64,000 nucleotides of DNA. Origin: Candidatus Amunia macphersoniae. Lineage in GTDB: Bacteria; Chloroflexota; Dormibacteria; Aeolococcales; Aeolococcaceae. The notes below the pieces were generated by a model that had not been told where the DNA came from, did no database searches, and saw only the letters and a list, made by a program, of their open reading frames with translations. The stretch is from the NCBI GenBank assembly GCA_016464795.1, contig JAEKNN010000058.1:966-64965 (forward strand), read 5' to 3'. This document shows positions 1 to 64,000 of this stretch, piece after piece (the stretch's first letter is position 1; the number at the start of each line of letters is the position of its first letter). Both the position numbers and the translations under genes were made by a program.

Positions 1-732
1 GGCCGCGACGGCGGCATCGGTGGTGACCGGTGGGTAGCTCATGGTCGGCTTGGCGCCGAGGGCGTCACGGATGTCGGTCTGGAACTGCACCAGTCTCCTG
101 ATCTCGTCGTGCGCCATGCGCATTGCCTGGAGCATCAGGTCCTCAGGCACCTGGCGCGCGCCCGCCTCGACCATGCTGATCGAGTCAGCGGTGCCGGCGA
201 CGACCAGGTCCAGCTCGGACTCGGCGATCTGCTGCAGGGTGGGGTTGAGCATCAGCTGCCCGTCGAGCATGCCCACCCGCACGCAGCCAACCGGGCCGGC
301 ATGGGGGATGTCGCTGATCGCCAGCGCCAGGGAGGCCCCGGTCACGGCGAGGGTGGTGGGGTCCTGCTCCTGGTCGGCGCTCAGGACTGTGGCGATGATC
401 TGGACGTCGTTGCGGAAGTCCTTGGGAAAGAGCGGCCGCAGCGGGCGGTCGATCATCCGGCTGGCGAGCACGCCGGCCTCGCTGGGGCGGCCCTCGCGAC
501 GCGGGAAGCTGCCCGGGATGCGACCGACCGAGTAGAGCTTCTCCTCGTAGTCGCAGGTGAGGGGGAAGAAATCGATGCCCTCGCGGGGCGTCTTGTTGGC
601 GGTTGCGGTGACGAGCACGACGGTGTCGCGACAACGGATGAGGATGGCGCCATTCGCCTGCTCGGCGATGTGGCCGGTCTCGACGATCAGTGGCTGACCG
701 GCGTAGTCGGATTCGAATTTCTGGTAGGCCAT
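1..732 (-). CDS. pnp: Polynucleotide phosphorylase (PNPase), N-terminal part; the gene continues beyond the window start
   Basis: The minus-strand translation MAYQKFESDYAGQPLIVETGHIAEQANGAILIRCRDTVVLVTATA...FFPLTCDYEEKLYSVGRIPG matches the PNPase N-terminal RNase PH domain. An AGGAGA ribosome-binding site lies 6 nt upstream of the ATG at 732..730. It follows rpsO as in the canonical rpsO-pnp operon. Confidence 0.9.
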   Translation of the reverse strand, partial: MAYQKFESDYAGQPLIVETGHIAEQANGAILIRCRDTVVLVTATANKTPREGIDFFPLTCDYEEKLYSVGRIPGSFPRREGRPSEAGVLASRMIDRPLRPLFPKDFRNDVQIIATVLSADQEQDPTTLAVTGASLALAISDIPHAGPVGCVRVGMLDGQLMLNPTLQQIAESELDLVVAGTADSISMVEAGARQVPEDLMLQAMRMAHDEIRRLVQFQTDIRDALGAKPTMSYPPVTTDAAVAA

Positions 733-1022
733 TGGGTCTCCTGTGTTGATGGATGACCCGGGCACGAGCGCACCTGGCGCAGCGCCGCGCGGATGGTGGT
801 GAGATTGGTGTCTGGAGGTCGGCGGGCGGTTCGCGCCTGTGGCTGCGATGCCGCGGGAAGGCCGAGGTCCAGGCGCCAACCTCTCACCGCTGCGCGTGGG
901 CTGCGGGCGATGGTCGCTTCCGGGTCGGAAGTGCCTGGTTGTCTGTGATGTATGAGGCCCACCGTTCAGGCGGGCTGCGCGCAACCCTCCATGGAGTGGA
1001 CCGTCGACCGTGAGCGCATCGG
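733..1022 (-). promoter_or_regulatory. Long (~290 nt) rpsO-pnp intergenic leader; putative structured pnp 5' UTR of the kind autoregulated via RNase III/PNPase
   Basis: A 290-nt non-coding gap between the rpsO stop (1023) and the pnp ATG (732) contains GC-rich palindromic segments. The assignment is by analogy with known pnp leaders; no experimental basis. Confidence 0.35.
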
Positions 1023-1289
1023 TTACCGGCGAAGCCCGAGCTGGGCGATGATGGCGCGGTAGCGCTCGACGTCGGTGCGGGTGAGGTAGTCGAGGAGCCG
1101 GCGGCGCTTGCCGACCAGCTTGAGCAGGCCACGACGGGAGGCGTGGTCCTTGGGGTGGTCGCGGAGGTGCTCGGTGAGCATCGCGACGCGGTCGCTGAGC
1201 ACAGCGATCTGCACCTCCGCCGACCCGGTGTCGGTGTCGTGGCGGCGGTGCTCGGCGATGATCTCCGCCTTGGGCCGAACTGTTGTCAA
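1023..1289 (-). CDS. rpsO: 30S ribosomal protein S15
   Basis: The translation ...[72 protein letters not shown] is diagnostic for S15. The likely TTG start at 1289 has a GGAGA ribosome-binding site 5 nt upstream and gives an 88-aa product. Confidence 0.85.
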
Positions 1290-1554
1290 TCGATTCTCCG
1301 TGGAGCCCAGCTGGGCTGTCGCCGGTCGGAGAGCGAAGCCGCGTGACCACATTTCTCGATGCGTCAATCCGAGCGGGGCTCTTCGAAGGTCGCTGCGAGT
1401 CTACCAGCAATCCAGATTCATGGACTCATGCGGCGCCCGAACACGGCGAGGTGCAGGGCCTGCACCGGTTCCCGGCGGGGAGGTATCGCAGTGTGCCGGG
1501 GCGACCCAGCATGCTCACCCGGCGAGGGCCACCCCCCTTCTGCCCAATTCCGCC

Positions 1555-2514
1555 CTACGGCGTGGCGACGCAGAAGTTGAGCGCACGGGGAAGGCAGGTC
1601 AGTGTCGCCGGGGCACGGCCGACCTGCTCGCCCTCGATGTCGAACAGCAGGGGGCGACTGTCGAGCGGTTCAACGCGGACATTGGTTGCGCGCCTGACGA
1701 TGAACTCGGGCCGGTGGAGGTGCCTGCCCCGATAGACGGACGGCACGGTTGCCAGGGTTCGCAGTCTCCCCAGCGCCGGCCAGACGACGACATCGAACCG
1801 CCCGTCATCCAGCTCCGCATCAGGCGCGATGCGCATGCCCCCACCGAAACAGCGGCCGTTGGCGATGACCACGTTCTGGACCTCGGTCTCCGTGATCTCA
1901 CCGTCGAGCGTCAAGCGAATCGGGCGGCCGCCAAAGCTCATCAAAGCCCTGACAGAGATGCCGAGAAAGACTGTCGTGCCACGGATTCCGCCACCCTTGG
2001 AACCGCTGCGGTTGACGCGGGCGACCACTTCGCCGCCGACGCCGCAGTCGGCGATGTTGATGAACTGCCTCGGAGCGGTGGCTCGGTCGTCATGCTCGAT
2101 GCGGCCAAGGTCGATGCGACGGACGTGGTTGGCGGCGAGGATGCGGGCGAGCGTGGCCGGGTCGGTCGGCAGTCCGATGGTTCGGCGGAAGTCGCCGCCG
2201 GTGCCGCTGGGGAGCAATGCCAGCACGGCGTGGCTGTTGATCGCGGTGCCGTCGAGATCGAAGAAGCCGTTGACGATCTCGTTGAGGGTGCCGTCACCGC
2301 CCACCGCGACCACCCGGGTGTAGCCCTCTCTGAGCGCGGCGCGGGTGACGGCGGTGGCTTCAGAGGGGTGGGTGGTGCTGTGCGCGTCGTGACCGACGCC
2401 GGCCGCCCTGAGAGCTTGGCGGAGAAATGGCCAGCGGCTGGCGGTTCGACCGCCGGCGCTGGCGGGGTTGACCACCACGAGCGTTCGCGGTCGGTCGACA
2501 CTGCCCCCGGTCAT
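1555..2514 (-). CDS. Diacylglycerol kinase-family lipid kinase (DAGK_cat / YegS-like)
   Basis: TLVVVNPASAGG...VVAVGGDGTLNEIVNG...LPSGTGGDF motifs are typical of the DAGK catalytic domain. The ATG is at 2514 (MTGGSVDRPRTL); the upstream part of the longer ORF is Arg-rich non-coding-like sequence. Confidence 0.7.
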   Translation of the reverse strand: MTGGSVDRPRTLVVVNPASAGGRTASRWPFLRQALRAAGVGHDAHSTTHPSEATAVTRAALREGYTRVVAVGGDGTLNEIVNGFFDLDGTAINSHAVLALLPSGTGGDFRRTIGLPTDPATLARILAANHVRRIDLGRIEHDDRATAPRQFINIADCGVGGEVVARVNRSGSKGGGIRGTTVFLGISVRALMSFGGRPIRLTLDGEITETEVQNVVIANGRCFGGGMRIAPDAELDDGRFDVVVWPALGRLRTLATVPSVYRGRHLHRPEFIVRRATNVRVEPLDSRPLLFDIEGEQVGRAPATLTCLPRALNFCVATP

Positions 2515-2768
2515 GGTGGGCGGATGGTACGAGCGCGCAAGAGGGGACCGCCGTAACCGAGCCGTCACAGCCGTTGGTGCGTTTGGAGGCCCTCCGAGTT
2601 CGGCCGGCGTGACAGGGCTGAGACGGGTACCGAGGGGGTCTCCAGTCGTGTCACGAGCGCGTGCTTGAAGGTCGCCCCCTGGCTGACGAACATTGGACCG
2701 ATGGGGGCGACGCCGGTCGGCACGGTCGTGTACGGTCACTGATCCGGGAGAAAGAGGAAGGGCATGCG

Positions 2769-3551
2769 ATGGTCCTGACCGACGGTATCCGCGTCGCCGT
2801 AGCGACGGTCGCGCTGCTGCTGGTTGCGTCGTGTGGGAGCACTCTGCCGGCCGTTACGACCTCCGCCACGGCTCGACCCACGACGGCTCCACGTCCGAGC
2901 GCGGCGGCCGGGCCCTGTGCGTCGGTGACGACGACGACGCCGATCGAGCAGGTGCCGCCCGCGTGCGCTGCGCTGTGGGCGCCGTACGGAGTGACCAAGG
3001 TGCCGCCGGCCAACCTCACGGACTCGACGCCGCAGGCCCCCCCGGTGGTGAATGGAACACATGGAGCAGTCACCGACGCCGCCTCAGACGCGTGGGCAAT
3101 GGCTGCCAATCGCACGGGCACATGGCTTCGCTGGAGCGAGGTCAACGATCAGTACCAGTTAACGACACACATTGAGTCCACGCAGGTTGTCAACGCAACG
3201 GTTGACCGGTTGATGCGTAGTGGCACGAGCGTTATTGACCCGGCTTGCGATCTATTCGCTGACAAGTACTCATTGTTTCCGATGACCGCTGAAGGATCGC
3301 GCTTCTTCACCTCATTTGGAGAGGTAACGCACGACGAATACGTGTTGGTTGAACACTATCCGGGTCCATGCGCGATCCTCGGGAAGAGTCCTTCAGGAAG
3401 CACTCAGACAGTTCTGGCCACGCCTAACTCCATCGTAAGTATTTCTGCCGGGACACTACGCCACGATCCATTGCTCGGTGACTTGTGGTTCGGTGACGGA
3501 GCCGCATTCTGCAGCGACCGTGGCGCCCCGACGAGTTGGTGCTCCGGATGA
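2769..3551 (+). CDS. Hypothetical lipoprotein
   Basis: There is a GAGGAAG ribosome-binding site before the ATG at 2769. The signal peptide with lipobox (VALLLVASC) is followed by a Thr/Pro-rich linker. The 3' half of the gene lies in a markedly lower-GC segment. Confidence 0.6.
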   Translation: MVLTDGIRVAVATVALLLVASCGSTLPAVTTSATARPTTAPRPSAAAGPCASVTTTTPIEQVPPACAALWAPYGVTKVPPANLTDSTPQAPPVVNGTHGAVTDAASDAWAMAANRTGTWLRWSEVNDQYQLTTHIESTQVVNATVDRLMRSGTSVIDPACDLFADKYSLFPMTAEGSRFFTSFGEVTHDEYVLVEHYPGPCAILGKSPSGSTQTVLATPNSIVSISAGTLRHDPLLGDLWFGDGAAFCSDRGAPTSWCSG

Positions 3552-5004
3552 GGCCCAGACAGTTGGCTACGATCACTCTTTGTGTAGCGGTTTCTACGTC
3601 GTTGCAGCTTGCCAATGGAAAGCCAGTCTTTGCGACAGGCTTCGGTTCGGGTGGATGTGCCAGCGCCGGTGGCGGTGACACCACTGGAATTTCCGCAACC
3701 AATTCGTGCGGCCTTCCACCGCCAGCGTCGCCCACCCCGCAGGACAACGGCCCCGGCATCGCCGGACCCGCAGTCGGGCCATCGTTGGGTTCGCCGTGCA
3801 TCCCGACCCAGAAGCTGCCGGGCGTGGGCAACCCCGGCCGCAAGGTCCCCAGCGACCAGTACATCATCATCAGCCCAGCCATCACCGGCAATCCCGGGGC
3901 CGGGCTGACGGCAAGCGGCACCATCCACTCCGCTCTTCCGATCGGCTCCCCCGACGGACCCCACGACGTCGCCGTCCCCCCAGAGCCCGTCAAGACGGCA
4001 GGTCAGCAGAATGGCGACGCAGCTGCCGCAGCGCAGGGCATCGCCAATGAGTACAACGCGGACCAACCACGATCCAAGACGCCCAGTCTGCTCGAGCTTT
4101 CGATCAGCCGTCGGGCGCGCTACAAAGGCTCCTCGGCACGCAGTACGCCGCCACCGACTTCTACGTGCCAAAAGGCCCGGCTGTACCCGGCGCAGTGGCC
4201 ACGTCGGAGGACGCCACCACGTGGTCATTCCTCGAGCCTGTCTATCTCGACGTTGGAGTTGTCGTGCACGACAAGCTCGGAGTCGGCCCGCTGAACCTGC
4301 CCGTGTACGGACCGGAGTACTGCAGCGCCCTCACGGTCATGGGCACCGACCCGCCATATCTGCAAACGCAGGTCGCCACCTTGGTCTCGAGCTTCACGGC
4401 CCAGGTCAGGAGCATCGCCGACGAGTTGTGGCACGGTTTTCGGCGCGGCGGCATCGTCACCAAGCCGGCCAACGGCACGCCCACGTACGTCGGCATGCCC
4501 ACCTGCGCCGGCCTCGACACCGGGCTGCCCACCGGCTCAGGCACGCCCAACCCGTTCACCATCAGTCTGCCGATCACCCTCCAAGGCGTCGCCGGCCAGC
4601 TTCCCGTGGCGGTGTCCGGCCGGGTGGCAGTCTCCATCGTCGCCGACGGCGTCCACTGGGACTTTCACGATCCCTCCGGGAACTCCGCCGTTCACGGCCA
4701 GGACTCGACAGACCCGGCCGCGCCGACCGGAACCCCCAGCTACGACGCCTCGACGCAGACCTGGCCGGACGCGGACTCGAAGTGCACCGTGTACCACCAG
4801 TACCGCGGACTGGCGGCTGCACCCGGAGTGACGATCTCCGCCACCGAGCACTTCCACATCGAGGTCTCCGGCGTGTACAGCACCGGCTCTGCCACGCCGA
4901 TCACGTTCGCGTATGGCTACGAGCCGGCCGACTCACCGGTGAGCTGGACCAGCGGCCCATACCCCGTCTACCAGATCGAAGCAGTGCCCTACGCGCCGGG
5001 GTAG
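3548..5004 (+). pseudogene. Secreted Gly/Pro-rich protein gene interrupted by a frameshift near 4050-4100
   Basis: The ATG at 3548 overlaps the upstream stop (ATGA) and encodes a signal peptide MRPRQLATITLCVAVSTSLQLANG. The protein-like frame switches from frame 2 (3548..~4050) to frame 1 (~4051..5004); the frame-2 tail after ~4080 is Arg/Ser-rich junk. The frame-1 continuation (…AFDQPSGALQRLLGTQYAATDFYVPKGPAVPGAV…YQIEAVPYAPG) looks genuine. Confidence 0.5.
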
Positions 5005-5014
5005 CTGACCAGAG

Positions 5015-5956
5015 TCACAACGACGGCGGCGCAACCCCGGTGAGCAGCCGGCGCGCCTGGTCCACGTCGCGGCCGATCTGCGCCACCAGCTCGTCGACTG
5101 ACGCATAGGCCCGCTCCTCGCGCAGCCGCTCCACGAACACAGCGCGCACATCGTGGTCGTACAGGTCGCCCGAGAAGTCGAGCAGGTAGGCCTCGACGGT
5201 GAGCCGGTCGCCACCAAAGGTGGGCCGGTAGCCCACGTTGGTCGCCGCCATGTGCCAACGGCCGCCGACGCGCACCCACATCGCATACACCCCGGCCTGC
5301 GGCAGGCACTTCTCGGTGGCGATGGAGAGATTGGCGGTCGGGTACCCGAGATGGCGGCCCACCTCCTTGCCATGCTCCACTCGTGCGTCCATGAAGTACG
5401 GCCGTCCCAGCAGGAGCATTGCCCCGGTCACGTCACCCGCGCTGACAAGCTCGCGGATGCGCGACGACGACACAGCGCCCGCCTCGGCGCGCACCTCCCC
5501 CACCTGCATCACAGCGATCCCGTGGCGCGCCCCGTAGTCGCGCAGGAAGGCGATGTCGCCCTGCCGCTTGTGCCCCAGTGCGAAGTCGTGCCCCACCACC
5601 AGCGCGCGCAGGTCGAACGCGTCCCCAAGCAGGTCGCAGAACTGCTCGGCCCCCCAGCTGCTCACCTCGCGGGTGAAGCCGAGAACCACCAGCCTGTCGA
5701 GGCCACCGTGCGCCAGCAGGTCCCGTTTCTCGGCCACGGTGGTCAGTGACTGCGGACAGCGGGCGGGGTCGAGAACGCAGCGTGGATGTGGGTTGAAGGT
5801 GAGCAGCGCCGTCTGCGCGTCCATCGACGCCGCGGTGACCCGCACCTCGTCGAGCAACGCCTGGTGACCGCGATGGACACCGTCGAAGTTGCCGATGGTG
5901 AGCACCACGGGCGCGTCGCCATCCTGCCTGCGCCCCAGCCCGCTGTCGACGCGCAT
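5015..5956 (-). CDS. ribF: Bifunctional riboflavin kinase / FMN adenylyltransferase
   Basis: VVLTIGNFDGVHRGHQALL...GYPTANL...YRPTFGG are RibF hallmarks, and the gene sits in the conserved position downstream of truB. Confidence 0.9.
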   Translation of the reverse strand: MRVDSGLGRRQDGDAPVVLTIGNFDGVHRGHQALLDEVRVTAASMDAQTALLTFNPHPRCVLDPARCPQSLTTVAEKRDLLAHGGLDRLVVLGFTREVSSWGAEQFCDLLGDAFDLRALVVGHDFALGHKRQGDIAFLRDYGARHGIAVMQVGEVRAEAGAVSSSRIRELVSAGDVTGAMLLLGRPYFMDARVEHGKEVGRHLGYPTANLSIATEKCLPQAGVYAMWVRVGGRWHMAATNVGYRPTFGGDRLTVEAYLLDFSGDLYDHDVRAVFVERLREERAYASVDELVAQIGRDVDQARRLLTGVAPPSL

Positions 5957-5960
5957 CGGC

Positions 5961-6878
5961 TTAGTTGTTGAGGACCTTGGTGGGTCGCAGCAGGTTGCCG
6001 GCGATCTCGCCGATGGCGATCAGGCGACCGTCGGCGCTATGCACCCTGCACTGGTTGCCGGCGGTCATCGCCGGAGGCCGGGGCAGCCACACCGACTGGC
6101 CGCGACCCACCATCGTCGCCGGCTGCGGCAGCAGGTCGACCCGGGGCAGGAAGCTGACAGCACGATCCATCGGCAGCAGGGCGACCGTGGGATCGGGGTA
6201 CTCGGCAAGGGCGTCCGGGGTGACCGCATCCTCGACGCGCAATGGGCCGTAGGCAGTGCGCGACAGCCACCCCAGCAGCGCGCCCACCCCCAGCCGCTCA
6301 CCGATGTCAGCGGCGAGCACGCGCATGTAGGCGCCCTTGCCGCTGACCACCTCGATCTCAGCCTCCGCGCGAGGCCCGGGGCGAAACGCGGTCACCTCGA
6401 TGCTCTCGATCGACACCTGGCGCGCCGTGCGTTCCACCTCCTGACCGCTGCGGGCGAGCTCGTACAGGTGCTTGCCCTGGTGGCGAACCGCCGAGTACAT
6501 CGGCGGCACCTGTTCGACGTCGCCGACGAACATCGTCGCCGCCTCGCGAACCTCCTGCTCGGTGAGTCCGGAGGCATCGCCACCGGCGAGCACCTCGCCC
6601 TCGGTGTCGAGCGTGTCGCTGCGCTCCCCGAAGCGGACCACGCAGTGATACGTCTTGCTCTGCTGGTGGAAGTAGTCGACCAACCTGGTCGCCTGACCGA
6701 TGCACACCGGCAGCAACCCGGTGGCGGTGGGGTCGAGCGTCCCGGCGTGGCCGACGCGGCGCTCGTCGAAGATCCGCCGCACGGCGCGGACTGCGTCGAA
6801 GGAGGTCATGCCCGCCGGCTTGTCGATCGCCAGGATGCCACTGCGCGATGCCTTGACGGCAGCCACCGCCGCGCTCAC
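5961..6878 (-). CDS. truB: tRNA pseudouridine(55) synthase
   Basis: ILAIDKPAGMTSFDAV...GHAGTLDP..TGLLPV is the TruB catalytic motif. The GTG start at 6878 overlaps the nrnA TGA stop (GTGA). Confidence 0.88.
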   Translation of the reverse strand: MSAAVAAVKASRSGILAIDKPAGMTSFDAVRAVRRIFDERRVGHAGTLDPTATGLLPVCIGQATRLVDYFHQQSKTYHCVVRFGERSDTLDTEGEVLAGGDASGLTEQEVREAATMFVGDVEQVPPMYSAVRHQGKHLYELARSGQEVERTARQVSIESIEVTAFRPGPRAEAEIEVVSGKGAYMRVLAADIGERLGVGALLGWLSRTAYGPLRVEDAVTPDALAEYPDPTVALLPMDRAVSFLPRVDLLPQPATMVGRGQSVWLPRPPAMTAGNQCRVHSADGRLIAIGEIAGNLLRPTKVLNN

Positions 6879-7873
6879 CTGGTAGACCGGAGCAGCTCCC
6901 GGGCCACCTCGAGGACGCGCGGCTCGAAGACCGCGAGCGATTCGTCGAGCTCCGCCCCGGAGGCGCGCTGGTGGCCTCCCCCACCGAAGGGGATGCACAC
7001 GGTGGTGGCGTCGTAGGGCTCGCGGGTGCGCACGCTGACCTTGGTTTGGTTCGGGCCGTTCTCCTTGAACAGCACAGCGATCTTCATGGTGTCGATGCTC
7101 TGCAGCTGGTCGATGACGCCCTCGGACTCCATCATGTCGGCGCCGCTCTCGGCCAGCATCGCCTGGGTGATCTCCGACCACACCAGGCGTCCGTCGAACT
7201 CGGTGTGGAGGTTGGCGACGGCGATACCCTCGAGCTTGAGCCGCGACACCGAGCGCGAGTTGTAGCTCTTCAGCGCGACCCAGGCCGGGTCGGCGCCGGC
7301 GGCCACCAGGTCGGCGCCGAGACGCAGCACTGTCTCGTTGGTGTTGGCGTGCCGATAGCCACCGGTGTCGGTGAAGAGCGCCGCGTACAGGTTGGTGGCC
7401 ACGTCCGCTGTGATCGGCGCGCCCAGGGCGGTGAGCAGGTCGTAGACCACCTGGCCGGTGGCGCTCGCCTCCGGCTCGATCAGGTTGATGCCACCGAAGC
7501 CCTCGTTGCTGACGTGGTGGTCGACGTTGACAACCGTCGGCGCGTCCCGGACCAGAGCCTGCTTGTCGCCGAAGCGCTGGATGGTGGCGCAGTCGAAGGT
7601 GAACAGCACCTCGACCTCCGCGCCGGTGTCCTCGCTGATGGTGTCGAAGCCCGGCAGGTGCTCGAGCAGGCGCGGCACCGGCGACGGGACCAGAACGCGC
7701 ACCTCTCGTCCCAGGGCACGCATCGACAGTGCGAAGCCCAGCGCCGAGCCGAGGCTGTCGGCGTCGGCGTCCTTGTGGGCCAGGCAGGTGATCAGCCCGC
7801 CGCGGTCGAGCACCTCGCGGATCCCCCCCACCACGTCCGCGAGCGGCGGCCAGCCAGTGGTCACCGCGGTCAT
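6875..7873 (-). CDS. nrnA: DHH/DHHA1 phosphoesterase (NrnA-like oligoribonuclease / pAp phosphatase)
   Basis: DHH-family motifs (AHKDADADSLGS, DHH region VNVDHHVSN, GGGH at the C-terminus) are present. The ATG overlaps the rbfA stop (ATGA). Confidence 0.75.
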   Translation of the reverse strand: MTAVTTGWPPLADVVGGIREVLDRGGLITCLAHKDADADSLGSALGFALSMRALGREVRVLVPSPVPRLLEHLPGFDTISEDTGAEVEVLFTFDCATIQRFGDKQALVRDAPTVVNVDHHVSNEGFGGINLIEPEASATGQVVYDLLTALGAPITADVATNLYAALFTDTGGYRHANTNETVLRLGADLVAAGADPAWVALKSYNSRSVSRLKLEGIAVANLHTEFDGRLVWSEITQAMLAESGADMMESEGVIDQLQSIDTMKIAVLFKENGPNQTKVSVRTREPYDATTVCIPFGGGGHQRASGAELDESLAVFEPRVLEVARELLRSTR

Positions 7874-8313
7874 TCGGACAGCTCGGCGTCGGGCCGGGCG
7901 GAAGCCTCGGGGACGGCGGCACCGGACCCGTCGCCGGTGTCGAGCTCGCGCAGCATGCTGCTGATGCGCACGCTGTAGGCGATCGACTCATCCAGCTCGA
8001 AGCGAAGCTTTGGCGCGGTCTTGAGGTTCTCGAGCCGCTCGCCCAGCTGGCCGCGGAGGTAGCCCTCGGCGTGCCGGAGCGCGCTGACCACCGCATGGCG
8101 CTCGCGCTCCTCGCCGACGGCGCTGACCATCACCCGCGCGCTGCGCATGTCGGGGGCGACGCTGACCTGGCTGATCGAGGCCATCCGCACCCGAGGGTCC
8201 TTCATGTCGATGAGCATCATCCGCGAGATCTCCTGGCGGAGCTGCTCGGCGACGCGTTCGGTCCGCGGCGGTCGGGAGCCGTGCTGGGCGTGGCTGTGGA
8301 AGTTGGAGGTCAT
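7870..8313 (-). CDS. rbfA: Ribosome-binding factor A
   Basis: RVAEQLRQEISRMMLIDMKDPRV...VSAVGEE is the RbfA signature. The ATG is at 8313, giving about 147 aa; the longer upstream ORF would overlap infB. Confidence 0.8.
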   Translation of the reverse strand: MTSNFHSHAQHGSRPPRTERVAEQLRQEISRMMLIDMKDPRVRMASISQVSVAPDMRSARVMVSAVGEERERHAVVSALRHAEGYLRGQLGERLENLKTAPKLRFELDESIAYSVRISSMLRELDTGDGSGAAVPEASARPDAELSE

Positions 8314-8344
8314 GACACGCGACGGCGACGAGCCGTTGCGGAGC

Positions 8345-10138
8345 TCACAGGTTCTGCTGCTCGACCGTGTACGCCTCGATGATGTCGCCAACCGCGAAAT
8401 CGCTGAAGTCGTCCAGGGTGATGCCGCAGTCGTAGCCGCGAGCCACCTCGCGGACGTCGTCCTTGAACCGCTTCAGCACGGCGATCCGGCTGCGATGGAT
8501 CTGCCTCCCGTCGCGGAGAACAGTCGCTGTGGAGTTGCGGGGGATGCGGCCGTCGAGCACGTGGGAACCGGCGATCGCGTTCCTGCCGTCCACTGTGAAG
8601 ACCTGGCGCACCTCGGCGCGGCCCTGCAGCACATCGATGACCGTGGGCTCGTAGAGGCCCTTGATGGCGTTGGCGATGTCGTCGGTGATCTGGTAGATGA
8701 CGTCGTAGTAGCGCACGTCGACGCCCTGGGCGTCGGCCGCGAGCTTGGCGCGATCGTCGGGGCGCACGTTGAAGCCGATCACAATCGAATCGGTGACAGC
8801 GGCCAAGTTGACGTCTGCCTCGCCAACCGGGCCCACCCCGGAGGCGACGACCACCACCTTCACGTTGGCGTCCTCGATCTTCTCGATCTGGCCGCGCAGC
8901 GCCTCCAGCGACCCCGTGGAGTCGGCCTTGACCAGCACGTTGAGGTTCTTGACCGAGCCCTCGGCCACCTGCGAGGCGAGGTCGGCGAGGGTGATCCGCC
9001 GCACCGGCTGGGCGAGGCGTTCCTTGGCGTCGAACCCACGCTGCTCGGCAAGAGAGCGGGCGCTGCGCTCGTTGGCCATGACCTGGAACACGTCACCCGC
9101 CTCGGCGACGCCGGACAGGCCGGTGACCACCGCGGGCGTGCTCGGCCCCGCCTGCTGGAGGCGACCCCCGCGCTCGTCCAGAAGAGCGCGAATGCGCCCG
9201 TACACGTGGCCGGCGACGATGTAGTCGCCCACCTTGAGGCTGCCGTTCTGCACCAGCACCGTGGCGACGGGTCCGCGACCGGGATCACGGTCGGACTCGA
9301 TGACAGTCCCCACCGCTCTGCCCTTGGGGTTGGCCTTGGGCTCGACCTCCGCGTCGGCGGTGAGCACGATCATGTCGAGCAGGTCGTCGACGCCCTGACC
9401 GGTCCTGGCGCTGGTGCGGACAACAGTGATGTCACCGCCGTAGTCGCTGCTCACCAGGCCGCGATCGGCGAGCTGCTGGAGCACCCGATCGGGGTTGGCG
9501 CCGTCCTTGTCGACCTTGTTGAGGGCGACGATGATCGGCACCTCCGCGGTGCGGACGTGCTGGATCGCCTCCTCGGTCTGGGGCATGACGCCGTCGTCAG
9601 CGGCGACCACCAGGATGGCGATGTCGGTGACGTCCGCTCCCCGGGCGCGCATCGCGGTGAAGGCCTCATGGCCCGGGGTGTCGATGAACGTGATCGGACG
9701 CCCCTCTCTCTCCACCTGGTAGGCGCCGATCTTCTGGGTGATGCCGCCGGCCTCGCCGGCCGCGACGGTGGTCTCGCGCACACGATCCAGCAGGGATGTC
9801 TTGCCATGGTCGACATGGCCGAGAACCGTGACCACCGGGGGCCGGGCAACCAGGGTCGCCGGGTCGGCATCGGAGAAATCGAGCAGCGGGTTGCGCCGGC
9901 GGTTCGAGGTCCGCCCGACAGCGCTCGCACCATCCGCTGCGGCGGCCGCCGCCTCACTCTCGGCCTCGAAGCCGAAGTGGTCGGCCGCCAGGGCAGCTGT
10001 GTCGAAATCCACCGACTGGTTGAGGTTGGCAAGCACCCCATTGCCCATCAGGTATTTGATGAGCTCCGGCCCGGAGACTGACAGGCGTTCGGCGAGCTCC
10101 TTGACGGTCACAGTGGCCGGCAACTGAAGCTTCTTCAC
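8345..10138 (-). CDS. infB: Translation initiation factor IF-2 (short form, ~598 aa)
   Basis: [14 protein letters not shown]...[16 protein letters not shown] are G-domain motifs, and the C-terminal domains are conserved. The GTG at 10138 overlaps the ylxR TGA (GTGA), with AGGAGG 16 nt upstream. The long N-terminal domain of E. coli and mycobacterial IF-2 is absent. Confidence 0.88.
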
Positions 10139-10383
10139 CGTGGCGATGGCTGTACCTCCTGTCCCGGCGCCCCGATGATGGCGCCCAGTTCCTGGTAGTT
10201 GATCAGCTCCTCTCCGGTGCGAAGGGAGCGGGCCAGCGCCCGCCGGCGCCGTGCCTGCTCGAGGCACCCGATGCCCCCCGCGCAGACGTAGGCTCCCCGG
10301 CCGGGAAGCTGGTTGTGAACGTCAAGAGTAACCTGTCCGCGAGAATCGATGGCGAGGCGGACCAGCTCGGAGCGTGGCCTCAC
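10135..10383 (-). CDS. ylxR: YlxR/DUF448 family protein (nusA-infB operon RNA-binding protein); the true start is probably further upstream
   Basis: GRGAYVC...CLEQA is the conserved core. The family TCIGCR motif is encoded immediately upstream of the first listed GTG (10383), in frame but without a canonical start. The real start therefore likely overlaps the nusA 3' end. Confidence 0.6.
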   Translation of the reverse strand: MRPRSELVRLAIDSRGQVTLDVHNQLPGRGAYVCAGGIGCLEQARRRRALARSLRTGEELINYQELGAIIGAPGQEVQPSPR

Positions 10384-10433
10384 CAGGCGGCAGCCGATGC
10401 AGGTGCGCTGCGGAACATGGCCACCGGGCGTGG

Positions 10434-11408
10434 CTACTCGTCCTCCACGATGTCGGCCACGATGTCGATGCGCCAGCCGCAGAGGCGGGCCACCAGACGG
10501 GCGTTGTCCCCACCCCGCCCGATCGCCAGGGAGAGCTGGTCGGATGCGGCGGTCACGGTGGCGGTGCGGCTGCTCTCATCGAGGTCCACCCGGCGCACGG
10601 TGGCCGGGGCCAGCGCGTTGGCGATGTAGGCCGCCGGGTCTGGCGACCAGACCACGATCTGCACCTGCTCACTGCCCAGCTCGGAGGTGATCGCCTGGTG
10701 GCGGATCCCGCGCGGGCCGATGCACGCCCCGCGCGCGTCCACCGCGGGGTCGGTCGCCTCGACGGCCACCTTGCTCCTCCGCCCCGCCTCTCTGACGATG
10801 CCGCGCACCGCCACCTGGCCGTTGGCCACCTCGGGCACCTCCTGCTCGAGCAGCAGCCGGAGCAGCTGGGGGTGGGAACGCGACACCACCACCACGGCGT
10901 CCTGGCTGCGCCGGCGGCCCTCGAGCACGATCACCTTGAGGTGGCGGCCCGGGATCAGCTCCTCGCCCTCGGCCTGCTCCTCGGGCGGCAGCAGGATGCG
11001 CATCTCGCCGCCCCGGAGATACCACACCGACCCGGCACGGGTGTCGACGATGGTGTCGATGAGCTCGCCGCGGTGCATCGATGCCTCGCGCAGGACCCGG
11101 TCCTTGCCGGCCTCGCGCAGGGCCGTGGCCACCGCCGCGCGCGCCGCCTGAGCCGCCTGGCGCGGAAAGTCGGGCAGGCCGGCGTCGACCGGCACCTCGG
11201 CGCCCTCGCCGGTTCGCCGGTACAGCGTGCAGCTGCCCGCGGTCAGGTCGACGCGAGCCCGGACGCCGTTGTCGGCCTCGACCATGTGCCGGTAGGTGTC
11301 GATGAATGCCGCCTCGAACAGAGCGGCCAGGCGCTCGTCACTCAGCTCGGTGGTCTCGCGGAGGGTGGCGATCGCCGTCTCTAGCGGGGTCGTCGGTGTG
11401 TCGCTCAT
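10434..11408 (-). CDS. nusA: Transcription termination/antitermination factor NusA (short, 324 aa, no C-terminal AR repeats)
   Basis: S1 and KH domains are present (…RSKVAVEATDPAVDARGACIGPRGIRHQAI…), and the gene occupies the rimP-nusA-ylxR-infB operon position. Confidence 0.9.
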   Translation of the reverse strand: MSDTPTTPLETAIATLRETTELSDERLAALFEAAFIDTYRHMVEADNGVRARVDLTAGSCTLYRRTGEGAEVPVDAGLPDFPRQAAQAARAAVATALREAGKDRVLREASMHRGELIDTIVDTRAGSVWYLRGGEMRILLPPEEQAEGEELIPGRHLKVIVLEGRRRSQDAVVVVSRSHPQLLRLLLEQEVPEVANGQVAVRGIVREAGRRSKVAVEATDPAVDARGACIGPRGIRHQAITSELGSEQVQIVVWSPDPAAYIANALAPATVRRVDLDESSRTATVTAASDQLSLAIGRGGDNARLVARLCGWRIDIVADIVEDE

Positions 11409-11422
11409 GGCTCAGCGTGGGC

Positions 11423-11887
11423 TCAGATGTCGACGACGATGCGCGCCGCGATCACGTCCGCCCGCGCCAGGCTCAGCCGTTTGCGCCGGTTGCGGTCACG
11501 TGCCTCCAGCTCGGCGCTGCCGGGGTCGAGGCTGAGCAGCCGTCCCTCGACCACCATCTCGGCGTCGCCGGAGCGAAGCCGCACGTTGATGCGGCGGCCC
11601 ACTGCCGCCTGCCATTCAGTGTCGGTCTGGAGGGGCCGCTCCGCCCCGGGCGAGGAGACCTCCAGCGCGTAGCGTCCGGCGATGGGGTCGTACGCATCGA
11701 GCACGGCTCCGACGGCATGCGACACGCGCTCGCAATCGTCAAGGGTGACCCCGGCGGCGCAGTCGATCACCAGGCGGAGGATGCTGGTGCGTCCAGGACG
11801 CCACTGCAGGTCGACCAGGTCGAGGCCGAGGTGGCGCAGCGAGGGCTGAACCAGCTCGGTCAGCTGCTCCTTGGACACCGTATTCAC
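11423..11887 (-). CDS. rimP: Ribosome maturation factor RimP
   Basis: This 154-aa protein sits upstream of nusA. The DUF150/RimP-like sequence is LVQPSLRHLGLDLVDLQW...LEVSSPG. Confidence 0.8.
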   Translation of the reverse strand: MNTVSKEQLTELVQPSLRHLGLDLVDLQWRPGRTSILRLVIDCAAGVTLDDCERVSHAVGAVLDAYDPIAGRYALEVSSPGAERPLQTDTEWQAAVGRRINVRLRSGDAEMVVEGRLLSLDPGSAELEARDRNRRKRLSLARADVIAARIVVDI

Positions 11888-11905
11888 ATGTTCACCGGGT
11901 TGGTG

Positions 11906-14365
11906 TCACGCCGCGCGTGCCACCCTCTTGGGAGTGCCCGGCGGGGGCGCGCTCGAGCGCAGGGCCGACGCCTTCTGCCATGCCACCAGCAGGGTGCTGG
12001 CGTTGAAGATCGAGCTGTAGGTTCCGGTGATGATCCCGATCAGCAGAGCGAGCACGAAGCCGGTGATCGTCGACCCACCGAAGAGCACCAGCGCAAGGAG
12101 CACGAACACCACCGTCAGCGAGGTGTTCAGCGAGCGGGTCATGGTTTGGACAGTGGAGAGGTTGACGACCTGGTCGAAGGTGAGCCGGGGACCGTAGCGC
12201 AGGTTCTCGCGAACCCGGTCGAAGACCACGATGGTGTCGTGGATGGAGAATGCCACCGAGGTCAGGATGGCCGTGACGAACAGCGTATCCACCTCTCCCA
12301 GGCTGGTGAAGTGGCCGAGGATCGCCCAGATCCCGGCCAGGACGAAGACGTCGTGGAGAAGCTTCAGGAACGCGCACACCGAGAACCTCCAGGGCGAGAT
12401 CGCCTTCTGGCGACGGAAGGCGAGCGCCAGGTAGATGGCGATCAGCGCCGACGCCACCAGGATCAGCAGGATCGCGTTGCGCACCAGGTCGGCGGCCACG
12501 CTGGGTCCGATGAACTGCTCCTGAATGTTGGGGTTTCCGTTCTTGGCATCCTTGGCGATGCCGAAGCTGTTGTTGAGCGCGGTCTGCACCGCCTGGACGG
12601 GATCCTTCCCGCCGTTGGCGTTCCCGGGGAGGAAGCTGATCTCGTACTGGTTGCCGGTGCTGGCCTGGACCTGGGGTTGGAGGTTGCCGATCGCCGAGGT
12701 CACCGTGCTCGCCACCTGGGCCTGGGTGGTGTGCTGGACCAGGGTGGCGGTGACCTTGTAGCCGCCCCGGAAGTCCAGGCCGAGCCGGAAGCCCCAGAAG
12801 AGGATCGCCAGGATCCCCGGGATGATGATCGCCAGCGACCCGGCGAAGTACCAGTTGCGCGAGCGGACGATGTCGAACCTGCCCTTGGGGGGCTTCTCCA
12901 CGTATTCCTCGTGGATCTGGGTGTACATCGTGGGCGTTCGCCCCAGGCGCAGCCGCAGAGCCCCCGCCATCAGGGCCCGGGTGACGGTGACCGCGCTGAC
13001 GAAGCTGATGGCCACGCCGAGGCCCAGGGTGAGGGCGAAACCCTTGACCACCGAGCTGCCGAAGCTGAACAGGACGACGCACGCGATGATGGTCGACACG
13101 TTGCTGTCACGAATCGCAGGAAAGGCCCGCTTGAAGCCGGCGTCAACAGCGGCGGCCACACTGCGGCCGTGGCGCAGCTCATCTCGGGCGCGCTCGAAGA
13201 TGAGCACGTTGGCATCCACGGCCATGCCCACGCTGAGCACGAATCCGGCCAGCGCCGCCAGCGAGATGGTGACGCCGATCACCTTGAACAGCGCCAGCAC
13301 CATCACCCCGTAGGCAACCAGGGCGACGCAGGCCAGCAGGCCCGGGAAGCGGTAGTAGCCGATCATGAAGAAGACGATGATCAGCAGGCCCACAGCCCCG
13401 GCGATGAGGCTGCGCTGCACTGTCTGCTGGCCGAGCGTGGCGCTGACCTCGTTGCTCGACACAGTGGTGATCTCAGCGGGGAGCGCGCCGGCGGAGATGG
13501 CGCTGGCCAGCGCCTGCGCCTGCGGGTTGGTGAAGCTGCCGGTGATCTGGGTCTGGTTGGTGGAGGGACCGGTGACGCCGGGAGCGGTGATCACATCGCT
13601 GTCGAGGAAGATCGCCACCCGGTTGAGCGGAGAGTTGGCCCCGGCGGCGAACGCCGTCTGGGTGACCTTGCCCCACTCGGTGGCGCCGGCCTCGTTGAAG
13701 TTGATGTTGACGGCGATCTGACCGCTCTGGTCGACGCCGACATCGGCCTTGGTGACATCGCTGGCATCGAGCGCGTCATCGATCTTCCAGTGGTAGCCGG
13801 CCTGGTAGTACTGCGTGACCGCGAACTGCTGGGTGTTGAAGAGGTGCTCCTGGTCGGCGAGGAACTGTGGATCGTTGGGGTTGGGGGCTCCGGGAACCGC
13901 GGTGGCGAAGTGCAGCTTGGCGGTGGTCCCCACCGTCTTCCGCGCCTGGTCCAGTGACACCCCGGGCAGCTGGATGAGGATCTGATCGGGTCCCTGCGCC
14001 GACACCGCAGCCTCGGAGACACCCAGCCCGTTCACCCTCGCCTGCAGCAGCGGCAGGGTCTTGTCGCGCGCCTCGCCAACGCTCTGGCCCCTGGGGCCGT
14101 TGCGGCAGTTGCCACCGGGGGGGTCGTTGTAGCCGCGGCACACCTGGACGGTGAGCTCGGTGCCGCCCTGGAGGTCGAGCCCCTTGACGAAGGTGATCGG
14201 GTGGCCGCCGATGTTGGGGATGGTGGTGAGGTTCTGGCCGAGCGGCTGGTGGACGACGAAGTACCTGTAGAACAGGCTGTAGCCGTCGAGGAAGATCGCC
14301 GCCAGCACGATCAGGGCGACCACCACGACACGCACGCGGGAGACGCGGAGGAAGAATTCAGCCAC
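11906..14365 (-). CDS. secDF: Protein translocase subunit SecDF (fused SecD-SecF)
   Basis: A single ~819-aa ORF has a SecD periplasmic domain and 12 TM segments with SecF C-terminal motifs (…FDIVRSRNWYFAGSLAII…). The GTG is at 14365 (MAEFFLRVSRV). Confidence 0.85.
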   Translation of the reverse strand: MAEFFLRVSRVRVVVVALIVLAAIFLDGYSLFYRYFVVHQPLGQNLTTIPNIGGHPITFVKGLDLQGGTELTVQVCRGYNDPPGGNCRNGPRGQSVGEARDKTLPLLQARVNGLGVSEAAVSAQGPDQILIQLPGVSLDQARKTVGTTAKLHFATAVPGAPNPNDPQFLADQEHLFNTQQFAVTQYYQAGYHWKIDDALDASDVTKADVGVDQSGQIAVNINFNEAGATEWGKVTQTAFAAGANSPLNRVAIFLDSDVITAPGVTGPSTNQTQITGSFTNPQAQALASAISAGALPAEITTVSSNEVSATLGQQTVQRSLIAGAVGLLIIVFFMIGYYRFPGLLACVALVAYGVMVLALFKVIGVTISLAALAGFVLSVGMAVDANVLIFERARDELRHGRSVAAAVDAGFKRAFPAIRDSNVSTIIACVVLFSFGSSVVKGFALTLGLGVAISFVSAVTVTRALMAGALRLRLGRTPTMYTQIHEEYVEKPPKGRFDIVRSRNWYFAGSLAIIIPGILAILFWGFRLGLDFRGGYKVTATLVQHTTQAQVASTVTSAIGNLQPQVQASTGNQYEISFLPGNANGGKDPVQAVQTALNNSFGIAKDAKNGNPNIQEQFIGPSVAADLVRNAILLILVASALIAIYLALAFRRQKAISPWRFSVCAFLKLLHDVFVLAGIWAILGHFTSLGEVDTLFVTAILTSVAFSIHDTIVVFDRVRENLRYGPRLTFDQVVNLSTVQTMTRSLNTSLTVVFVLLALVLFGGSTITGFVLALLIGIITGTYSSIFNASTLLVAWQKASALRSSAPPPGTPKRVARAA

Positions 14366-15557
14366 GGCTGCCGAGTGTACCCGGGATCCGGGAGGCGCCG
14401 ACTCGCTGCGCTCGAGGTGGCGCAAGCTCGTCGTCGACAGCGTCGCCCCCATCGGGACGGTTGCGCAGCCGAGCCTCCGCCTCGGCTCGCAACGTACCCA
14501 ACCGGCCGGCCCTGATGGCCGCGCGTGCCGCCGCCATCAGGGCGCTGACGTGGGTCACGTTGTGCAGGCTGAGCAGCCGGTGGGCGAGGATCTCACCGGC
14601 GACGAAGAGGTGGCGCAGGTAGGCGCGCGAGAACCGGGCGCACGCGGGGCAGCGGCACCCCTCCACCAGCGGGCGGAGGTCGTCGCGGTAGGCGGCGCGG
14701 CGCAGTGACAGCCGTCCGTCGGGGGTCATCGCCGCGCCGCTACGCGCCAGGCGGGTGGGTGCGACACAGTCGAACATGTCGATGCCGAGCCCGACCATGG
14801 CCAAGAGCTCGCTGTCCGTGCCCAGGCCCATGAAGTAACGCGGCCGGTCGGGTGGCAGCTGCGCCACCGACGCCGCCGTCATCGCCTCCATGGTCGCGAG
14901 CGGCTCACCCACTGAGAGGCCGCCGACGGCGACCCCGTCAAAGTCCAGGGCGGCGATGGCCCGGGCCGATGCCACCCGCGCCTCCGCCTCGAAGCCGCCC
15001 TGGCAGATGCCGAACAGCAGGCGCCCGTCGCCCGGGTGGACCATCGCGGATCGCTCGGCCCAGCGGTGGGTGCGTCGCGAGGCGGCAGCCACCGCCGCGC
15101 TGTCGCTCCCCCAGGCCACCGGCTGGTCGAGGCACATGACGATGTCGCTGTCGAGCCGTGCCTGGATGCTGACCGCCTCCTCCGGGGTGACGCGCAGCCG
15201 GTTGCCGTCATACGGCGACACGAAGGTGGCCCCGTCCTCGTCGACCGTGGCGACCCGCCGCAGGCTGACCAGCTGGAAGCCGCCGCTGTCGGTGAGGATG
15301 GGACCGTCCCAGCCCATGAAGCTGTGCAGGCCTCCGGCGCGCTCGATGAGGTCGACGCCCGGGCGCAGCGCCAGGTGGTAGGCGTTGCACAGGAGGATGT
15401 CGGCCCCGCACGCGCGCACCTCGTCCGGGTCCAGCGACTTCACGGTGGCGTGGGTACCGACCGGCATGAACGCGGGTGTGCGGACCATGCCGTGGGCGGT
15501 GCTCAGCGTCCCGGTGCGGGCGGCGCCGTCACGTGCCTCGACGGTCAAAGCGGTCAT
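14358..15557 (-). CDS. tgt: Queuine tRNA-ribosyltransferase
   Basis: TPAFMPVGT...LTDSGGFQ...zinc site CxCxxC...H match Tgt. The ATG overlaps the queA stop (ATGA). Confidence 0.9.
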   Translation of the reverse strand: MTALTVEARDGAARTGTLSTAHGMVRTPAFMPVGTHATVKSLDPDEVRACGADILLCNAYHLALRPGVDLIERAGGLHSFMGWDGPILTDSGGFQLVSLRRVATVDEDGATFVSPYDGNRLRVTPEEAVSIQARLDSDIVMCLDQPVAWGSDSAAVAAASRRTHRWAERSAMVHPGDGRLLFGICQGGFEAEARVASARAIAALDFDGVAVGGLSVGEPLATMEAMTAASVAQLPPDRPRYFMGLGTDSELLAMVGLGIDMFDCVAPTRLARSGAAMTPDGRLSLRRAAYRDDLRPLVEGCRCPACARFSRAYLRHLFVAGEILAHRLLSLHNVTHVSALMAAARAAIRAGRLGTLRAEAEARLRNRPDGGDAVDDELAPPRAQRVGASRIPGTLGSRG

Positions 15558-16642
15558 GCAGCGGCGTCAGAATTGCGCCAGCAGAGCATGCAGTCGCCAA
15601 AGCTCAGGAAACGGTAGTTGTTGGTGAGCGCGTGCTGGTAGGCGGAGCGCCACCCTCGCATGCCCGTGAAGGCGGCGAGCAACACCAGCAGGGATGAGCG
15701 TGGCTGGTGGAAGTTGGTGAGCAGCCCATCGACCACGCTGAAGCGATGTCCGGGGGTGATGAACAGCTCGGTCGACAGCCCCCCCGGGCACAACCGACCA
15801 CCGGAATCGACGTGCGATTCCAGGGTGCGGACGACGGTGGTGCCGATGGCGATGACCCGCCCTCCACGGGAGTGGGTCTCGTCGATTCGCACCGCCGTGT
15901 CCGAGGGCAGGGTGCAGTGCTCGGCGTGCATCCGGTGTGAGCTGATGTCGGTGGCTGTGATCGGGGCGAACGTCCCCAGACCGACGTCGAGCTGGAGGGT
16001 GGCCCAGCCAACTCCACGCTCGCGCAGTGCGTCGCGCACCCGCGCGGTGAAGTGCAGGCCGGCGGTGGGCGCCGCCGATGACGCGGGCTCGCCGGTGGCA
16101 TACACCGTCTGGTAGCGCCCGGAATCCTTCAGCGGCTCGCGGATGTACGGCGGCAGCGGAGGTTCGCCGGCGGCGGCGATCGCCAGCTCGAGGTCAGCGT
16201 CCGCCTCGAGGCTCACCACCCGGGCGCCACGGTGCCCGGCGGCAGGGCCGGCCACCGTGATCCGCAGCCCATGCGCCGCCTGGATCGACGCACCGGCGTG
16301 CAGCCGCCGCCCCGGACGAACCAGAGCCGTGAATCGGCCGGCGTCGAGACGCTGGAGAAGGAGCACCTCCGCCAGGCCACCATCGTCACGCCTGCCCCGC
16401 AGCCGGGCGGCGCGAACCGTGGTGTCGTTGGCCACCAGCAGGTCACCGGCCCGCAGCAACGTCGGCAGGTCGGTGAAGACGCGGTCGTGCAGCGTCCCGT
16501 CACCGTCCATCAGCAGCAGCTTCGAGGAGTCCCGCGGCTCGAGCGGCACCTGGGCGATGCGGTCAGCCGGCAGCGAGTAGTCGAACTGCTCGGTCGAGAG
16601 CGCGAGCGCCCGGTCCTCGAGCTCGTTGGTGACAGCCCCCAC
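15554..16642 (-). CDS. queA: S-adenosylmethionine:tRNA ribosyltransferase-isomerase
   Basis: FDYSLPADRIAQ...PLPPYI...QTVYA...TAGLHFT are QueA motifs. The exact start is uncertain (GTG 16642 or downstream). Confidence 0.85.
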   Translation of the reverse strand: MGAVTNELEDRALALSTEQFDYSLPADRIAQVPLEPRDSSKLLLMDGDGTLHDRVFTDLPTLLRAGDLLVANDTTVRAARLRGRRDDGGLAEVLLLQRLDAGRFTALVRPGRRLHAGASIQAAHGLRITVAGPAAGHRGARVVSLEADADLELAIAAAGEPPLPPYIREPLKDSGRYQTVYATGEPASSAAPTAGLHFTARVRDALRERGVGWATLQLDVGLGTFAPITATDISSHRMHAEHCTLPSDTAVRIDETHSRGGRVIAIGTTVVRTLESHVDSGGRLCPGGLSTELFITPGHRFSVVDGLLTNFHQPRSSLLVLLAAFTGMRGWRSAYQHALTNNYRFLSFGDCMLCWRNSDAAA

Positions 16643-16645
16643 GCG

Positions 16646-17692
16646 CTAGCTGAACAGCGAGGGCTGGACGTCGTCGGCGCCGACGGTGCCGGCGGGGACG
16701 GACAGGCCGAGGTGGGTGTAGGCGCGCGCGGTGGGCACCCGTCCCCGCGGGGTGCGGGCCAGCATGCCGAGGCGGATCAGGTACGGCTCAACGACATCCT
16801 CGATGGTCTCCGGCTCCTCCTGGACGCTGACCGCGATGGTCTGGGCGCCGACGGGGTGGCCGCGGAGGGGGCCGGTGAGCGCGGCCAGGACTCGCCGGTC
16901 CATCTCGTCGAGGCCGGCGGCGTCGACGCCCAGCATGTCCAGCGCCGCCGTGGCCGACGCCACGTCGATGCGACCCGCGGCACGCACCTGCGCGTAGTCC
17001 CGGGCGCGGCGCAGCAGCCGGTTGGCGACGCGCGGCGTTCCTCGCGCCCGAGAGGCGAGCAAGCCGGCACCGTCATCGTCGATGGAGATCTTCAGCAACC
17101 GGGCGCTGCGGCGGATGATGTCGGTGAGCTCGGCGATGTCGTAGTAGTCGAGCCGGAAGGTGACCCCGAAGCGATCGCGCAGCGGACCGCCGAGGGCGCC
17201 GGCGCGAGTGGTGGCGGCGATCACCGTGAACCGGTTGAGGCTGAGGCGCAGCGTCTGGGCGCCGGCTCCACGCCCGGCCACGAAGTCGAAGGCGAGATCC
17301 TCCATCGCCGGGTACAGGGCCTCCTCCACCGCGCTGTTGAGCCGGTGCACCTCGTCGATGAAGAAGACGTCCCTGTCGTTGAGCGAGGTGAGGATCGAGG
17401 CCAGCATCCCCTGGTGCTCGAGCGCCGGGCCGGAGGTGAGCCGCGCCTGCACGCCCATCTCGGTGGCGATGATCTGCGCCAGCGTGGTCTTGCCGAGGCC
17501 GGGGGGCCCGTAGAGGAGGATGTGGTCGATCGGCTCGCTGCGCCCTCGCGCAGCCTCGACGAGCACGTGAACCTGCTCGTGGATTCCCGCCTGACCGACG
17601 AAGTCGTCGAGCCGCTGGGGGCGCAGCGCCACCTCGGCGGCGTGCTCCTCCTCCACCTCCAGCGGGGTGGTGACGCTTGGTTCGTCCATCAT
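16646..17692 (-). CDS. ruvB: Holliday junction branch migration helicase RuvB
   Basis: LLYGPPGLGKTTLA Walker A, the sensor motifs and the winged helix are present. The ATG overlaps the ruvA stop (ATGA). Confidence 0.92.
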   Translation of the reverse strand: MMDEPSVTTPLEVEEEHAAEVALRPQRLDDFVGQAGIHEQVHVLVEAARGRSEPIDHILLYGPPGLGKTTLAQIIATEMGVQARLTSGPALEHQGMLASILTSLNDRDVFFIDEVHRLNSAVEEALYPAMEDLAFDFVAGRGAGAQTLRLSLNRFTVIAATTRAGALGGPLRDRFGVTFRLDYYDIAELTDIIRRSARLLKISIDDDGAGLLASRARGTPRVANRLLRRARDYAQVRAAGRIDVASATAALDMLGVDAAGLDEMDRRVLAALTGPLRGHPVGAQTIAVSVQEEPETIEDVVEPYLIRLGMLARTPRGRVPTARAYTHLGLSVPAGTVGADDVQPSLFS

Positions 17693-18303
17693 CCGGCTGC
17701 GACCATGTCGAGCCGGCGCAGAGCCGCCGCCACCAGCGCGGCGACGTCGAGCGGCGGGGCGCCGTCGCGGAGCGCCGCCCGGACCGCGTCACGGGCCGCC
17801 GCCTCGCGAAAGCCCATGGTGGCGAGCCCGTCGACGGCTGCCCGGACCACCTCCTCCGCCGCCGCCGCCGCTGGGGTGGCGCCGTCGCCGGGCAGGGCCA
17901 GGCGATCGAGCTTGCCGCGCAGTTCCAGCACCACCCGCTCGGCCGTCTTGACCCCGATGCCCGGCACGGTGGCGACCATGGCGGCGTCGCCGCTGCGCAG
18001 CGCGCGCACCATCGTGGTGAGGTCGGCGCGGCCGAGGATCCCGAGCGCGGCCTTGGGGCCGATGCGCTCGACGGCGATGAGCAGCCGGAACAGCCGAAGC
18101 TCCTCGGTCGTGGTGAAGCCGTACAGGCGGATGGCGTCGTCGCTGACCGAGGTGTGGATGTGCAGGGTGACGTCGCCGGCGCTGGTGTGCAGGCCGACGG
18201 CGGTGCGCAGGTGGCACTGCACCGCATAGCCGACGCCGTTGACGTCGAGGGTGACCACATCATCGTCGACCGAGGCGACGCGCCCACGGAGCAGCGCGAT
18301 CAC
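17689..18303 (-). CDS. ruvA: Holliday junction branch migration complex subunit RuvA
   Basis: MIALLRGRV...VNGVGY...LPGIG are RuvA motifs. The GTG at 18303 overlaps the ruvC TGA (GTGA); the upstream part of the longer ORF is Arg-rich junk. Confidence 0.85.
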   Translation of the reverse strand: MIALLRGRVASVDDDVVTLDVNGVGYAVQCHLRTAVGLHTSAGDVTLHIHTSVSDDAIRLYGFTTTEELRLFRLLIAVERIGPKAALGILGRADLTTMVRALRSGDAAMVATVPGIGVKTAERVVLELRGKLDRLALPGDGATPAAAAAEEVVRAAVDGLATMGFREAAARDAVRAALRDGAPPLDVAALVAAALRRLDMVAAG

Positions 18304-18863
18304 CGCGCGCCTGCGCGCAGGCGTGACAGGGCGGCAGCGACGGCGGTGTCGAGAGCATTGACGGGCGGTCGGACGCGGCCGCGGACGCGCAAGGTCAGGG
18401 AGGCGCGGTGGTGATGGCAGACAGCGATGGCACAGGCATCGGCAACGTCGTCGGGACCCTCGATGGTGTCGACCGACAGCAGTTGCATGGTCATGCGCAG
18501 CACCTGGGGCTTGCGCGCCGCGCCGTAGCCGGCCACCGACTCCTTCACCTCGTTGGGGGTGTACTCGGCCACCGGCACAGCGGCTCCGGCCAGGGCGCAC
18601 AGCAGCACGCCGCGCGCCTCGGCGACGCGCATCGCGGTGGCTCGGTTGGTGGAGAAGAAGAGCCGCTCGACAGCCGCAAACGAGGGGCGGTGCTCGTCGA
18701 TCACCGTGCTGATCAAACCGAACAGGAGGTGAAGGCGTTCGGCGTCGGACCCGGCGCGGGTCTCTAGGCAGGTGGCGTGGACCAGCCGGAGCTTGCCGGG
18801 CTGGCCATCGACGACGGCGACGCCGGTGCGGCCAAGTCCCGGATCGATGCCCAGGACGCGCAC
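18300..18863 (-). CDS. ruvC: Crossover junction endodeoxyribonuclease RuvC
   Basis: MRVLGIDPGL..TG and the catalytic acidic residues match RuvC. This completes the ruvCAB order. Confidence 0.9.
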   Translation of the reverse strand: MRVLGIDPGLGRTGVAVVDGQPGKLRLVHATCLETRAGSDAERLHLLFGLISTVIDEHRPSFAAVERLFFSTNRATAMRVAEARGVLLCALAGAAVPVAEYTPNEVKESVAGYGAARKPQVLRMTMQLLSVDTIEGPDDVADACAIAVCHHHRASLTLRVRGRVRPPVNALDTAVAAALSRLRAGAR

Positions 18864-18866
18864 CCG

Positions 18867-19625
18867 TCAGCCGACCGACTCGAGGATCTCGTCGGGGATC
18901 TCGGCGTTGGCGTACACCTGCTGCACGTCGTCATCCTCCTCGAGGTTCTCGAGGAGACGGATCACGGCGGTGGCCTGCTTGGCGTCCAGCGACACCGACG
19001 TGCTGGGGTCCATGGTCAGCTCGCCGGATTCGACGGTGTGCCCGGTGCCCTCCAGCGCAGTACGTGCCGCCTCGAACTGCGCGGGGCTGACCGTCACCAC
19101 CACGGCATCGTCGGCGACGGTGATGTCACCGTCGGCGCCGAGGTCGACCACCTCGAGCAGCTCGAGCGCCAGCTCGTCAGGATCGCGGCCGGCGGCCGCC
19201 ACACGAAGCACCCCCTGCTGGCTGAACATCCAGCCGACGCTGTTGGTCTCACCCAGCGACCCGCCGGAGCGGGTGAAGAGGTTGCGGATGGCGGCGACTG
19301 TGCGATTGCGGTTGTCGGTGAGCACGTCGACCATCACCGCCACGCCGTGGGGGCCATAGCCCTCGTAGCGGATCTCCTCGAGCTGGGCGCCGTCCTTGCC
19401 CCCGACGCCACGCTGGATGGCGCGATCGATGTTGTCGGCGGGCATGTTGACCTCGCGGGCCTTCTGGATGGCCAGGCGCAGCCGGAAGTTCGAGCTCGGA
19501 TCGGGGCCGCCTTCACGAACCGACACCGACAGCTCGCGCGCGATCTTGGTGAAGACCTGGCCACGCTTGGCGTCGACGATCGCCTTCTTGTGCTTGATCC
19601 CCGCCCACTTGCTGTGACCGGACAT
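18867..19625 (-). CDS. yebC: YebC/PmpR family DNA-binding transcriptional regulator
   Basis: MSGHSKWAGIKHKKA...GYGP is the diagnostic N-terminus, and the gene has the conserved position upstream of ruvC. Confidence 0.9.
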   Translation of the reverse strand: MSGHSKWAGIKHKKAIVDAKRGQVFTKIARELSVSVREGGPDPSSNFRLRLAIQKAREVNMPADNIDRAIQRGVGGKDGAQLEEIRYEGYGPHGVAVMVDVLTDNRNRTVAAIRNLFTRSGGSLGETNSVGWMFSQQGVLRVAAAGRDPDELALELLEVVDLGADGDITVADDAVVVTVSPAQFEAARTALEGTGHTVESGELTMDPSTSVSLDAKQATAVIRLLENLEEDDDVQQVYANAEIPDEILESVG

Positions 19626-19719
19626 GAGCCCTCCGTGCCTCCGAACAGGCGTTTGCCATTGTATTGCTGGCGCTGCCGTGCAGTCTATGAGTCGAGGCGG
19701 TTGCCGCTGCAGTGGAGTC

Positions 19720-19831
19720 GGGGTCGGTGCCCCCGCGACAGCCGGCTCGGTCAGGGCTTCGACGGCATTGGCGGCGCTTCGCGCCTCGGCCGTCTGCAGA
19801 ATCTACCGGCCGTCACGGGGGCACCGACCCC
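19720..19831. repeat. Perfect 16-bp inverted repeat (GGGGTCGGTGCCCCCG / CGGGGGCACCGACCCC) separated by an 80-nt spacer, in the yebC upstream intergenic region
   Basis: The arms were read directly at 19720-19735 and 19816-19831. No coding potential is apparent in the region. Confidence 0.7.
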
Positions 19832-19906
19832 TCTCTTGGTGCACGGCGGCCCTACTCGGACGGGTGACCAGCTCCCCACTACGCGATGTCTGGTGGCATC
19901 GAACCG

Positions 19907-20360
19907 TCAGGTTTGCGGCTGGGCACGGCACCACTCGCACGCGAACGGCCAGCTGCCGAATCCCGTGTCCGGCGTGATGTGCCCAGCACCCTCGAAGATG
20001 GAGGCGGTGATCCCCAGAGCGTCGCCGTAGAGGGATTGGGCGCCGGCCGGGTTGTACGGGTCGGCGTCCGAGCACGCCATGGCGATCTCCCCGTCCACGC
20101 TGGCTCGCACCGCGTCGGCGTCGAACCTGTCGAGGCGAAACGACGCCCCACCGACCGGTAGGCATTCGGATGCCGGCGGTGAGACGAGCAGCAAGCGGTC
20201 GACCGGGTGGGCCGCCCGGAGTCCGCGCTCGGCGGCACGAAACCAAAGCAGGCACGCCAACGAGTGGCAGACGACGACCCGCTGCTCCCCGTCGAGAGCG
20301 GCGAGCTCTTGGTCGAGCACATCGAGCCACTGCTGCAACTGCGGCGCGTCGGGCTCGGGG
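19907..20360 (-). pseudogene. RBBP9/YdeN-family serine hydrolase (alpha/beta fold), 5'-truncated remnant
   Basis: The C-terminal ~150 aa (…LQQWLDVL…VVCHSLACLLWF…LLLVSPP…AGHITPDTGFGSW) align to the YdeN/RBBP9 family from about residue 38 onward. The N-terminal beta-strand/HG…HW segment is missing, and the reading frame instead runs into the 3' end of the adjacent methyltransferase gene. Confidence 0.5.
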
Positions 20361-20385
20361 AGCGATCGCTGACTCTCTTGTCGGG

Positions 20386-21252
20386 TCAGCCTTTTCTGGC
20401 GCGGAGGTAGGCGACCGCCAGGCGATTTTGGCCAACGCCAGCCTCGACGGACCCACGCAGAGCGCTCAGGAACAGTGACGCCTCCGTGCTCTCCAGCGCC
20501 CCGTCGACAGCCTCCAGCAGGGTGGGGGAAAGCGGATTCGGCGACGAATGAAGCACCTGTTCCCAATCGCGTGGGTGCGGTCGCGTGACCGAGACCTGCA
20601 GGATGAGCTCGACCTCCTCGAACCCGGCGTCCTCGGCAAGCCGCACGAGATCGTTCTCGTCGAAGTCCATCATCGGTCGCAGGTCTGGACCGCAGCGCCG
20701 CTCGATCTCGGCGACCACGCGGTCTCGCAGGCCCGCCACCGCCGAGACATCCCACCCCCAAAACATGCCCGGCGGCTCGGGGAACATGCGACGGTTGATG
20801 GGCTCGAAGATTGACAGGCGACCCCCCGGCCGGAGCACACGAAAGAACTCCGCGAACGCATCGCGCTTTCGGCTCGCGTAGATGAGGACCGATCGGGTCG
20901 TCACCGCGTCGACGCTCTCATCACCGACGCCGGCGAGATCCTCAGCGGAAGCCTGCACGTAGCTGGAGCGATCAGACACACCCATTGCCTCCGCCCGCTC
21001 CTCGCAAAGCCTCAGCAGCTTGCTGGAAACATCGCTGAAGACGACTCGCAGCGCGCCTCTGAGGGCTTCGAACGCTCCGAAACCGATCAGTCCGTCGCCG
21101 CACCCCACGTCGAGCAGAACGTCGTTCGGTCGCAGCGCCGCGCCGCCGAGGACACCGTCGCGATATCGCATCAACTCATCGCGCTGATCAGCCTGGAGCT
21201 CCGACCCTCCTTGACGGCGCAGCAGCAACCAGTCGGACCACGCGTCAGTCAC
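20386..21252 (-). CDS. Class I SAM-dependent methyltransferase
   Basis: VLDVGCGDGLIG (motif I) and LRPGGRLSIFE (motif post-II) are present. The GTG start at 21252 overlaps the GNAT gene TGA (GTGA). Confidence 0.75.
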   Translation of the reverse strand: MTDAWSDWLLLRRQGGSELQADQRDELMRYRDGVLGGAALRPNDVLLDVGCGDGLIGFGAFEALRGALRVVFSDVSSKLLRLCEERAEAMGVSDRSSYVQASAEDLAGVGDESVDAVTTRSVLIYASRKRDAFAEFFRVLRPGGRLSIFEPINRRMFPEPPGMFWGWDVSAVAGLRDRVVAEIERRCGPDLRPMMDFDENDLVRLAEDAGFEEVELILQVSVTRPHPRDWEQVLHSSPNPLSPTLLEAVDGALESTEASLFLSALRGSVEAGVGQNRLAVAYLRARKG

Positions 21253-21824
21253 GGGCGATCCATCCTGTGCACCCAGGCGTGGAGCGCGTAGCGGCGTCCT
21301 TTGTCCTCCACCATCGCCGGTGCCCTCTCCGTGAGTTGAAAGCCTGCACGCCGGGCCACATCGATGCTGGCAAGGTTGTCCAGCTCGGCCTCCACGGTCA
21401 CCGCGTCAAACCCAAGACCGTGGGCATGACGCGTGATCAGTCCAAGAGCTCGCGCGGCGACCCCCCTCCGCCGGTATGCCCGCCCCACCATGTAGCCGAC
21501 GCTGCCGGACTCCAAGTTGAGCATGACCTCGCCCTGGGGCTCTCGGCCGTCAGCTGTGATTGCCAGCTGCAAGCGCCTCCCGGCGACACGAGCCTGTTGT
21601 GCTCGCTCGATGAAATCCCTGGCGGCGGCTGCATCGAAGAGAGATGCCACAGGCAGACGGTAAGCGATCTCAGGATCATCGAACAACGTCATGACCGCGT
21701 CGACGTCCGCGTCCGTCCATTCGCGCAGGATCAGACCGTCTCCGGCGATGGAAACATCCGCACAGCCGTCGCCAGCAGCGGTTGCCCTCCTCACGCAAGC
21801 AGTATCGCGCTTCGTCAACCCCAC
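21249..21824 (-). CDS. GNAT family N-acetyltransferase (RimJ/RimL-like)
   Basis: …MVGRAYRRRGVAARALG… is an acetyl-CoA binding motif A region within a GNAT fold. The exact start is uncertain. Confidence 0.65.
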   Translation of the reverse strand: MGLTKRDTACVRRATAAGDGCADVSIAGDGLILREWTDADVDAVMTLFDDPEIAYRLPVASLFDAAAARDFIERAQQARVAGRRLQLAITADGREPQGEVMLNLESGSVGYMVGRAYRRRGVAARALGLITRHAHGLGFDAVTVEAELDNLASIDVARRAGFQLTERAPAMVEDKGRRYALHAWVHRMDRP

Positions 21825-22275
21825 GAAATTCAGATTGGGGTGGGTGATCGAAGCATGCCTCGCAGCTCTTGAGGAGTGTGGGCGCCGACTTGACGAGCTC
21901 GACCGGCATCCACATCGTTGGGCACATGGCGTCGCACCTGAAAGCGCGGGCTTCCAGTCTCCTGCTTGGCTCTCGCCCGCTGAGCCGCTTCGTGCAGATC
22001 AACCGTCTGGTGATGCTCACGACCGGCGCTGGTTCAGAGTCGAGCCCACCATTCTGGCTGCCGCGCGCCCGATACACGGCCTTCGTCGATTATGACCCTG
22101 AAGGCGCGGTGCGGTCCTTCCGAATCCTCGATGCCCGCAACCGTGGATTTCCCGACTGGAGCTCCATTCCTGCGGAGGTTGGCCAGGTCTCGGCGCCCGA
22201 GGGGTTTTGAGGTCAGTGCACGAGCAGGGATATCTCAACGGCCCTGCATGCCGGCTCTGTTCTGCGGCGCATGCA

Positions 22276-22665
22276 TCACACCAGCCGGAAGCGCTCGCAC
22301 ACCACCAGTGTGTCGCCAGTGGCGCGGTCAGCCGACCAGTATTGCAGCCCGGCAGCTCGCCAATCGGCGACGGTGGTGTAACCCTCGCCTTCATCGATGG
22401 CGAACTGAAGGTCCACATCGTTCAGGGCGACCACCTTCACGTCGATGACCTCGATGGTGCCGAGAGGCTCGCCGGAATACCCAGCGAGGAAGAACCACTC
22501 GCGTGCTCGCGGCAGGGGTTCCGCAGTGAAAGGCTCATATTCCGAACGAAGGCTGGCGGTTGCGGTCTTCTCGCCGCGGAGGACAGCGGCGACCAGCTTC
22601 TTCCGCAGCTCGCTGCGAGGGGCGCCGAGTTCGTATGGACGGACCGGCGGCGAGCGACGAGGCAT
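22276..22665 (-). CDS. ASCH domain protein
   Basis: LRGEKTATASLRSEYE…GEPLGTIEVIDVKVV…EGEGY is the ASCH fold signature. Confidence 0.6.
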   Translation of the reverse strand: MPRRSPPVRPYELGAPRSELRKKLVAAVLRGEKTATASLRSEYEPFTAEPLPRAREWFFLAGYSGEPLGTIEVIDVKVVALNDVDLQFAIDEGEGYTTVADWRAAGLQYWSADRATGDTLVVCERFRLV

Positions 22666-22758
22666 CCCTCAATCATAGGAACCAACATCGGGGCAGCCCG
22701 GCCCAGCCGGCTCCGCAGCACGGACTCCGGTGGCGCCGCCGGGACGCATACTCCGGCC

Positions 22759-23319
22759 ATGGACGACACCGCCGCGAGCCACGAAGGACCTTCGGTGACT
22801 GCGCCGGCGGTGTGGCCGGCGCCGCGTGCTGTCGAGATCCCTCGCGACGCCGACGAGTTGACCATGCTCGAAGCGTATCTGGACCACTACCGCGAAACCT
22901 TCGACCTGAAATGCGCCGGGATTGCTCCTGCCCGGATGTCGGAGCGCAGCTCACCACCGTCGACCATGAGCCTGCACGGCCTGGCGTGACACCTCGCCGG
23001 TGTCGAGCGATGGTGGTTCGCCATCCATTTTGCCGGGCTCGAGCTGCCCCTGCTGTATTACAGCAACGACGACCCTGACCAGGACTTCGAATCCCTTGAC
23101 GGTGATCCGCTGGAGGCTCTCCAGGTGTGGCGCGGTGAATGCGTGCGCTCGCGTCGCATCGTCGATGAGGCGTCGAGCCTCGTCCAACGAGGCGCCGTCG
23201 ATCGCAACGGCGGCTACACGTTGCGCTGGCTGATGCTGCGGATGATCATCGAGTACGCCCAGCACGCCGGACACGCGGACTTCCTGCGGGAGGGCATCGA
23301 CGGAGCAGTGGGCGCCTGA
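22759..23319 (+). pseudogene. DinB/DUF664-family (mycothiol-dependent-enzyme-like) protein with an in-frame TGA stop at 22987-22989
   Basis: One reading frame encodes …LEAYLDHYRETFDLKCAGI…STMSLHGLA*HLAGVERWWF…ALQVWRGECVRSRRIV…LRWLMLRMIIEYAQHAGHADFLREGIDG, a full-length DUF664/DinB_2 protein. The TGA sits where the family has a conserved Arg (CGA>TGA transition). Confidence 0.6.
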
Positions 23320-23350
23320 GCCTCATCCCCCCACCGCCAGGCTGCGCGTT

Positions 23351-24865
23351 CTAGAACGAGCCGCCCGCACCTGCGCCGCCCCCCGCTGCTCCTCCGCCCA
23401 TGCTCGCGGATGACCCGCCGCCGCCGAAACCGCCGTCGACGCCCAGCCAGGCACCGTAGAAGCCCGAATCACCCTGGGTGGGTACCAACCACCGTGGTTG
23501 GATGCCGCGTGCGTCGGCCCGCACCAGGAGGGGGTCGATGTCGCGCGTGCATGCGAGCGCGATCGCCCAGGGCAGGCAGTGCTCCACGTCGATCGCTCTC
23601 GCCACCTGCTCGTCAGGCTTGCCAGCGGCGGCCACGAGCCCACGCCGAAACCCCTCCCAGCGCGCTGCCAGTGCCGCTCCTGTGTCGGTGTTGCGGGAGA
23701 TCGTGGCAGCCACGCCGAACGCGACCACAGCAGACGTGCACGCCACCGCGATGCCGGGCAGCGCCCACGCCTGGTGTCCGATCAGCGCGGCTGCGGCATC
23801 CACGACGACCAGCGCCATCGATATCCACGCCAGCCATCGGAGGGGCGCCGCCTCACGGTCGGCATCGGCGCTGTACAGGCCGCGGTCCCGAAGGTCTGTG
23901 ATCAGCTGGGTGCGAAACGCGGCGAAGTTCCGGCGCAGGCCACCCAGGCGGCTGGTCGGGATGGTTCCGTCCTGTCGACTCGCGTCAGCCAGCCGCAACC
24001 AGACGACGCGCTCCCATGGCGCGTGCGCCTTGGACTCGTCCACGAGACGGACCACGTAATGTTTGTGGTCCGTCGACTCGATGGTGAGCGCGCCTCGCCT
24101 GGCCAGGTCGAACACCGTGGCAAGCACGAGAGATCGCGTGGGATGCCCGTTCCAGACGGCGCCGGCGATGGCGGGCTCGTCGTCAGTTGGTGGTTCGGTC
24201 GTTTCGGTGACCGGCGCGGCCACGCGGTTGCGCCGCAGCCACACTCGTCGTGCCCGTCCAACCACGACGATCAACAGCACCAGGGCCGCGATGTTGAGGG
24301 GGACGGCGGCAACGGCTGCAGCGACCCCTCTCGCCAGGGTGGGTGCCGGTGGACCGGACAGCAGATCCTCGTGCACCGCCGCCAGCGTCGCCGTCAACGC
24401 ACCGCTGAGGTCTCCGCTGAGCAGTCGCGGCGACATGATGTTGTCGTACAGGCGCGACAGCTCGGTCTGAGGCAATCGCCCCGCGGACAACCGGTGACCG
24501 GCGTAGAGGGCGGCGCTGCCGTGTTGGTTGTTGGTGCCTGGTTGAATGTCGACGAGCATCACAAGACCGTCTTGAGCTCCTGTGACGCTCTCGATGTCAG
24601 CACCGTTCATCAGCGCCTCCGCCTCGGCGATCGCCGTTGTGGAGTTGGCAGATTCCACCTGTACCTGCACCAGCACCGGGGTGCCCGCGGCCGCAACCGC
24701 CGTGGCCTGCGCACTGACGTTGTTGAGCTGTGCGCCGGTCAGGGCATGGGCGGCATCTCGAACCTCCGCGTGCGTTCCCAGCGCCAGTGCAGGAATACCC
24801 GTGGCGATGGCCGCCACGGCAGCCAGCGGCAGGGCCATCCGGAGACGCCGCCCGTGTCTGGACAC
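23351..24865 (-). CDS. DUF2207/TPM-like domain membrane protein with a Gly-rich C-terminal tail
   Basis: It has a signal peptide, an N-terminal TPM-like region (LVMLVDIQPGTNNQHGSAALYAG), central TM segments, and a C-terminal …GFGGGGSSASMGGGAAGGGAGAGGSF tail typical of the DUF2207 family. Confidence 0.5.
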   Translation of the reverse strand: MSRHGRRLRMALPLAAVAAIATGIPALALGTHAEVRDAAHALTGAQLNNVSAQATAVAAAGTPVLVQVQVESANSTTAIAEAEALMNGADIESVTGAQDGLVMLVDIQPGTNNQHGSAALYAGHRLSAGRLPQTELSRLYDNIMSPRLLSGDLSGALTATLAAVHEDLLSGPPAPTLARGVAAAVAAVPLNIAALVLLIVVVGRARRVWLRRNRVAAPVTETTEPPTDDEPAIAGAVWNGHPTRSLVLATVFDLARRGALTIESTDHKHYVVRLVDESKAHAPWERVVWLRLADASRQDGTIPTSRLGGLRRNFAAFRTQLITDLRDRGLYSADADREAAPLRWLAWISMALVVVDAAAALIGHQAWALPGIAVACTSAVVAFGVAATISRNTDTGAALAARWEGFRRGLVAAAGKPDEQVARAIDVEHCLPWAIALACTRDIDPLLVRADARGIQPRWLVPTQGDSGFYGAWLGVDGGFGGGGSSASMGGGAAGGGAGAGGSF

Positions 24866-25799
24866 CTGCCTAGCCTAACCGTCTGCGCCCGCGACTTCGA
24901 CCCCCGGGTTACGCCTGCCAGACGGCGTGATCTTGTTGAAAGACCACACGCGCTGACCACCACGGTGACCCAGGAGGAAGCTGACAGACGCTCTCCCCTA
25001 AAACCGAGCGGACCCGTTGACGCAGGACGTGACGGCAGGGGACATGGGCCGCTGGGCCGGTTGTGCCGTCGTCCCGGCTGGGCGGCGGATAGCTGATCAA
25101 CTTGATTAGGACTAGTCATCACGCCGTCCGCAGTGTGCTTCAATGACAGTGTCGGCTTCCATAGAATGGTCGTGGTGCCAAGAGAGTTTCGAGTGCTGTG
25201 GCGGATTTGTCCATCGCCAGAGGAGGACGAGCGGAACGCTCAACGCTTCTTTCGCGAGAAGTTCGCAGCGGAGGGCCTGCCGTCAGATCCGACTGCAACT
25301 GCTGCTGCCAAATCAATTGCTCCGATCGTTCCGTCAACGGGCATTCGCGTGCGAGCTCGGCGAGGGTCCAATCCCTTTCGCAGCAGGCGATTTCAAATCC
25401 AGGTGGATGGCTCTCGGCCGATCAGTCAGCCTTGGGAAGCGACTTCCGTTATCCCCGTCTGTCCTGGTTCACATGTGGTCAAGTGCTACTTCTTAGTTGA
25501 CTTCTTTTTACACGGCGGAGGGTCGGCCGTGGCGGTCGACGTCCCTCCAGGGCAGATTGTGGCAGTGGTGTATATCCCCCCCAAGTGGGGGATGTGGGCG
25601 GGCACCTGTCTGGTGCAAGGGCGAAGCGAGGATCCGTTAGCAGAGGATGCTCAAGATATACCCTGAATCGTCCTGGGTTTCGTGGAACTACGGCCTGTTG
25701 TTCATCAGCTTATGGTGGCCGAACGCGCGGACGGTTCGCAGTCACTGGCAGGCACCTCAAAGCCCAGAATAGGCTCGGACTTTCGGCGGCAGGACCGCC

Positions 25800-26961
25800 T
25801 AGTCGTCTGTAACACTAAAAGCTTGACTGTGAAGTGTCGAGGTGAGATGCTTCACCGAGATGTCGGCGCCGGCTCCTGCACTCCCTGTATCTGCTGAACA
25901 GCGCGCGGTTCTGGAGACGTGGACGCGTAGTCGCGTTCTTTCGCATCGTCAGGTGCAGAGAGCGCAGCTGGTGCTCTTGGCGGCCGACGGCCTGGCCAAT
26001 GAGATGATCGCCGCCCGGCTCGGCATGTCCAAGCCCAGCGTGCTCAAGTGGCGCGCCCGGTTCGCAGCTGATGGGGTCGACGGCCTCGAGGAGGCCCCTG
26101 GACGGGGACGACGACGGACGTACGGACAAGACTTCGTCGAGCGCGTGGTCAGCGCCACCCTGCGCGCACCTGACGATGGCACCACCCACTGGAGCACGCG
26201 TTCATTGTCAGGGCGGGTCGGTGCCAGCCACGCCACCGTGCACCGCATTTGGCAGGACATGGGACTGCAACCGCATCTCACGCGCACCTTCAAGTACAGC
26301 ACCGATCCCCACCTCGACGAGAGGGTCAGCGACGTGGTAGGGCTGTACATGAACCCGCCGGAGAACGCGATCGTGCTTTGCGTCGATGAGAAGTCACAGA
26401 TCCAGGCGCTGGACCGCACCCAGCCGCTCTTGCCGATGAAGCCACATCAGGTGGAACGCCAGACCCACGATTACAAGCGGAACGGCACCACCACTTTGTT
26501 CGCTGCCCTCGATGTGGCCACCGGTGAGGCCACCGGCGCCTGCTACCAGAAGCATCGGGCGACAGAGTTCCTGGCATTCCTAGAGCTCGTCGTGCGCGTC
26601 TATCCGCGGCGGCAACTCCACGTCATCGTTGACAACGCCTCCTCGCACAAGACACCGGAGGTACAGCAGTGGCTGAGTCGGCACCGCCGCGTTCATCTGC
26701 ACTTCACGCCGACCGGGTCGAGCTGGCTCAATCAGGTGGAGACGTGGTTCTCGGTCCTGAGCCGGCGCGCGATTCGGCGCGGCGTGTTCCGGAACTTGAG
26801 CGCGCTCATCGACGCCATCCAACGTTTCCTGGACGGATGGAACGAGCGCTGCAAGCCCTTCGTTTGGGTGAAGTCAGCTGAGCAAATTCTCGCTCAACTC
26901 AACCGTCAACGTTTCCATGAGACGGTCCACTAGCTAGCCTGAGTCCACGGCGCGACGACTG
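25800..26961 (+). mobile_element. IS630-family insertion sequence; boundaries are approximate
   Basis: It contains an intact DDE_3 transposase. The only flanking inverted match found is a 7-bp AGTCGTC next to a TA at 25800-25801, so the terminal inverted repeats are not resolved. Confidence 0.5.
25860..26933 (+). CDS. IS630-family transposase (HTH + DDE_3 endonuclease domain)
   Basis: There is an N-terminal HTH (…ANEMIAARLGMSKPSVLKWRARF) and a DDE_3 catalytic region (LCVDEKSQIQALDRTQP…YKRNGTTTLFAALD…IVDNASSHK…SSWLNQVE). Confidence 0.85.
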   Translation: MSAPAPALPVSAEQRAVLETWTRSRVLSHRQVQRAQLVLLAADGLANEMIAARLGMSKPSVLKWRARFAADGVDGLEEAPGRGRRRTYGQDFVERVVSATLRAPDDGTTHWSTRSLSGRVGASHATVHRIWQDMGLQPHLTRTFKYSTDPHLDERVSDVVGLYMNPPENAIVLCVDEKSQIQALDRTQPLLPMKPHQVERQTHDYKRNGTTTLFAALDVATGEATGACYQKHRATEFLAFLELVVRVYPRRQLHVIVDNASSHKTPEVQQWLSRHRRVHLHFTPTGSSWLNQVETWFSVLSRRAIRRGVFRNLSALIDAIQRFLDGWNERCKPFVWVKSAEQILAQLNRQRFHETVH

Positions 26962-26990
26962 CACGAAGGGAAGGAAAGGATGGGAAACCG

Positions 26991-27299
26991 ATGAGCGAGA
27001 TGGGCCAGCCCGTTCCACCGTTGCCTCCCGAGCCCACCCTTTCCGCCCGCGCCGCCCCGTCCGATGTCATCTTGGAAGGTGACCTTGACCACGGTGACCA
27101 GCGTCATCTTCGTGACCAACCGACGCAGAACTGTCCACACGAGCACGCCCGAGCAACTGGAGACCCAGTCTCGTCAGGCGCTGGTCCACAACCTCTTCTC
27201 GGTTGGTGGGGGTTCCCCTTCGGTTTCATTTGGACGCCGATTGCGTTGGCGAGCAACCGCCGAGCACTGCGTGAGCTCCGCGCAGGGGCCGGCAGGTAG
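26991..27299 (+). CDS. Hypothetical small protein (102 aa)
   Basis: The ATG is preceded by a strong ribosome-binding site (AAGGAAAGGATGGG). A C-terminal hydrophobic segment GWWGFPFGFIWTPIALA is present; there is no recognisable family. Confidence 0.3.
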   Translation: MSEMGQPVPPLPPEPTLSARAAPSDVILEGDLDHGDQRHLRDQPTQNCPHEHARATGDPVSSGAGPQPLLGWWGFPFGFIWTPIALASNRRALRELRAGAGR

Positions 27300-27612
27300 T
27301 TCGGCACGGAGCCGCAATCGCACAGAGAGAAACCCGCCTGGACGCCGCGTCAGTCGACGCTGGCCGACACTGCCGCTGAGGAATACGGTCACGAGCGCAC
27401 CATGCCGAATCTCGCAAACAATGGTGCTCACCCGTGACTGTGAGGGCCGGCAGCCGTTCAGGCGGGGTTCCGGTTGGCAGAATGCTGGCGTGACCGGTGG
27501 TCGGAGTCCCCTGACCGTTGGCTCGGCAGCAGGCAGACCTTCTCATGCGGTCCCGTTCGCAGTTGCAAGGACCGCGGTGATCGCAGCGGGTGAGTCCGGC
27601 GTGGTCGGAACG

Positions 27613-27912
27613 ATGGCTGTTGAGCTCAGAAACCCAAACACCTTCCCGTTCTGGCTCCTGGTGGTCACCGCCTACTGCGTCTTCGTCTTGGCGTTCGCGT
27701 GGGTAGCGGCGCTCATCAAGGAGATCAAACGGGAGACACCGCGCGCGACGCTTCTCGTCCTCGCGGTACTGCCTCCGGTCGGACTTTTGTTGTGGGCCAT
27801 TCAGCTCGACGCTCGTCTCGGATGGCGCTCGGTTGTCACCATTGCATTCGGCGCCACGTTATTGGCGGGGGTGTTCGCCATGTGGGCTGGTGGCGCCATG
27901 TCCGCCGCCTGA
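27613..27912 (+). CDS. Hypothetical small membrane protein (~99 aa, 3 predicted TM helices)
   Basis: MAVELRNPNTFPFWLLVVTAYCVFVLAFAWVAALI… is hydrophobic. The ATG is at 27613; the upstream part of the listed ORF is not protein-like. Confidence 0.4.
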   Translation: MAVELRNPNTFPFWLLVVTAYCVFVLAFAWVAALIKEIKRETPRATLLVLAVLPPVGLLLWAIQLDARLGWRSVVTIAFGATLLAGVFAMWAGGAMSAA

Positions 27913-27925
27913 GCCCCGTTCTCGC

Positions 27926-28420
27926 CTATGGCAGGTTGGCCAGGTCGCTGAGATCGCCCTGGATCTGGGCGTTCGCGGCGTCGAGCGAGTACGACAAGTT
28001 GGATCGCTGGACAGCGTTCGCGTAGTTCGACAGCAGCGAGTCGGCGATCGCCGTCCACTGTGACAGGTGCTGATGGAGCAGTTGATCGATGTCGGCGACG
28101 TTCGCGCTCACCGTGATCGTCTTCTCGCCCGCGAGGAACATCGCGATGGCGTTGTCTCCGCTCTGCTCGTCGGTCATGCACTGAGTCTTGTCGGGTTGCC
28201 CGCAGGCGGTTGTGGCAGCACCCGGCCTGAACTCTGGCGAGCGCAGGTTGGTGGCGACGAGCTGCTTGAGCCTGTCGACAGCGCTTGGAGGGGACGCCGT
28301 CGGAGGCACTGGAGACTGCGAGGCAACGGTTCCGCCACTGGTGGCCGGTGAGCCGCACCCGACAACGTTCCCCAGTGCTGCCGATCCGAGGGCCACCAGG
28401 ACCACGGCGTTCGCCCGCAT
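27926..28420 (-). CDS. Hypothetical lipoprotein
   Basis: The ATG at 28420 encodes MRANAVVLVALGSAALGNVVGCGSP, a signal peptide with a lipobox. Confidence 0.55.
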   Translation of the reverse strand: MRANAVVLVALGSAALGNVVGCGSPATSGGTVASQSPVPPTASPPSAVDRLKQLVATNLRSPEFRPGAATTACGQPDKTQCMTDEQSGDNAIAMFLAGEKTITVSANVADIDQLLHQHLSQWTAIADSLLSNYANAVQRSNLSYSLDAANAQIQGDLSDLANLP

Positions 28421-28639
28421 GGGCCAAGTGTATGGCGGCCGGAGACGGCCGCTCGGCAGCCACCGACGCCGCAACGACCGCGGGGGTCGACAACGTTGAT
28501 TGGGCCTCATGGGAACCTCACACTCAGGGCGTACGGCGTCGAACGCAGTTCTGGCGCGCTACTGGTGGGTTGACTCTTTCATCGTCGTCCACCTCGTGCC
28601 CGCGATTCGTAGGCATTGGCGGCTTCGCGCCCCAAACTA

Positions 28640-28978
28640 TCACGGTGGCGACGACGGACGCCGCTCGTCGAGGAGACCCTCGATCGTGGCCTTCGAGAGC
28701 CCGTGCTTACTCAAAATCTCGGCGGCCGTGGTCGAGCCCTGAGAGGTGAGCGCAAACAGGAAGTGTGCAGAGCTGAGCTCCTCCGCCCACTGATCGGCAA
28801 GGGCGACAGCGATGGAGACCAGCTCCCGCACGAGGCCAGCACGCCGGTCGGCCTCGGGAGCGGCAATGAGTTCGCGCAACGCGTCGGTCGACTGACCGCG
28901 CTCGACGTCTTTTCCCGCGGCCACGTGCCGGCTCCAAGCCGTGGTGGGGAGACGATCGCGCACCTTGTCGACGGTCAC
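28640..28978 (-). CDS. Clp_N (Clp amino-terminal) domain-like protein, single repeat
   Basis: …AEELSSAHFLFALTSQGSTTAAEILSKHGLSKATIEGLLDE resembles a Clp_N repeat. The GTG at 28978 would overlap the TGA of the upstream Clp_N gene once that gene's frameshift is corrected (GTGA). Confidence 0.5.
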   Translation of the reverse strand: MTVDKVRDRLPTTAWSRHVAAGKDVERGQSTDALRELIAAPEADRRAGLVRELVSIAVALADQWAEELSSAHFLFALTSQGSTTAAEILSKHGLSKATIEGLLDERRPSSPP

Positions 28979-29372
28979 GCCGAGTCTGTCAGGACATGTG
29001 CGGCAAGCCCCTCACGTTCGATCAACCAACCGAGCAGGAGGTGCTCGGTGTGCCTACCTCACCATCGCCCCGCCGGCGAGCTTCCTCGAAGGAGAGCTCC
29101 ACGACGACCTTCACCCGCGATGTCGGGATGATCCCCTGCTCACGCTTCTGTGGCGCGTTCCGGCCCAGGAGGGGGTCGATCATCCGGCGCACCCTGTCGA
29201 TATCGACACACATGCCATTCAACACCGTGGCAGCACGGCCGTCGCCCACACGGACCACACCGAGGAGCAGATGCTCGGTGCCGATGTATGTGTGGCGGGC
29301 GCGTTCGGCCTCCTCCTGCGCCAGCGTGAGCGCCTCCTTGGCTCCGTCGGAGAAGCGTCCAAAGGGATGCAC
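28966..29372 (-). pseudogene. Clp_N domain protein (two repeats) carrying a 1-nt insertion around 29050
   Basis: Repeat 1 is intact (FSDGAKEALTLAQEEAERARHTYIGTEHLLLGVV). Repeat 2 switches frame after …ELSFEEARRRGDGEV; removing one base restores GTEHLLLGWLIEREGLAAHVLTDSA*, ending at TGA 28966-28968. The listed ORF ends prematurely at 29022. Confidence 0.6.
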
Positions 29373-29407
29373 GTCAGATCGTCAGTGGGAAGGAGCGCGG
29401 CCGACGC

Positions 29408-29977
29408 CTACCTGGACAACTCCGCGCACACATGGTCCAGGTTCGCCCGCCACACAACGTGGGGCGTGGGTGGCAGGACGTCATCCCAGATCGCGGCGAA
29501 GCTGCCGATCAGCTGGGGGATTCGCGCCGGGCGCGCCATGAACCACCAATGCAGGTGCTCGGTGCCGTCACCCCACCGGCAGACGTGGACGCGGCCGATC
29601 TCCCCGACCGACCGGATCGCGCGCTCGACGCGGACCAGCATCACGCCCAGCTCGGCCGCCAAGTCGTCCGAGAGGTCGCCTGGCTCGGCGTAATGCTCGC
29701 GAGGCTCCAACAGGAGCACCACGGGCAGGCCGCTGGGCTGCGATGGGGCGAAGAGGCGCCATCGCTCATTCGTCCACAGGTACTTCTCGTCGGTCGCCGT
29801 GCAGCTCCTGCAGTCCACCCCGCCTCGTCCCTCGCGAGGAGGATCCGTGTCGGCCGGTGCACGCAGCGGCCGTGGACGCATCTCTCCGCCGAAGGGGAAC
29901 GTGTCCCACTCCCCCACCGGAGGCATGCGCAGACCGTCAAGAACTCGCTCGTAGAGCTGCTCGGGCGTTTCCGGCAT
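29408..29977 (-). CDS. HIT-like superfamily protein with an N-terminal Cys pair and a degenerate histidine triad
   Basis: CRSCTATDEKYLW…GTEHLHWWFMARP sits at the HIT position (HxHxx). It is divergent from and paralogous in layout to the neighbouring canonical HIT gene. Confidence 0.45.
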   Translation of the reverse strand: MPETPEQLYERVLDGLRMPPVGEWDTFPFGGEMRPRPLRAPADTDPPREGRGGVDCRSCTATDEKYLWTNERWRLFAPSQPSGLPVVLLLEPREHYAEPGDLSDDLAAELGVMLVRVERAIRSVGEIGRVHVCRWGDGTEHLHWWFMARPARIPQLIGSFAAIWDDVLPPTPHVVWRANLDHVCAELSR

Positions 29978-30011
29978 GGACGCCTCCGGGTGGGCACTGT
30001 AGGCTGCAACC

Positions 30012-30521
30012 GTGCAGTGGCCTGAGTCGTTTTACCAGAAGCTGCGCGGCGTCGGCTGCACGATGTGCGCGCAGGGGCGCCCGGACGCGACCGACGACGG
30101 CGTTCGTTTCCACGCCGGTGTGGTCACCGACGCGTACCTGCGTCGCGCCAACATCCAGCGCGGCCTCACAGTGGTCATCTGGCGCGGCCGTCACGTTGCC
30201 GAACCAACGGAGTTGCGCGACGACGAGGCAGCCCTGTACTGGCGCGAGGTTCTGATGGTGGGTCGTGCTCTCGAGGAGGCGTTCCGGCCGGTGAAGCTCA
30301 ACTACAACGTGCTGGGCAATTCGCTGCCACACCTGCACACGCACATAGTTCCCCGCTACGCCGACGACCCACGGCCGGGGTGGCCTTTCCCGTTTCCAGA
30401 AGAGGACCCTTCGCCCATTCCGGACGACGCCTTGCGCCGCGACCTCGACGCGCTTCGCGCCGTGCTGGTGCGCTCATCGTCGCCGACCTCTGCGGGTCAG
30501 CGACGATCAGTCAGCGGATGA
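30012..30521 (+). CDS. HIT family hydrolase
   Basis: It carries the canonical histidine triad NSLPHLHTHIVPRY and an N-terminal CTMCAQG. Confidence 0.75.
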   Translation: MQWPESFYQKLRGVGCTMCAQGRPDATDDGVRFHAGVVTDAYLRRANIQRGLTVVIWRGRHVAEPTELRDDEAALYWREVLMVGRALEEAFRPVKLNYNVLGNSLPHLHTHIVPRYADDPRPGWPFPFPEEDPSPIPDDALRRDLDALRAVLVRSSSPTSAGQRRSVSG

Positions 30522-30566
30522 AGCGCGCGGCGCGCTGCTGATCCCGTGCACGAAGTGCTGCGGAGC

Positions 30567-31763
30567 TCACTCCACCAGGCGCTGGCTGAGGAGCTGTTGC
30601 TCGGCCGCGTTCGAGGTGAGAGTGACCGCCCTCCGGTCGGCGTCAGCCGCTTCGCCGTCGCGGCTCAGATCACGCAGGAGCACAGCCCGGGTGGCGTGGA
30701 AGAGGTGGTAGCCGTCGAGAAGGCCGCTCAAGCGATCGACCTCGGTGAGGGCAATCGCAGGCCCATCAACCTGACCCAGCGCGATGGCACGGTTCAAGAG
30801 AACCACCGGTGATGGATCGAGTGCCGCGAGCACGCTGTACAGGCCGACGACTCGGCGCCAGTCGGTCTGCTCCCAGGTGGTCGCCTCGCAGTGCACGGCG
30901 GCGATGGCTGCCTGCACCTGATACGGACCGGGACGCTGCAGCGCGGTGGCACGCCCGAGCAAGCGCACCGCGTCGGTGATCGCCCGGCGATCCCACAGCG
31001 CTCGGTCCTGGTCGGCCAGAAGTACGAGTTGCCCGTGCTCATCCAGGCGCGCCGGCCATCGCGCCAGATGGAGGCGGATCAGAGCGAGCAGCCCCAGCGG
31101 TTCCGGCTCGCCGGGCAGCAGACGCACCAGCAGTCCGGCGAGCCACTCCACGTCCTGGACCAGGTCCTGGCGGGTCGCGTCCTCGCCGCTGGTGGCCAGG
31201 TGGCCTTCGTTGAACACCAGGTAGAGAACCGTGAGCACCTCGCCCAGTCGATCGCCGAGCTCCGCCCCAGCCGGGATTCGGTACGGGATGCCGGCGGCCA
31301 CGATCTTCCGCTTCGCCCGGGTGATGCGCTTGGCCATGGTGGCCTCCGGGACCAGGAAGGCTCGCGCGATCTCGGTGGTGGTCAGCCCCACCACCGCGCG
31401 GAGCGTGAGCGCCACCTGCGCCTCACGCTCCAATGCTGGGTGGCAGCAGGTGAAGATCAGGCGCAACCGGTCGTCGACCTCGCGCCGCGGCACCTCGGGG
31501 ATCGCCGCGACCCTCTGGAGCAGCTCGCGGTACTTCGCCTCCCGTCTCAGCCGGTCGAGACCCTTGCGACGCGCCGCGGTCAGCAACCAGGCTCCGGGAC
31601 GGTCAGGAACGCCGTCGCGGGGCCAGTGCTCCAGGGCTTCGACGAGCGCGTCGGCGACCAGCTCCTCGGCAAGGTCGAAGTCGCCGATGAGGCGAACCAG
31701 GCTCGCGGTGAGCCGGCCCGCCTCTTCCCGGAAGACACGCTCGACCGGGCTCTGCGACGGCAC
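30567..31763 (-). CDS. ECF-type RNA polymerase sigma factor with a long C-terminal extension (~200 aa)
   Basis: The N-terminal ~190 aa have sigma-70 regions 2 and 4 (…LVADALVEALEHW…, …LTTTEIARAFLVPEATMAKRITRAK…), followed by a helical C-terminal domain of the DUF6596-like type. Confidence 0.75.
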   Translation of the reverse strand: MPSQSPVERVFREEAGRLTASLVRLIGDFDLAEELVADALVEALEHWPRDGVPDRPGAWLLTAARRKGLDRLRREAKYRELLQRVAAIPEVPRREVDDRLRLIFTCCHPALEREAQVALTLRAVVGLTTTEIARAFLVPEATMAKRITRAKRKIVAAGIPYRIPAGAELGDRLGEVLTVLYLVFNEGHLATSGEDATRQDLVQDVEWLAGLLVRLLPGEPEPLGLLALIRLHLARWPARLDEHGQLVLLADQDRALWDRRAITDAVRLLGRATALQRPGPYQVQAAIAAVHCEATTWEQTDWRRVVGLYSVLAALDPSPVVLLNRAIALGQVDGPAIALTEVDRLSGLLDGYHLFHATRAVLLRDLSRDGEAADADRRAVTLTSNAAEQQLLSQRLVE

Positions 31764-31769
31764 AGGGAC

Positions 31770-32111
31770 TCAGCGGACCACGACGGGTCGAATCTCCGCA
31801 AATCCGCTCGGCGACGGGAAGGTGCGGACGATCGCGATCGCCTCGTCGAGATCGGCGACATCGAGGATGCCGTATCCGCCGACCACCTCTTTGGCCTCCA
31901 TGAACGGTCCGTCAACAATCGTCGACTGGCCGCCGCGCAGCACCACCGTGGTGGCTGTGTCGGGGTGCTGGAGTTGATGTCCTGCGACGATCTTCCCCTC
32001 AGCGGCAAGGCGTCCCCACCACTGCTGGATCTCGCCGAAGATCCGGTTGCGCTCGTCCTCGGGCGCCTTGTCCTCCCACTCGCTGCGCGACAGCAAGACC
32101 ATGTACTGCAT
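31770..32111 (-). CDS. YciI-like (YCII-related/DGPF) domain protein
   Basis: MQYMVLLSRSE…DGPFMEAKEVVGGYGILDVADLDEAIAI is the YciI fold. GGAGG lies 6 nt upstream of the ATG at 32111, and the gene is directly upstream of the ECF sigma gene. Confidence 0.75.
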   Translation of the reverse strand: MQYMVLLSRSEWEDKAPEDERNRIFGEIQQWWGRLAAEGKIVAGHQLQHPDTATTVVLRGGQSTIVDGPFMEAKEVVGGYGILDVADLDEAIAIVRTFPSPSGFAEIRPVVVR

Positions 32112-32434
32112 CTCGGGGCCTCCAATCGGTTGATCCTGCATCGACGACGAATGGCCGTGCCGGAATTGGACAGGTCGGCTCTGCCTCGACGCTGGCGATT
32201 GAGCTGTCAAGCGTTCCTCACCAGGCGCGCCATTCTCAGCCAAGCGGCCCGCGGGTCCCATCAGTGGCTGCCGGGCTGAGATCGTTGCCCGCACATCGCC
32301 CACCGCCCTGCCACCCCGCGGCAGCCAAACACGTGCCACGCGCACACGGATGTACGCGCCTCCCGGCCTGTCTCGTATCCTGAGGGCGAGCGGCCTGGCC
32401 CACCTGCCCGGCCGGCGTGCTGAGGGCTGATGAG

Positions 32435-33055
32435 ATGACCGACATTGCCGACCCGCTGGTCCGTCGCGCCGGCTTCCACGCCATGACTGAGGGCACTGCC
32501 GATGACTGGCAGGCGATCAGCGCTCATTTCCTCGACCATGGCACGCGCCTGACGGATCGGGTCTTCGACCATCTCCGCCTGTTGAGTGACGACCATGGCG
32601 GCTTCGCCGTGAGCCGGCTCGAACATTCACTGCAGACAGCGACCCGAGCCGCACGCGCCAACCGGGATGACGAGTACGTCGCCTGCGCACTGCTCCACGA
32701 CATCGGCGACACGCTCTGCAGCTACAACCATCCCGATGCCGCGGTCGCCATCCTGCGCCCGTTCGTCTCGGCCGAGAACCTCTGGATGGTGGAGAAGCAC
32801 GGCATCTTCCAGGGATACCACTACTTCCACTTCATCGGCCTGAATCGCGACGCCCGCGAGGCCTATCGCGACCATGAATGCTACGAGCGCACCGTCGAGT
32901 TCTGCGCGGAGTTCGATCAGAACTCGTTCGATCCTGCGTACCCCAGTCTGCCCCTCGAGGAATTCCGCCCGTTGCTGCAGAGATTGTTCACGCGTCCCCA
33001 GCACAGCTACCTGCAGGAGGCGGTCCAGAGGGACCCGGCGGCGGCAAGCAGGTGA
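32435..33055 (+). CDS. HD domain-containing protein (metal-dependent phosphohydrolase/oxygenase superfamily)
   Basis: H…HSLQTA…ALLHDIGD is the HD motif; the protein is ~206 aa. Confidence 0.6.
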   Translation: MTDIADPLVRRAGFHAMTEGTADDWQAISAHFLDHGTRLTDRVFDHLRLLSDDHGGFAVSRLEHSLQTATRAARANRDDEYVACALLHDIGDTLCSYNHPDAAVAILRPFVSAENLWMVEKHGIFQGYHYFHFIGLNRDAREAYRDHECYERTVEFCAEFDQNSFDPAYPSLPLEEFRPLLQRLFTRPQHSYLQEAVQRDPAAASR

Positions 33056-33157
33056 ACCTGCCCGCCCCGCGCACCTTCGAGTCCGTCGACGACCAGCGCT
33101 ACGACCGCACGGTGCGACTGTCGGCCGCGGCCTGACCCTGCCCCGACGAGGACCCCT

Positions 33158-34114
33158 GTGGACGTACTGCGAACTCCGGACGAACGATTCGGCGAGTTGC
33201 CCGGCTACGCATTCCAGCCGCGCTACGTCGAGGTGCCGGCCGGCGACGGCAACAGCATCAGCCTGCGGATGCACTACCTCGACGAGGGGCCGCCTGGCGG
33301 GGAGGTCGTCCTGCTGCTGCACGGAGAGCCGTCCTGGTCGTACCTGTACCGGCGGATGATCCCGGTGCTGGTCGCCGCGGGTCTCCGGGCGGTGGCCGTC
33401 GACCTGGTCGGCTTCGGTCGCAGCGACAAGCCCGCCAGCCGGGCCGACTACACCTACCGGGCGCATGTGGAGTGGACATGGGCAGCGGTCGAGGCGATCG
33501 GGCTGCGCGACATCACCCTGGTGTGCCAGGACTGGGGCGGGCTGATCGGGCTGCGACTGGTCGGGGAGCACCCCGAGCGCTTTGCCCGAGTGGTGGCCGC
33601 GAACACCTTCTTGCCGACCGGGGACCGCCATCCCGGTGACGCCTTCCTCGCCTGGCAACGGTACAGCCAGGAGACACCCGAGTTGCGAGTGGGGCGAATC
33701 GTCAGTGGGGGCTGCGTGACCGACCTCGCCCCCGAGGTGATTGCCGCCTACGACGCACCTTTCCCGGACGACACGTACAAGGCGGGCGCGCGCCAGTTCC
33801 CGCTGCTGGTGCCGACCAGCCCGCACGACCCGGCAGCACCAGCAAACCGAATCGCGTGGGAGTCTCTGCGTCGCTTCGAGCGACCATTCCTGTGCGCCTT
33901 CTCCGACTCCGATGCGATCACCCGAGGAGCCGACACGCTCTTGCGCGCGGAGATTCCGGGCGCGATTGGTCAACCGCACACCACCATCACCGGCGCCGGG
34001 CATTTCCTCCAAGAGGACAAGGGCGAAGATCTCGCCAGAGTCATCGCCGATTTCGTGGCCGCCACTGCAGAGCAGGACTCCCCGTTACCGGCGCCAGCGC
34101 CTGCGAAGCCCTGA
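33158..34114 (+). CDS. Haloalkane dehalogenase (alpha/beta hydrolase, DhlA/DhmA-like)
   Basis: HGEPSWSYLYRRMIP, DWGG (nucleophile elbow, Asp) and a C-terminal catalytic His in GAGHFLQED are present. Confidence 0.8.
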   Translation: MDVLRTPDERFGELPGYAFQPRYVEVPAGDGNSISLRMHYLDEGPPGGEVVLLLHGEPSWSYLYRRMIPVLVAAGLRAVAVDLVGFGRSDKPASRADYTYRAHVEWTWAAVEAIGLRDITLVCQDWGGLIGLRLVGEHPERFARVVAANTFLPTGDRHPGDAFLAWQRYSQETPELRVGRIVSGGCVTDLAPEVIAAYDAPFPDDTYKAGARQFPLLVPTSPHDPAAPANRIAWESLRRFERPFLCAFSDSDAITRGADTLLRAEIPGAIGQPHTTITGAGHFLQEDKGEDLARVIADFVAATAEQDSPLPAPAPAKP

Positions 34115-34514
34115 GCGAGCCGGTCGTCGACGGGGCACCTCCGCCGCCGCCCCGCACCGACGTCACAAACCGCCGACTCCCCCTTGACGCCGTCCGCCAG
34201 ACGGCTATCCTGAGAGACAAGGAACCGACTGCATACGGAGGTCAACTTCATGATGCGTACGGTCTTCGAGCTGTATCGGGCCACTCGAGCCGATCGGTAG
34301 GGCCCGGACCACGGGTCGCACCCCGGCGATCCGCCCGGAAGCGCCACCGTCTGAGACCCTCAGCTCGATGCCTGCAGGGCTCCGGTGATCATTGAAATGA
34401 GCGCAGGGCGCCGCCGACAAGTGCCACCGGGTTCGGGCGGGCCAGCTGGCACCCACGGGTGCCCACCAACACAGCCCGGCCGCACGCCGGGTGCCGACAC
34501 AGTTCGGCAGAACT

Positions 34515-35144
34515 TCAGGGACCGGCCTTTGAGCCGGTCCCTTTCTTTTCGACCCCCAAGCGCGACGAGGAGCGAGCTGCCGATACCGCCGGGTGATCGG
34601 TCCACCAGAAGCGGAGGGGCAGATCGTGAGCGCGGCTGATGCCCACTCGCGGACCGATCGACAGTGGCACTGATGTCGTGGCACGCTCGATGTGTACGCG
34701 GCCGTCGGCGCACAGGTCACTGCCGTTGTCGCTGCGTGTGATCGCCAGTCCCCTGCACAGATTGCCAGGACCGCTGAGCAGTCGCGAGAACTGCACCGAC
34801 GCTCCACGACGCGATCGCACAGCCGGCTCACCGCCTTCCACCACCGCCGCGCGCAGCAGCACGGCCGAGGCGGTTCCGGCGGGAGCGCAGACGACATTGG
34901 CGCAGTGGTGCATGCCGTAGCTGAAGTACACGTACAGCCGGCCGGGCTCGCCGAACATGATCGACGCCCGTGGAGTGGGGCCGCCAAAGGCGTGGGACGC
35001 CGCGTCGTCCAGGCCCAGGTAGGCCTCGACCTCGACGAGACGGGCGCGCACCTCCTCGGGGGTGCCGGCATCGACAACCAGCCGCGCTCCGACCAGGTCG
35101 CGGGCCACCTGATCAGCAGGGCGGCCCAGGAGCTGCCGCGACAC
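34515..35144 (-). CDS. mpg: DNA-3-methyladenine glycosylase (Mpg/AAG family)
   Basis: ARDLVGARLV…EVEAYLG…ASHA…GEPGRLYVYFSYGMHHCANVV match AAG. The GTG at 35144 is preceded by a GAGGGG ribosome-binding site. Confidence 0.85.
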   Translation of the reverse strand: MSRQLLGRPADQVARDLVGARLVVDAGTPEEVRARLVEVEAYLGLDDAASHAFGGPTPRASIMFGEPGRLYVYFSYGMHHCANVVCAPAGTASAVLLRAAVVEGGEPAVRSRRGASVQFSRLLSGPGNLCRGLAITRSDNGSDLCADGRVHIERATTSVPLSIGPRVGISRAHDLPLRFWWTDHPAVSAARSSSRLGVEKKGTGSKAGP

Positions 35145-35152
35145 CCGCCCCT

Positions 35153-37615
35153 CTATCGCCGCACCTCGGCCCCGCACCGAGCTCGCAGCGAGGCGGCGAT
35201 GCCCTCCTGCAGGCGTTGTGCCTCCTCGGAGGTGAGCGTGCGCTCGCCAGCCCGGTAGGTGAGCCGGAAGGTCCACCCCTTCCGGCCCGGTTCGACGCCG
35301 GGGCCGCGGTACTCGTCATAGATGGCGGCGCTCTCCAGCAGGGTGCCGCCGGCCTCTCGGACCGTGCTCAGGGCATCCCCGGCGAGCGCCTGGCTTGGCA
35401 CGGTCACCGCCAGGTCCTGGACAACGGCGGGGTGTCGTGGCGGCGCCAGGTACCGACGGGTCGCCACGTGCTCGGGGCTGAGAAGGTTGTCGACCTGCAT
35501 CTCGAGCACGGCGATCCTGCCGCGAAGCTCGTAGCGGGCGGCGCTGACCCTGTCGAGCTCGCCGATCACGCCGACGTCGAGCCCGTCCAGGAGCAGACGA
35601 CCCGATCGGCCGGTGCGCAGGCCGGCGACCTCGGCCGGCAGCGTCTCCACCAGCCCGGCGCCGAGCTCATGGCTGAGCCGGGCCGCGACCGCCTGCAGGT
35701 GGCGCAGATGCGCCGCGACCTGGCTGGCGCTGGTCGCTGACGCGGCCACGGCGAGCAGCAGTGGTTCGGCCGGCAAGGGCATCAGGCTCTCGTCGACCCC
35801 GTCAGCGATTGATCCCGGCGCCAGGCCGCGCCGCTCGCCCGCCCAGAATGCGCGGCCGAGCTCGAAGAGGCGCACCTCGTCGACGCCCCGTCGCAGGTTC
35901 CCAGCCACTGCCTGCCCCACACCTGGAAGAAGGCTGGTGCGGAGCACGCTCCAGTCCTCCGACAGGGGATTGCGCAGCGCCATCGGAGTGCGGCCGGCAC
36001 CGACCCCGTGGAGCGAATTGGCCAGCACCGGGGAGAGGAACGACCAGGTGATCGCCTCATCGAAACCGGCTCCGACGAGCACGTCCCTGATCAGATCGTC
36101 ACCGGCTGTGTCCGGCTCGACCGCGGACACGGCCGAGCGCCGGCCCGGCAGAGTGCTGGGCACCCGATCGTACCCGAGCGAGCGGCCCACCTCCTCGACC
36201 ACGTCCTCGACGATGCTGACGTCACGACGGAAATGCGGAGCGGCCACCGTGAGCTCGTCGCCGCGCTGTTCGACCCCAAAGCCCAAACGGGCCAGCGCGG
36301 TTGCGGCCTCGGTGGGGTCCACGGGGTAGCCGAGCTGCGCCGAGATGGTCGCGCCGCTGACCTCGATGGGCGCGATCGGCGGGAGCGGTCGGGCGCGCAC
36401 GTCGACCACATCCTGGAGCACGTGGCCGCCGCCGAGCTCGGCGATCAGTCCAGCGGCGCGGTCGAGCGCGATCGGCGGCAGGGTGTCGCTGAGGCCCTTC
36501 TCGTTCAGGCTGGAGGCATCCGTGCGGACCGCAAGACGCCTGGACGTGGCTCGAACGGTCGGTCCGTCCCAGCTGGCCGCCTCGAGCAGCACGTTGCGGG
36601 TGCCGTCACCGACCGCGGTATCGGTGCCCCCGATGACCCCGGCAACGCTGACGGCCACATCGCCGGCGCACACCGCCATGTCGTGGGGCCCCAGTTGGCG
36701 CTCGACGCCATCCAGGCAGAGCACCCGCTCGTCACGGCCGCGGCGCACCACCACGCGCGCCGCCCGGCTGCCATCGCCCTGCGCCCGAACGAAGCGGTCC
36801 AGGTCGAACCCGTGCAAGGGCTGGCCGAGCTCTCGCGCGACGTAGTTGGTGACATCGACGATGTTGTTGATCGGTCGCAATCCCACCGCTCGCAGCCGGC
36901 GTTGCAACCACGCCGGTGACGGGGCGACGGCCACGTTCTCGATGATCCGCACGCAGAAACGAGGACAACCTGCGGGGTCCTCGACATCGACCTCGGCCCG
37001 TTGCGCGAGGCTGGCCGCGCTGAGCAGCCCGGCCGGGATGGTGGGGTCCGGCTCGCGCACCGTCTCGCCGATGGCCGCGGCCATCTCCCGGGCCATCCCG
37101 AGATGGCAGAGACAGTCGGGCCGATTGGTGGTCACCTCGACATCGAGCACGGTGTCGATCTGCTCCACCTCGTGCAGGGACTGCCCCGGGCGTCCGCCCT
37201 CGAGGTGGTGGATCCCGGCTGCGTCCTCGCCGAGGCCCAGCTCGGCAGCCGAGCAGAGCATCCCCGGGGAGTGATACTTGCCGCCGAACATGGCACGAAC
37301 TCCAAGCGGCTCGTCCCAGCCGGGCAGCAGAGTCCCCGGCGGCGCGTACGGAACCAGGTCGTCGACCACCAGGTTGGCGGCGCCGGTGAGCACCCGAACA
37401 GGCTCGGCCCCGCCGGTGTCGAGATCGGCGAGCTGAACCCCCTTGGTGGACTCCGGCACGGGCGCGAGCGCGACCACGCGGGCCACGATCACGCCCGCCG
37501 GACCGCGGTCGACGTGGTCGACCTCAGTGCCTGTGTCGATCAGTCCCTGGACCAGGGTGTCCAGGGGAGCATCGAGAACTGAGTACTCGCGCAGCCACTC
37601 GAGCGAGATCTTCAT
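35153..37615 (-). CDS. pheT: Phenylalanine--tRNA ligase beta subunit
   Basis: [11 protein letters not shown] at the N-terminus, and the B3/4, B5 and FDX-ACB domains, identify it. The ATG overlaps the pheS stop (ATGA). Confidence 0.92.
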   Translation of the reverse strand: MKISLEWLREYSVLDAPLDTLVQGLIDTGTEVDHVDRGPAGVIVARVVALAPVPESTKGVQLADLDTGGAEPVRVLTGAANLVVDDLVPYAPPGTLLPGWDEPLGVRAMFGGKYHSPGMLCSAAELGLGEDAAGIHHLEGGRPGQSLHEVEQIDTVLDVEVTTNRPDCLCHLGMAREMAAAIGETVREPDPTIPAGLLSAASLAQRAEVDVEDPAGCPRFCVRIIENVAVAPSPAWLQRRLRAVGLRPINNIVDVTNYVARELGQPLHGFDLDRFVRAQGDGSRAARVVVRRGRDERVLCLDGVERQLGPHDMAVCAGDVAVSVAGVIGGTDTAVGDGTRNVLLEAASWDGPTVRATSRRLAVRTDASSLNEKGLSDTLPPIALDRAAGLIAELGGGHVLQDVVDVRARPLPPIAPIEVSGATISAQLGYPVDPTEAATALARLGFGVEQRGDELTVAAPHFRRDVSIVEDVVEEVGRSLGYDRVPSTLPGRRSAVSAVEPDTAGDDLIRDVLVGAGFDEAITWSFLSPVLANSLHGVGAGRTPMALRNPLSEDWSVLRTSLLPGVGQAVAGNLRRGVDEVRLFELGRAFWAGERRGLAPGSIADGVDESLMPLPAEPLLLAVAASATSASQVAAHLRHLQAVAARLSHELGAGLVETLPAEVAGLRTGRSGRLLLDGLDVGVIGELDRVSAARYELRGRIAVLEMQVDNLLSPEHVATRRYLAPPRHPAVVQDLAVTVPSQALAGDALSTVREAGGTLLESAAIYDEYRGPGVEPGRKGWTFRLTYRAGERTLTSEEAQRLQEGIAASLRARCGAEVRR

Positions 37616-38676
37616 CCCTGGCTCACGAAGCGCACGTCGTTCTCGTAGAGGAGGCGACCATCCTCGATGCCGTACGCCAGCATGGCGATTCGCTCGATGC
37701 CGATCCCGAAGGCGAAGCCGCTGTAGCGTGAGGCATCGATGCCGCCGTTGCCCAGGACGTGGGGATGGATCATCCCGGCGCCAGCGACCTCGAGCCAGCC
37801 GCTGCCCTTGCACAGCCGGCAGCCCTTCCCGCCACACATGGCACAGGACACGTCGAGCTCCACCGAGGGTTCGGTGAACTCGAAGTGGTGTGGACGCAGC
37901 CGGATCGAGCGATCGGCGCCGTACACCGAGCGAGCGAAGAATTCCAGCGTGCCCTTGAGGTCGCTGAGCGCGATCCCCTCGTCGATGCAGATGCCCTCGA
38001 CCTGGAAGAACATGGGGAAGTGGGTGGCGTCGTAGTCGCGGCGGTAGACCTTGCCGGGGACGATCACGCGCTGCGGTGCGCCGCGCACCAGCATGCTGCG
38101 GATCTGCACAGGCGATGTGTGGGTGCGAAGCACGCGGTCGTCGTCGATGAAGAAGGTGTCCTGGGTGTCACGCGACGGGTGGCCGGGGGGCATGTTGACC
38201 AGGGTGAAGTTGTAGCGGTCGTACTCGACCTCGGGTCCCTCGACGGCGATGTACCCGAGCTGACCGAAGATGCGACGAACGTCGCGGAACACTCGCGAGA
38301 CCGGATGAAGGTGCCCACGCCGCAGCGGAGGCGGCGGCCAGCTCAGGTCGATGGCCTCCGACGCACCGTCGGTGCCGACGTCCGAGAGGCTGGCGCGGCG
38401 CTCATCGACCGCCCCGGTCAGCCTCTCGACCAGGGCGTTCACCGTCTGACCCAGAGCGCGGCGGGCCTCTGCGTCGGGGATCGAGCCGATCCGCTTGCGA
38501 AAGACGGTGAGCAGGCCATCGCCGCGACCGAGGTAGCGCGCGCGGACGGCGTCGAGCACCCTCAGGTCAGCGGCGCTGGCCACCTCCTCGAAGGCGGCGG
38601 CCGCCACGGCGTGGACGTCCGACCCTGCCCCACCTGCCCCGCCGCCGGGCAGTGGCCCGGTGCGACCGTCGCTCAC
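37612..38676 (-). CDS. pheS: Phenylalanine--tRNA ligase alpha subunit
   Basis: Class II aaRS motifs (…[18 protein letters not shown]…, GAGMIHP) are present. The GTG at 38676 overlaps the rplT TGA (GTGA). Confidence 0.9.
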
Positions 38677-39035
38677 GCCGACGTCAGAGCGCCTCGGGCC
38701 ACCTCGACGAGCCGGGTGAATGACGCCGAGTCCTCGACGGCGAGGTCGGCGAGCATCTTCCTGTTGATGTCGATGCCGGCATTCTTGAGGCCGTGCATGA
38801 GCTTGTTGTAGGGAATCCCGTTCTGTCGGGCCGCCGCATTGATTCGGGTGATCCACAGGGCGCGCATGTCGCCCTTGCGCAACTTGCGATCGCGGTACTG
38901 ATACGCCAGCGAGTGCATGACCGCTTCGTTGGCGGACTTGAACAGCAGCCGGCGTTCACCCTGCATCCCCTCGGCCAGCTCGAGGATCTTCTTGTGGCGG
39001 GCGCGCGCGGTAACGCCCCTTTTCACTCTCGCCAT
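38673..39035 (-). CDS. rplT: 50S ribosomal protein L20
   Basis: [23 protein letters not shown]… matches L20. Confidence 0.92.
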
Positions 39036-39050
39036 CGTCTCTCCTCCGCT

Positions 39051-39248
39051 CTACAGGTACGGGGCCAGGCGGCGCACGTGCTTGACGTCCGCCGGCGACA
39101 CCGGCTGCTGCACATTCATGACCCGTTTGCGCTTGCTGCTCTTGTGCTCGAGCATGTGCGACTTGAAAGCCTTGCGGCGCATCACCTTGCCAGTGGAGGT
39201 GATGCGAAACCGCTTCTGGGTCGCCTTATGAGTTCGAATCTTGGGCAT
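39051..39248 (-). CDS. rpmI: 50S ribosomal protein L35
   Basis: MPKIRTHKATQKRFRITSTGKVMRRKAFKSHMLEHKSSKRKR… matches L35. The start overlaps the infC 3' end. Confidence 0.9.
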   Translation of the reverse strand: MPKIRTHKATQKRFRITSTGKVMRRKAFKSHMLEHKSSKRKRVMNVQQPVSPADVKHVRRLAPYL

Positions 39249-40092
39249 TCTCTTTCCCCCGCGAATCTGCGGTCTTCTTGGTGGTTGGCTTCGCCGTCGC
39301 CCCCGCGGCTGCCGGCTTCCTCGCCGCTGGCGCGGCCTTCCCGGCAGTGGCTGAACCCGTTGCGGCTGCTGGGCTGCTGACAGTGTCTGCGGTCGGCGCG
39401 GGCACTGTCGCCTCGGACGTCCTCGGTTCCTGGGCCGGCTCCGGTGCGTCTGTCGTGGCGGTGACCGGCTCCGATGCCGGGGCGCTTGGGGACGCCGGCG
39501 CGGGCGCGGCGCTGCCGTTGCCGGGCTGGGTCTCTGCGGCGCGCTCCTCGTGAGGACGGTCGCCGCGAGCATGCTTCTTGGTTGTCGGGCTCAGGATCAT
39601 GATCATGTTCCGGCCTTCGACGAGTGGGGATCGCTCGATGATCGCCAGATCACTGAGCTCTTCGGTCATGCGATCGAGCAACTTGCGGCCGTACTCCTGG
39701 TGGACCATCTCCCGGCCTCGGAACATGATCGTCAGCTTGACCTTGTCGCCCTCGCCGAGGAACTGCTTCACCTTGTTCAGCTTGGTGCGGAAGTCGTTGT
39801 CCGAGATCTTGGGGCGAAGCTTCTGCTCCTTGAGCTGGACGACGTTGTGGTCTCTGCGACTGTCCTTCTCCCGCTTGAGCGCCTCGAACTTGAACCGTCC
39901 GTAGTCCATCAGGCGGCACACGGGGGGTTGGGCCAGAGGTGCCACCTCGACGAGGTCGAGGCCGCGGTCGACGGCGAGTTGCCGGGCCTGCTCGACGGGA
40001 ACGATGCCGAGCGCTTCATCAGTGGTGTCGTCGAAGAGACGCACCTGCGGAATGCGGATCTGCTCGTTGATCCTCAACTCTCGAAAGGCGAT
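39226..40092 (-). CDS. infC: Translation initiation factor IF-3, with a probable non-AUG (ATC) start and a ~110-aa Ala/Pro/Thr/Lys-rich C-terminal tail
   Basis: The core …RINEQIRIPQVRL…PPVCRLMDYGRFKFE…MFRGREMVHQEYG… identifies IF-3. An in-frame ATC lies 9 nt downstream of GGAGG, with no in-frame ATG/GTG near the conserved N-terminus. The low-complexity tail is …AAPAPASPSAPASEPVTATTDAPEPAQ…KPTTKKTADSRGKENAQDSNS. Confidence 0.8.
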   Translation of the reverse strand: MAFRELRINEQIRIPQVRLFDDTTDEALGIVPVEQARQLAVDRGLDLVEVAPLAQPPVCRLMDYGRFKFEALKREKDSRRDHNVVQLKEQKLRPKISDNDFRTKLNKVKQFLGEGDKVKLTIMFRGREMVHQEYGRKLLDRMTEELSDLAIIERSPLVEGRNMIMILSPTTKKHARGDRPHEERAAETQPGNGSAAPAPASPSAPASEPVTATTDAPEPAQEPRTSEATVPAPTADTVSSPAAATGSATAGKAAPAARKPAAAGATAKPTTKKTADSRGKENAQDSNS

Positions 40093-40263
40093 GGGTGGGA
40101 ACCTCCATAACAAAAAACCCGGACAGCGATCCGCTATCCAGGCTGGGCCGATCTGGACCTCCAAGGCAAGCCCGGAAGGTGGGGACCGCAGCTCACGGGC
40201 CCTCTTGGCGGCGCCACGTCGGCGGCCGAGTGGCCAGCATATCACCCCGCGGGCGGCGCAACC

Positions 40264-40974
40264 TCATCGGCGAACAGCGTGGAGAAGCAACTCGCGGGCT
40301 CCGCGAGCACCGAGCACTGGCGAGTCCATCGACCCGCGCACCTCCCAGCCCGCCTCGGCCACCCCTGCGGAGGCCGTCGCCAGAGCCGTCTCGAGGCTGG
40401 CCCTGTCGCCCGGCGCCGTCGCCGCGCGGAGCTCGAACATCGGCTTCACCAGCCCCACCAGAGCCGCGTCCGGGGCGATCGCCACGCGCTGCAGCTGCGC
40501 GATCGCCGAGCTGAGGCTGAGGTAGGAGACGTCGACGGTGACGACGTCGATGACGTCGGGGACGCGGCCGGTGTCGAGGTCGGCTACGTTGACGGCTTCG
40601 AGATTGACCACGCGCGGGTCCTGGCGCAGTGAGCCCAACAGCTGCCCGTGACCGGCGTCGACGGCGTACACCAGGCGGGCGCCGGCCTGGAGCAGCACCG
40701 CGGTGAACCCGCCTGCCGCGGCACCCACGTCGAGCGCGACCCTCCCCGCCACCGGAATCTCGAACGCCTCCAGGGCCGCGCGCAGCTTGGCGGACCCGCG
40801 CAGGGTCTGGGCTCTCCGAACAGTCACCCGAGCCCCGGGCCGCAGCCGCGAGCGCGCAGCTGTCACGGGAAGGCCGTCGACCAGGATGTCGCCGGCAGCG
40901 ATCATCGCCGTGGCGTCGCCGCCCGGGAAGAGCGCGCGCACCAGATCGACGAGCAGTCGCGGTCCGCCGGTCAT
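40264..40974 (-). CDS. TlyA-family rRNA 2'-O-methyltransferase paralog (S4 + FtsJ-like domains)
   Basis: The S4 region is LLVDLVRAL…ILVDGLPV, followed by …ALDVGAAAGGFTAVLLQAGARLVYAVD…VKPMFE. A second, syntenic tlyA lies at 59974-60729. Confidence 0.7.
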   Translation of the reverse strand: MTGGPRLLVDLVRALFPGGDATAMIAAGDILVDGLPVTAARSRLRPGARVTVRRAQTLRGSAKLRAALEAFEIPVAGRVALDVGAAAGGFTAVLLQAGARLVYAVDAGHGQLLGSLRQDPRVVNLEAVNVADLDTGRVPDVIDVVTVDVSYLSLSSAIAQLQRVAIAPDAALVGLVKPMFELRAATAPGDRASLETALATASAGVAEAGWEVRGSMDSPVLGARGARELLLHAVRR

Positions 40975-40981
40975 CGCCCGG

Positions 40982-42802
40982 TCAGCCGCTCGAGCGCTCG
41001 GCCACCTCGCGGACCATGCGCTGCACCAGCTCGGGCACGGCGACATCCTCCTGTGCGCCGGTCTGGGTCACCCGCAGGTTGACCACTCCGTCACCGCGCT
41101 CGACGTCGTTTCGTCCGACGACGACGACGTAAGGCACCTTCTGTTTGACCGCGTCCCGGATGCGGGCCTGCATGCGTGCTCCGGGCTTGTCCCCCACGTT
41201 GGCACGCAACCCCGCAGCGCGTAGGGTATCGCGCAGCACGGCTGCGTACTGCAGCACCTCGGGGGCGTCGTCCTGGACCGGCACGATCTCCACCTGCACC
41301 GGCGCCAGCCACAGCGGAAAGTGACCGGCGTAGTGCTCGAGGAGAATTCCAAAGAAGCGCTCCACCGAGCCGAACAGCGCTCGGTGGATCATGATCGGCC
41401 GTGCCTGCGTGCCATCGGCCTCGATGTAATGGAGGTCGAACCGCTGGGGCAGCATGAAGTCCACCTGGATGGTCGAGAGCTGCCAGGTGCGCCCGATTGC
41501 GTCTCTGGCCTGCACCGAGATCTTGGGGGCGTAAAACGTGCCGCCTCCCTCATCGAGGACGAGCGGCAGGTCCATGGCGACGGCAGCGGCACGAAGGGCG
41601 TCGGTCGCCTCAGCCCACTCCTCATCGGTGCCGAACGCCTTGCCCTCGGGCTTGGTCTGGAGCTCGAGGAAGAAATCGGACAGGCCGTAGTCACGCAGCA
41701 GGTCGAGCACGAACTGCAGCAGCGAGCGCAGCTCATCGCCCATCTGGGCCTTGCTGCAGAAGATGTGGGCATCGTCCTGGGTCATCCCGCGCACCCGGGT
41801 GAGGCCGTGGACGACGCCAGACTTCTCGTACCTGTAGACGCTGCCGAACTCGAACATCCGCAGCGGCAGCTCGCGATAGCTGCGCTGACGGCTGGCGTAG
41901 ATGAGGATGTGGAAGGGACAGTTCATCGGCTTCAGGTAGTAGCGGGTGCCGCCGTCGAGCTCCATCGGCGGGAACATCCCGTCGGCGTACCACTGCAGGT
42001 GTCCTGAGGTCTTGAATAGGTCTTCCTTGGTGATGTGCGGTGAGTTGACGAACTCGTATCCCGCCTCCTCGTGGCGCTGCCGCGAGTAGTCCTCCATCAG
42101 CTTGCGAACCAGGCCACCCTTGGGATGGAAGAGAGCCAGCCCGGAGCCGATCTCCTCAGGAAACGAGAAAAGATCCAGCTCAACCCCGAGCCGGCGGTGA
42201 TCCCGCAGCCTCGCCTGCTCGCGCTGCGCGATGAATGCGTCGAGCTGCTCGCGGTCGAAGAAGGCGGTTCCGTACACCCTTTGCAGCTGCTCGTTGGACT
42301 CGTCGCCCTTCCAGTAGACACCGGCGACACGGAGCAGCTTGAGCGCGCGCAGGTGACCGGAGTGAGGCACGTGAGGGCCGCGGCAGAGGTCGACGAAGTT
42401 TCCGGTGCGGTAGATGCCAACGCTGTCGACATCGTCAGGCATGCGGTCGATGATGTCGACCTTGAACGGCTGGCCGAGGTCGCTGAAGAGATGCCGCGCC
42501 TGGTCGCGAGACATGACCTCACGCTCGAATGGGATGCGGCGCTTGGCCAGCTCCTTCATCTTCGACTCGATGCGGGGAAGGTCGTCCTCGACGAAATGCG
42601 TGTGCTCGGGCAGTCGAAAGTTGTAGAAGAACCCCTCGTCGGTGGCCGGCCCCACGTCGTATTGCGCTCCGGGATAGAGCTCGACCACCGCCGAGGCCAT
42701 CAGGTGCGCAGCGCTGTGGCGAAGGATGTCGAGGGTCAGCTCGGCCGGCACGTCGATGGGCGGGCCGGCCTCTGCGGAGTCATCGACGCTGTGCTCAGCC
42801 AT
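40982..42802 (-). CDS. thrS: Threonine--tRNA ligase (lacks the N-terminal TGS domain)
   Basis: The N2 editing-domain motif RHSAAHLMASAV, class II catalytic motifs and the C-terminal anticodon-binding domain are present. The 606-aa ORF starts within a few residues of the N2 domain. Confidence 0.9.
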   Translation of the reverse strand: MAEHSVDDSAEAGPPIDVPAELTLDILRHSAAHLMASAVVELYPGAQYDVGPATDEGFFYNFRLPEHTHFVEDDLPRIESKMKELAKRRIPFEREVMSRDQARHLFSDLGQPFKVDIIDRMPDDVDSVGIYRTGNFVDLCRGPHVPHSGHLRALKLLRVAGVYWKGDESNEQLQRVYGTAFFDREQLDAFIAQREQARLRDHRRLGVELDLFSFPEEIGSGLALFHPKGGLVRKLMEDYSRQRHEEAGYEFVNSPHITKEDLFKTSGHLQWYADGMFPPMELDGGTRYYLKPMNCPFHILIYASRQRSYRELPLRMFEFGSVYRYEKSGVVHGLTRVRGMTQDDAHIFCSKAQMGDELRSLLQFVLDLLRDYGLSDFFLELQTKPEGKAFGTDEEWAEATDALRAAAVAMDLPLVLDEGGGTFYAPKISVQARDAIGRTWQLSTIQVDFMLPQRFDLHYIEADGTQARPIMIHRALFGSVERFFGILLEHYAGHFPLWLAPVQVEIVPVQDDAPEVLQYAAVLRDTLRAAGLRANVGDKPGARMQARIRDAVKQKVPYVVVVGRNDVERGDGVVNLRVTQTGAQEDVAVPELVQRMVREVAERSSG

Positions 42803-43412
42803 GGCGCCGAATTGTAAGTGCTACCAGGCCAACCGCCGCAATCACCGGCGTTTGGTCAGCAGCAGAGCCGCGACATTCCGCGTGGGACGTCCTCGCGAGC
42901 TTCGGACAGCTGGGCGAGTGCCGCTTCGGGATTGCTGGCTGTGTTCAATGTCAGGCTGAGCTGGCGCGTCATGGGCAGCACGCCCCGGGCGGTGCGCTGC
43001 GCCGACAGTCGCAGGCGCGCATGTCGTTCGGGATCAATCGAGCAACAGCGGACACTGCAGTACTTCGCCGTCGCCTTCTTCACCGGTGCTGTGCAGCCTC
43101 GGCGCGCACAGATGCGGCGCTGCGTCGGTTGCAATGCCCTCGACCCCGCGACGGTGTTCCGACCCACGGCTGGGGAGTCTACGGCGGCTCTCACGCGCGC
43201 TGTCAACGCGCACACGCGCTGCATTCGCGTCTTTCGTGGGTGCACAACTGCGTGAGGGGGAAGCGTACGGCTGTGCACAGTGTGGACAACTGCTGCGGAT
43301 TGACCCGACGGGCTGTGCGCAAGGTGTGCGCAGAACCACTTTGCAACCGGGCGAAACGGCCGCCTCCGCGCCACGCGAGACAATGCGCCGACCGAGCGCG
43401 CGCCGCGGCGGC

Positions 43413-43486
43413 TGGGCGCAATTGGATTCGAACCAATGAACCTCTGCGATGTCAACGCAGCGCTCTAACCAGCTGAGCTATGCGCC
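43413..43486 (-). tRNA. tRNA-Val (anticodon GAC)
   Basis: The minus-strand sequence GGGCGCATAGCTCAGCTGGTTAGAGCGCTGCGTTGACATCGCAGAGGTTCATTGGTTCGAATCCAATTGCGCCCA folds into a cloverleaf. The acceptor stem is GGGCGCA/TGCGCCC, the anticodon loop is TTGACAT, and the T-loop is GGTTCGAATCC. No CCA is encoded. Confidence 0.85.
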
Positions 43487-43560
43487 CGCGCGCGGCGGGC
43501 CCCCGGCCCGGGCGGCCGATGATACCAGCCGTGCGTCCCCTCGAGGACCTGTGCGGCCCC

Positions 43561-43746
43561 TCAGACGCGGGCCTTGCGTGAGCGGCCGACGCTCTTCTGG
43601 GCAGTGCTCAGGTCGTCGGCGGTCACCTCCACGCGGAGAACCCCCTCGCACTCGTGGCAGACCACGTGGAAGGCCTCGGGCGAGCGGATTGCCCGGGCCA
43701 CGGCCTGGCGGTGACTGCAGCACTCGCACGTGACGATGGCCCGCAT
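43561..43746 (-). CDS. Hypothetical small zinc-ribbon protein (61 aa)
   Basis: MRAIVTCECCSHRQ…VVCHECEGVLRV has two Cys clusters. A GGAGAGAGAAG ribosome-binding site precedes the ATG at 43746. Confidence 0.45.
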   Translation of the reverse strand: MRAIVTCECCSHRQAVARAIRSPEAFHVVCHECEGVLRVEVTADDLSTAQKSVGRSRKARV

Positions 43747-43881
43747 CTTCTCTCTCTCCACTGCCCGACCGCGCCTCCCGAGGGAGCGTGCCGGCCAGCT
43801 TTGCACCGGGCAGTTGGGGGAAGGCGAACATGACAGAGCCGCGACGGCGCCGTTGCACCGCCGCGACGGAGTTGGCGCTGC

Positions 43882-45279
43882 TCAGTCAGCGGTCGGGGCT
43901 GGTGGAGTGCGGCCGTCGAGCACCGCCAGCTGTCCCCAGTAGGCCAGCCGGGTGACCACCGCGCCGATCACGATGATCACCCCGAGCCCGGCCACGACGC
44001 TGGCCACCCCCACCACATCGGCGATCACCCCGGCGACCAGCAGCGGGATGGCCACCGCAGCATTGATGACCGCGAAGATGCTGCCGAAGATGCGCCCGCG
44101 GGTCTCTTCATCGGTGCGCTCCTGGAGCACTGTGAAGGCGGGTATGAGCAGACCGCCCAGGGCGCAGCCGAAGACCCCGCTCAGGACCAGCACCACGGGA
44201 ACCACGGCGGCCCGGGCGCCGAGGCCATCGAGCAGCCGTGGAGCAACCCCGACGGCGCCGAGCGAGGCACCGGCCACTGTCAGGGCGGCCACCAACATGG
44301 TGGCTTTGGACAGCGCGTTGCCCCCTCTCTGGGCGAGCACCGCCGCCATGGTGACCAGCCCGAGGGTTGCCGGGATCAGCACCAGGTAGGTGTCCTGATC
44401 GGATCGATGCAGCTCGTGCACCATGAACACCGGCCCGAGGGCGAACACGGTGAACACAACGACCAGCGCAATCGCCAGCTGATACAGCCCGAGCCTGATC
44501 GCGGGACTGCCGGCGATCAGGCGAACACCCTCCTGGAGCTCGCTGCGCAGGCTGGCGGCCTGGGCGGTTGGCGCGCGCGATGCCCGGAGTGGCGACGCGA
44601 TCCTCCAGATGGCAAGGGCGGCCAGCGCAAAGAGGGCTGCGGCGATGTAGAACGGCGCCGTCTCCCCCACCAGTCGGATCGCCAGGGTGGCTGCCGGTAC
44701 CCCGAGCACGAGCGTGAGGATCACCGTGGTCATGAACAGGGAGGTGGCCCCCATGATCTGCTCGCGGGTTACCAGCGAGGGGATGCTCGCCGCCTCCGCG
44801 GGGGCGAAGACCTGGCCAACACCGCTGAACAGGAAGGTGATGAGGATCAGCGGCCATGCCTGGTGACCCACCACAGGGAGCACCTCCACCAGCGGGATGA
44901 TCAGGACCAGCGCGCTGCGGATCACGTTGGTGGCGATCATCAGCGTGCGCTTGTCGTAGCGGTCGGCGATCACCCCCGCGGGCGCGCTCAGGAAGACCGA
45001 TGGGAGCGTGTAGGCGATCATCAGCAGCGATTGGATCGACGCCTTGCGGCTGAGGTCGTAGACCACGATCAGCAGGGTGAACATCAGGAACTTGTCAGCC
45101 AGCTGACTGGCTGCCTGGGCGGTCCAGAGCTTGCGGAAGTCCGCCCGCGCGATCACCGCACGAAAGCCCTGGCGGTCGTCAGCCAGCGGTGGCACCGCCG
45201 CCCGGGCCGCGTGCAGGCGTCGGGAGGCGGGGGGCGCGACCTCGTCGAGTGGCGGGAGGGAGATGCGCGGTTCGCTCAC
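43882..45279 (-). CDS. MFS transporter
   Basis: There are 12-14 predicted TM helices and FRKLWTAQAASQLADKF at the N-terminus. The GTG at 45279 overlaps the rsmA TGA (GTGA). Confidence 0.75.
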   Translation of the reverse strand: MSEPRISLPPLDEVAPPASRRLHAARAAVPPLADDRQGFRAVIARADFRKLWTAQAASQLADKFLMFTLLIVVYDLSRKASIQSLLMIAYTLPSVFLSAPAGVIADRYDKRTLMIATNVIRSALVLIIPLVEVLPVVGHQAWPLILITFLFSGVGQVFAPAEAASIPSLVTREQIMGATSLFMTTVILTLVLGVPAATLAIRLVGETAPFYIAAALFALAALAIWRIASPLRASRAPTAQAASLRSELQEGVRLIAGSPAIRLGLYQLAIALVVVFTVFALGPVFMVHELHRSDQDTYLVLIPATLGLVTMAAVLAQRGGNALSKATMLVAALTVAGASLGAVGVAPRLLDGLGARAAVVPVVLVLSGVFGCALGGLLIPAFTVLQERTDEETRGRIFGSIFAVINAAVAIPLLVAGVIADVVGVASVVAGLGVIIVIGAVVTRLAYWGQLAVLDGRTPPAPTAD

Positions 45280-46148
45280 GGCTCGCCGGCAAGAGTACGG
45301 GCGGCCGCGGCGATCCGTTGCCATTCCCCGATGTCGAGCGTTCCCGGGCGCCGTCCGGGGTCGATGCCGGCCGCGTCGAGCCAGGCCATGGCCTGGTGAT
45401 CGTCTCCGCCGGCGGCGTTGGCGATGCCGTGACGGAGCATCTTGCGACGCATCTGGAAGGCCCGGCGGGCGATGTCGAGGACGGCAGCCCGGTCGTCGGG
45501 GCTGAGCACCGAGTCCGGCCGCAGCCGGATCACGCTGGAGTGGACAGCGGGCGGCGGCTCGAAGCTCGCCGGGGAGACGTCGCGCAGCCGCTCAACAGTG
45601 GCCAGGCTGCGCACCGCCACTGTGGCCAGGCTCCAGTCGCCGGCGCCTGCGGCCAGCCGGGCGGCCACCTCGCGCTGCACCAGGAAGACGCCTCGGGCGG
45701 GGGGCGACGGCAGCTCGAACAGCCTGGTCAACAGGGGCGTGGTGATGCTGTAGGGGATGTTGCCGGCCGCCACCCAGCCGTCGCCGAGGCCGAGGCCGCC
45801 GACATCGATCCGCAGGGCGTCCCCCCGGGTGACCTCGACGTTGACCCGATCTCGCTGGGTGATCCGAGTCGCGGCCACACAGCGCTCGTCGATGTCCACG
45901 GCGAACACCCGTCGCGCCCGCACCGCCAGCTCGCCCGTCAAGGTGCCGACTCCGGAGCCCACCTCGAGGACGTCCTCCCCCACCGAGGGCGCCAGCGCGG
46001 CGATGATGTCGTCGAGCACCTGGCGATCGACGAGGAAGTTCTGGCCCAGCCGGTGCCTGGCGACCAGACCGACCCGGCGCGCCACCGCCTGCAGCGTACG
46101 CGGATCGGTGAGGTCGCCCACGCCCGCCCCTGCCGGCGTGTTGCTCAC
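45276..46148 (-). CDS. rsmA: 16S rRNA (adenine1518/1519-N6)-dimethyltransferase
   Basis: LGQNFLVD…VLEVGSGVGTLT…GNIPYSITTPLL match KsgA/RsmA. The GTG at 46148 overlaps the tatD TGA (GTGA). Confidence 0.88.
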   Translation of the reverse strand: MSNTPAGAGVGDLTDPRTLQAVARRVGLVARHRLGQNFLVDRQVLDDIIAALAPSVGEDVLEVGSGVGTLTGELAVRARRVFAVDIDERCVAATRITQRDRVNVEVTRGDALRIDVGGLGLGDGWVAAGNIPYSITTPLLTRLFELPSPPARGVFLVQREVAARLAAGAGDWSLATVAVRSLATVERLRDVSPASFEPPPAVHSSVIRLRPDSVLSPDDRAAVLDIARRAFQMRRKMLRHGIANAAGGDDHQAMAWLDAAGIDPGRRPGTLDIGEWQRIAAAARTLAGEP

Positions 46149-46954
46149 TCCGCGCGGCCGGGCAGTCCGAACAGCCGGCGGGCGTTGGCCGTGGTCTGGG
46201 CACGCACCAGCTGCTCGTCGACTCCGCGCAGCCGCGCCACCGCGGCGGCGGTGGCGTCGACGTAGCCCGGCAGGTTGGGGCGCCCGCGGTGGGGCACGGG
46301 TGCCAGGAACGGCGAGTCCGTCTCGACCACGAAGTCGCCGTCTGCCGCCGCTGCCGCCGCCTGTTGGATGGGCTGGCTGCGCGGAAAGGTGACGATCCCC
46401 GAGAAGGAGAGTGCGTATCCGGCAGCGACGCACTCACGGCCGAACTCTGCATCACCGCTGAAGCAGTGCATCACCCCGCGCACACCGGGATGCTGGCGGA
46501 TCGCCACCAGGACCTCGCCGTGGGCGTCTCGGTCGTGCACCACAACGGGCTTGTGGTGCGCGTCAGCGAGGTCGAGCATGGCGTGCATCGCCCGCAGCTG
46601 CTCGTCCAACGGGGTGTCGTGGTAGCCGGGGCGGAAGAAAAGGTCGAGCCCGATCTCGCCGACCGCCACCGCACGGGGATGGTCGAGCAGTTGGTCGAGC
46701 GCGCGCAGCTCCGCCGCATCGGGTGGGTGCGGCTGGTGGGGATGCCAGCCGACTGTGAACCAGACGTTGTCGTGGCTCTCGGCGACCCGCCGGTTACAGT
46801 CAGAGTCGTCAACATTCAGCCCGACGCTGACGATCTGCTCCACTCCCGCCTCGGCCGCGCTCTCGAGCGCGGCGTCGAGCAGCCCGCGCTCGTCGAGGAG
46901 GACCAGGTGACAATGGGTGTCGACCAGTGGCTGTCGAGGGAGGGGGTCGGTCAT
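46145..46954 (-). CDS. tatD: TatD family metal-dependent deoxyribonuclease/hydrolase
   Basis: LVDTHCHL…GEIGLD…HCFSG…ETDSPFL match TatD. The ATG overlaps the metG stop (ATGA). Confidence 0.85.
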   Translation of the reverse strand: MTDPLPRQPLVDTHCHLVLLDERGLLDAALESAAEAGVEQIVSVGLNVDDSDCNRRVAESHDNVWFTVGWHPHQPHPPDAAELRALDQLLDHPRAVAVGEIGLDLFFRPGYHDTPLDEQLRAMHAMLDLADAHHKPVVVHDRDAHGEVLVAIRQHPGVRGVMHCFSGDAEFGRECVAAGYALSFSGIVTFPRSQPIQQAAAAAADGDFVVETDSPFLAPVPHRGRPNLPGYVDATAAAVARLRGVDEQLVRAQTTANARRLFGLPGRAE

Positions 46955-48501
46955 CCCTCGCCGAGCACGGCCTCGCGGTCGAGTCGGGGAAAGAGGATCT
47001 CCCCCACCGGTATCGGCGTGGACTGAGCCAGTCGCGGCCATGCCCGCAGCTCATCGGTGAGGTCGCCGTCGAGGCGCAGCCCCAGGTCATGGGCAACGCT
47101 CGAGGTGGCGCGCGGGATCACCGGGTGGAGCAGCAGCGTCGACACCCTGATCGCCTCGAGCAGCTCAGCGCACACGGTGCCCAGCCGAGGATCCTGATTG
47201 CGGTGCAGGCTCCATGGCGCCGTCTCCTCGATGTACTTGTTGGCCCGGCCCACCAGCTGCATGGCCGCGGCCAGCGCCTCGCTGAAATGCAACTGGTCCA
47301 TGGCCGCGTCGTACACCGGCAGAACCCGCGCCGCGGTGCTGCGCAGCTCGTCGTCGATGGGCTCTCGCGTGCCCATCGCCGGCACCCGGCCCTCGAAGTA
47401 GCGCAGCACCATCTTGGTGGTGCGGGAGACCAGGTTGCCGTAGTCGTTGGCGAGGTCGGCGTTGTACCTGTCGACAAGACTGCTCATCGAGAAGTCCCCA
47501 TCGCGGTCGAAGGGAACCTCTCTGAGCAGCACCCAGCGAACCGCGTCGCTGCCGAACCGGTGCACCAGTTGGATGGGCTCGACGAAGATGCCCCGGCTCT
47601 TGCTCATCTTCTCGCCGTTGAGGGTGACGAAACCGTGGGCGTGGACCTTCTCCGGCACCGCCAGTCCGGCGGCCATCAGCATCGCCGGCCAGACCACGGC
47701 GTGGAACCGGGTGATGTCCTTGCCGATCACATGCACGTCGGCCGGCCAGAAACGCGCGAACTCCTGGTCATCACCCGAGTACCCCACCCCGGTCAGGTAG
47801 GCTGGAAGGGCGTCGAACCACACCCAGATCACCTGCGATTCGTCGCCTGGGACAGGGATGCCCCATCGCGAGAACCCACGCGAGATGCTGATGTCGGTGA
47901 GGCCACCGCGAATCACGTTGAGCATCTCGTTGCGGCGGCTCTCGGGCACGAGAAACTCCGGCTGCCGCTGGTACAGGTCGAGGAGACGGTCCTCGAACGC
48001 GCTGAGCGCGAAGAACCAGTTCTGCTCCTCCACCCACTCCACGGGGCTCTCGTGCACCGGGCACAGCCCGGCATTGATCTCCTTCTCTGTGTAGAACTGC
48101 TCGCACGATGGGCAGAACCAGGCGCGGTACCAGTCCCTGTAGATGTGGCCGCCGGCCGCGACCGCCTCCCAGAGGCTTTCCGAGGTGCGCCGGTTGCTGT
48201 CACTGCTGGTGCGCACGAAGGTGGTGGGCTCGATGTCGAAGGCGTGCATCATCGCGGTGAAGGCCGCCACCTGGCGGGTGCAGAAGTCCTCGGGCGCCAT
48301 CCCCGCAGCGCGAGCGGCGCGCTCCACTGACTGGCTGTGCTCGTCGCTGCCGACCGTGAAACGGACGTCGTCACCGCGCAGGCGGCGATGCCGAGCCAGC
48401 ACGTCGCAGCCGATCTTCTCGTAGGCGTGCCCCAGGTGCGGGTCGCCGTTGACGTAGTCGATGGCGGCGGTGAGGTAGAAGGTGTGCGCCGGTCGGGTCA
48501 C
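46951..48501 (-). CDS. metG: Methionine--tRNA ligase (short form without the C-terminal dimerisation domain)
   Basis: The HIGH motif (GDPHLGHAYE), KMSKS, and the zinc knuckle CPSCEQ…CPVH are present. Confidence 0.92.
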   Translation of the reverse strand: MTRPAHTFYLTAAIDYVNGDPHLGHAYEKIGCDVLARHRRLRGDDVRFTVGSDEHSQSVERAARAAGMAPEDFCTRQVAAFTAMMHAFDIEPTTFVRTSSDSNRRTSESLWEAVAAGGHIYRDWYRAWFCPSCEQFYTEKEINAGLCPVHESPVEWVEEQNWFFALSAFEDRLLDLYQRQPEFLVPESRRNEMLNVIRGGLTDISISRGFSRWGIPVPGDESQVIWVWFDALPAYLTGVGYSGDDQEFARFWPADVHVIGKDITRFHAVVWPAMLMAAGLAVPEKVHAHGFVTLNGEKMSKSRGIFVEPIQLVHRFGSDAVRWVLLREVPFDRDGDFSMSSLVDRYNADLANDYGNLVSRTTKMVLRYFEGRVPAMGTREPIDDELRSTAARVLPVYDAAMDQLHFSEALAAAMQLVGRANKYIEETAPWSLHRNQDPRLGTVCAELLEAIRVSTLLLHPVIPRATSSVAHDLGLRLDGDLTDELRAWPRLAQSTPIPVGEILFPRLDREAVLGEG

Positions 48502-48502
48502 G

Positions 48503-49186
48503 TCAGCTGGCTCCGATGAGAACTGTGCACTCGCCCCGCGGCGGGTGAGCGGCGAACGCGTCCGCCAGGGTCGCGGCCGTGCCGGTGTGGAAGGTCTCGT
48601 GGACTTTAGTCAATTCCCGGGCGACCACCACCGGCCGATCGCCGCAGACCGGCGTGATCCGCGCCAGGGTGCGGGCCAGGCGCAGCGTCGACTCGTAGAA
48701 GACCAGGGTGCCATCGAACGCCAGTCCGGCCTCCACGGTGCGACGCAGCTTGCCGGGGCTGCGCGGCAGGAACCCGAGGAAGCAGACGCGGTCGCCGCGC
48801 AGGCCGCTGCCGGACAGCGCGGCGGTCAGCGCCGAAGCGCCGGGGATGGGGACCACGGCGATGCCCGCGTCGCGGGCGCCGCGGACCAGCGCCGCCCCCG
48901 GGTCACTCACGACAGGCGTGCCGGCATCGCTGCAGAGCGCCAGAACCTCACCGGCGAGCAGGCGGTCCAACAGAGCCGGAACCCGCCGCTGCTCGTCGTG
49001 GGCGGGCAGCGAGTGGAGCGGCCTGCCCAGCCCGTGCGCGGTCAAGAGTTGACGGGTGCGCCTGGTGTCCTCGGCGATCACCCCGTCGCACTCCCCGAGA
49101 ACCCGCAGGGCGCGCAGGGTGATGTCCTCGAGGTTGCCGATGGGGGTGGCGACGACGTAGAGCAGGCCCGGCCCCCGAGCTGTCAA
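48503..49186 (-). CDS. rsmI: 16S rRNA (cytidine1402-2'-O)-methyltransferase
   Basis: [22 protein letters not shown]…ALCSDAGTP match RsmI. At 227 aa it is shorter than typical. Confidence 0.8.
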
Positions 49187-50040
49187 GTACCCCAGTCCCG
49201 TGGGTAGCGGAACTCGCGATCGATGGTGCGGGCGGAGAGCTTTGCGATGATCGGCGGACGCCGCTTGTACTGGCTGCCCCGCACCCGCAGGGTGACGTTG
49301 GCCACGAATCCGTCATCGAAGCCCAGCGCACGCAACTCCACAGGCGTGCGTCGCTCGTCGACGAGGTGATACAGCAACGAATCCACTGTCGCATACCCGA
49401 AGCCCAGCTCCTCCTCGTCCGACTGACCCTCCCACAGATCGGCGCTGGGCGCCTTGGCGATCACGGTGGTCGGCAGACCCATGGCGCGAGCGAGGGCGAA
49501 CACCTGGGTCTTGTAGAGGTCACCCAGCGGGTTGAGCGCGCTGGCCATGTCGCCGAACAGCGTGCCATAGCCCAGCAGCAGCTCGGTCTTGTTGCTGGTG
49601 CCCACGACCAGGGCTCCGTGAGCCCATGACATGTCGTAGAGGATGGTCATCCGCTCCCGGGCCATCTTGTTGCCCCGCCGGCCCCTGTCAGCGTCGGGGA
49701 AGGCCGCGAAGTAGGCGTCGATCTGTGGCGAGATGTCGATTAGGGTGGGGGTCATGCCCAGGTGGTCGCAGACGGCGCGAGCGTCGGCCTCGGACGCCGA
49801 CGACGAGGTTCGGTACGGCATCAGCATCGGGAGCACGTTCTCGGCGCCCAGCGCCGCGCACGCGAGGGCGGCGCTCAGCGCGGAGTCCACACCGCCGGAC
49901 AGGCCCACGACCACCTGCTCGAAGCCAACCTTGCGCACCTCGTTGGCGATGAAGCCGACGAGGAGGTCGCGGACGACGGCGCTGTCAATTGAGAGCGCGT
50001 CGGCTGCGGAGGCGGTCTGTCTCGGCGTCATTGATGTCAT
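49183..50040 (-). CDS. nadE: NAD+ synthetase (NH3-dependent-type fold, ~285 aa)
   Basis: The GLSGGVDS P-loop is present and the ATG at 50040 has an AGGGA ribosome-binding site. Its 5' end overlaps the upstream C-N hydrolase gene by ~56 nt in a different frame. Confidence 0.85.
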
Positions 50041-50962
50041 GTCGTTCGTCCCTGAGCAGCGGGTTGGCGATGCGTGCGCGGCGCACCGCGGCGAGGTCGA
50101 TGCGGTGCGTGACCAGGCACTCCTGGTTGCCGGCAGGCTCCTCGAGGAGGCGACCGTCGGGGCCGACCACACGCGAGCCCCCCCAGAAGTTGACCCCGTC
50201 CTCGAAGCCGACCCGATTGCAGTACAGCAGGTAGGCGGTGTGCAGCTGGGCATAGGTGCGGGTCATGGCGTCGTAGCTGCGGGCGGTGCCCAGCGCATTC
50301 CCGGTGACCACCCCGCGGCCCGGCGACGACGAGGGGCAGATGAACAGCTCCACCCCTTCGCGGGCAAGCAGACCGGCAGCGGTGGGATGCCACATGTCCT
50401 CGCACACCAGAATTCCGGCCTGCCACGGACGCGGCGGGGTTGCTCCGGTCAGGGGGGCGGCGAAGCTCCGAAAGCGGTCGCCCGGAGCCATGTACCTGGC
50501 CTCGTCGAAGAGTCCGTAGGTGGGCAGGTACACCTTGCGGTGGACGTGGTGGATGCGCCCGCCCGACAGGTAGAGGGCGGCGTTGTAGAAACGAGCGTCG
50601 TCGCTCTCCAGCACGCAGCCGACCACCACGTCGACGTCCGTGCAGCTGGCGGCGAGCCGCGTCAGCTCGTCCGAGCGCGCCCGCAGCGCCACCTCCGGCA
50701 CCAGGTCCTTGAGGAAATAGCCGGTGAGGGACAGCTCGGGAAACACCACCAACGTCGCCCCTCCCTCCGCGGCCTGGGCGATCAGCTCCAGATGGCGCTC
50801 GAGGTTGGCCGGGACATCCCCGAGGCGAGGGGCCACCTGGGCGAGCGCCACCACCACGTCGGTTCGATCGCCGTGGGGGCGGATGGTGGTGGGATCCGGC
50901 TGGGCGGCAGGCATGGTGGCGGCCGGCGCTGGCGCGGACAGGAGAACCTCGGTCACGGTCAT
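49985..50962 (-). CDS. Carbon-nitrogen hydrolase (nitrilase superfamily; candidate glutaminase partner of NadE)
   Basis: The nitrilase catalytic triad context is present (…[11 protein letters not shown]…, …RKVYLP…, …[10 protein letters not shown]…). The ATG overlaps the dinG stop (ATGA). Confidence 0.8.
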
Positions 50963-53733
50963 GCAGGTTCCTCGTCCATGTGGTGATCCTGCTCCGATTG
51001 TCGGGCGAAGGAGCTCATCCGTGTCAGCTCTGGAACGCGGCGGTGGAGTACGAACCCGGCCACCGCGTCGCCCACGTCCGCCACCGGCAGGCGCGCCACC
51101 GCCGCCGGTGGCAGAGCTTGGAGGAAGCGCTGCCCGTACTCGCGGCTGCGCAGGCGCTCGTCGCAGAGCACCACCGCGCCGCGGTCACTGCCGCGCCGGA
51201 TCAGCCTGCCGAAGCCCTGGCGCAGTCGCAACACCGCCTGAGGCAGCACGTACTGGCCGAACGGGTCGGACAGCGACTCTGTCCGGGCCCGCACCAGCGG
51301 ATCGGTGGGGACCGCGAAGGGCAGCTTGGCGATGACCACGCAGCGCAGCGCGTCGCCGGGCACGTCGATGCCCTCCCAGAAGCTGTTGGTGCCCAGCAGC
51401 ACCGTGCGCTGGTTGGCAAGGAAGCTGCCCAGGATCTGGCGGCGAGTACCGTCCAGCCCCTGGCCGAGCAGAGCGATGCCACTGGACTCGAGGCGCTGGG
51501 CCAGCAGTGCGTGGACCCGTCGCAGGGGGCTGTAGCCGGTGAACAGAGCCAGGGTGCTTCCGCCCAGGCTCTCCGCGACGTCGCCGACCAGGACCGCGAG
51601 GGCGCGCTCATGGTCGGGGTCGTCATACGGCGGGACGTCCGAGGGAAGCACGCACAGGGCCTGCGCGAGGAAGTCGTACGGCGACGCCAGCAGGAGCTGG
51701 TCAGCGCTCTCCAGGCCGAGGCGGGAGCTGATGAAACCGAAGTCACCTCCCACCGCCAGGGTCGCCGAGGTGGCGACCACGGTGTCCGCCCGGCTGAAGA
51801 TCGAGTCACGAAGTGACTCGGCGACGCTGACCGGGGCCTCGTGCAGCTCACCCTGCTCACCGCGCAGCGCCAGCCATGCCACGTGGCCGTCGTGAGGGCG
51901 GAGCAGCACCCGCTCCACGCCGCGGGCGAATTCCTCGAGCGCGGCGGCGGCGAGCAAGGTCTCCTGCTCGGCACGCTCGGGCTGAGGCAGCCGGTCCCGG
52001 GCCAGCGATGAGGCGTGCTCGGGCTGGCGAAGCCGCGACGCCGCCGTGTGCCAGCTCTCCAGGGCGTGCTGGGCGGACCGGAGCAGCACCGCATGAGCGT
52101 GCCCCTGGCGAATCTCGGCGCTGAGCCCGACGGTGGCGTTGCCGCTGTGATCGGCGCCGAGGATCTCGCCGATCCGACCCTTGACGTCGCCGAAGAGCCG
52201 GGTGGCGGCGTCGCGGGCGACGGCCAGAGCGGCTCCGAGCTCCCCGTCAGCGGGACCGAGGCGGTCGATCACCAGCGGCACCTCGGCGGCGTGGATGCTG
52301 ACCCCGAGCTGCTCGGTGGCAGCCGCCTCGAGGTGGTGCGCCTCGTCGATGACCAGCACATCGTGATTGCCGAGCGCCTGGCCGCTGCCCGCGGCATCGG
52401 CGAGCAGCAGGGCATGGTTGGTGACCACGATCGAGGCGGCCTCGGCCGCGCGCCTGGCCGCCACCATGAAGCAGCGGTTGTCCTGCCAGTTGGCGCAGGC
52501 TGTGCCCAGGCAGTCGCCACCATCGGACTCGACGTGTCGCCACAGCGTCTCTTCGTTGCCGGTGAGGTGCAGCTCGGCGCGGTCGCCGTCCTCGGTCTGC
52601 GCCAGCCAGGCGAGCAGCTTGAGCTTGAATCTCACCCTGTCCAGGTCAGGGCCGTGGGGACCGCTGTCGGAGGAGGCCAGGAAGCGGTGCCAGCGGCGCA
52701 GGCTCAGCTGGTGGTTGCGGCCCTTGAGCAGCACCGCCGGCACCGGCGCGCCGACGATGCGCTCGAGCATCGGCAGGTCCCGCTCCATGATCTGCTCCTG
52801 GAGGGTGATGGTCCGGGTGGCGACCACCGAGCGCCGGCCGCTGCGGCTGTTCAGCGCCAGCGGCACCAGGTAGGCGAGGGACTTGCCCACTCCGGTGCCT
52901 GCTTCGACGATCAGCCGCCGGCGGCGGTCCACGGCCTGGGCGACCGCGCGCGTCATCTCCACCTGCTCGAGGCGCAGCTCGTAGCCGCTGTCGCCCTCGG
53001 CGAGCGGGCCGTCCGGTCCGAGCAGCGCTAAGGCGGTGGCGACGATGTCGGCGGGGCGCGGGCCGGTGGCCGGCGGAGCGGGTGGAACGCCTGCTTGCGC
53101 TCCTGCCCACGAACGTCGCGACGGGTCGCCAGGCCCGCGCACGATCCCCCCGAAGAACCGGCCCAGCTCGTTGCTCCCGCGCGCCGCCAGCTGGCGAATC
53201 TGAGCCAGCACCGAGGCGGGCAGGGCCTCCGCCAACTCGCGGAGCCGGGCGAAGAGGAGGTGGGTCGCCGAGGCGTCGCTCAACGCCCGGTGCGGCCGGC
53301 GGTGCTCGATGCCCAGAGCGGCGGTCAGCAGGGGGAGGCTGTGCGACCCGGCCACGGGCAGCAGGATGCGGGCCAGCTCGAGCGTGTCAAGCACCCGGCG
53401 GCGCGCGAAGGCGTCGGGGACCAGGCCCGCGCAGAAGGTGATGTCGAACCCGGCCCCGTGAGCGATCAGCTCGGCCCCGGCGCAGAAGTCGGCGAGCTGG
53501 GCGGCGCCCTCGGCGGGTGTCGGGGCTCCGTTCACGTCGGCCGCGCCCAGTCCGGTCAGCCGTTGCACGGCAAGTGGAACCGGCATGCCCGGATCGACGA
53601 CGACGTCCATCTCCGCGAGCCGGCGCATCTCGGCGTCGAAGCGCACAGCTCCGATCTCGAGGACGCGGTCGCTCTTCGGCGACAGCCCCGTGGTCTCGAG
53701 GTCGAAGGCGACGAACTCGGCGGCAGCGGACAC
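50959..53733 (-). CDS. dinG: DinG-family ATP-dependent DNA helicase with an N-terminal DnaQ-like 3'-5' exonuclease domain
   Basis: The N-terminus EFVAFDLETTGL…HRALSDA is a DEDDh exonuclease. Then come GTGVGKSLAYL (Walker A), DEAHHLE and Rad3/XPD-type C-terminal motifs. The GTG at 53733 is the most plausible start. Confidence 0.8.
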   Translation of the reverse strand: MSAAAEFVAFDLETTGLSPKSDRVLEIGAVRFDAEMRRLAEMDVVVDPGMPVPLAVQRLTGLGAADVNGAPTPAEGAAQLADFCAGAELIAHGAGFDITFCAGLVPDAFARRRVLDTLELARILLPVAGSHSLPLLTAALGIEHRRPHRALSDASATHLLFARLRELAEALPASVLAQIRQLAARGSNELGRFFGGIVRGPGDPSRRSWAGAQAGVPPAPPATGPRPADIVATALALLGPDGPLAEGDSGYELRLEQVEMTRAVAQAVDRRRRLIVEAGTGVGKSLAYLVPLALNSRSGRRSVVATRTITLQEQIMERDLPMLERIVGAPVPAVLLKGRNHQLSLRRWHRFLASSDSGPHGPDLDRVRFKLKLLAWLAQTEDGDRAELHLTGNEETLWRHVESDGGDCLGTACANWQDNRCFMVAARRAAEAASIVVTNHALLLADAAGSGQALGNHDVLVIDEAHHLEAAATEQLGVSIHAAEVPLVIDRLGPADGELGAALAVARDAATRLFGDVKGRIGEILGADHSGNATVGLSAEIRQGHAHAVLLRSAQHALESWHTAASRLRQPEHASSLARDRLPQPERAEQETLLAAAALEEFARGVERVLLRPHDGHVAWLALRGEQGELHEAPVSVAESLRDSIFSRADTVVATSATLAVGGDFGFISSRLGLESADQLLLASPYDFLAQALCVLPSDVPPYDDPDHERALAVLVGDVAESLGGSTLALFTGYSPLRRVHALLAQRLESSGIALLGQGLDGTRRQILGSFLANQRTVLLGTNSFWEGIDVPGDALRCVVIAKLPFAVPTDPLVRARTESLSDPFGQYVLPQAVLRLRQGFGRLIRRGSDRGAVVLCDERLRSREYGQRFLQALPPAAVARLPVADVGDAVAGFVLHRRVPELTRMSSFARQSEQDHHMDEEPA

Positions 53734-53770
53734 TGCCCGATTGTAGGAAGGCGCCTGCTCTGGGAGCCAG

Positions 53771-54421
53771 TCAGGCGGCGGGCGAGCTGGCCACCGCGTC
53801 GGCAGCGCGGTAGCCGGCGGGGAGCATGTCGGAGATCGCGTCCATGATCGCCGCCGCCACCGCGCGGTTGTCGTTGTGGGGCGTCGGCCCCGGTCGCGGC
53901 AGCCGGACGGCTGCGCCGTAGCGCAGGTGCACCTCGCTGCGGTGGATGCGGCGTGTGCCCCGCGGTAACACCCTCTCCGTGCCCCACACCGCCACCGGGA
54001 TGACCGGCACACCGCCGTGGCGGGCGAGAAAGCCGACGCCGGGCTGCGGTTCGCGAAGGCGCCCGTCGGGAGAGCGCGAGCCCTCCGGGTAGACCAGCAC
54101 CACGTGACCGTCGCGGAGCAGGCTGAGGGTATGCCGAAGAGCGTTGCGATCGGCGCTGCCGCGAACCACCGGGAACGCGTTGAAGCCCAAGAACAGCCAG
54201 CGCCAGCGCCGGCTGGCGAAGTGCTCGCTCTTGGCCATGTAGTGGACGTCCAGGCGGGGTATCAACGCGCCGGTCAGCGGGGGATCGACAGTGCCGACGT
54301 GGTTGCCCACCACCAGCACGCCTCCAGACCGGGGCACATGGGCCAGCCCCTCCACGTGGAGCCGCCGCCAGAGGATGGTGGCGGCGAGCATGCGCATGAT
54401 GGCGCGCAGCAGGGGGTACAT
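53771..54421 (-). CDS. plsC: 1-acyl-sn-glycerol-3-phosphate acyltransferase (PlsC family)
   Basis: NHVGTVDPP (the HX4D variant) and PEGSRS match PlsC. The ATG shares 1 nt with the cmk TGA (TGATG). Confidence 0.8.
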   Translation of the reverse strand: MYPLLRAIMRMLAATILWRRLHVEGLAHVPRSGGVLVVGNHVGTVDPPLTGALIPRLDVHYMAKSEHFASRRWRWLFLGFNAFPVVRGSADRNALRHTLSLLRDGHVVLVYPEGSRSPDGRLREPQPGVGFLARHGGVPVIPVAVWGTERVLPRGTRRIHRSEVHLRYGAAVRLPRPGPTPHNDNRAVAAAIMDAISDMLPAGYRAADAVASSPAA

Positions 54422-55116
54422 CAGCGCGCCCCCGCCGTGCGCAGGCCGGCACGGTCGCAAACCGCGACGGCCTGGTCGATCATCTCGTCCACGCCCATCG
54501 CCGAGGTGTCGATGACGTGGGCGTCGTCGGCACGGCGCAACGGGGATGCCGCGCGCAGCCTGTCGGTGCGGTCGCGCCCGCCCACCTCGGCGCTGATCGT
54601 GCCCTCGTCGGCGTTCGCGCCCTCGGCGCGCAGCTGGGCCAGGCGGCGCTGTTCGCGCACCGGCTGGGGCGCATCCAGGTAGAACTTGACAGCCGCGCTC
54701 GGGAACACCACGGTGCCGCAGTCGCGGCCGACCGCCACCGCACCATGCGCCGCGGGGGCGCGCTGGAGCTCGAGGACGGCTGCGCGCACCTCGGGCTCGC
54801 TGGCGATGGTGGCGAGCAGGGCGGCGTGGCTCGGGTCGCGCAGCAGGCTGCCGGCGGCGATCCCGTCCACCAGCACTGTGTCGTCGTCCGAGCCTGGGTC
54901 CGTGGCGACGGTCACTGACGTTGATCGGGCCAGCCGGCCCAGCGCGGAGGGGTCGGTGCCGTCCAGGCCGGCGCGCACTGCGGCCACCGTCACCGCGCGG
55001 TAGAAGAGGCCGGTGTCGATCAGGGGCAGCCCGAGATCCTTGGCGAGCGCTCGCCCGAGGGTCGACTTGCCGCTGCCCGCCGGGCCGTCGACGGTCACGA
55101 TCCGTGGGGCGCTCAC
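54421..55116 (-). CDS. cmk: Cytidylate kinase
   Basis: VTVDGPAGSGKST is the P-loop, and the gene is in a conserved cmk-rluB context. Confidence 0.9.
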   Translation of the reverse strand: MSAPRIVTVDGPAGSGKSTLGRALAKDLGLPLIDTGLFYRAVTVAAVRAGLDGTDPSALGRLARSTSVTVATDPGSDDDTVLVDGIAAGSLLRDPSHAALLATIASEPEVRAAVLELQRAPAAHGAVAVGRDCGTVVFPSAAVKFYLDAPQPVREQRRLAQLRAEGANADEGTISAEVGGRDRTDRLRAASPLRRADDAHVIDTSAMGVDEMIDQAVAVCDRAGLRTAGAR

Positions 55117-55862
55117 CGATTGGTCCCGGTGAGGGCAGGCGTCGCCGCCCGCAGGGCGTCGACCTCCGCGTCGTCGAGGACCCGGCTGCCACCCTCCTCG
55201 AGGCCGTCGAGGTGGATGGGTCCGACCGCCGTCCTGCAGAGGTCGACCACCTCGTTGCCAACAGCCGAGACGAGCCGCCGGACCACGCGCTTGCGCCCCT
55301 GCGCCATGACCACGTCGACCATGGCACTGCGGGGCACAGCTCGGACCTCGACCGCCGCTGCCGGTCCGTCGTCGAGCACCACGCCGGCGATCATTGCCGC
55401 CACCTGGCCATCCGTGAGCGGGGCGGCGGGGGTCACCCGGTACGTCTTGTGCAGGCCATGGCGTGGATGGGCCACCCGGTGGGCCAGCTCGCCGTCGTTG
55501 GTCAGCAACAGCAACCCGCGGCTGTCGGCGTCCAGCCGGCCCACCGGGACCAGGCCGGGGATCGCCGCCACCAGCTCGCGGACTGTCGGCCGCCCCTGGG
55601 GGTCGTTCATGGTGGTGATCACCCCGACCGGCTTGTTGAGGACCAGGGTGACCGCGGCCGGGAGGATGGCACGGAGTGGCTCCCCGTCGAGCGAGACCAC
55701 GTCCGCGTCGATGTCGACCCGGGCACCGACGGCTGCCGGGTTGCCGTTGACGTTCACCCGGCCGGCGGCGATCAGCTCATCGGCCGCCCGGCGGGACGCC
55801 ACCCCGCGGCGGGCGAGGAAGCGGTTCAGCCTCTCGCCGCCCGCCCCGGCGGCTGCACTCAC
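55113..55862 (-). CDS. rluB: Pseudouridine synthase (RluB/RsuA family) with an S4 domain
   Basis: The S4 domain is RLNRFLARRGVASRR, and the catalytic motif is GRLDADSRGLLLLTNDG. Confidence 0.85.
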   Translation of the reverse strand: MSAAAGAGGERLNRFLARRGVASRRAADELIAAGRVNVNGNPAAVGARVDIDADVVSLDGEPLRAILPAAVTLVLNKPVGVITTMNDPQGRPTVRELVAAIPGLVPVGRLDADSRGLLLLTNDGELAHRVAHPRHGLHKTYRVTPAAPLTDGQVAAMIAGVVLDDGPAAAVEVRAVPRSAMVDVVMAQGRKRVVRRLVSAVGNEVVDLCRTAVGPIHLDGLEEGGSRVLDDAEVDALRAATPALTGTNR

Positions 55863-56533
55863 GACGAGCTGTCCCCGCCGGGCGGGGCTGCGTCTGCCGG
55901 GGCAGCGATCTGCTCACCGTTGCCCAGCGGAGGCAGCGCGTCGATCCGCTCGAGCCCAACGATCTGCAGGAATCGGAGGGTGGTCCCGAACAGCCGTGGT
56001 CGCCCCGGGGTGTCCTGACGGTCGACCTCGCTGATCAGGCCGCGGCGCTCGAGGTTGTCGAGAACGGCCTCGCAGTTGACCCCGCGGATCGCCTCGATGC
56101 CGGCCCGGGTCAATGGCTGCCGGTAGGCGACGATCGCCAGTGTCTCCAGCGCCGGCCGGCTCAACCGGGTGGGCCGCTCCGGCTGCAGGGCTCGCTGCAC
56201 CGCCCAGGCGGTCTCGGGCCTGGTCACCAGCTGGAACTGGTCGCCATGCGTCTGCACCATCAGGCCGCGCCCGCGCAGCTGGCCGGCCAGCGCCTCGACT
56301 GCCGCAGACACCGCGCCCTGGGTGCGCCCGAGGATCGAGGCCACCTCGGCAAGCGTGACCGGCCGGTTCAGTGAGAAGCAGACAGCCTCCAGGACGACGG
56401 CGAGATCCTCGGGCTCCGCGCCGGCAACGTCCTCGGGTACCACCGCGCGGCCGAAGATGTCCACCGCCAGGTCGAAGGTCTCGTCGTCTTCCTCCGGCGC
56501 GGCCTCGGCGACGCCTGGTGGCGTCTCATCCAT
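55859..56533 (-). CDS. scpB: Segregation and condensation protein B
   Basis: The winged-helix pair is …LEAVCFSLNRPVTLAEVA…RGLMVQ…AYRQPLTRAGIEAIRG. The ATG is at 56533. Confidence 0.85.
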   Translation of the reverse strand: MDETPPGVAEAAPEEDDETFDLAVDIFGRAVVPEDVAGAEPEDLAVVLEAVCFSLNRPVTLAEVASILGRTQGAVSAAVEALAGQLRGRGLMVQTHGDQFQLVTRPETAWAVQRALQPERPTRLSRPALETLAIVAYRQPLTRAGIEAIRGVNCEAVLDNLERRGLISEVDRQDTPGRPRLFGTTLRFLQIVGLERIDALPPLGNGEQIAAPADAAPPGGDSSS

Positions 56534-57299
56534 GGGCCTGCACCCAGATCGGCCCGAATTGCTCGGGCTGCTCCACGAGCGCCTGGCCGAGACGCAGCAG
56601 CTCGAGCAGCGCCAGGAAACAGGCGACCGCCTCGAGGCGCGTCGCCACCCCCGAGAACAGCTCGACAAAAGCCAGCCGCCCGCCGCGCAGGCGCTCGCGG
56701 ATCTCACCCATCTTGTCCTCGACCGAGAATGTCACCGACCCCACCGGCAGCGGCTCGGCGTCGCTGAGTCGGGCCAGCACCTCGCGGAAGGCGGCGGCGA
56801 GGCGTTCGGGGGCGATGCGCAGGCGCTCGACCGGGATCACCTCGGGGGCGACCATGCCGAGGAAGCTCCGCGCGCCTTCCTCCGCGGACTCGGCGAGCAG
56901 TGCCTCGGCCGCAGCCTTGAAGAGGCGGTACTCGGTGAGGCGCCGACCGGCGTCGTCGGTGGCCACCGTGTCGTCCGCCTCGCCGGCGTCATCGGTCGGC
57001 GCGGGGTCGAGCTGGGCTGCCTTGAGCGCCACCAATCGTGCCGCCAGCGAGAGGAAGTCGGCCACCTCACGGAGGTCGACCTGATCGCCGGCCGCCTCCA
57101 GGCGGGCGCGGAACTCGCCGGTGATCTCGGCGACGGCGACAGCGTCGAGGTCCACATCACCACGCTGGGCGCGCACCACCAGCTGCTCCAGGCTGCCGCT
57201 GAACCCAGGCACCTCCACGTGGAAGAGCTCGGCAGGGGCGTCCCCGGGAAGGGCTGCTGCCGGGGTCGGGGCAGGCGCGTTCACCAGGTTCTCGGCCAT
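56526..57299 (-). CDS. scpA: Segregation and condensation protein A
   Basis: The ScpA/kleisin family sequence is EVPGFSGSLEQLV…, and it follows the scpA-scpB gene order. Confidence 0.85.
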   Translation of the reverse strand: MAENLVNAPAPTPAAALPGDAPAELFHVEVPGFSGSLEQLVVRAQRGDVDLDAVAVAEITGEFRARLEAAGDQVDLREVADFLSLAARLVALKAAQLDPAPTDDAGEADDTVATDDAGRRLTEYRLFKAAAEALLAESAEEGARSFLGMVAPEVIPVERLRIAPERLAAAFREVLARLSDAEPLPVGSVTFSVEDKMGEIRERLRGGRLAFVELFSGVATRLEAVACFLALLELLRLGQALVEQPEQFGPIWVQAHG

Positions 57300-57335
57300 C
57301 TCCGCATGGTAGGCATCAGCGCTGCCGGGCCGACC

Positions 57336-59075
57336 CTATCGCCGCCGCCGCCGCGTCGACCCCGGAGCCGTGGCCAGGATCTCGACAGCCTCGCCCCGCA
57401 ATTCCACGGCCCGGGCCAGGGCGGCGTCGGTCACCCGCCCCGACATCAACCGGGCGATCTCCGCCAGGCGCCGGTCACCATCGACTGGCTCGACCGATGC
57501 CACCGTCCCCACCGCAGTGTCGTGCTTGCGCACCAGCAGATGAGTCGTGGCCCGCGACGCGATCTCGGCGCGGTGCGTGACAGCGATCACCTGGCGCTGG
57601 GCTCCCGTGGCGGCGAGCAGGTCGCCGACGCGCGCTGCCGTCTCCCCACCGATACCGGTGTCGACCTCGTCGAGCACCAGCAGCGGCGAGGCGGCCTCGC
57701 TGACACATGCCGACAGAGCCAGCACCAGCCGCGACAGCTCTCCGCCCGACGGGCCCTCGTCGAGCGCGGCCGGAGCGTCGTTGCGGTTGGTGGCGAGGCG
57801 GAGCTCCACCTCGTCGACCCCCGCCGGCCCACATCGCACCATCGCCCCGCCGGCGTCGACCCCATCGGCATCGGCGCGCCGGTCCAGGATGACTCGGAGG
57901 CGCGCGTGGGGAAGCTCGAGGAGGTGGAGCGCCCTCTCCACGTCCGCCTCCAGCCGGCGCGCGCCCACCCGGCGGCGCTCCGACAGCTGCAGCGCCAGCT
58001 CCCCCGCCCGAGCTCGGGTGGCGATAACCGCCTGCTCAGCCGCCCCCAGCCGGGTTCCGCCATCCTCCCGGGCTCCCAGCAGGTCGCCGGCGGCGGCGAG
58101 CGCCTGCAGCGCCTGCTCGACCGAGCCGTGGCGGCGGCGCACCCGGGCGAGCGTGTCGAGGCGACCCTCGACGTCCGCCAGACGGCTCTCGTCGAGGCCG
58201 ATCGACTCGCCGTGGTGGCGGGCGGCGGCGCCCAGCTCGCGGAGCTGCCCGAGAAGCTGCGTGGCCTCCGCCGTGAGGGCGTCCAGACCCGCGTCGACCC
58301 CCTCGAGAACGCGCGCCCCGTCAACGGCGGCGGCCAGCAGGTCGGCCGCGCCAGCGGAATCGTCGTCACCAGCCGCAGCCCGCCGCAACCCCGCCGACGC
58401 CTGGGCAAGCGAGCCGGCGTTGCGCAGGCGAAGTCTCTCGATCGCCAGCTGCTCGTCCTCGCCGGCGACCAGGCGCAGATCGTCGAGGTCGCTCACCAGC
58501 TGGCGAGCCGCCTCGACCTCGGCGGCCCCGGCCGCCTGGCGGCGGCGCACCTCGTCGAGGCTGGCGGTGGCACTCCTCCATTCCGCAACCGCTCGCCGCA
58601 CCTGGTCACGGAGCTCGCCGGTCCCTGCCGCGAGATCGAGCAGATCGCGCTGGCGGCCGCGCTGGAGCAGCCTCTGGCTGGCTCCCTGCAGGGTCACCTC
58701 GGCAAGTGCCTCACCCACCTCACGAAGGACGGCCTGGGAGACCAAGGCCCCGTTGATCCGGCACCAGCCCCGCCCGGCCCGGCTGACCTCGCGGGTCAGC
58801 GTGGTCAGCTCATCCGCGGGAATCCCGATCGACCCCAGCCGCTCCCGCAGCGTCGGGGACGCGTCATCGAAGACAGCGCTCACCCGCGCCGCCTCGGCGC
58901 CGGCACGGACGGGCTCGCCCTCGGCCCGATCCCCGAGCGCCAGCCGCAGCGCGGTGATCCACACCGACTTGCCTGAGCCGGTCTCGCCGGTGAGCGCGGT
59001 GAAGCCGGGGGTCAGCGGAGCCAGGGCGTCGGCGAAGACAGCCACGTCCTGGATGCGTACCTCGACCAGGCTCAC
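57336..59075 (-). CDS. recN: DNA repair protein RecN
   Basis: The SMC-like N-terminal Walker A is LTGETGSGKS, and the C-terminal signature/Walker B is LLVLDEVDTGIGG. Confidence 0.92.
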   Translation of the reverse strand: MSLVEVRIQDVAVFADALAPLTPGFTALTGETGSGKSVWITALRLALGDRAEGEPVRAGAEAARVSAVFDDASPTLRERLGSIGIPADELTTLTREVSRAGRGWCRINGALVSQAVLREVGEALAEVTLQGASQRLLQRGRQRDLLDLAAGTGELRDQVRRAVAEWRSATASLDEVRRRQAAGAAEVEAARQLVSDLDDLRLVAGEDEQLAIERLRLRNAGSLAQASAGLRRAAAGDDDSAGAADLLAAAVDGARVLEGVDAGLDALTAEATQLLGQLRELGAAARHHGESIGLDESRLADVEGRLDTLARVRRRHGSVEQALQALAAAGDLLGAREDGGTRLGAAEQAVIATRARAGELALQLSERRRVGARRLEADVERALHLLELPHARLRVILDRRADADGVDAGGAMVRCGPAGVDEVELRLATNRNDAPAALDEGPSGGELSRLVLALSACVSEAASPLLVLDEVDTGIGGETAARVGDLLAATGAQRQVIAVTHRAEIASRATTHLLVRKHDTAVGTVASVEPVDGDRRLAEIARLMSGRVTDAALARAVELRGEAVEILATAPGSTRRRRR

Positions 59076-59977
59076 GGGCGCGCCTCGACCACCGCCGGGC
59101 CGGTGTCGGTGGCGTCCGGGGGCCGCCGCAGGCTGGGGCGTTCCAAGTCCTTGAGCGGAAGCCCGAAGCGCACCTTGTCGCGCAGCCGCCGCAGGAAGGA
59201 CGGCGAATCGTCGAAGCGCACGTAGGCGAGCTCCGGGCCGGGGCGAATCACCATCTCCGCGCCATCGCGCAGACGGGTCTCGGCGAGGCCATCGGCCGCC
59301 AGGTTGACCCGCCCGCGCTCGACGGTGACCCGCAGGGTGACCATCTCGGGCAGCACGATGGCCCGGCTGATCACCGCGTGAGGCGCCAGTGGCACGACCA
59401 CCACCGCCCGGACGCGGGGATCGATGGGCGGGCCGCCCGCGCTCAGGGCGTATGCGGTCGAACCGGTGGCGGTGGCCACCACCAGCCCGTCGGCGTCGAA
59501 CTCACCGAGAAGCTCACCGTCCTCCTCCACCCGGATGCGGGCGACCGACACTCCTCCGGATTTCACAGCCACCTCGTTGAGCGCCAGCGCCTGCCAGCGC
59601 GGCGTGTCGGAATCGCCAGGAACCGTCGCCTCCAGCATGGAGCGCCGCTGGGTGTGATATCTCCCGCCGGCGAAGGCATCCAGCGCCGCGGGAAGGTCGG
59701 CCACCTCGACGTCGGTGAGGAAGCCCAGCCGCCCCCGGTTGACCCCCATCACCGGGATGGCGCGCGGCGCGGCCAGGCGGGCGCCGAAGAGGAAGGTCCC
59801 GTCTCCTCCAATGGTCACCAGCAGGTCGGTATCGGCTGCATGTGCGGCCATCGTCGTCTCAGGTTCGCGAACCTCGACCCACACGTCGTAGCCGAGCTCG
59901 CGGGCGCGCTCGGCACCCGCCTCGACGGCGTGCTGCTCACCGGGGTGGAGCAGAAAGCCGATCTGGCGACGGCTCAC
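59072..59977 (-). CDS. nadK: NAD kinase
   Basis: GGDGT, NRGRLGFL and DGLVVATATGSTAYALSAGGP match NadK. The GTG at 59977 overlaps the tlyA TGA (GTGA). Confidence 0.88.
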   Translation of the reverse strand: MSRRQIGFLLHPGEQHAVEAGAERARELGYDVWVEVREPETTMAAHAADTDLLVTIGGDGTFLFGARLAAPRAIPVMGVNRGRLGFLTDVEVADLPAALDAFAGGRYHTQRRSMLEATVPGDSDTPRWQALALNEVAVKSGGVSVARIRVEEDGELLGEFDADGLVVATATGSTAYALSAGGPPIDPRVRAVVVVPLAPHAVISRAIVLPEMVTLRVTVERGRVNLAADGLAETRLRDGAEMVIRPGPELAYVRFDDSPSFLRRLRDKVRFGLPLKDLERPSLRRPPDATDTGPAVVEARP

Positions 59978-60729
59978 CGGGAGCTGCCCGCAAGCCGCAG
60001 ATGGACCAGCCATTCCTGATTGCCCTTGGCCCCGCGCACGCCCGCCGCCAGCGGTTCGCCGACCACCGCCGCCACCCCGGACTGGCCGGCCCAGCTGGCG
60101 AAGTCCGTAAGAGCCGCGGCCGTGTCCGCGGCATCACGCACCACCCCGCCACGACCGACGGCGCCGCGCGCCAGCTCGAACTGGGGCTTGAACAGCGCCA
60201 CCACCTCGGCACCCGGGGCCAGGGTCGCCAGATTGGCCAGCACGGACCGCAACGAGATGAACGACAGGTCGAGGGTGACCAGCGACGGTACCGGCCCGTC
60301 GAGGTGCTCCAGAGTGCGCACGTTGGTGCGGTCCAGGACCCGCACCCGGGGGTCGGCGGCAAGCCGCGCGTGCAGTTGACCGCGGCCGACGTCGACCGCG
60401 TACACCAGCGACGCGCCCCGCTGGATGAGGACGTCGGTGAAGCCGCCGGTGCTGGCGCCTGCGTCCAGGCACACCCGTCCAGAGCACCCGACGCCAAAGC
60501 CGTCGAGGGCGGCATCGAGCTTCAGCCCCCCGCGGCCTGCCCAGGGATGGTCGCGATCCGTGAGCCGGACCGCAGCCCGGGGGGTGACGGTCAGGGCGGC
60601 GCTGCCAGCGCGCACACCGTCCACCTCGACCAGGCCCGCGGCCACCAGCGCCTGAGCCCGCTGGGCGGTGTCGGCCAGGCCGCGATGCACCAGGAGCGCA
60701 TCGAGGCGGGTTCGCTGACGGGTGGTCAT
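59974..60729 (-). CDS. tlyA: TlyA 16S/23S rRNA (cytidine-2'-O)-methyltransferase
   Basis: It has an S4 domain and FtsJ-like motifs (…LDAGASTGGFTDVL…FKPQFE). It sits in the canonical tlyA-nadK-recN arrangement. Confidence 0.85.
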   Translation of the reverse strand: MTTRQRTRLDALLVHRGLADTAQRAQALVAAGLVEVDGVRAGSAALTVTPRAAVRLTDRDHPWAGRGGLKLDAALDGFGVGCSGRVCLDAGASTGGFTDVLIQRGASLVYAVDVGRGQLHARLAADPRVRVLDRTNVRTLEHLDGPVPSLVTLDLSFISLRSVLANLATLAPGAEVVALFKPQFELARGAVGRGGVVRDAADTAAALTDFASWAGQSGVAAVVGEPLAAGVRGAKGNQEWLVHLRLAGSSR

Positions 60730-60762
60730 CAGCTCATCCTACACAGAACAGAGTATCTGCGC

Positions 60763-61134
60763 TCAAAAAGGAATGTCGTCGGGGTCGACAGCCCGAGGAG
60801 CGGGCCCCCGTGCCGGTGCAGGCTCGTCTCCGAAGAGGCGCTGTTCGACACTACGCGCCCGGGCCACCGCCGGTCCTCGGGACGGCTCCACGCGCTCGGT
60901 GGGCGGGTGAAACGGGCGCTCCACCTCTCCCGCTGCGCCCACCACCAGCTGAGTGATCTTCTGTTCGGTCCTGTCGAGCAGCTGCGAGCAGTGGCGGGTC
61001 AGCGCCGCTCCGCGCTCGTAGGCGGTGATCGCCGCATCGAGCTCGACGTCGCCCCGTTCCAGCCGGGCGATGATCTCGTCGAGCTCGGCCAGCGCCGCCT
61101 CGTAGCTCAGGGTGGGCAGATCGTCAGCCATCAC
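60763..61134 (-). CDS. xseB: Exodeoxyribonuclease VII small subunit (with a C-terminal extension)
   Basis: LSYEAALAELDEIIARLERGDVELD… matches XseB. The ATG overlaps the xseA stop. Confidence 0.85.
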   Translation of the reverse strand: MMADDLPTLSYEAALAELDEIIARLERGDVELDAAITAYERGAALTRHCSQLLDRTEQKITQLVVGAAGEVERPFHPPTERVEPSRGPAVARARSVEQRLFGDEPAPARGPAPRAVDPDDIPF

Positions 61135-62552
61135 GCACGGTCCTCGTTGCTCGGTGGTGGTCCCGGCCGCTCATCGTACATTCGTTCGACCGGCGCCGCA
61201 TCGCTCGCTGCGGCGCCACCGTCCAGGACCTCGCTGCGCACGCTGCCCCCGGCCAGTCGCGTCCGCAGGACTGCCCCTGTAGCCACCATGGCCGCGCTGG
61301 TGACCAGCCGACCGCTGGCCTCGGCGACGGTGATCGAGTAGCCGCGCTCGAGCACACGCAGAGGAGAGAGCGCCTGGAGCCGGCCATGGGCGCCGTCCAG
61401 GCGACGGAGGCGGCCGTCGACGAGCCGCCGGACCTCAGCCCCCAGGCGTTCGCTGCGCCCGGCCAGCCGCGCCCGATGCAGCGGCAGCGCCTGCAGCGGC
61501 GAGTGCAGCGCCAGGCTGCCGCGCCGGCGCTCCAGACCACGATGTCGGGTCGCAACCCCGGTGAGAAGGGCGCTGCGCAGGCGCGCCTCGTGCCCCTGGA
61601 GGTCCTGACGCATGCGCGCCAGGCGCCACCCCGGTGAGAGCCGATCCAAGCTGGTGCTGCGCCGGCTTGCACGCTGACGCTTGTGGACGAGCTCGCTGCG
61701 AAGCGCCTCGCCGAGGCGGCGGTCCAGCGCCTCCAGTTGGGCGCGAAGCTGGCCACAACTGGGAACCGTCGTCTCCGCCGCGGCCGACGGCGTGGCCGAT
61801 CGGTGATCCGCGACCAGGTCGGCGATGGTCACGTCGGTCTCATGCCCGACACCTGTCACCACCGGCACCGGGCAGGCACGGATGGCCCGGGCGACTGCCT
61901 CGTCGTTGAAAGCCATCAGGTCCTCGAGCGAGCCTCCGCCGCGCACCAGGAGGACGACCTCGATCCCCCGCGCGCGCCCCGCGCGGCGCAACGCCGCCAC
62001 GATGGTGTCGGCGGCGCCGTCTCCCTGGACGGTGGCGGGCGAGAACACGACGTCCACGCAGGGAGCGCGGCGCCCCATCACCGTGATCACGTCATGCAGG
62101 GCTGCCCCGGTGCGCGAGGTCACCAGCGCCACCCGCCGTGGCAGCAGCGGCAGCGGACGCTTGAGCCGGGGATCGAGCAGCCCCTCGGCGGCGAGCGACC
62201 GCTTGCGCTGCTCGACGGCCAGTGCCAGAGCGCCGACCCCGCTGGGCTCGAGCCTGTCGACCAGCAGCTGGTAGCGGCCCTGCTGCGGGTAGACGCTGAC
62301 CACCCCGTGGGCGACCACTGTCATGCCGTTCTCGGGTGCGAAGGGGATGCGCAGCGCGTGGGTGCGGAAGCTCACGCAGGCGAGCGCGGCAGACCGATCC
62401 TTGAGGGTGAAGTAGACGTGCCCCGATGACGGGCGGGTCAGGTTGCTGATCTCCCCCTCGACGAGCACGTCCTCCAGCTCGGGGCGTGCCGCCAGCGCAT
62501 TGCCGACCACAGTGGTGAGATCAGAGACTGTGCATGCCGCGGGGTTGGTCAC
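61131..62552 (-). CDS. xseA: Exodeoxyribonuclease VII large subunit
   Basis: The OB fold and catalytic domain are present (…VALVTSRTGAALHDVI…LLVRGGGSLEDL…). Confidence 0.9.
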   Translation of the reverse strand: MTNPAACTVSDLTTVVGNALAARPELEDVLVEGEISNLTRPSSGHVYFTLKDRSAALACVSFRTHALRIPFAPENGMTVVAHGVVSVYPQQGRYQLLVDRLEPSGVGALALAVEQRKRSLAAEGLLDPRLKRPLPLLPRRVALVTSRTGAALHDVITVMGRRAPCVDVVFSPATVQGDGAADTIVAALRRAGRARGIEVVLLVRGGGSLEDLMAFNDEAVARAIRACPVPVVTGVGHETDVTIADLVADHRSATPSAAAETTVPSCGQLRAQLEALDRRLGEALRSELVHKRQRASRRSTSLDRLSPGWRLARMRQDLQGHEARLRSALLTGVATRHRGLERRRGSLALHSPLQALPLHRARLAGRSERLGAEVRRLVDGRLRRLDGAHGRLQALSPLRVLERGYSITVAEASGRLVTSAAMVATGAVLRTRLAGGSVRSEVLDGGAAASDAAPVERMYDERPGPPPSNEDRA

Positions 62553-62968
62553 ACCCGTTCTCTGGCGATGTGCCCGAGCACACCGTTCACGTACTGCACG
62601 GCGTCCTCTCCCGCATACGCACGGGTCAGCTCGAGCGACTCGTCGACGATCACCGCCACCGGGGTTCCGTCGCTCTCCATCAATTCGCAGGTTCCCAGTC
62701 GAAGCACCGCGCGCTCCACCTTGCCAACGTCGCCCAGCGACCAGCGGCTGGCCGCGGCCAGGGCGGCGTCGATGCGCTCGCGATTCTCCAGGCAGCCCAC
62801 CACCAGTCGGCGCGCAAAGGCGCGGATGTCGGTGGTGGCACCGACCTCGTCGGCCTGGTACGCCAGTGACACCTCAGCGTCCTTGTCGGTGCCCTCGAGC
62901 TCGAAGAGGACCCGCAGGGCGAGCTCACGGCCGCGCCGGCGGCGGCCACCCCCCGGGGCGCTGCTCAC
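62549..62968 (-). CDS. nusB: Transcription antitermination factor NusB
   Basis: RELALRVLFELE…NGVLGHI matches NusB, in conserved efp-nusB context. Confidence 0.88.
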   Translation of the reverse strand: MSSAPGGGRRRRGRELALRVLFELEGTDKDAEVSLAYQADEVGATTDIRAFARRLVVGCLENRERIDAALAAASRWSLGDVGKVERAVLRLGTCELMESDGTPVAVIVDESLELTRAYAGEDAVQYVNGVLGHIARERV

Positions 62969-63345
62969 GTGAACACGACCTCGCTGATGAACACGTTGAC
63001 GGCGGCCAGCGGCAGGCCGAGCATGCGTCGGATGGTCTCGCCGACCGACGCCTGAACCTCAGCCCCCACGGCGGCGACGTTGGTGCCGGCCTCCATCACG
63101 ATCCAGAGATCGATCAGCAGGCCGTCGTCGCGCAGCTCGACGCGCGCGCCTCGATGGGCGACGCGGCGACGGAGGATGCGGTCGATCGACTGCCCGCTGG
63201 GGCGGTACATGGCGTGCACCCCTCTGACCTGCAGGGCTGTCAGCGCCGCGATCCAGGCGACCACGTCGTTGGCCACCCGGGTGGCGCCGATGGCGCTGCG
63301 CTCGTCACCGCCGATCTCCATCGCCTCCGCCACCTCGCTCATCAC
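62965..63345 (-). CDS. Asp23/Gls24 family envelope-stress protein
   Basis: This 126-aa acidic protein has VANDVVAWIAALTALQVRGV…VNVFISEVVF. Confidence 0.75.
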   Translation of the reverse strand: MMSEVAEAMEIGGDERSAIGATRVANDVVAWIAALTALQVRGVHAMYRPSGQSIDRILRRRVAHRGARVELRDDGLLIDLWIVMEAGTNVAAVGAEVQASVGETIRRMLGLPLAAVNVFISEVVFT

Positions 63346-63899
63346 ACCCGCTCCACATACTTGGCGGTGCGCGTGTCGACGCGGATGCGCTCCCCCTGGT
63401 TGACGAACAGGGGGACGTCGACGACCAGGCCTGTCTCCACGGTGGCCGGCTTGAACGCCGCATTGGCCGTGTCGCCCTTGAAGCCCGGGTCGGTCTGGGT
63501 GACCGTCAGCTCGACCGAGGTGGGCAGGTCGATGCCCAGCACCTTGTCGTCGTAGGTGAGCAGAGAGAGGTTGTCGTTCTCCTTCAGGAAGCGGAAGGCA
63601 TCGCCCAGCTGGGCCCGGCTGAGCGGGAACTGATCGTAGGTGCTGGTGTCCATGAACATGTACTCGTCGCCATCCTGGTAGAGGAACTGCGCCTCGCTGC
63701 GCTCGATCCGGGCGCGCCCGAACTTCTCCTCGGGCCGGAACGTTTCCTCGGTGACGGCGCCGGTGTGCAGGTTCTTGAACTTCGCCCTCACGATGGCGGT
63801 GCCGCGACCCTGTTTGTTGTGCGCGAACTCGAGCACCTGGAGCAGCTCTCCCTGCCGCTCCACGGTGTTCCCCGGGCGAAGCTCGCCTGCATTGATCAT
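63342..63899 (-). CDS. efp: Elongation factor P
   Basis: …VRAKFKNLHTG… carries the conserved modification-site loop and three OB domains. Confidence 0.92.
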   Translation of the reverse strand: MINAGELRPGNTVERQGELLQVLEFAHNKQGRGTAIVRAKFKNLHTGAVTEETFRPEEKFGRARIERSEAQFLYQDGDEYMFMDTSTYDQFPLSRAQLGDAFRFLKENDNLSLLTYDDKVLGIDLPTSVELTVTQTDPGFKGDTANAAFKPATVETGLVVDVPLFVNQGERIRVDTRTAKYVERV

Positions 63900-64000
63900 T
63901 TCGATGGCTCCGTTGTGTTGCCGCCGACGAGCTGCACCGCCGTCCGCAGCGCCAGCCCGTAGCCGCTGGCCCCCGCTCCCGTGATGACGGCGGCGGCGGC
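63896..64000 (-). CDS. aroQ: C-terminal fragment of the upstream gene; probably type II 3-dehydroquinate dehydratase
   Basis: The open frame reads …AAAAVITGAGASGYGLALRTAVQLVGGNTTEPSK*, with the GxGxxGYxLAL motif typical of the AroQ C-terminus. Its stop overlaps the efp ATG (ATGA). Only ~35 codons are visible. Confidence 0.45.
   Translation of the reverse strand, partial: AAAAVITGAGASGYGLALRTAVQLVGGNTTEPSK

Follow-up and report, generated by a model that had tools for sequence, protein, structure and literature searches.

The window analysed here, the whole stretch of 64,000 nucleotides, comes from a metagenome-assembled genome (MAG) of Candidatus Amunia macphersoniae, a member of the uncultured soil phylum Dormibacterota, and carries an accessory island between two runs of backbone genes. 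The left backbone, all on the minus strand, consists by Pfam of ribF, a DHH gene, infB, nusA, rimP, a fused secDF, tgt, queA, ruvB, and yebC, together with ruvA and ruvC, which were assigned by homology to relatives. The right backbone, also on the minus strand, consists of AAG (encoding a 3-methyladenine DNA glycosylase), pheT, pheS, infC, ftsJ, thrS, tRNA-Val, an MFS gene, ksgA, tatD, metG, rsmI, nadE, dinG-exo, rluB, scpB, scpA, a recN-like gene, nadK, and tlyA. The tRNA-Val at 43413-43487, 9 kb from the island, is the sole tRNA in the 64 kb window. A first-pass annotation had described this backbone as minus-strand housekeeping genes in mycobacteria-like synteny. The former holds for every backbone gene with a Pfam match, whereas the latter is wrong, the source being a Dormibacterota genome; the order ruvCAB-queA-tgt-fused secDF-rimP-nusA-infB seen in the window is not known to be the mycobacterial arrangement.

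Gene content and composition of the island

Starting from the yebC side, the island opens with a 5'-truncated gene for a YdeN-like alpha/beta hydrolase of the Ser_hydrolase family (19907-20320, minus strand), which lacks about 30 N-terminal profile positions (1-29) and abuts the stop codon of a class I SAM-dependent methyltransferase of the UbiE/Methyltransf_11 type (MBJ7610176; 20386-21252, minus). These are followed by a GNAT N-acetyltransferase (Acetyltransf_3; 21249-21824, minus), an ASCH-domain protein (22276-22668, minus), a pseudogene of the DinB/mycothiol-S-transferase family (22864-23319, plus) with an in-frame TGA at 22987-22989, and a membrane protein with TPM and DUF2207_C domains (MBJ7610180; 23351-24865, minus). 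The next stretch (24904-25840) has a GC content of 59.5%, gives no coding or frame signal, and has no match in Pfam, NCBIfam, PHROG, or Rfam. It precedes an IS630-family transposase gene (MBJ7610181; 25860-26933, plus), whose product combines a DDE_3 domain (2e-24) with N-terminal HTH domains (HTH_32, HTH_23, and HTH_29). A weak candidate pair of terminal inverted repeats for this gene lies at 25475-25504 and 27063-27092 (30 nt, 73% identity), with no TA duplication evident in the flanks.

Beyond a poorly coding stretch (26934-27912) are a hypothetical protein that carries a lipoprotein-type signal (…LGNVVGC…) but matches no family (27926-28510, minus), a Clp_N-repeat pseudogene (28640-29381, minus) that can be read through only with two frameshifts, a HIT-like protein (29408-29977, minus), and a HIT-family protein with an HLHTH motif (30012-30521, plus). 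The HIT-like assignment is weak (Pfam HIT E = 0.15 over 89 of 98 profile positions; phrog_6748). A minus-strand pair follows, consisting of an ECF sigma factor (MBJ7610188; 30567-31763) with Sigma70_r2, Sigma70_r4_2, and a C-terminal DUF6596 extension (6e-32), of ECF42-like type, and its upstream partner, a YCII-related protein (longest ORF 31770-32345; domain at about 31776-32111). The YCII gene adjoins the sigma factor here, as it does in 65 of 81 related loci, and no other island gene is linked to the pair in the 81 loci. An HD-domain protein (32417-33055, plus) has weak matches to PhnZ-like HD oxygenases.

The last gene (MBJ7610191; 33158-34114, plus) is intact and encodes a predicted haloalkane dehalogenase (Abhydrolase_1). 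Judged from its sequence, the protein has the alpha/beta-hydrolase fold, the Asp-Trp nucleophile motif, and the catalytic His expected of haloalkane dehalogenases (HLDs), and all aligned sequences share QDWGG and GHFLQED without variation. Its relatives, 82% identical in other Dormibacterota and about 80% in Actinomycetota, lie near a carboxyltransferase gene and a YCII-YCII-ECF cluster. As they occur in Dormibacterota as well as Actinomycetota, their distribution would not imply a cross-phylum horizontal origin.

Most of what had been read from the DNA alone stands: the block has genes on both strands, an IS630 transposase, an adjacent ECF sigma/YciI pair, a low-GC non-coding stretch of about 1 kb (24.9-25.8 kb), and three genes with lesions (DinB/mycothiol-S-transferase, Clp_N-repeat, and Ser_hydrolase). 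Nearly all of the enzyme families listed are present as well; for the second of the two HIT proteins (29408-29977) the match is only weak. The GC heterogeneity was found, yet it is small: GC is 66.4% in the island and about 70% in the flanks, and GC3 about 0.80 and 0.87 respectively (Mann-Whitney p = 0.001), a modest shift that overlaps the backbone, as AAG, pheS, and pheT have GC3 values as low as those of the island genes.

Extent of the insertion and its flanks

The gene order pheS-pheT-(AAG)-yebC-ruvCAB is unbroken in about 70 species of Dormibacterota. Across the phylum no more than about 8.5 kb separates yebC from pheT, which is located upstream of it, and no homologue of an island gene occurs within 10 kb of yebC in 80 loci. 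In the seven closest GTDB species (L001-L004, L006, L072) and in L086, which is both the closest metagenomic relative and the closest island-free relative, the distance from the AAG stop to the yebC start is 330-475 bp. In L086 the backbone genes follow the same order as in the window throughout, and 46 nt correspond to window positions 19714-34204. All more distant relatives have a spacer of 25-60 nt at the insertion point; among relatives its length is hypervariable, at 11-59 nt. We placed the breakpoints by blastn and by alignment to L001-L006 and L086, with an uncertainty of about 10 nt: homology to the island-free relatives stops at 19694-19713 on the left and restarts at 34162-34219 on the right, leaving about 14.45 kb of inserted DNA at approximately 19714-34162.

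The first-pass annotation had called the block "lineage-specific or horizontally acquired" and proposed looking at whether yebC and pheST/AAG adjoin each other elsewhere. They do in the relatives, which supports the call. The island is real, but the edges given for it, 19907-35144, are wrong. AAG (34515-35144, minus), which is conserved and adjoins pheT in relatives, belongs with the roughly 350 bp after it to the conserved backbone rather than to the island, and the earlier right edge was therefore about 1 kb too far.

Logan contigs of run SRR31090145, built with an independent assembler, match both junctions at 100% identity, one corresponding to window 19597-27107 (L085) and the other to 32887-37114 (L081). 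The insert lies within a single contig with collinear flanks, and the NCBI protein numbering is continuous, with final digits 174 for YebC, 175-191 for the island, and 192 for AAG. In addition, a sister contig (L171) has the same left junction at 96.6% nucleotide identity; it comes from the same sample as the contig L084 discussed below (SRR22405878), which is not the source sample. As the left junction is common to this sister lineage, the island is clade-specific and not strain-specific. The same gene content and order in close relatives, named earlier as the sign of an ancestral core region, is found only in this trivial form, i.e., in one 96.6% sister at its left junction.

Two promoter-like sites stand back to back around the insertion point. 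One serves yebC-ruvCAB, the other a conserved 15-codon ORF (34253-34300) downstream of pheST-AAG, which is transcribed away from yebC. The yebC site (TAGACT-18-TACAAT; 19658-19687, minus), found once and not at all in shuffled sequences, is intact beside the insertion and conserved in L001-L006 and L086. The other (TTGACG-16-TATCCT, followed by GGAGG and the short ORF; 34184-34300, plus) is likewise conserved in relatives, and the insert has left the two sites and the transcription unit on each flank intact. The island may persist because its insertion point is neutral for the neighbours.

Inverted-repeat ends and history of the island

The ends of the island are imperfect inverted repeats, located on the left at 19714-19799 (ungapped arm 19714-19776; gapped alignment 19689-19799) and on the right at 34065-34151 (ungapped arm 34089-34151; gapped alignment 34065-34179). 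They match over 63 nt ungapped at 76% identity and over about 111 nt with gaps, the arms being 76-80% alike, and their local score of 26 compares with a maximum of 16 among 4971 random window pairs. This is by far the longest inverted repeat of the region, and it is located exactly at both breakpoints. The core common to the two arms occurs as this single pair and is otherwise unique in the 64 kb window; no second copy was found in 80 relatives' loci (1.2 Mb), L084, its source-genome orthologue L169, JGI metagenomes, or IMG/VR. The conserved part of the dehalogenase stops at T303 (nt 34066), the inner edge of the right repeat, which encodes the 15-residue C-terminal tail.

The left end also contains a palindromic unit of 112 nt (19720-19831) with 26-nt arms, 24 of 26 positions complementary, and a 60-nt loop; the portion that recurs at the right end is its first arm together with the loop. 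The palindrome arms carry four mismatches in the sister contig L171, as we read its sequence, and these are not compensatory. About 15 nt at the outer edge of the gapped repeat may derive from the ancestral spacer. No target-site duplication or flanking direct repeats were found in comparison with the empty sites of L001-L006 and L086, no direct 4-mer or longer being shared at the junctions beyond chance. Searches of the island with Pfam, NCBIfam, and PHROGs revealed no integrase and no cognate transposase, only IS630.

Part of the interior is mobile within the clade. A module of about 5 kb, comprising the end of the ASCH gene (its last 30 codons and 66 nt downstream), the DUF2207 gene, which forms the core at 92% nucleotide identity, and a short remnant at 27231-27303 (84%), is present at another chromosomal site in L084 as three collinear segments of 84-92% nucleotide identity, with the homology around DUF2207 ending at 24903. 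L084 is the orthologue (93-95% nucleotide identity) of locus L169 in the source genome, with an 8.4 kb replacement where L169 has 90 nt and the site is empty. The 8.4 kb island lacks inverted-repeat ends and shows no similarity to those of the island in the window; therefore, the moving DUF2207 block does not use the latter. The block comes from the gene pool of the same clade, and the island is still being remodelled.

Taken together, the island is real, fairly ordinary, and partly decayed, and unusual only for its long inverted-repeat ends; its interior is a mosaic of unrelated modules. We consider it probable, with moderate confidence, that the block represents a flexible genomic island confined to the Ca. 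Amunia macphersoniae clade, which entered in a transposon-like manner, was then remodelled, and is passive cargo in function. At its first entry the DNA would have moved as one unit with the inverted repeats as its ends, mobilised in trans or by a transposase that was later lost. Later remodelling may have combined the IS630 insertion, module exchange by recombination within the gene pool of the clade, and decay by mutation, of which the three damaged genes and the coding-free 1 kb stretch would be the marks. The IS630 copy itself would have been carried along or be a decayed element, rather than having brought the island in. Within the passive cargo, the dehalogenase and the small hydrolases and transferases (HIT, HD, GNAT, methyltransferase, and ASCH) may handle small molecules, and the YCII protein and ECF42-like sigma factor may form a self-contained regulatory pair.

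A tentative alternative, which we think possible though unlikely, is stepwise accretion at a permissive spacer through several independent illegitimate or homologous recombination events (gene-cassette replacement of the kind known from flexible genomic islands), with the inverted repeat as a by-product, e.g., an inverted duplication of about 100 nt that arose in one such event, and not a transposon end. The modular interior would fit such a history, as would the exchange by replacement rather than clean insertion between L084 and L169, the limited similarity of the repeat arms, and the hypervariable spacer length among relatives; so would the lack of a target duplication, of a fitting transposase, and of any further repeat copy in the collections searched. 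Against it, the region has a single strong inverted repeat, which sits exactly at both breakpoints, and the conserved dehalogenase coding sequence ends precisely at the inner edge of the repeat, for which a discrete end module is the better fit.

Quite improbable is the remnant of an integrase-mediated integrative element (a genomic island, ICE, or prophage) that has lost its recombinase and attachment repeats through decay. The size, the mixed cargo, the IS inside it, and the pseudogenes are what old elements of this kind typically show, but searches with Pfam, NCBIfam, and PHROGs gave no tyrosine or serine recombinase and no gene for conjugation or of phage type, the insertion is not at a tRNA, and in place of direct repeats the ends are inverted, an arrangement that does not result from site-specific integration. 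The sister lineage's left junction would also be expected of ancestral core DNA, a reading that we find hardly credible, since it requires many independent precise deletions in the roughly 70 species that keep pheT/AAG beside yebC without any island gene within 10 kb. That the source is a MAG might equally suggest chimeric assembly or a binning artefact, which is very improbable given the two junctions recovered independently from SRR31090145, the left junction in a different sample, and collinear flanks within one contig.

Comparison with known systems

Among its components, the dehalogenase is of HLD type (DhaA/DmbA-like), with 80-85% identity to annotated dehalogenases of Nocardia, Mycobacterium, Acidimicrobiales, and other Dormibacterota, and differs from these relatives in its repeat-encoded tail and genomic context. 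A review describes ECF42 sigma factors as having about 200 additional C-terminal residues, rich in TPRs, that regulate via protein interaction (PMC8999054). The island sigma factor likewise has sigma-2 and sigma-4 domains, an extension of this length (DUF6596), and a YCII gene upstream, whereas its best relatives are only 66% identical, and it is ECF42-like by its domains and YCII neighbour. The partner of ECF42 is specifically a DGPF/YCII protein. Similarly, the transposase is 65-70% identical at the nucleotide level to annotated IS630 genes from actinobacterial and proteobacterial plasmids, but, in contrast to IS630/Tc1-mariner insertion sequences, no convincing inverted repeats or TA duplication are evident around it; the island's own ends likewise show no TA duplication.

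As in unit or non-autonomous transposons with passenger genes (Tn3-family derivatives and "transporter" IS), the island has terminal repeats at its breakpoints and cargo between them, the last cargo gene reading into the repeat. In contrast to these elements, it has no cognate transposase, resolvase, or target-site duplication, its arms are only 76-80% identical, and no other copies occur in the collections searched. Its arms would also lack the GGGG…TAAG pattern of Tn3-type ends.

A further close parallel is with flexible genomic islands of bacterial pangenomes, of the additive or replacement kind, which likewise occur in one clade while relatives lack them at the orthologous site, with modest compositional deviation, mixed cargo, IS, and pseudogenes in common, and which also swap modules between related genomes by replacement, as between L084 and L169. 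Of the classical features of genomic islands, it has lineage-restricted presence, a modest composition shift, and a mobility gene (IS630 only); tRNA-adjacent insertion with flanking direct repeats was not found at the island. Instead of lying beside a tRNA with an integrase and direct repeats, this island is inserted where two promoter-like sites diverge, and long imperfect inverted repeats form its ends.

The yebC-AAG interval and its empty counterparts

Because window GC is ~69%, genes were called from GC3 and frame signal together with Pfam. Left of the block the backbone runs on the minus strand in the transcription order yebC, ruvC, ruvA, ruvB, queA, tgt, fused secDF, rimP, nusA, infB, DHH protein and ribF. 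Right of it, also on the minus strand and nearest first, lie AAG (3-methyladenine DNA glycosylase), pheT, pheS, (rplT, rpmI), infC, an ftsJ-like gene, thrS, tRNA-Val, MFS and ksgA, followed further right in the same direction by tatD, metG, rsmI, nadE, dinG with an exonuclease domain, rluB, scpB, scpA, a recN-like gene, nadK and tlyA. The secD and secF genes form a single ORF (11909-14536), and DinG (50962-54261) bears its RNase_T exonuclease domain at the N-terminus. Window 1-5000, outside the island, shows a GC dip to 62% (3-4 kb) and, at 4051-5004 on the plus strand, an ORF with a good coding signal and no Pfam match. The first-pass annotation wrongly called the backbone synteny mycobacteria-like: YebC matches only Candidatus Dormibacterota MAGs, and the source is Candidatus Amunia macphersoniae. 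In the NCBI proteins (MBJ76101xx numbering), RuvC is MBJ7610173 and YebC ends in 174; the island methyltransferase ends in 176, GNAT in 177, DUF2207 in 180, IS630 in 181, sigma in 188 and the dehalogenase in 191; AAG ends in 192.

We searched all window proteins by tblastn against 80 loci around yebC. In the closest species pheS-pheT-AAG lies directly upstream of yebC-ruvCAB, in keeping with the earlier view of an accessory block within a conserved backbone. AAG and yebC are 330-475 bp apart in L001-L004, L006 and L072, pheT lies at most ~8.5 kb from yebC across the phylum, and no homolog of an island protein occurs in any of the 80 loci. The closest island-free metagenomic relative (L086, found via AAG) is 82% identical to the window in amino acids and 76-79% in nucleotides over the backbone and keeps its full gene order from MFS to rimP, with 46 nt replacing 19714-34204; the ruvCAB-queA-tgt-secDF-rimP-nusA-infB order of the 5-19.6 kb backbone is likewise kept there. 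Comparison with empty sites by blastn placed the breakpoints at 19694-19713 and 34162-34219. Thus AAG and ~350 bp downstream of it belong to the backbone, the insert is ~14.45 kb, and the right edge, formerly set at 35144, moves inward. By these alignments the block is an insertion relative to the relatives, and the alternative that it is ancestral core is effectively excluded.

Two stretches of the window, 19597-27107 and 32887-37114, are reproduced at 100% identity by Logan contigs of run SRR31090145, which thereby span both junctions. A sister-lineage contig (L171, run SRR22405878) matches 17009-19984 at 96.6%, a stretch that includes the promoter of yebC and the left repeat and runs into the end of the first island gene. 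That the island is an assembly artefact is effectively excluded.

We also considered a recurrent insertion hotspot and rejected it: larger gaps elsewhere hold pst-phoU-phoRB, or tyrS plus a metabolic gene, without mobile DNA. One Dormibacterota subgroup (L017, L018, L019 and L021, at ~1.6-8.8 kb) carries phoU-pstA-pstC-pstS-phoR-phoB (~7-8 kb) between pheT and AAG, and two loci of more distant lineages (L027 and L035) have tyrS directly upstream of yebC. In four MFD MAG contigs (L009, L011, L020 and L023), the conserved genes pheT, ruvC and ruvB are broken into neighbouring tblastn pieces; these look like assembly indel errors, and frameshifts in such MAGs should therefore not be taken as pseudogenes.

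The insertion point and the inverted-repeat ends

The insert is flanked on the left by a yebC promoter-like site (TAGACT-18-TACAAT, 19687-19658, minus strand) and on the right by a divergent promoter-like site (TTGACG-16-TATCCT, 34184-34211), followed by GGAGG and a 15-codon ORF. Both hexamer pairs are kept in the relatives' empty sites, where a short spacer of variable length (11-59 nt) separates them, and both flanking units are undamaged by the insert.

The 15-codon ORF lies between AAG and yebC, within window 34184-34300 (+), and is transcribed away from yebC; its product in the window is MRTVFELYRATRADR. It occupies the same spacer in L001-L009, L013, L014 and L086, with the strong GGAGG and the promoter-like site and with the consensus MRTV[FW][EQ]x[LF]R[AH][TG]RAEx. 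Its length is constant at 15 codons, with many synonymous differences among 12 loci whose YebC identity falls as low as 75%. The ~215 nt between its stop and that of AAG (34301-34542) are 72-78% identical across species whose AAG proteins are just 64-68% identical, hold no consistently open reading frame across species, and are closed by a terminator-like hairpin at 34517-34542 (+). This stretch has no match in Rfam and could form the 3' portion of a small transcript.

The longest inverted repeat of the 15 kb region pairs 19714-19776 with 34089-34151 (63 nt at 76%), and a gapped version reaches 19689-19799 versus 34179-34065, the outer ~15 nt of which may be ancestral spacer. The repeat scores 26 in local alignment, versus at most 16 for 4971 randomly drawn pairs of 120-nt segments of the window, and a 20-nt core is identical in both arms and has no other copy in the window. 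The conserved sequence of the haloalkane dehalogenase stops at residue 303, exactly at the island-side boundary of the right repeat, which encodes the protein's 15-residue tail and stop codon. At the left end the sequence also folds into a palindromic unit of 112 nt whose arms are 26 nt long; L171 has four mismatches in these arms, none compensatory (counted by hand), which argues against a selected RNA structure. Rfam gave sub-threshold noise only for this hairpin and for the island's low-GC stretch, and a structured RNA at either was rejected.

No target duplication or direct repeats were found at the island ends, and no integrase or second transposase in the island. Its unannotated ORFs gave no recombinase match in PHROGs, NCBIfam or lenient Pfam searches, and no convincing inverted repeats were found for the IS630 transposase. 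Exact-pattern scans for the conserved repeat core found no copy in JGI metagenomes, IMG/VR, the 80 relatives' loci or L084/L169 (a sister-lineage contig and a locus from the source genome's own sample), and the idea that the repeat belongs to a widespread element was rejected. The longer spacer of L006 resembled a solo-repeat 'scar' by eye, a likeness discarded with a Smith-Waterman score inside the null distribution.

Mosaic cargo and its movement

Listed from the yebC side, the cargo starts with a truncated Ser_hydrolase, a SAM methyltransferase and a GNAT acetyltransferase, followed by an ASCH protein, a DinB/MST gene interrupted by an in-frame TGA, and a TPM-DUF2207 membrane protein. A 0.95 kb stretch of 59.5% GC that lacks coding signal separates the DUF2207 gene from an IS630-type transposase, beyond which lies a poorly coding kilobase. 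The remainder comprises a lipoprotein-like ORF, a Clp_N-repeat gene that reads through only with two frameshifts, a weak HIT-like ORF and a HIT protein, then an ECF sigma factor carrying DUF6596, a YCII protein, an HD protein and the haloalkane dehalogenase. The first-pass annotation was thus largely borne out here: genes lie on both strands, three genes carry lesions, the low-GC stretch is non-coding, and Pfam recovered both the IS630 transposase and the ECF sigma/YciI pair. GC is 66.4% versus ~70% in the flanks, and GC3 ~0.80 versus ~0.87 (disregarding two mis-framed backbone genes in the GC3 table). The proposed small-molecule enzymes were likewise found, except that the second of two HIT proteins is only a weak match.

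In 65 of 81 metagenomic loci the YCII and sigma genes recur as a module of two (best identity 66%), with no other island gene linked to them there. Proteins of Nocardia, Mycobacterium, Acidimicrobiales and other Dormibacterota share 80-85% identity with the dehalogenase; these relatives sit in a different gene neighbourhood, whose genes are only 38-55% identical. Cross-phylum transfer, which the similarity to Nocardia and Mycobacterium had prompted us to consider, is only one possible origin of the gene, given these neighbours and its presence in other Dormibacterota (Ca. Aeolococcus, 82%). A known plasmid-borne element was also rejected, as the matches (IS630 transposases and ECF sigma genes) reach just 65-70%.

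The sole close relative of the DUF2207 gene (91% in amino acids) lies on L084, whose remaining genes group with proteins of Ca. Amunia macphersoniae. L084 shares with the island three collinear DNA segments (window 27303-27231, 24903-23350 and 22353-22210) at 84-92%; tblastx between L084 and the window gave high-GC noise only. L084 is the ortholog of L169 (93-95% in nucleotides), and between the AI-2E transporter and SRPBCC genes it carries 8.4 kb (470-8904) where L169 has 90 nt (9464-9554), the site being empty in the source genome. These 8.4 kb encode a PMT_2 glycosyltransferase, HEAT, HTH_3, DUF2207 and MFS proteins and replace the transporter's last codons at the boundary. The interior is thus still moving: a block that measures 5 kb or more lies in the yebC island of one genome and in a different island in a ~94%-identical contig. 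The ends of the L084 island have no inverted repeats and no similarity to those of the window island, and the exchange resembles replacement by recombination, not transposition by the window repeats. L169 also has a PhdYeFM-PIN toxin-antitoxin pair (10985-11684) between MarR and methyltransferase genes, which the L084 gene calls at 11069-11178 lack, a second small presence/absence difference.

Origin and significance

We firmly conclude that this is a flexible genomic island, specific to its clade and seated at a permissive site between genes; its accessory cargo is ordinary and its decay ongoing. Its first arrival would have been by transposon-like entry, favoured because the inverted repeats lie exactly at the breakpoints. 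A serious rival is stepwise accretion of the island, with which the absence of a target duplication, a cognate enzyme and further repeat copies agrees. It is a rather unlikely further possibility that the ~63-111 nt imperfect inverted repeats delimit a previously undescribed non-autonomous Dormibacterota cargo transposon, one that would insert in the short divergent-promoter spacer, carry at least 14 kb of passengers and depend for its mobility on an unrecognised enzyme, encoded either elsewhere or in the island's unannotated ORFs.

To our knowledge, DNA exchange among genomes of Dormibacterota, abundant uncultured soil bacteria, is almost wholly uncharted. The locus offers a cleanly delimited case of recent gene flux in this phylum, with many empty sites, both junctions verified in independent assemblies, one junction common to a sister lineage, and a module at a changed chromosomal position between ~94%-identical contigs. 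It could thus serve as a reference for accessory-gene turnover and in the search for the phylum's mobile elements. Its ends are the unusual feature; the cargo of a dehalogenase, small hydrolases and an ECF42-type regulator is ordinary, the island sigma factor fitting the ECF42 description in its long C-terminal extension.

Follow-up and report, generated by a model that had tools for sequence, protein, structure and literature searches.

The window, that is, the whole 64-kb stretch of DNA analysed, carried an MST/DUF664 gene whose translation comprised 186 codons plus a terminal TGA and contained one internal stop (SLHGLA, stop, HLAGVERWWF; Table 1). Exact matches of neighbouring proteins to MBJ7610174-MBJ7610180 placed the window in a metagenome-assembled genome of Candidatus Amunia macphersoniae (taxid 3127014; Candidatus Dormibacterota), a name that Candidatus List No. 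6 (PMC12281948) attributes to Montgomery et al. 2021. PF04978 is MST (mycothiol S-transferase), formerly DUF664, of the DinB superfamily. With Arg put at codon 77, the translation matched PF04978 at 125.2 bits (cut-off 27), residues 36-182 covering HMM positions 1-149 of 149 in a single stretch across the stop, and TIGR03083 (mycothiol-dependent maleylpyruvate isomerase domain) gave only a weak, sub-threshold match. Because the PF04978 homology ran across the stop, both sides of it are parts of one gene; that homology, together with the 85 of 87 family-conserved columns that were kept, is more than chance would produce. The uninterrupted frame of about 150-190 aa that characterizes PF04978 MST/DUF664 was broken at codon 77 by the TGA. 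Judged from its sequence, the gene belongs to PF04978 by descent and is a pseudogene as written. The first in-frame start 3' of the stop in the ORF listing was a GTG at 23125, leading to 64 residues only. The initial annotation had described a full-length DUF664/DinB gene in one frame with this TGA as its sole interruption, and both descriptions were confirmed.

Table 1. Positions of the interrupted gene, its parts, its hairpins and its neighbours in the window.
Feature	Position	Strand	Basis or remark
MST/DUF664 (DinB-fold) gene, pseudogene	22759..23319	+	186 codons, one interruption; translation, Pfam PF04978 E=4e-36, homologues
ATG = Met36, possible true start; 151-aa homologues and Pfam domain begin there	22864..22866	+	
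In-frame TGA, codon 77 (family: conserved Arg); next base C	22987..22989	+	Translation, alignments, L088
CAC = invariant His78, candidate first metal ligand (putative role), directly 3' of the stop	22990..22992	+	Alignments
Hairpin TGACACC-tcgcc-GGTGTCG, includes the TGA	22987..23005	+	RNA folding
Hairpin GATGGTG-gtt-CGCCATC, encodes part of conserved ERWWFAI	23009..23025	+	ViennaRNA
Normal gene terminator, likewise TGA	23317..23319	+	Translation
ASCH-domain gene, divergent neighbour	22276..22665	-	Pfam PF04266 E=1.2e-13; exact protein also in L083
DUF2207/TPM membrane protein, convergent neighbour	23351..24865	-	Pfam; exact match MBJ7610180.1
IS630-type transposase (DDE_3 + HTH)	25842-26933	+	2.5 kb downstream, lower-GC stretch

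The further neighbours (YebC, a methyltransferase and a GNAT acetyltransferase) made the context unremarkable, and no MST paralogue was found within the window. A lower-GC stretch extended over approximately 24000-28000 (63-64% GC vs. 69% overall), and the ORFs at 25133-25666 and 27064-27912 that flank the transposase had no Pfam match. The MST frame was open at 22207-22989 (+), reaching 550 nt upstream of the ATG and lying antisense to the ASCH gene. On a contig identical to this region (L088, see below), gene calling produced a spurious 257-aa ORF that ended at the internal TGA, instead of ASCH; that the frame is open 5' of the stop had led to this call over an antisense gene, which is a caution for annotation. 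Scanning 22500-23500 for promoters and terminators yielded nothing, and is uninformative at 69% GC.

The TGA was present in a Logan assembly from another run (SRR31090145; L088, 7,511 bp) that was 100% identical to window 19597-27107, and a second Logan contig (SRR24198227; L083) was 100% identical to window 21668-22980; the samples behind the metagenome-assembled genome and both Logan runs may be related or even the same, their independence being only partly established, and a literature search on the run accessions found nothing. The second contig ended at window 22980, 7 nt before the TGA, which low coverage or a local variant could explain. The change at codon 77 was a substitution and not an indel. 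Given that another run and another assembler produced the same base, and given the type of change, faulty sequencing or assembly is an unlikely cause, and the TGA appears to be a genuine base. Neither the exact full-length R77 protein nor its Met36-start version nor C-terminal fragments were present in a 15-billion-protein collection, and protein look-up returned no record of the 76-aa N-terminal product.

Homologues were sought in a 5.8-billion-cluster protein set, which yielded 946 (best 81% identical), 120 of them listed. The listed homologues were single chains of about 150-230 aa covering both halves of the gene; a split gene with normally separate halves, a possibility that the initial annotation had named against its own reading, was rejected on these grounds. 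The codon-77 column in an alignment of 33 homologous proteins held Arg 32 times, Gln once and Cys never, and His78 was invariant in both protein alignments (A1 and A2). At the DNA level, among 82 loci listed from genomes and metagenomes, codon 77 was Arg in 80 (CGG 42, CGC 20, CGT 7, AGG 7, CGA 4), Gln in one (CAG) and Asn in one (AAC), with Cys or a stop in none. Across the 88 loci scanned, no stop at codon 77 was found among the approximately 85 other homologous loci listed, of which the genome-contig scan contributed two, the listed matches of the metagenome scan being mostly distant relatives.

In one of the closest relatives, L087 (encoding P0012, 79% amino-acid identity), GCG CGA CAC corresponded to the GCG TGA CAC of the window, and four others that were fetched individually (L084, L085, L086 and L001) had CGT at codon 77. 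Because L087 carries CGA, a single C>T transition suffices to give the TGA. The direction of the change, from Arg to stop, would follow from an ancestral state deduced from relatives at most 81% identical. CGA made up about 10% of the Arg codons in the coding-like ORFs of the window, and the same gene uses it at Arg84, seven codons 3' of the TGA. The conserved Arg and the CGA>TGA transition had both been proposed in the initial annotation, and each is upheld by these alignments. A 44-nt stretch of the window (31871-31914) was 93% identical to L087 6333-6376, inside a YCII-domain gene call of L087; the two sequences were otherwise related via the MST gene only, and the stretch is probably a conserved coding motif.

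Other broken copies were few. Searching with the 76-aa N-terminal fragment gave three candidates, of which the sole match (P0127, on L089) was a frameshifted copy. This MST homologue (L089 6001-6605; ENA ERZ25039475 contig_40579) had been called in two pieces, of 84 and 117 aa; many neighbouring genes on the contig (SBP_bac_1, GH31, beta-lactamase) were also split, which suggests an assembly rich in indel errors. At two of the approximately 85 other loci listed, one internal stop interrupted a domain that was intact elsewhere: a TGA in place of the conserved Trp of ERWWF in L010 (209-712; Ga0193743_1007600), and a TAG between HYRSD and AP in L044 (3012-3476; Ga0075418_10056777), each of them a pseudogene or an error. 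Because these two loci carry single stops, sporadic breakage appears to be background in the MST/DUF664 family, whose members are numerous, often several to a genome and probably dispensable.

Among the 87 columns conserved at 90% or more in 120 homologues, the window deviated only at codon 77 (R77 to stop) and at D103N; intact homologues deviated at a mean of 2.1 of the 87, and half of them at two or more. The rest of the gene contained no frameshifts or further stops, as the initial annotation had also read it in calling the protein otherwise intact. This intactness makes the mutation look recent; it fits either a recent mutation or a gene still in use, and the data alone cannot separate the two.

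An AlphaFold model of P0012 formed a four-helix bundle (pLDDT 84, pTM 0.82; helices 27-46, 66-85, 111-131 and 149-175), the four-helix DinB fold being thus predicted on this homologue and not on the window protein. The best solved matches of the model were the DUF664 protein DR_1065 (2ou6) and M. tuberculosis MST (8f5v, TM 0.64/0.69), the latter solved with mycothiol and Zn2+, and other DinB/YfiT proteins ranked below both in fold comparison. Sequence and profile searches of the PDB gave no significant match, and His78 aligned with a His of 2ou6 in an alignment that was weak (E = 0.26). MST is a homodimeric DinB-fold metalloenzyme whose metal is held by two His and one Asp on the bundle helices (PMC10950700). 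His78, His169, His172 and Asp174 were invariant in 34 sequences and are candidate metal ligands; the Arg77-His78 pair lay at the start of helix 2, and His169, His172 and Asp174 in helix 4. The 76-residue product, ending at Ala76, would on this model consist of helix 1 only, without any of the candidate metal ligands, and the truncated protein can safely be presumed to have lost its function.

TGA terminated 33 of the 42 coding-like ORFs (GC3-supported) in the window, whose G+C content was 69%. Reassignment of TGA (genetic codes 4 and 25) was rejected, TGA being the main terminator in the window and ending the 22759-23319 gene too. Thresholds of a scan for embedded stops were loosened until the stop at 22987 was recovered, and this was the only credible in-frame stop found in the 64 kb; the remaining matches were attributable to antisense-frame composition on the + strand and to ordinary gene boundaries on the - strand (e.g., YebC/RuvC). 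No tRNA-Sec was found within the window, in which the only RNA gene found was a tRNA-Val (GAC) at 43413-43487 (-), and no link between Dormibacterota and selenocysteine was found in the literature library searched.

The 67 nt from 22984 folded into two hairpins (-30.3 kcal/mol; z = -2.4 vs. shuffles). The initial annotation had drawn attention to the downstream one as beginning 18 nt after the TGA: this hairpin exists, yet the distance was wrong, as 19 nt separate it from the TGA and its first base (23009) is the 20th. ViennaRNA extended it from GATGG-tggttcg-CCATC to a 7-bp stem with a 3-nt loop. Every base of it recurred in L003, where codon 77 is CGG (Arg), and L004 (also CGG-Arg) folded into both hairpins with energies nearly equal to those of the window; across L003, L004 and L001, all with Arg codons, the hairpins were identical or equivalent. 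Because homologues with Arg codons have them, the hairpins are not specific to the TGA allele, and on the sequence comparison they arise from the coding sequence itself and do not constitute a SECIS. An ancestral C would make 22987-23005 a perfect 7-bp inverted repeat, the stem of which the mutation weakens (C-G to U.G). Because the mutation weakens this stem, the TGA did not arise from palindrome-templated correction.

The interruption is most probably a real, recent CGA>TGA nonsense mutation inactivating the MST/DUF664 gene of Ca. Amunia macphersoniae, the reading that the initial annotation had preferred and that Arg conservation, the CGA of the relative and the intact remainder of the gene favour. 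Its sequencing-error alternative has been weakened. An artefact, or a consensus built on a minority variant, with the organism truly carrying CGA and an intact gene, would be in keeping with the metagenome-assembled origin of the window, with the contig of the third run that stops just short of the site, and with the error-type breaks in other assemblies of the family such as L089. This is decidedly unlikely: a different assembler and run accession gave the TGA in 7,511 bp that did not differ at any position, error-prone assemblies typically give indels whereas the change is a substitution, and the intact allele is missing from the protein collection.

Leaky termination, in which near-cognate readthrough (probably by Trp) would give a small full-length yield and residual function, is unlikely. 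TGA followed by C is a weak termination context in E. coli, the base after the TGA is C, and the 109 codons downstream are fully intact. A young pseudogene, however, predicts this intactness equally; Trp is unlikely to be neutral at a near-invariant Arg adjoining the invariant His78, and nothing that would promote readthrough was found to be confined to the TGA allele. Programmed readthrough would preserve the position of the stop among diverged relatives, and a stop at codon 77 was kept in none of those listed. Retention of the TGA on purpose, with low-level readthrough, aided by the weak TGA-C context and the stop-containing hairpin, supplying a little full-length enzyme as translational down-tuning, is highly improbable; if true, it would explain the undecayed downstream two-thirds of the gene. 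Programmed recoding, either as selenocysteine with the hairpin as SECIS or through reassignment of TGA, is exceedingly improbable. The hairpin is stable, its loop contains G and U, its distance from the TGA loosely fits bacterial SECIS spacing, and the 67-nt segment folds better than its shuffles. Sec, however, normally takes the place of a catalytic Cys, whereas the homologues listed had Arg at the site, apart from the single Gln and Asn; neither Cys nor a stop occurred among them. The hairpin encodes the conserved ERWWFAI and is shared with Arg-bearing homologues; TGA is the normal terminator, also of this very gene, and the window held neither a second such stop nor a tRNA-Sec. Selenocysteine was rejected on the absence of Cys at the site in homologues and on the hairpins being common to those bearing Arg, and the recoding that the initial annotation had listed among its alternatives found no support.

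The preferred reading, the nonsense mutation, would have proceeded by a C>T transition through which the CGA at Arg codon 77 became TGA; the predicted product of the gene is a DinB-fold metal-dependent thiol-transferase-like enzyme. Translation would stop after Ala76, one residue before the invariant His78, helices 2-4 would be lost, and the gene would have been inactivated, probably recently. The event matters little; it would be the loss of a dispensable detoxification-type gene in an uncultured soil Dormibacterota lineage. Were the stop read through or recoded, the gene would be a curiosity, and no finding points to it.

The gene resembled M. tuberculosis MST (8f5v) and D. radiodurans DR_1065 (2ou6) in its full PF04978 match and in its candidate His/His/Asp, and differed from the MST family in that its frame is broken at codon 77. 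The window host belongs to Candidatus Dormibacterota and not to Actinomycetota, and mycothiol is no more than a candidate thiol co-substrate there; sequence identity to the solved MST/DUF664 structures was only about 20%. B. subtilis YfiT (1rxq) and S. aureus BstA (5wk0) had the same four-helix fold and were lower-ranked matches (10-16% identity); DinB/YfiT-like proteins bind metal by three His, and MST by two His and one Asp (PMC10950700). Bacterial selenoprotein genes (e.g., fdhF) were similar in having an in-frame UGA and a nearby downstream hairpin, but unlike them the window gene has a UGA that replaces Arg and not Cys, a hairpin that is not specific to the UGA allele, and no Sec machinery in the window. 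With ordinary single-nonsense pseudogenes the gene shared its one C>T step, its intact remainder and the absence of any sign of recoding, with no notable difference; it is an ordinary young pseudogene.

What the first reader, a model, noticed from the sequence alone, without database searches (positions are those of the whole stretch)
28640..29372. Orphan Clp_N-domain gene pair; the upstream gene is broken by a single-base insertion
29022-29372 encodes a Clp amino-terminal domain whose second repeat loses frame after …EARRRGDGEV. Deleting one base (the extra a in ggcACAccgagc on the coding strand) restores …GTEHLLLGWLIEREGLAAHVLTDSA. It also creates a GTGA overlap with a second Clp_N-like ORF (28640-28978). 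Stand-alone Clp_N proteins, like ClpC2 in mycobacteria, are poorly characterised; a tandem pair with one member inactivated is unusual.
Basis: seen in the sequence. Interest (0 to 1): 0.5.

Follow-up and report, generated by a model that had tools for sequence, protein, structure and literature searches.

The report
Decaying Clp_N gene, twice frameshifted
What looked like a tandem pair of small Clp_N genes is one gene for a 243-residue stand-alone ClpC-N-domain-like protein that two real frameshifts have killed and that is now decaying in an uncultured soil Dormibacterota lineage: an ordinary pseudogene.

Summary
The Clp_N identity and the loss of frame are real, but the anatomy was misread. 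Window 28640-29372 (minus strand) is one gene, not two. It encoded a ~243-aa protein with three Clp_N repeats and is broken twice. One break is a 2-bp CA insertion at 29048-29052, not a single base. The other is a 1-bp G deletion between 28985 and 28984. The "second ORF" is the tail of the same gene, and the GTGA overlap is an artefact.

A 95%-identical syntenic contig carries the intact gene. The only indels in 2.8 kb of that alignment lie inside this gene. The broken allele is 100% identical in two further assemblies from different sequencing runs, so it is not an assembly error.

The window copy has also collected amino-acid changes at otherwise conserved positions (23 against 4 when polarised; relative-rate tests up to 16:0). 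Both halves are affected, including loss of an invariant Glu in the third repeat.

The source is the MAG Candidatus Amunia macphersoniae, where the pieces are annotated as two hypothetical proteins. Intact relatives are stand-alone ClpC-N-domain look-alikes in variable, often mobile, contexts. Their function is inferred only: ligand or phospho-arginine binding, or modulation of ClpC. Low interest.

The parts
28640..29372 (-). Whole pseudogene: one ancestral CDS for a ~243-aa protein with three Clp_N repeats, now split over three reading frames
   Evidence: The repaired translation aligns end to end with intact relatives. Pfam Clp_N matches 3 stretches, 124.8 bits. The intact syntenic orthologue is L001 2093-2839.
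29052..29372 (-). Segment A, original frame, codons 1-107 (GTG start to ...GDGEVG). It holds Clp_N repeat 1 and the first half of repeat 2. It is annotated in the source MAG as MBJ7610185.1 (116 aa with an out-of-frame tail ending at 29022).
29048..29052 (-). Lesion 1: 2-bp insertion. CACAC here against CAC in the intact orthologue, that is one extra CA dinucleotide. Its exact placement within the repeat is ambiguous.
   Evidence: DNA alignment with L001. Removing 2 bases restores GTEHLLLG; removing 1 base does not.
28985..29049 (-). Segment B, second frame, codons 108-128 plus 2 nt (TEHLLLGWLIEREGLAAHVLT-E). This is the conserved GTEH core of Clp_N repeat 2. Neither called ORF translates it.
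   Evidence: tblastn finds three collinear pieces in three frames.
28984..28985 (-). Lesion 2: 1-bp deletion between these two bases. The G of the GAG codon is lost (orthologue GAG CTC GGC GTG ACC = ELGVT).
   Evidence: DNA alignment with L001. P0001 reads HVLTELGVTVDKVRDRL.
28640..28984 (-). Segment C, third frame, codons 130-243 plus stop: end of repeat 2, a poorly conserved linker and Clp_N repeat 3. It is annotated in the source MAG as a separate protein, MBJ7610184.1 (112 aa from GTG 28978).
28766..28768 (-). Codon 202, GCA (Ala), where all intact relatives have the invariant Glu of the third-repeat (G/S)(T/S)EH motif. This Glu is the counterpart of the phospho-arginine-site glutamates E32/E106 of ClpC.
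   Evidence: E32/E106 role: PMC12583610.
28918..28919 (-). In-frame 3-bp deletion relative to the orthologue, in the variable linker (AATGK becomes AAGK)

Best explanation
Window 28640-29372 (minus strand) is a single, genuinely inactivated gene: a unitary pseudogene. It lies in the chromosome of the uncultured Dormibacterota lineage Candidatus Amunia macphersoniae.

Shown:
- The ancestral product was a ~243-aa stand-alone protein with no AAA+ ATPase part.
- In the AlphaFold model of the intact orthologue (AF2), it had a complete ClpC-type N-domain (two Clp_N repeats, aa 1-~142), a disordered linker, and a C-terminal helical module holding a third Clp_N repeat.
- A CA dinucleotide expansion (+2 bp) and a single-G loss (-1 bp) 65 nt apart throw the central GTEH core of repeat 2 out of frame and separate the two ends.
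- Both ends have since accumulated replacements at conserved positions, so neither fragment is maintained by selection.

Inferred:
- The intact family acts as a decoy or sensor that mimics the ClpC N-domain. It would bind the same ligands as the ClpC N-domain (phospho-arginine-tagged proteins, adaptor-like partners or N-domain-targeting peptides), or it would modulate ClpC. This would resemble the way mycobacterial ClpC2 sponges ClpC1 ligands.
- The family is dispensable accessory cargo, which is why this copy could be lost.
For: One gene, not two:
- The repaired reading aligns without gaps across both junctions with 12 intact 225-252-aa relatives.
- Pfam finds 3 Clp_N stretches, 124.8 bits, E 1.5e-36.
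- tblastn gives three collinear pieces in three frames.

Nature of the lesions:
- The orthologous contig L001 (Logan SRR22405878) is syntenic over 2.8 kb (ECF sigma, HIT, HIT-like, Clp_N) at 94.9% identity.
- Its only indels against the window are +CA, -G and an in-frame -3 bp, all inside this gene.

Not a sequencing artefact:
- The identical broken allele (100% over 5838 and 3060 nt, both lesions present) occurs in assemblies of two other runs, SRR31090145 and SRR24198227.
- The flanking genes and the infB-rbfA-nrnA-truB genes are intact.
- Neither lesion is in a homopolymer.

Relaxed selection in the window lineage:
- Nucleotide identity is 96-99% in the neighbours and 88-90% in this gene.
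- dN is 0.078 here against 0.016-0.023 in the neighbours.
- Of the replacements polarised with 11 outgroups, 23 are window-derived and 4 orthologue-derived (binomial p = 3e-4). At conserved columns the count is 11 to 1.
- Tajima relative-rate tests are significant for 10 of 11 outgroups (for example 16:0 and 17:1).
- Both halves are affected, 11:1 and 11:3.
- Changes include E202A and L206F at columns invariant in all the intact relatives aligned.

Family identity:
- Residues 4-142 match ClpC N-domain structures (5hbn E 3e-33; Mtb ClpC1 NTD about 1e-29), and ClpC2 far more weakly.
- The AF2 model of the intact orthologue has an N-domain at pLDDT above 93. The Foldseek top hits that span only the N-domain are all ClpC N-domains (rank 1 is a full-length ClpC model).

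Accessory nature:
- Intact relatives sit beside a TrwC relaxase and an integrase, or beside ars-like and TIR genes.
- A phage family, phrog_35667, matches at 1e-34.
- The window copy lies at a synteny break, 1.7 kb from an IS630-type transposase, in a lower-GC stretch.
Against: - dS in the gene (0.196) is also higher than in the flanks (0.015-0.12). Identity also falls gradually towards the synteny break. Part of the extra divergence could therefore reflect a deeper allele or a recombination edge rather than relaxed selection alone.
- Raw reads were not inspected.
- The three sequencing runs may come from related soils or the same project.
- The proposed function of the intact family is untested. 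No clpC, clpP or mcsB partner is present in the window, and the rest of the genome could not be searched.
Confidence: 0.9

Rival explanations
1. The frameshifts are sequencing or assembly errors. The organism actually has an intact 243-aa gene.
For: The source is a metagenome-assembled genome. Two indels only 65 nt apart could in principle arise from a local mis-assembly of strain variants.
Against: - The same two lesions are present, at 100% identity, in two further assemblies from different sequencing runs.
- There are no other indels in 2.8 kb of alignment with the orthologue.
- The lesions are not in homopolymers.
- The strong one-sided excess of replacements at conserved residues cannot be produced by indel errors.
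Confidence: 0.03
2. One reading: two separate tandem Clp_N genes. The upstream one is broken, and the downstream one (28640-28978) is an independent, possibly functional, gene.
For: Both pieces were called as separate proteins by the NCBI and UniProt annotation. The downstream piece has a weak Clp_N match of its own (E 2.9e-5).
Against: - Intact relatives carry both parts in one polypeptide, with continuous homology across the supposed gene boundary (HVLTELGVTVDKVRDRL).
- The first 12 residues of the downstream 'gene' are the last helix of repeat 2.
- Gene callers disagree on its start (112 aa against 94 aa).
- It has lost the invariant Glu and Leu of its own repeat and shows 11:3 lineage-specific decay.
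Confidence: 0.03
3. Programmed recoding: two ribosomal -1 shifts (or transcriptional slippage) rebuild the full-length protein from the split gene.
For: One -1 slip at each site could formally compensate both lesions (derived).
Against: - There is no X XXY YYZ slippery heptamer in either incoming frame, and no homopolymer at either site.
- The closest relative has the plain uninterrupted frame.
- Conserved residues are being lost, which is incompatible with a maintained product.
Confidence: 0.01
4. The N-terminal fragment (116 aa: repeat 1 plus half of repeat 2) survives as a neo-functional truncated protein.
For: It keeps the original start. Its first repeat still matches Pfam Clp_N strongly (E 1.1e-16).
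Against: - The Clp_N fold needs both repeats. The GTEH core of repeat 2 is out of frame.
- This part shows 11:1 window-specific replacements, including H26R, L40V, E42V and G55C at conserved columns.
Confidence: 0.03

Closest known systems
N-terminal domain of ClpC / ClpC1 AAA+ unfoldases (e.g. B. subtilis ClpC NTD, PDB 5hbn; M. tuberculosis ClpC1 NTD, 3wdc/6cn8)
   Same: - Residues 4-142 of the repaired protein align full-length (E 3e-33 and about 1e-29).
- Same double-repeat helical fold in the AF2 model of the orthologue (Foldseek TM about 0.7-0.78 relative to target).
- Both GTEH glutamates that define the two phospho-arginine pockets of ClpC (E32/E106, PMC12583610) are present as E33/E109.
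   Different: - There are no AAA+ modules, M-domain or ClpP-binding loop. NCBIfam ClpA/ClpB/ClpK models match only their first ~145 positions.
- It has an extra linker and a third Clp_N repeat at the C-terminus.
- Here it is a pseudogene.
Mycobacterial/actinobacterial ClpC2 (stand-alone Clp_N protein; autorepressor and sponge for cyclomarin/rufomycin and pArg; PMC10030653, PMC13345244)
   Same: It is a small non-ATPase protein built around a ClpC-NTD-like domain. That makes a decoy, sponge or sensor mode of action plausible.
   Different: - ClpC2 has an N-terminal dimerisation/DNA-binding part followed by a C-terminal Clp_N domain. Here the Clp_N domain is N-terminal and is followed by a third repeat.
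- No DNA-binding domain was detected (only sub-threshold MarR noise).
- Sequence similarity to ClpC2 structures is much weaker (E 1.5e-10 for 8ad9, 4.8e-12 for 9p2p) than to ClpC NTDs.
- Different phylum.
Plant chloroplast ClpT1/ClpT2 ('double Clp-N motif protein', PDB 4y0b/4y0c)
   Same: They are stand-alone Clp_N-only proteins. By my own recollection they act on the Clp machinery; this was not checked here.
   Different: Similarity is only distant (E 1.4e-7 and 6e-4). They have two repeats rather than three and are eukaryotic organellar proteins.
'Clp protease N-terminal domain-containing protein' of Dormibacterota/Chloroflexota MAGs, and phage family phrog_35667
   Same: - Direct homologues at 45-84% identity over the full length, sizes 225-252 aa, with the same three-repeat layout.
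- The phage family matches the N-domain at 1e-26 to 1e-34.
   Different: Those are intact ORFs; this copy is frameshifted twice and decaying. None has a tested function.

Membership tests
Pfam PF02861 Clp_N (Clp amino-terminal repeat) | Profile match above the gathering score (20.7 bits) | tested here: met
   ORF1 scores 61.1 bits and ORF2 24.6 bits. The repaired protein scores 124.8 bits with 3 matched stretches.
Three-repeat stand-alone Clp_N proteins of Dormibacterota/Chloroflexota (~225-252 aa) | Full-length collinear homology: N-domain, linker and third repeat in one polypeptide | tested here: met
Three-repeat stand-alone Clp_N proteins of Dormibacterota/Chloroflexota (~225-252 aa) | Uninterrupted reading frame and retention of invariant residues, that is a functional member | tested here: not met
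   There are two frameshifts. E202A and L206F fall at invariant columns. Lineage-specific replacements are 23:4.
ClpC/ClpA/ClpB class AAA+ unfoldases | One or two AAA+ ATPase modules after the N-domain | tested here: not met
   No AAA domain in Pfam. NCBIfam ClpB/ClpA/ClpK models match only at about positions 3-145 or the equivalent. Intact relatives end at 225-252 aa. There is no further Clp_N or Clp homology in the window.
ClpC2 (actinobacterial autorepressor/sponge) | N-terminal dimerisation/DNA-binding region followed by a C-terminal Clp_N domain | tested here: not met
   The domain order is reversed: Clp_N starts at residue 4 and the C-terminal module is a third Clp_N repeat. Architecture of ClpC2 as described in PMC10030653 and PMC13345244.
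ClpC2 (actinobacterial autorepressor/sponge) | Binds pArg / cyclomarin-type peptides and represses its own promoter | not testable with these tools
   This needs biochemistry. Only the conservation of the GTEH glutamates (E33, E109) could be seen.
Programmed -1 ribosomal frameshift site | Slippery heptamer X XXY YYZ in the incoming frame at the shift site | tested here: not met
   None in ORF1's frame over its whole length, and none in the middle frame between the two lesions.

The most novel reading that the evidence does not exclude
The intact relatives of this pseudogene may form an uncharacterised class: three-repeat proteins that mimic the ClpC N-domain, carried largely on mobile elements (ICE-like regions, phages) in Dormibacterota and Chloroflexota. 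They would act as decoys that soak up phospho-arginine-tagged proteins or N-domain-targeting peptide antibiotics, or that blunt host ClpC-ClpP. The lone third repeat might mediate dimerisation. The window copy would then be a relic of such an element-borne gene, lost after the element decayed. The evidence does not exclude this, but nothing here tests binding or activity.
Probability: 0.2. Interest if true: 0.5.

Novelty: new member of a known kind. Interest (0 to 1): 0.15.

Why it matters
- It corrects a database annotation. MBJ7610185.1 and MBJ7610184.1 (UniProt A0A934KQX6 and A0A934KGK2, 'Clp R domain-containing protein') are fragments of one dead gene, not two proteins.
- It shows that the 'tandem pair' is not a biological arrangement.
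- The family behind it is more interesting than this copy. These are stand-alone ClpC-N-domain look-alikes with a third repeat, in variable and often mobile contexts. They could extend the ClpC2 sponge/sensor idea beyond Actinomycetota. This particular locus gives no handle on that question.

Tried and rejected
It gives a stop after 16 codons. Rejected.
- **My first repair of the second junction.** I inserted a G to read ...LTDSGVTV. DNA comparison with the orthologue corrected this to ...LTELGVTV. The two spurious differences at positions 129-130 were left out of the polarised counts.
- **Genome-contig scan with the repaired protein.** It was swamped by GTEH-type patterns that hit ClpC genes of Dehalococcoidia.
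- **Metagenome-contig scan with a degenerate DNA pattern that accepts both alleles at lesion 1.** It gave 0 hits.
- **Other scans.** PADLOC found no defence-system match. The promoter/terminator scan found nothing. Plus-strand shadow ORFs had no Pfam match.
- **Inverted-repeat search to define the IS630 ends.** Inconclusive.
- **Suspicion that overlapping stop-to-stop ORFs elsewhere marked more frameshifts.** Checked at 6.8-10.4 kb and rejected: infB, rbfA, the DHH-family gene and truB are intact.
- **Search for a clpC, clpX or second Clp_N gene in the window.** None found.

Full report
**Observation**

On the minus strand, ORF 29022-29372 (116 aa) and ORF 28640-28978 (112 aa) both exist. Both match Pfam Clp_N, at E 1.1e-16 and 2.9e-5. 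The first ORF does leave the Clp_N pattern after ...EARRRGDGEVG.

The proposed repair is wrong in detail. Deleting one base gives ...GEVGTRAPPARLVDRT*. Two bases must be removed, the extra CA in GGCACACCGAG, to read GTEHLLLGWLIEREGLAAHVLT.

That restored frame then ends at a TGA that overlaps the GTG 'start' of the second ORF. The homology does not stop there, however. In ClpC N-domains and in all close relatives, the sequence AAHVL..LG is followed directly by V/A-T/x-V/L-D-K/x-V-R, which is how the 'second ORF' begins (MTVDKVRDRL...). Adding one base at this junction fuses everything into a single 243-codon frame.

**One gene, two lesions**

It also found a dozen other intact proteins of 225-252 aa that cover 91-100% of the query. 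In the alignment both junctions are seamless, reading ...RRGDGEVGTEHLLLG... and ...AAHVLTELGVTVDKVRDRL....

The contig that encodes P0001 (L001, Logan SRR22405878) is syntenic with the window, in the order ECF sigma factor, HIT, HIT-like ORF, Clp_N gene. It aligns over 2,823 nt at 94.9% identity. The only indels in that whole alignment lie inside this gene:
- +CA at window 29048-29052 (CACAC against CAC);
- -G between 28985 and 28984 (GA-CTC against GAGCTC);
- an in-frame -3 bp in the linker at 28918/28919.

tblastn of the repaired protein against the window returns three collinear pieces in three different frames and no other Clp_N homology in the 64 kb. The repaired protein scores 124.8 bits against Clp_N with three matched repeats. 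The 'pair' is therefore one gene, and the GTGA overlap is a by-product of the second frameshift. Gene callers disagree on where the downstream piece starts: 112 aa in NCBI against 94 aa in Logan.

**Real mutation or artefact**

An exact look-up identifies the source as the MAG Candidatus Amunia macphersoniae (Candidatus Dormibacteraeota), on a contig of 110,459 nt. The pieces are annotated there as two hypothetical proteins, JF887_12255/MBJ7610185.1 and JF887_12250/MBJ7610184.1.

The same broken allele occurs in assemblies of two other sequencing runs, SRR31090145 (5,838 nt) and SRR24198227 (3,060 nt). Both are 100% identical to the window and carry both lesions. Neither lesion lies in a homopolymer. 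The flanking genes have no stops or indels. The infB-rbfA-DHH-truB genes elsewhere in the window are intact.

The window copy also shows one-sided decay:
- Nucleotide identity to L001 is 96-99% in the neighbours and 88-90% within this gene.
- dN is 0.078, against 0.016-0.023 in the three neighbours.
- Polarising each amino-acid difference with 11 outgroup relatives gives 23 window-derived changes against 4 orthologue-derived ones (binomial p = 3e-4). At strongly conserved columns the count is 11 against 1. Two artefactual positions from my first repair are excluded.
- Tajima relative-rate tests are significant with 10 of 11 outgroups, for example 16:0 and 17:1. The excess is the same in the upstream part (11:1) and the downstream part (11:3).
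- Changes include H26R, L40V, E42V, G55C, L115W, R195W, E202A and L206F. E202 and L206 are invariant in every intact relative.

Indel errors cannot produce this pattern. The gene has been free of purifying selection for some time, and neither fragment is being maintained.

One caveat applies. dS is also raised (0.196 against 0.015-0.12), and identity falls gradually towards the synteny break at the 3' end of the gene. A deeper allele or a recombination edge may therefore contribute to the extra divergence.

**What the gene was**

Residues 4-142 of the repaired protein match solved ClpC N-domains best (B. subtilis 5hbn E 3e-33; M. tuberculosis ClpC1 NTD about 1e-29). They match mycobacterial ClpC2 much less well (1.5e-10 and 4.8e-12), and plant ClpT-type double Clp-N proteins less well still. 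NCBIfam ClpA/ClpB/ClpK models match only their N-terminal ~145 positions. There is no AAA+ part.

The two glutamates that define the phospho-arginine pockets of ClpC (E32, E106; PMC12583610) correspond to E33 and E109. The equivalent Glu of the third repeat is the one mutated to Ala here.

The AlphaFold2 model of the intact orthologue has these features:
- a confident N-domain (residues 1-128, pLDDT above 93);
- a disordered linker (134-148);
- a separate five-helix C-terminal module (149-223) that contains the third repeat;
- pTM of 0.55, which suggests two independent modules.

Among the Foldseek matches in the PDB, those that span only the N-domain are all ClpC N-domains; the top-ranked match is a full-length ClpC model.

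**Context**

Intact relatives have no conserved neighbour and often lie in mobile or accessory DNA. One set is flanked by a TrwC relaxase fragment and a tyrosine integrase (L084, L085). Another lies between an ars-like cluster and a TIR gene (L087). A phage protein family of unknown function (phrog_35667) matches at 1e-26 to 1e-34. PADLOC has no match.

In the window, homology with L001 stops at 28644, at the stop codon of the gene. Downstream lie a predicted lipoprotein, an IS630-type DDE_3 transposase (25842-26933) and a stretch of lower GC (59-65% against 69%). No ORF from about 19.8 to 29.4 kb passes the composition filter (GC3 above 0.80 and GC2 below 0.62) that genes in the rest of the window pass. 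Both Logan contigs end at 27079, next to the transposase. The plus strand over the locus has only shadow ORFs without family matches, and no promoter- or terminator-like sites were found.

**Mechanism**

Shown: a CA expansion and a G loss destroy the reading frame of a single three-repeat Clp_N gene. The central GTEH helix of repeat 2 cannot be translated from either called ORF, and both ends are decaying.

Inferred: the intact family works as a mimic of the ClpC N-domain. It would bind what the ClpC N-domain binds (phospho-arginine-tagged proteins, adaptor-like partners, N-domain-targeting peptides), or it would interfere with ClpC. This would be analogous to the sponge/sensor role shown for ClpC2 (PMC10030653; PMC13345244). 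As accessory cargo it would be dispensable. It is not a member of the ClpC2 family, because the domain order and the extra parts differ.

**Rivals**

- **Sequencing error** is contradicted by the three concordant assemblies and by the decay pattern.
- **Two independent genes** is contradicted by continuous homology across the 'boundary' in all intact relatives.
- **Programmed frameshifting** lacks any slippery site and conflicts with the decay.
- **A surviving truncated N-terminal fragment** is contradicted by the 11:1 replacement excess in that fragment.

**Verdict**

The locus is an ordinary, recently decayed pseudogene of a known kind of protein, a stand-alone Clp_N protein. Its practical value is as an annotation correction, and interest is low. 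The intact three-repeat family and its association with mobile elements are the only mildly interesting leads.

Noticed in passing
window 25842-26933 (+); contig ends at 27079: There is an IS630-type transposase (DDE_3 with HTH domains, E 2e-24). It is 1.7 kb downstream of the pseudogene. Both independent Logan contigs that carry the locus stop at exactly window 27079. This suggests a multi-copy element or a variable junction there. The terminal inverted repeats were not resolved.
   Followed up: partly
window 28644 / L001 2823: Synteny with the 95%-identical relative ends exactly at the stop codon of the Clp_N gene. The relative has four more codons (RGDK) and unrelated DNA downstream. The window has a predicted lipoprotein (27926-28510, -) instead.
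   Followed up: partly
window ~19800-29400: About 10 kb contains no ORF with both GC3 above 0.80 and GC2 below 0.62, unlike the rest of the window. GC falls to 59-65% at 25-28.4 kb. The region encodes a serine hydrolase, a methyltransferase, a GNAT, an ASCH protein, a DUF2207/TPM membrane protein and the transposase. It may be an accessory or acquired region.
   Followed up: partly
window 29408-32345: A gene set is conserved in the relative and in the Logan contigs: a YCII-domain protein, an ECF sigma factor with DUF6596 (30567-31763, -), a HIT-family protein (30012-30521, +) and a second HIT-like ORF (29408-29977, -) directly upstream of the pseudogene. The HIT gene has dN/dS of about 1 against the relative, but on only 8 differences.
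   Followed up: no
L084 6001-6735, L085 613-1347, L087 6001-6678: Intact three-repeat Clp_N homologues in other Dormibacterota MAGs sit beside a TrwC relaxase fragment and a tyrosine integrase, or beside an ArsR/GNAT/glyoxalase/MIP/LMWPc (ars-like) cluster and a TIR-domain gene. This suggests spread with mobile elements.
   Followed up: partly
phrog_35667 (PHROGs), matched by P0001 and P0039: A phage protein family of unknown function (profile 235 positions) matches the Clp_N N-domain of this family at E 1e-26 to 1e-34. Stand-alone Clp_N proteins of similar size therefore also occur in phages.
   Followed up: no
window 5961-10267 (-) and 43413-43487 (-): Ordinary housekeeping content is present: truB, a DHH-family (NrnA-like) gene, rbfA and infB in a row, all intact, and a single tRNA-Val(GAC). 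This confirms that the window is chromosomal.
   Followed up: partly
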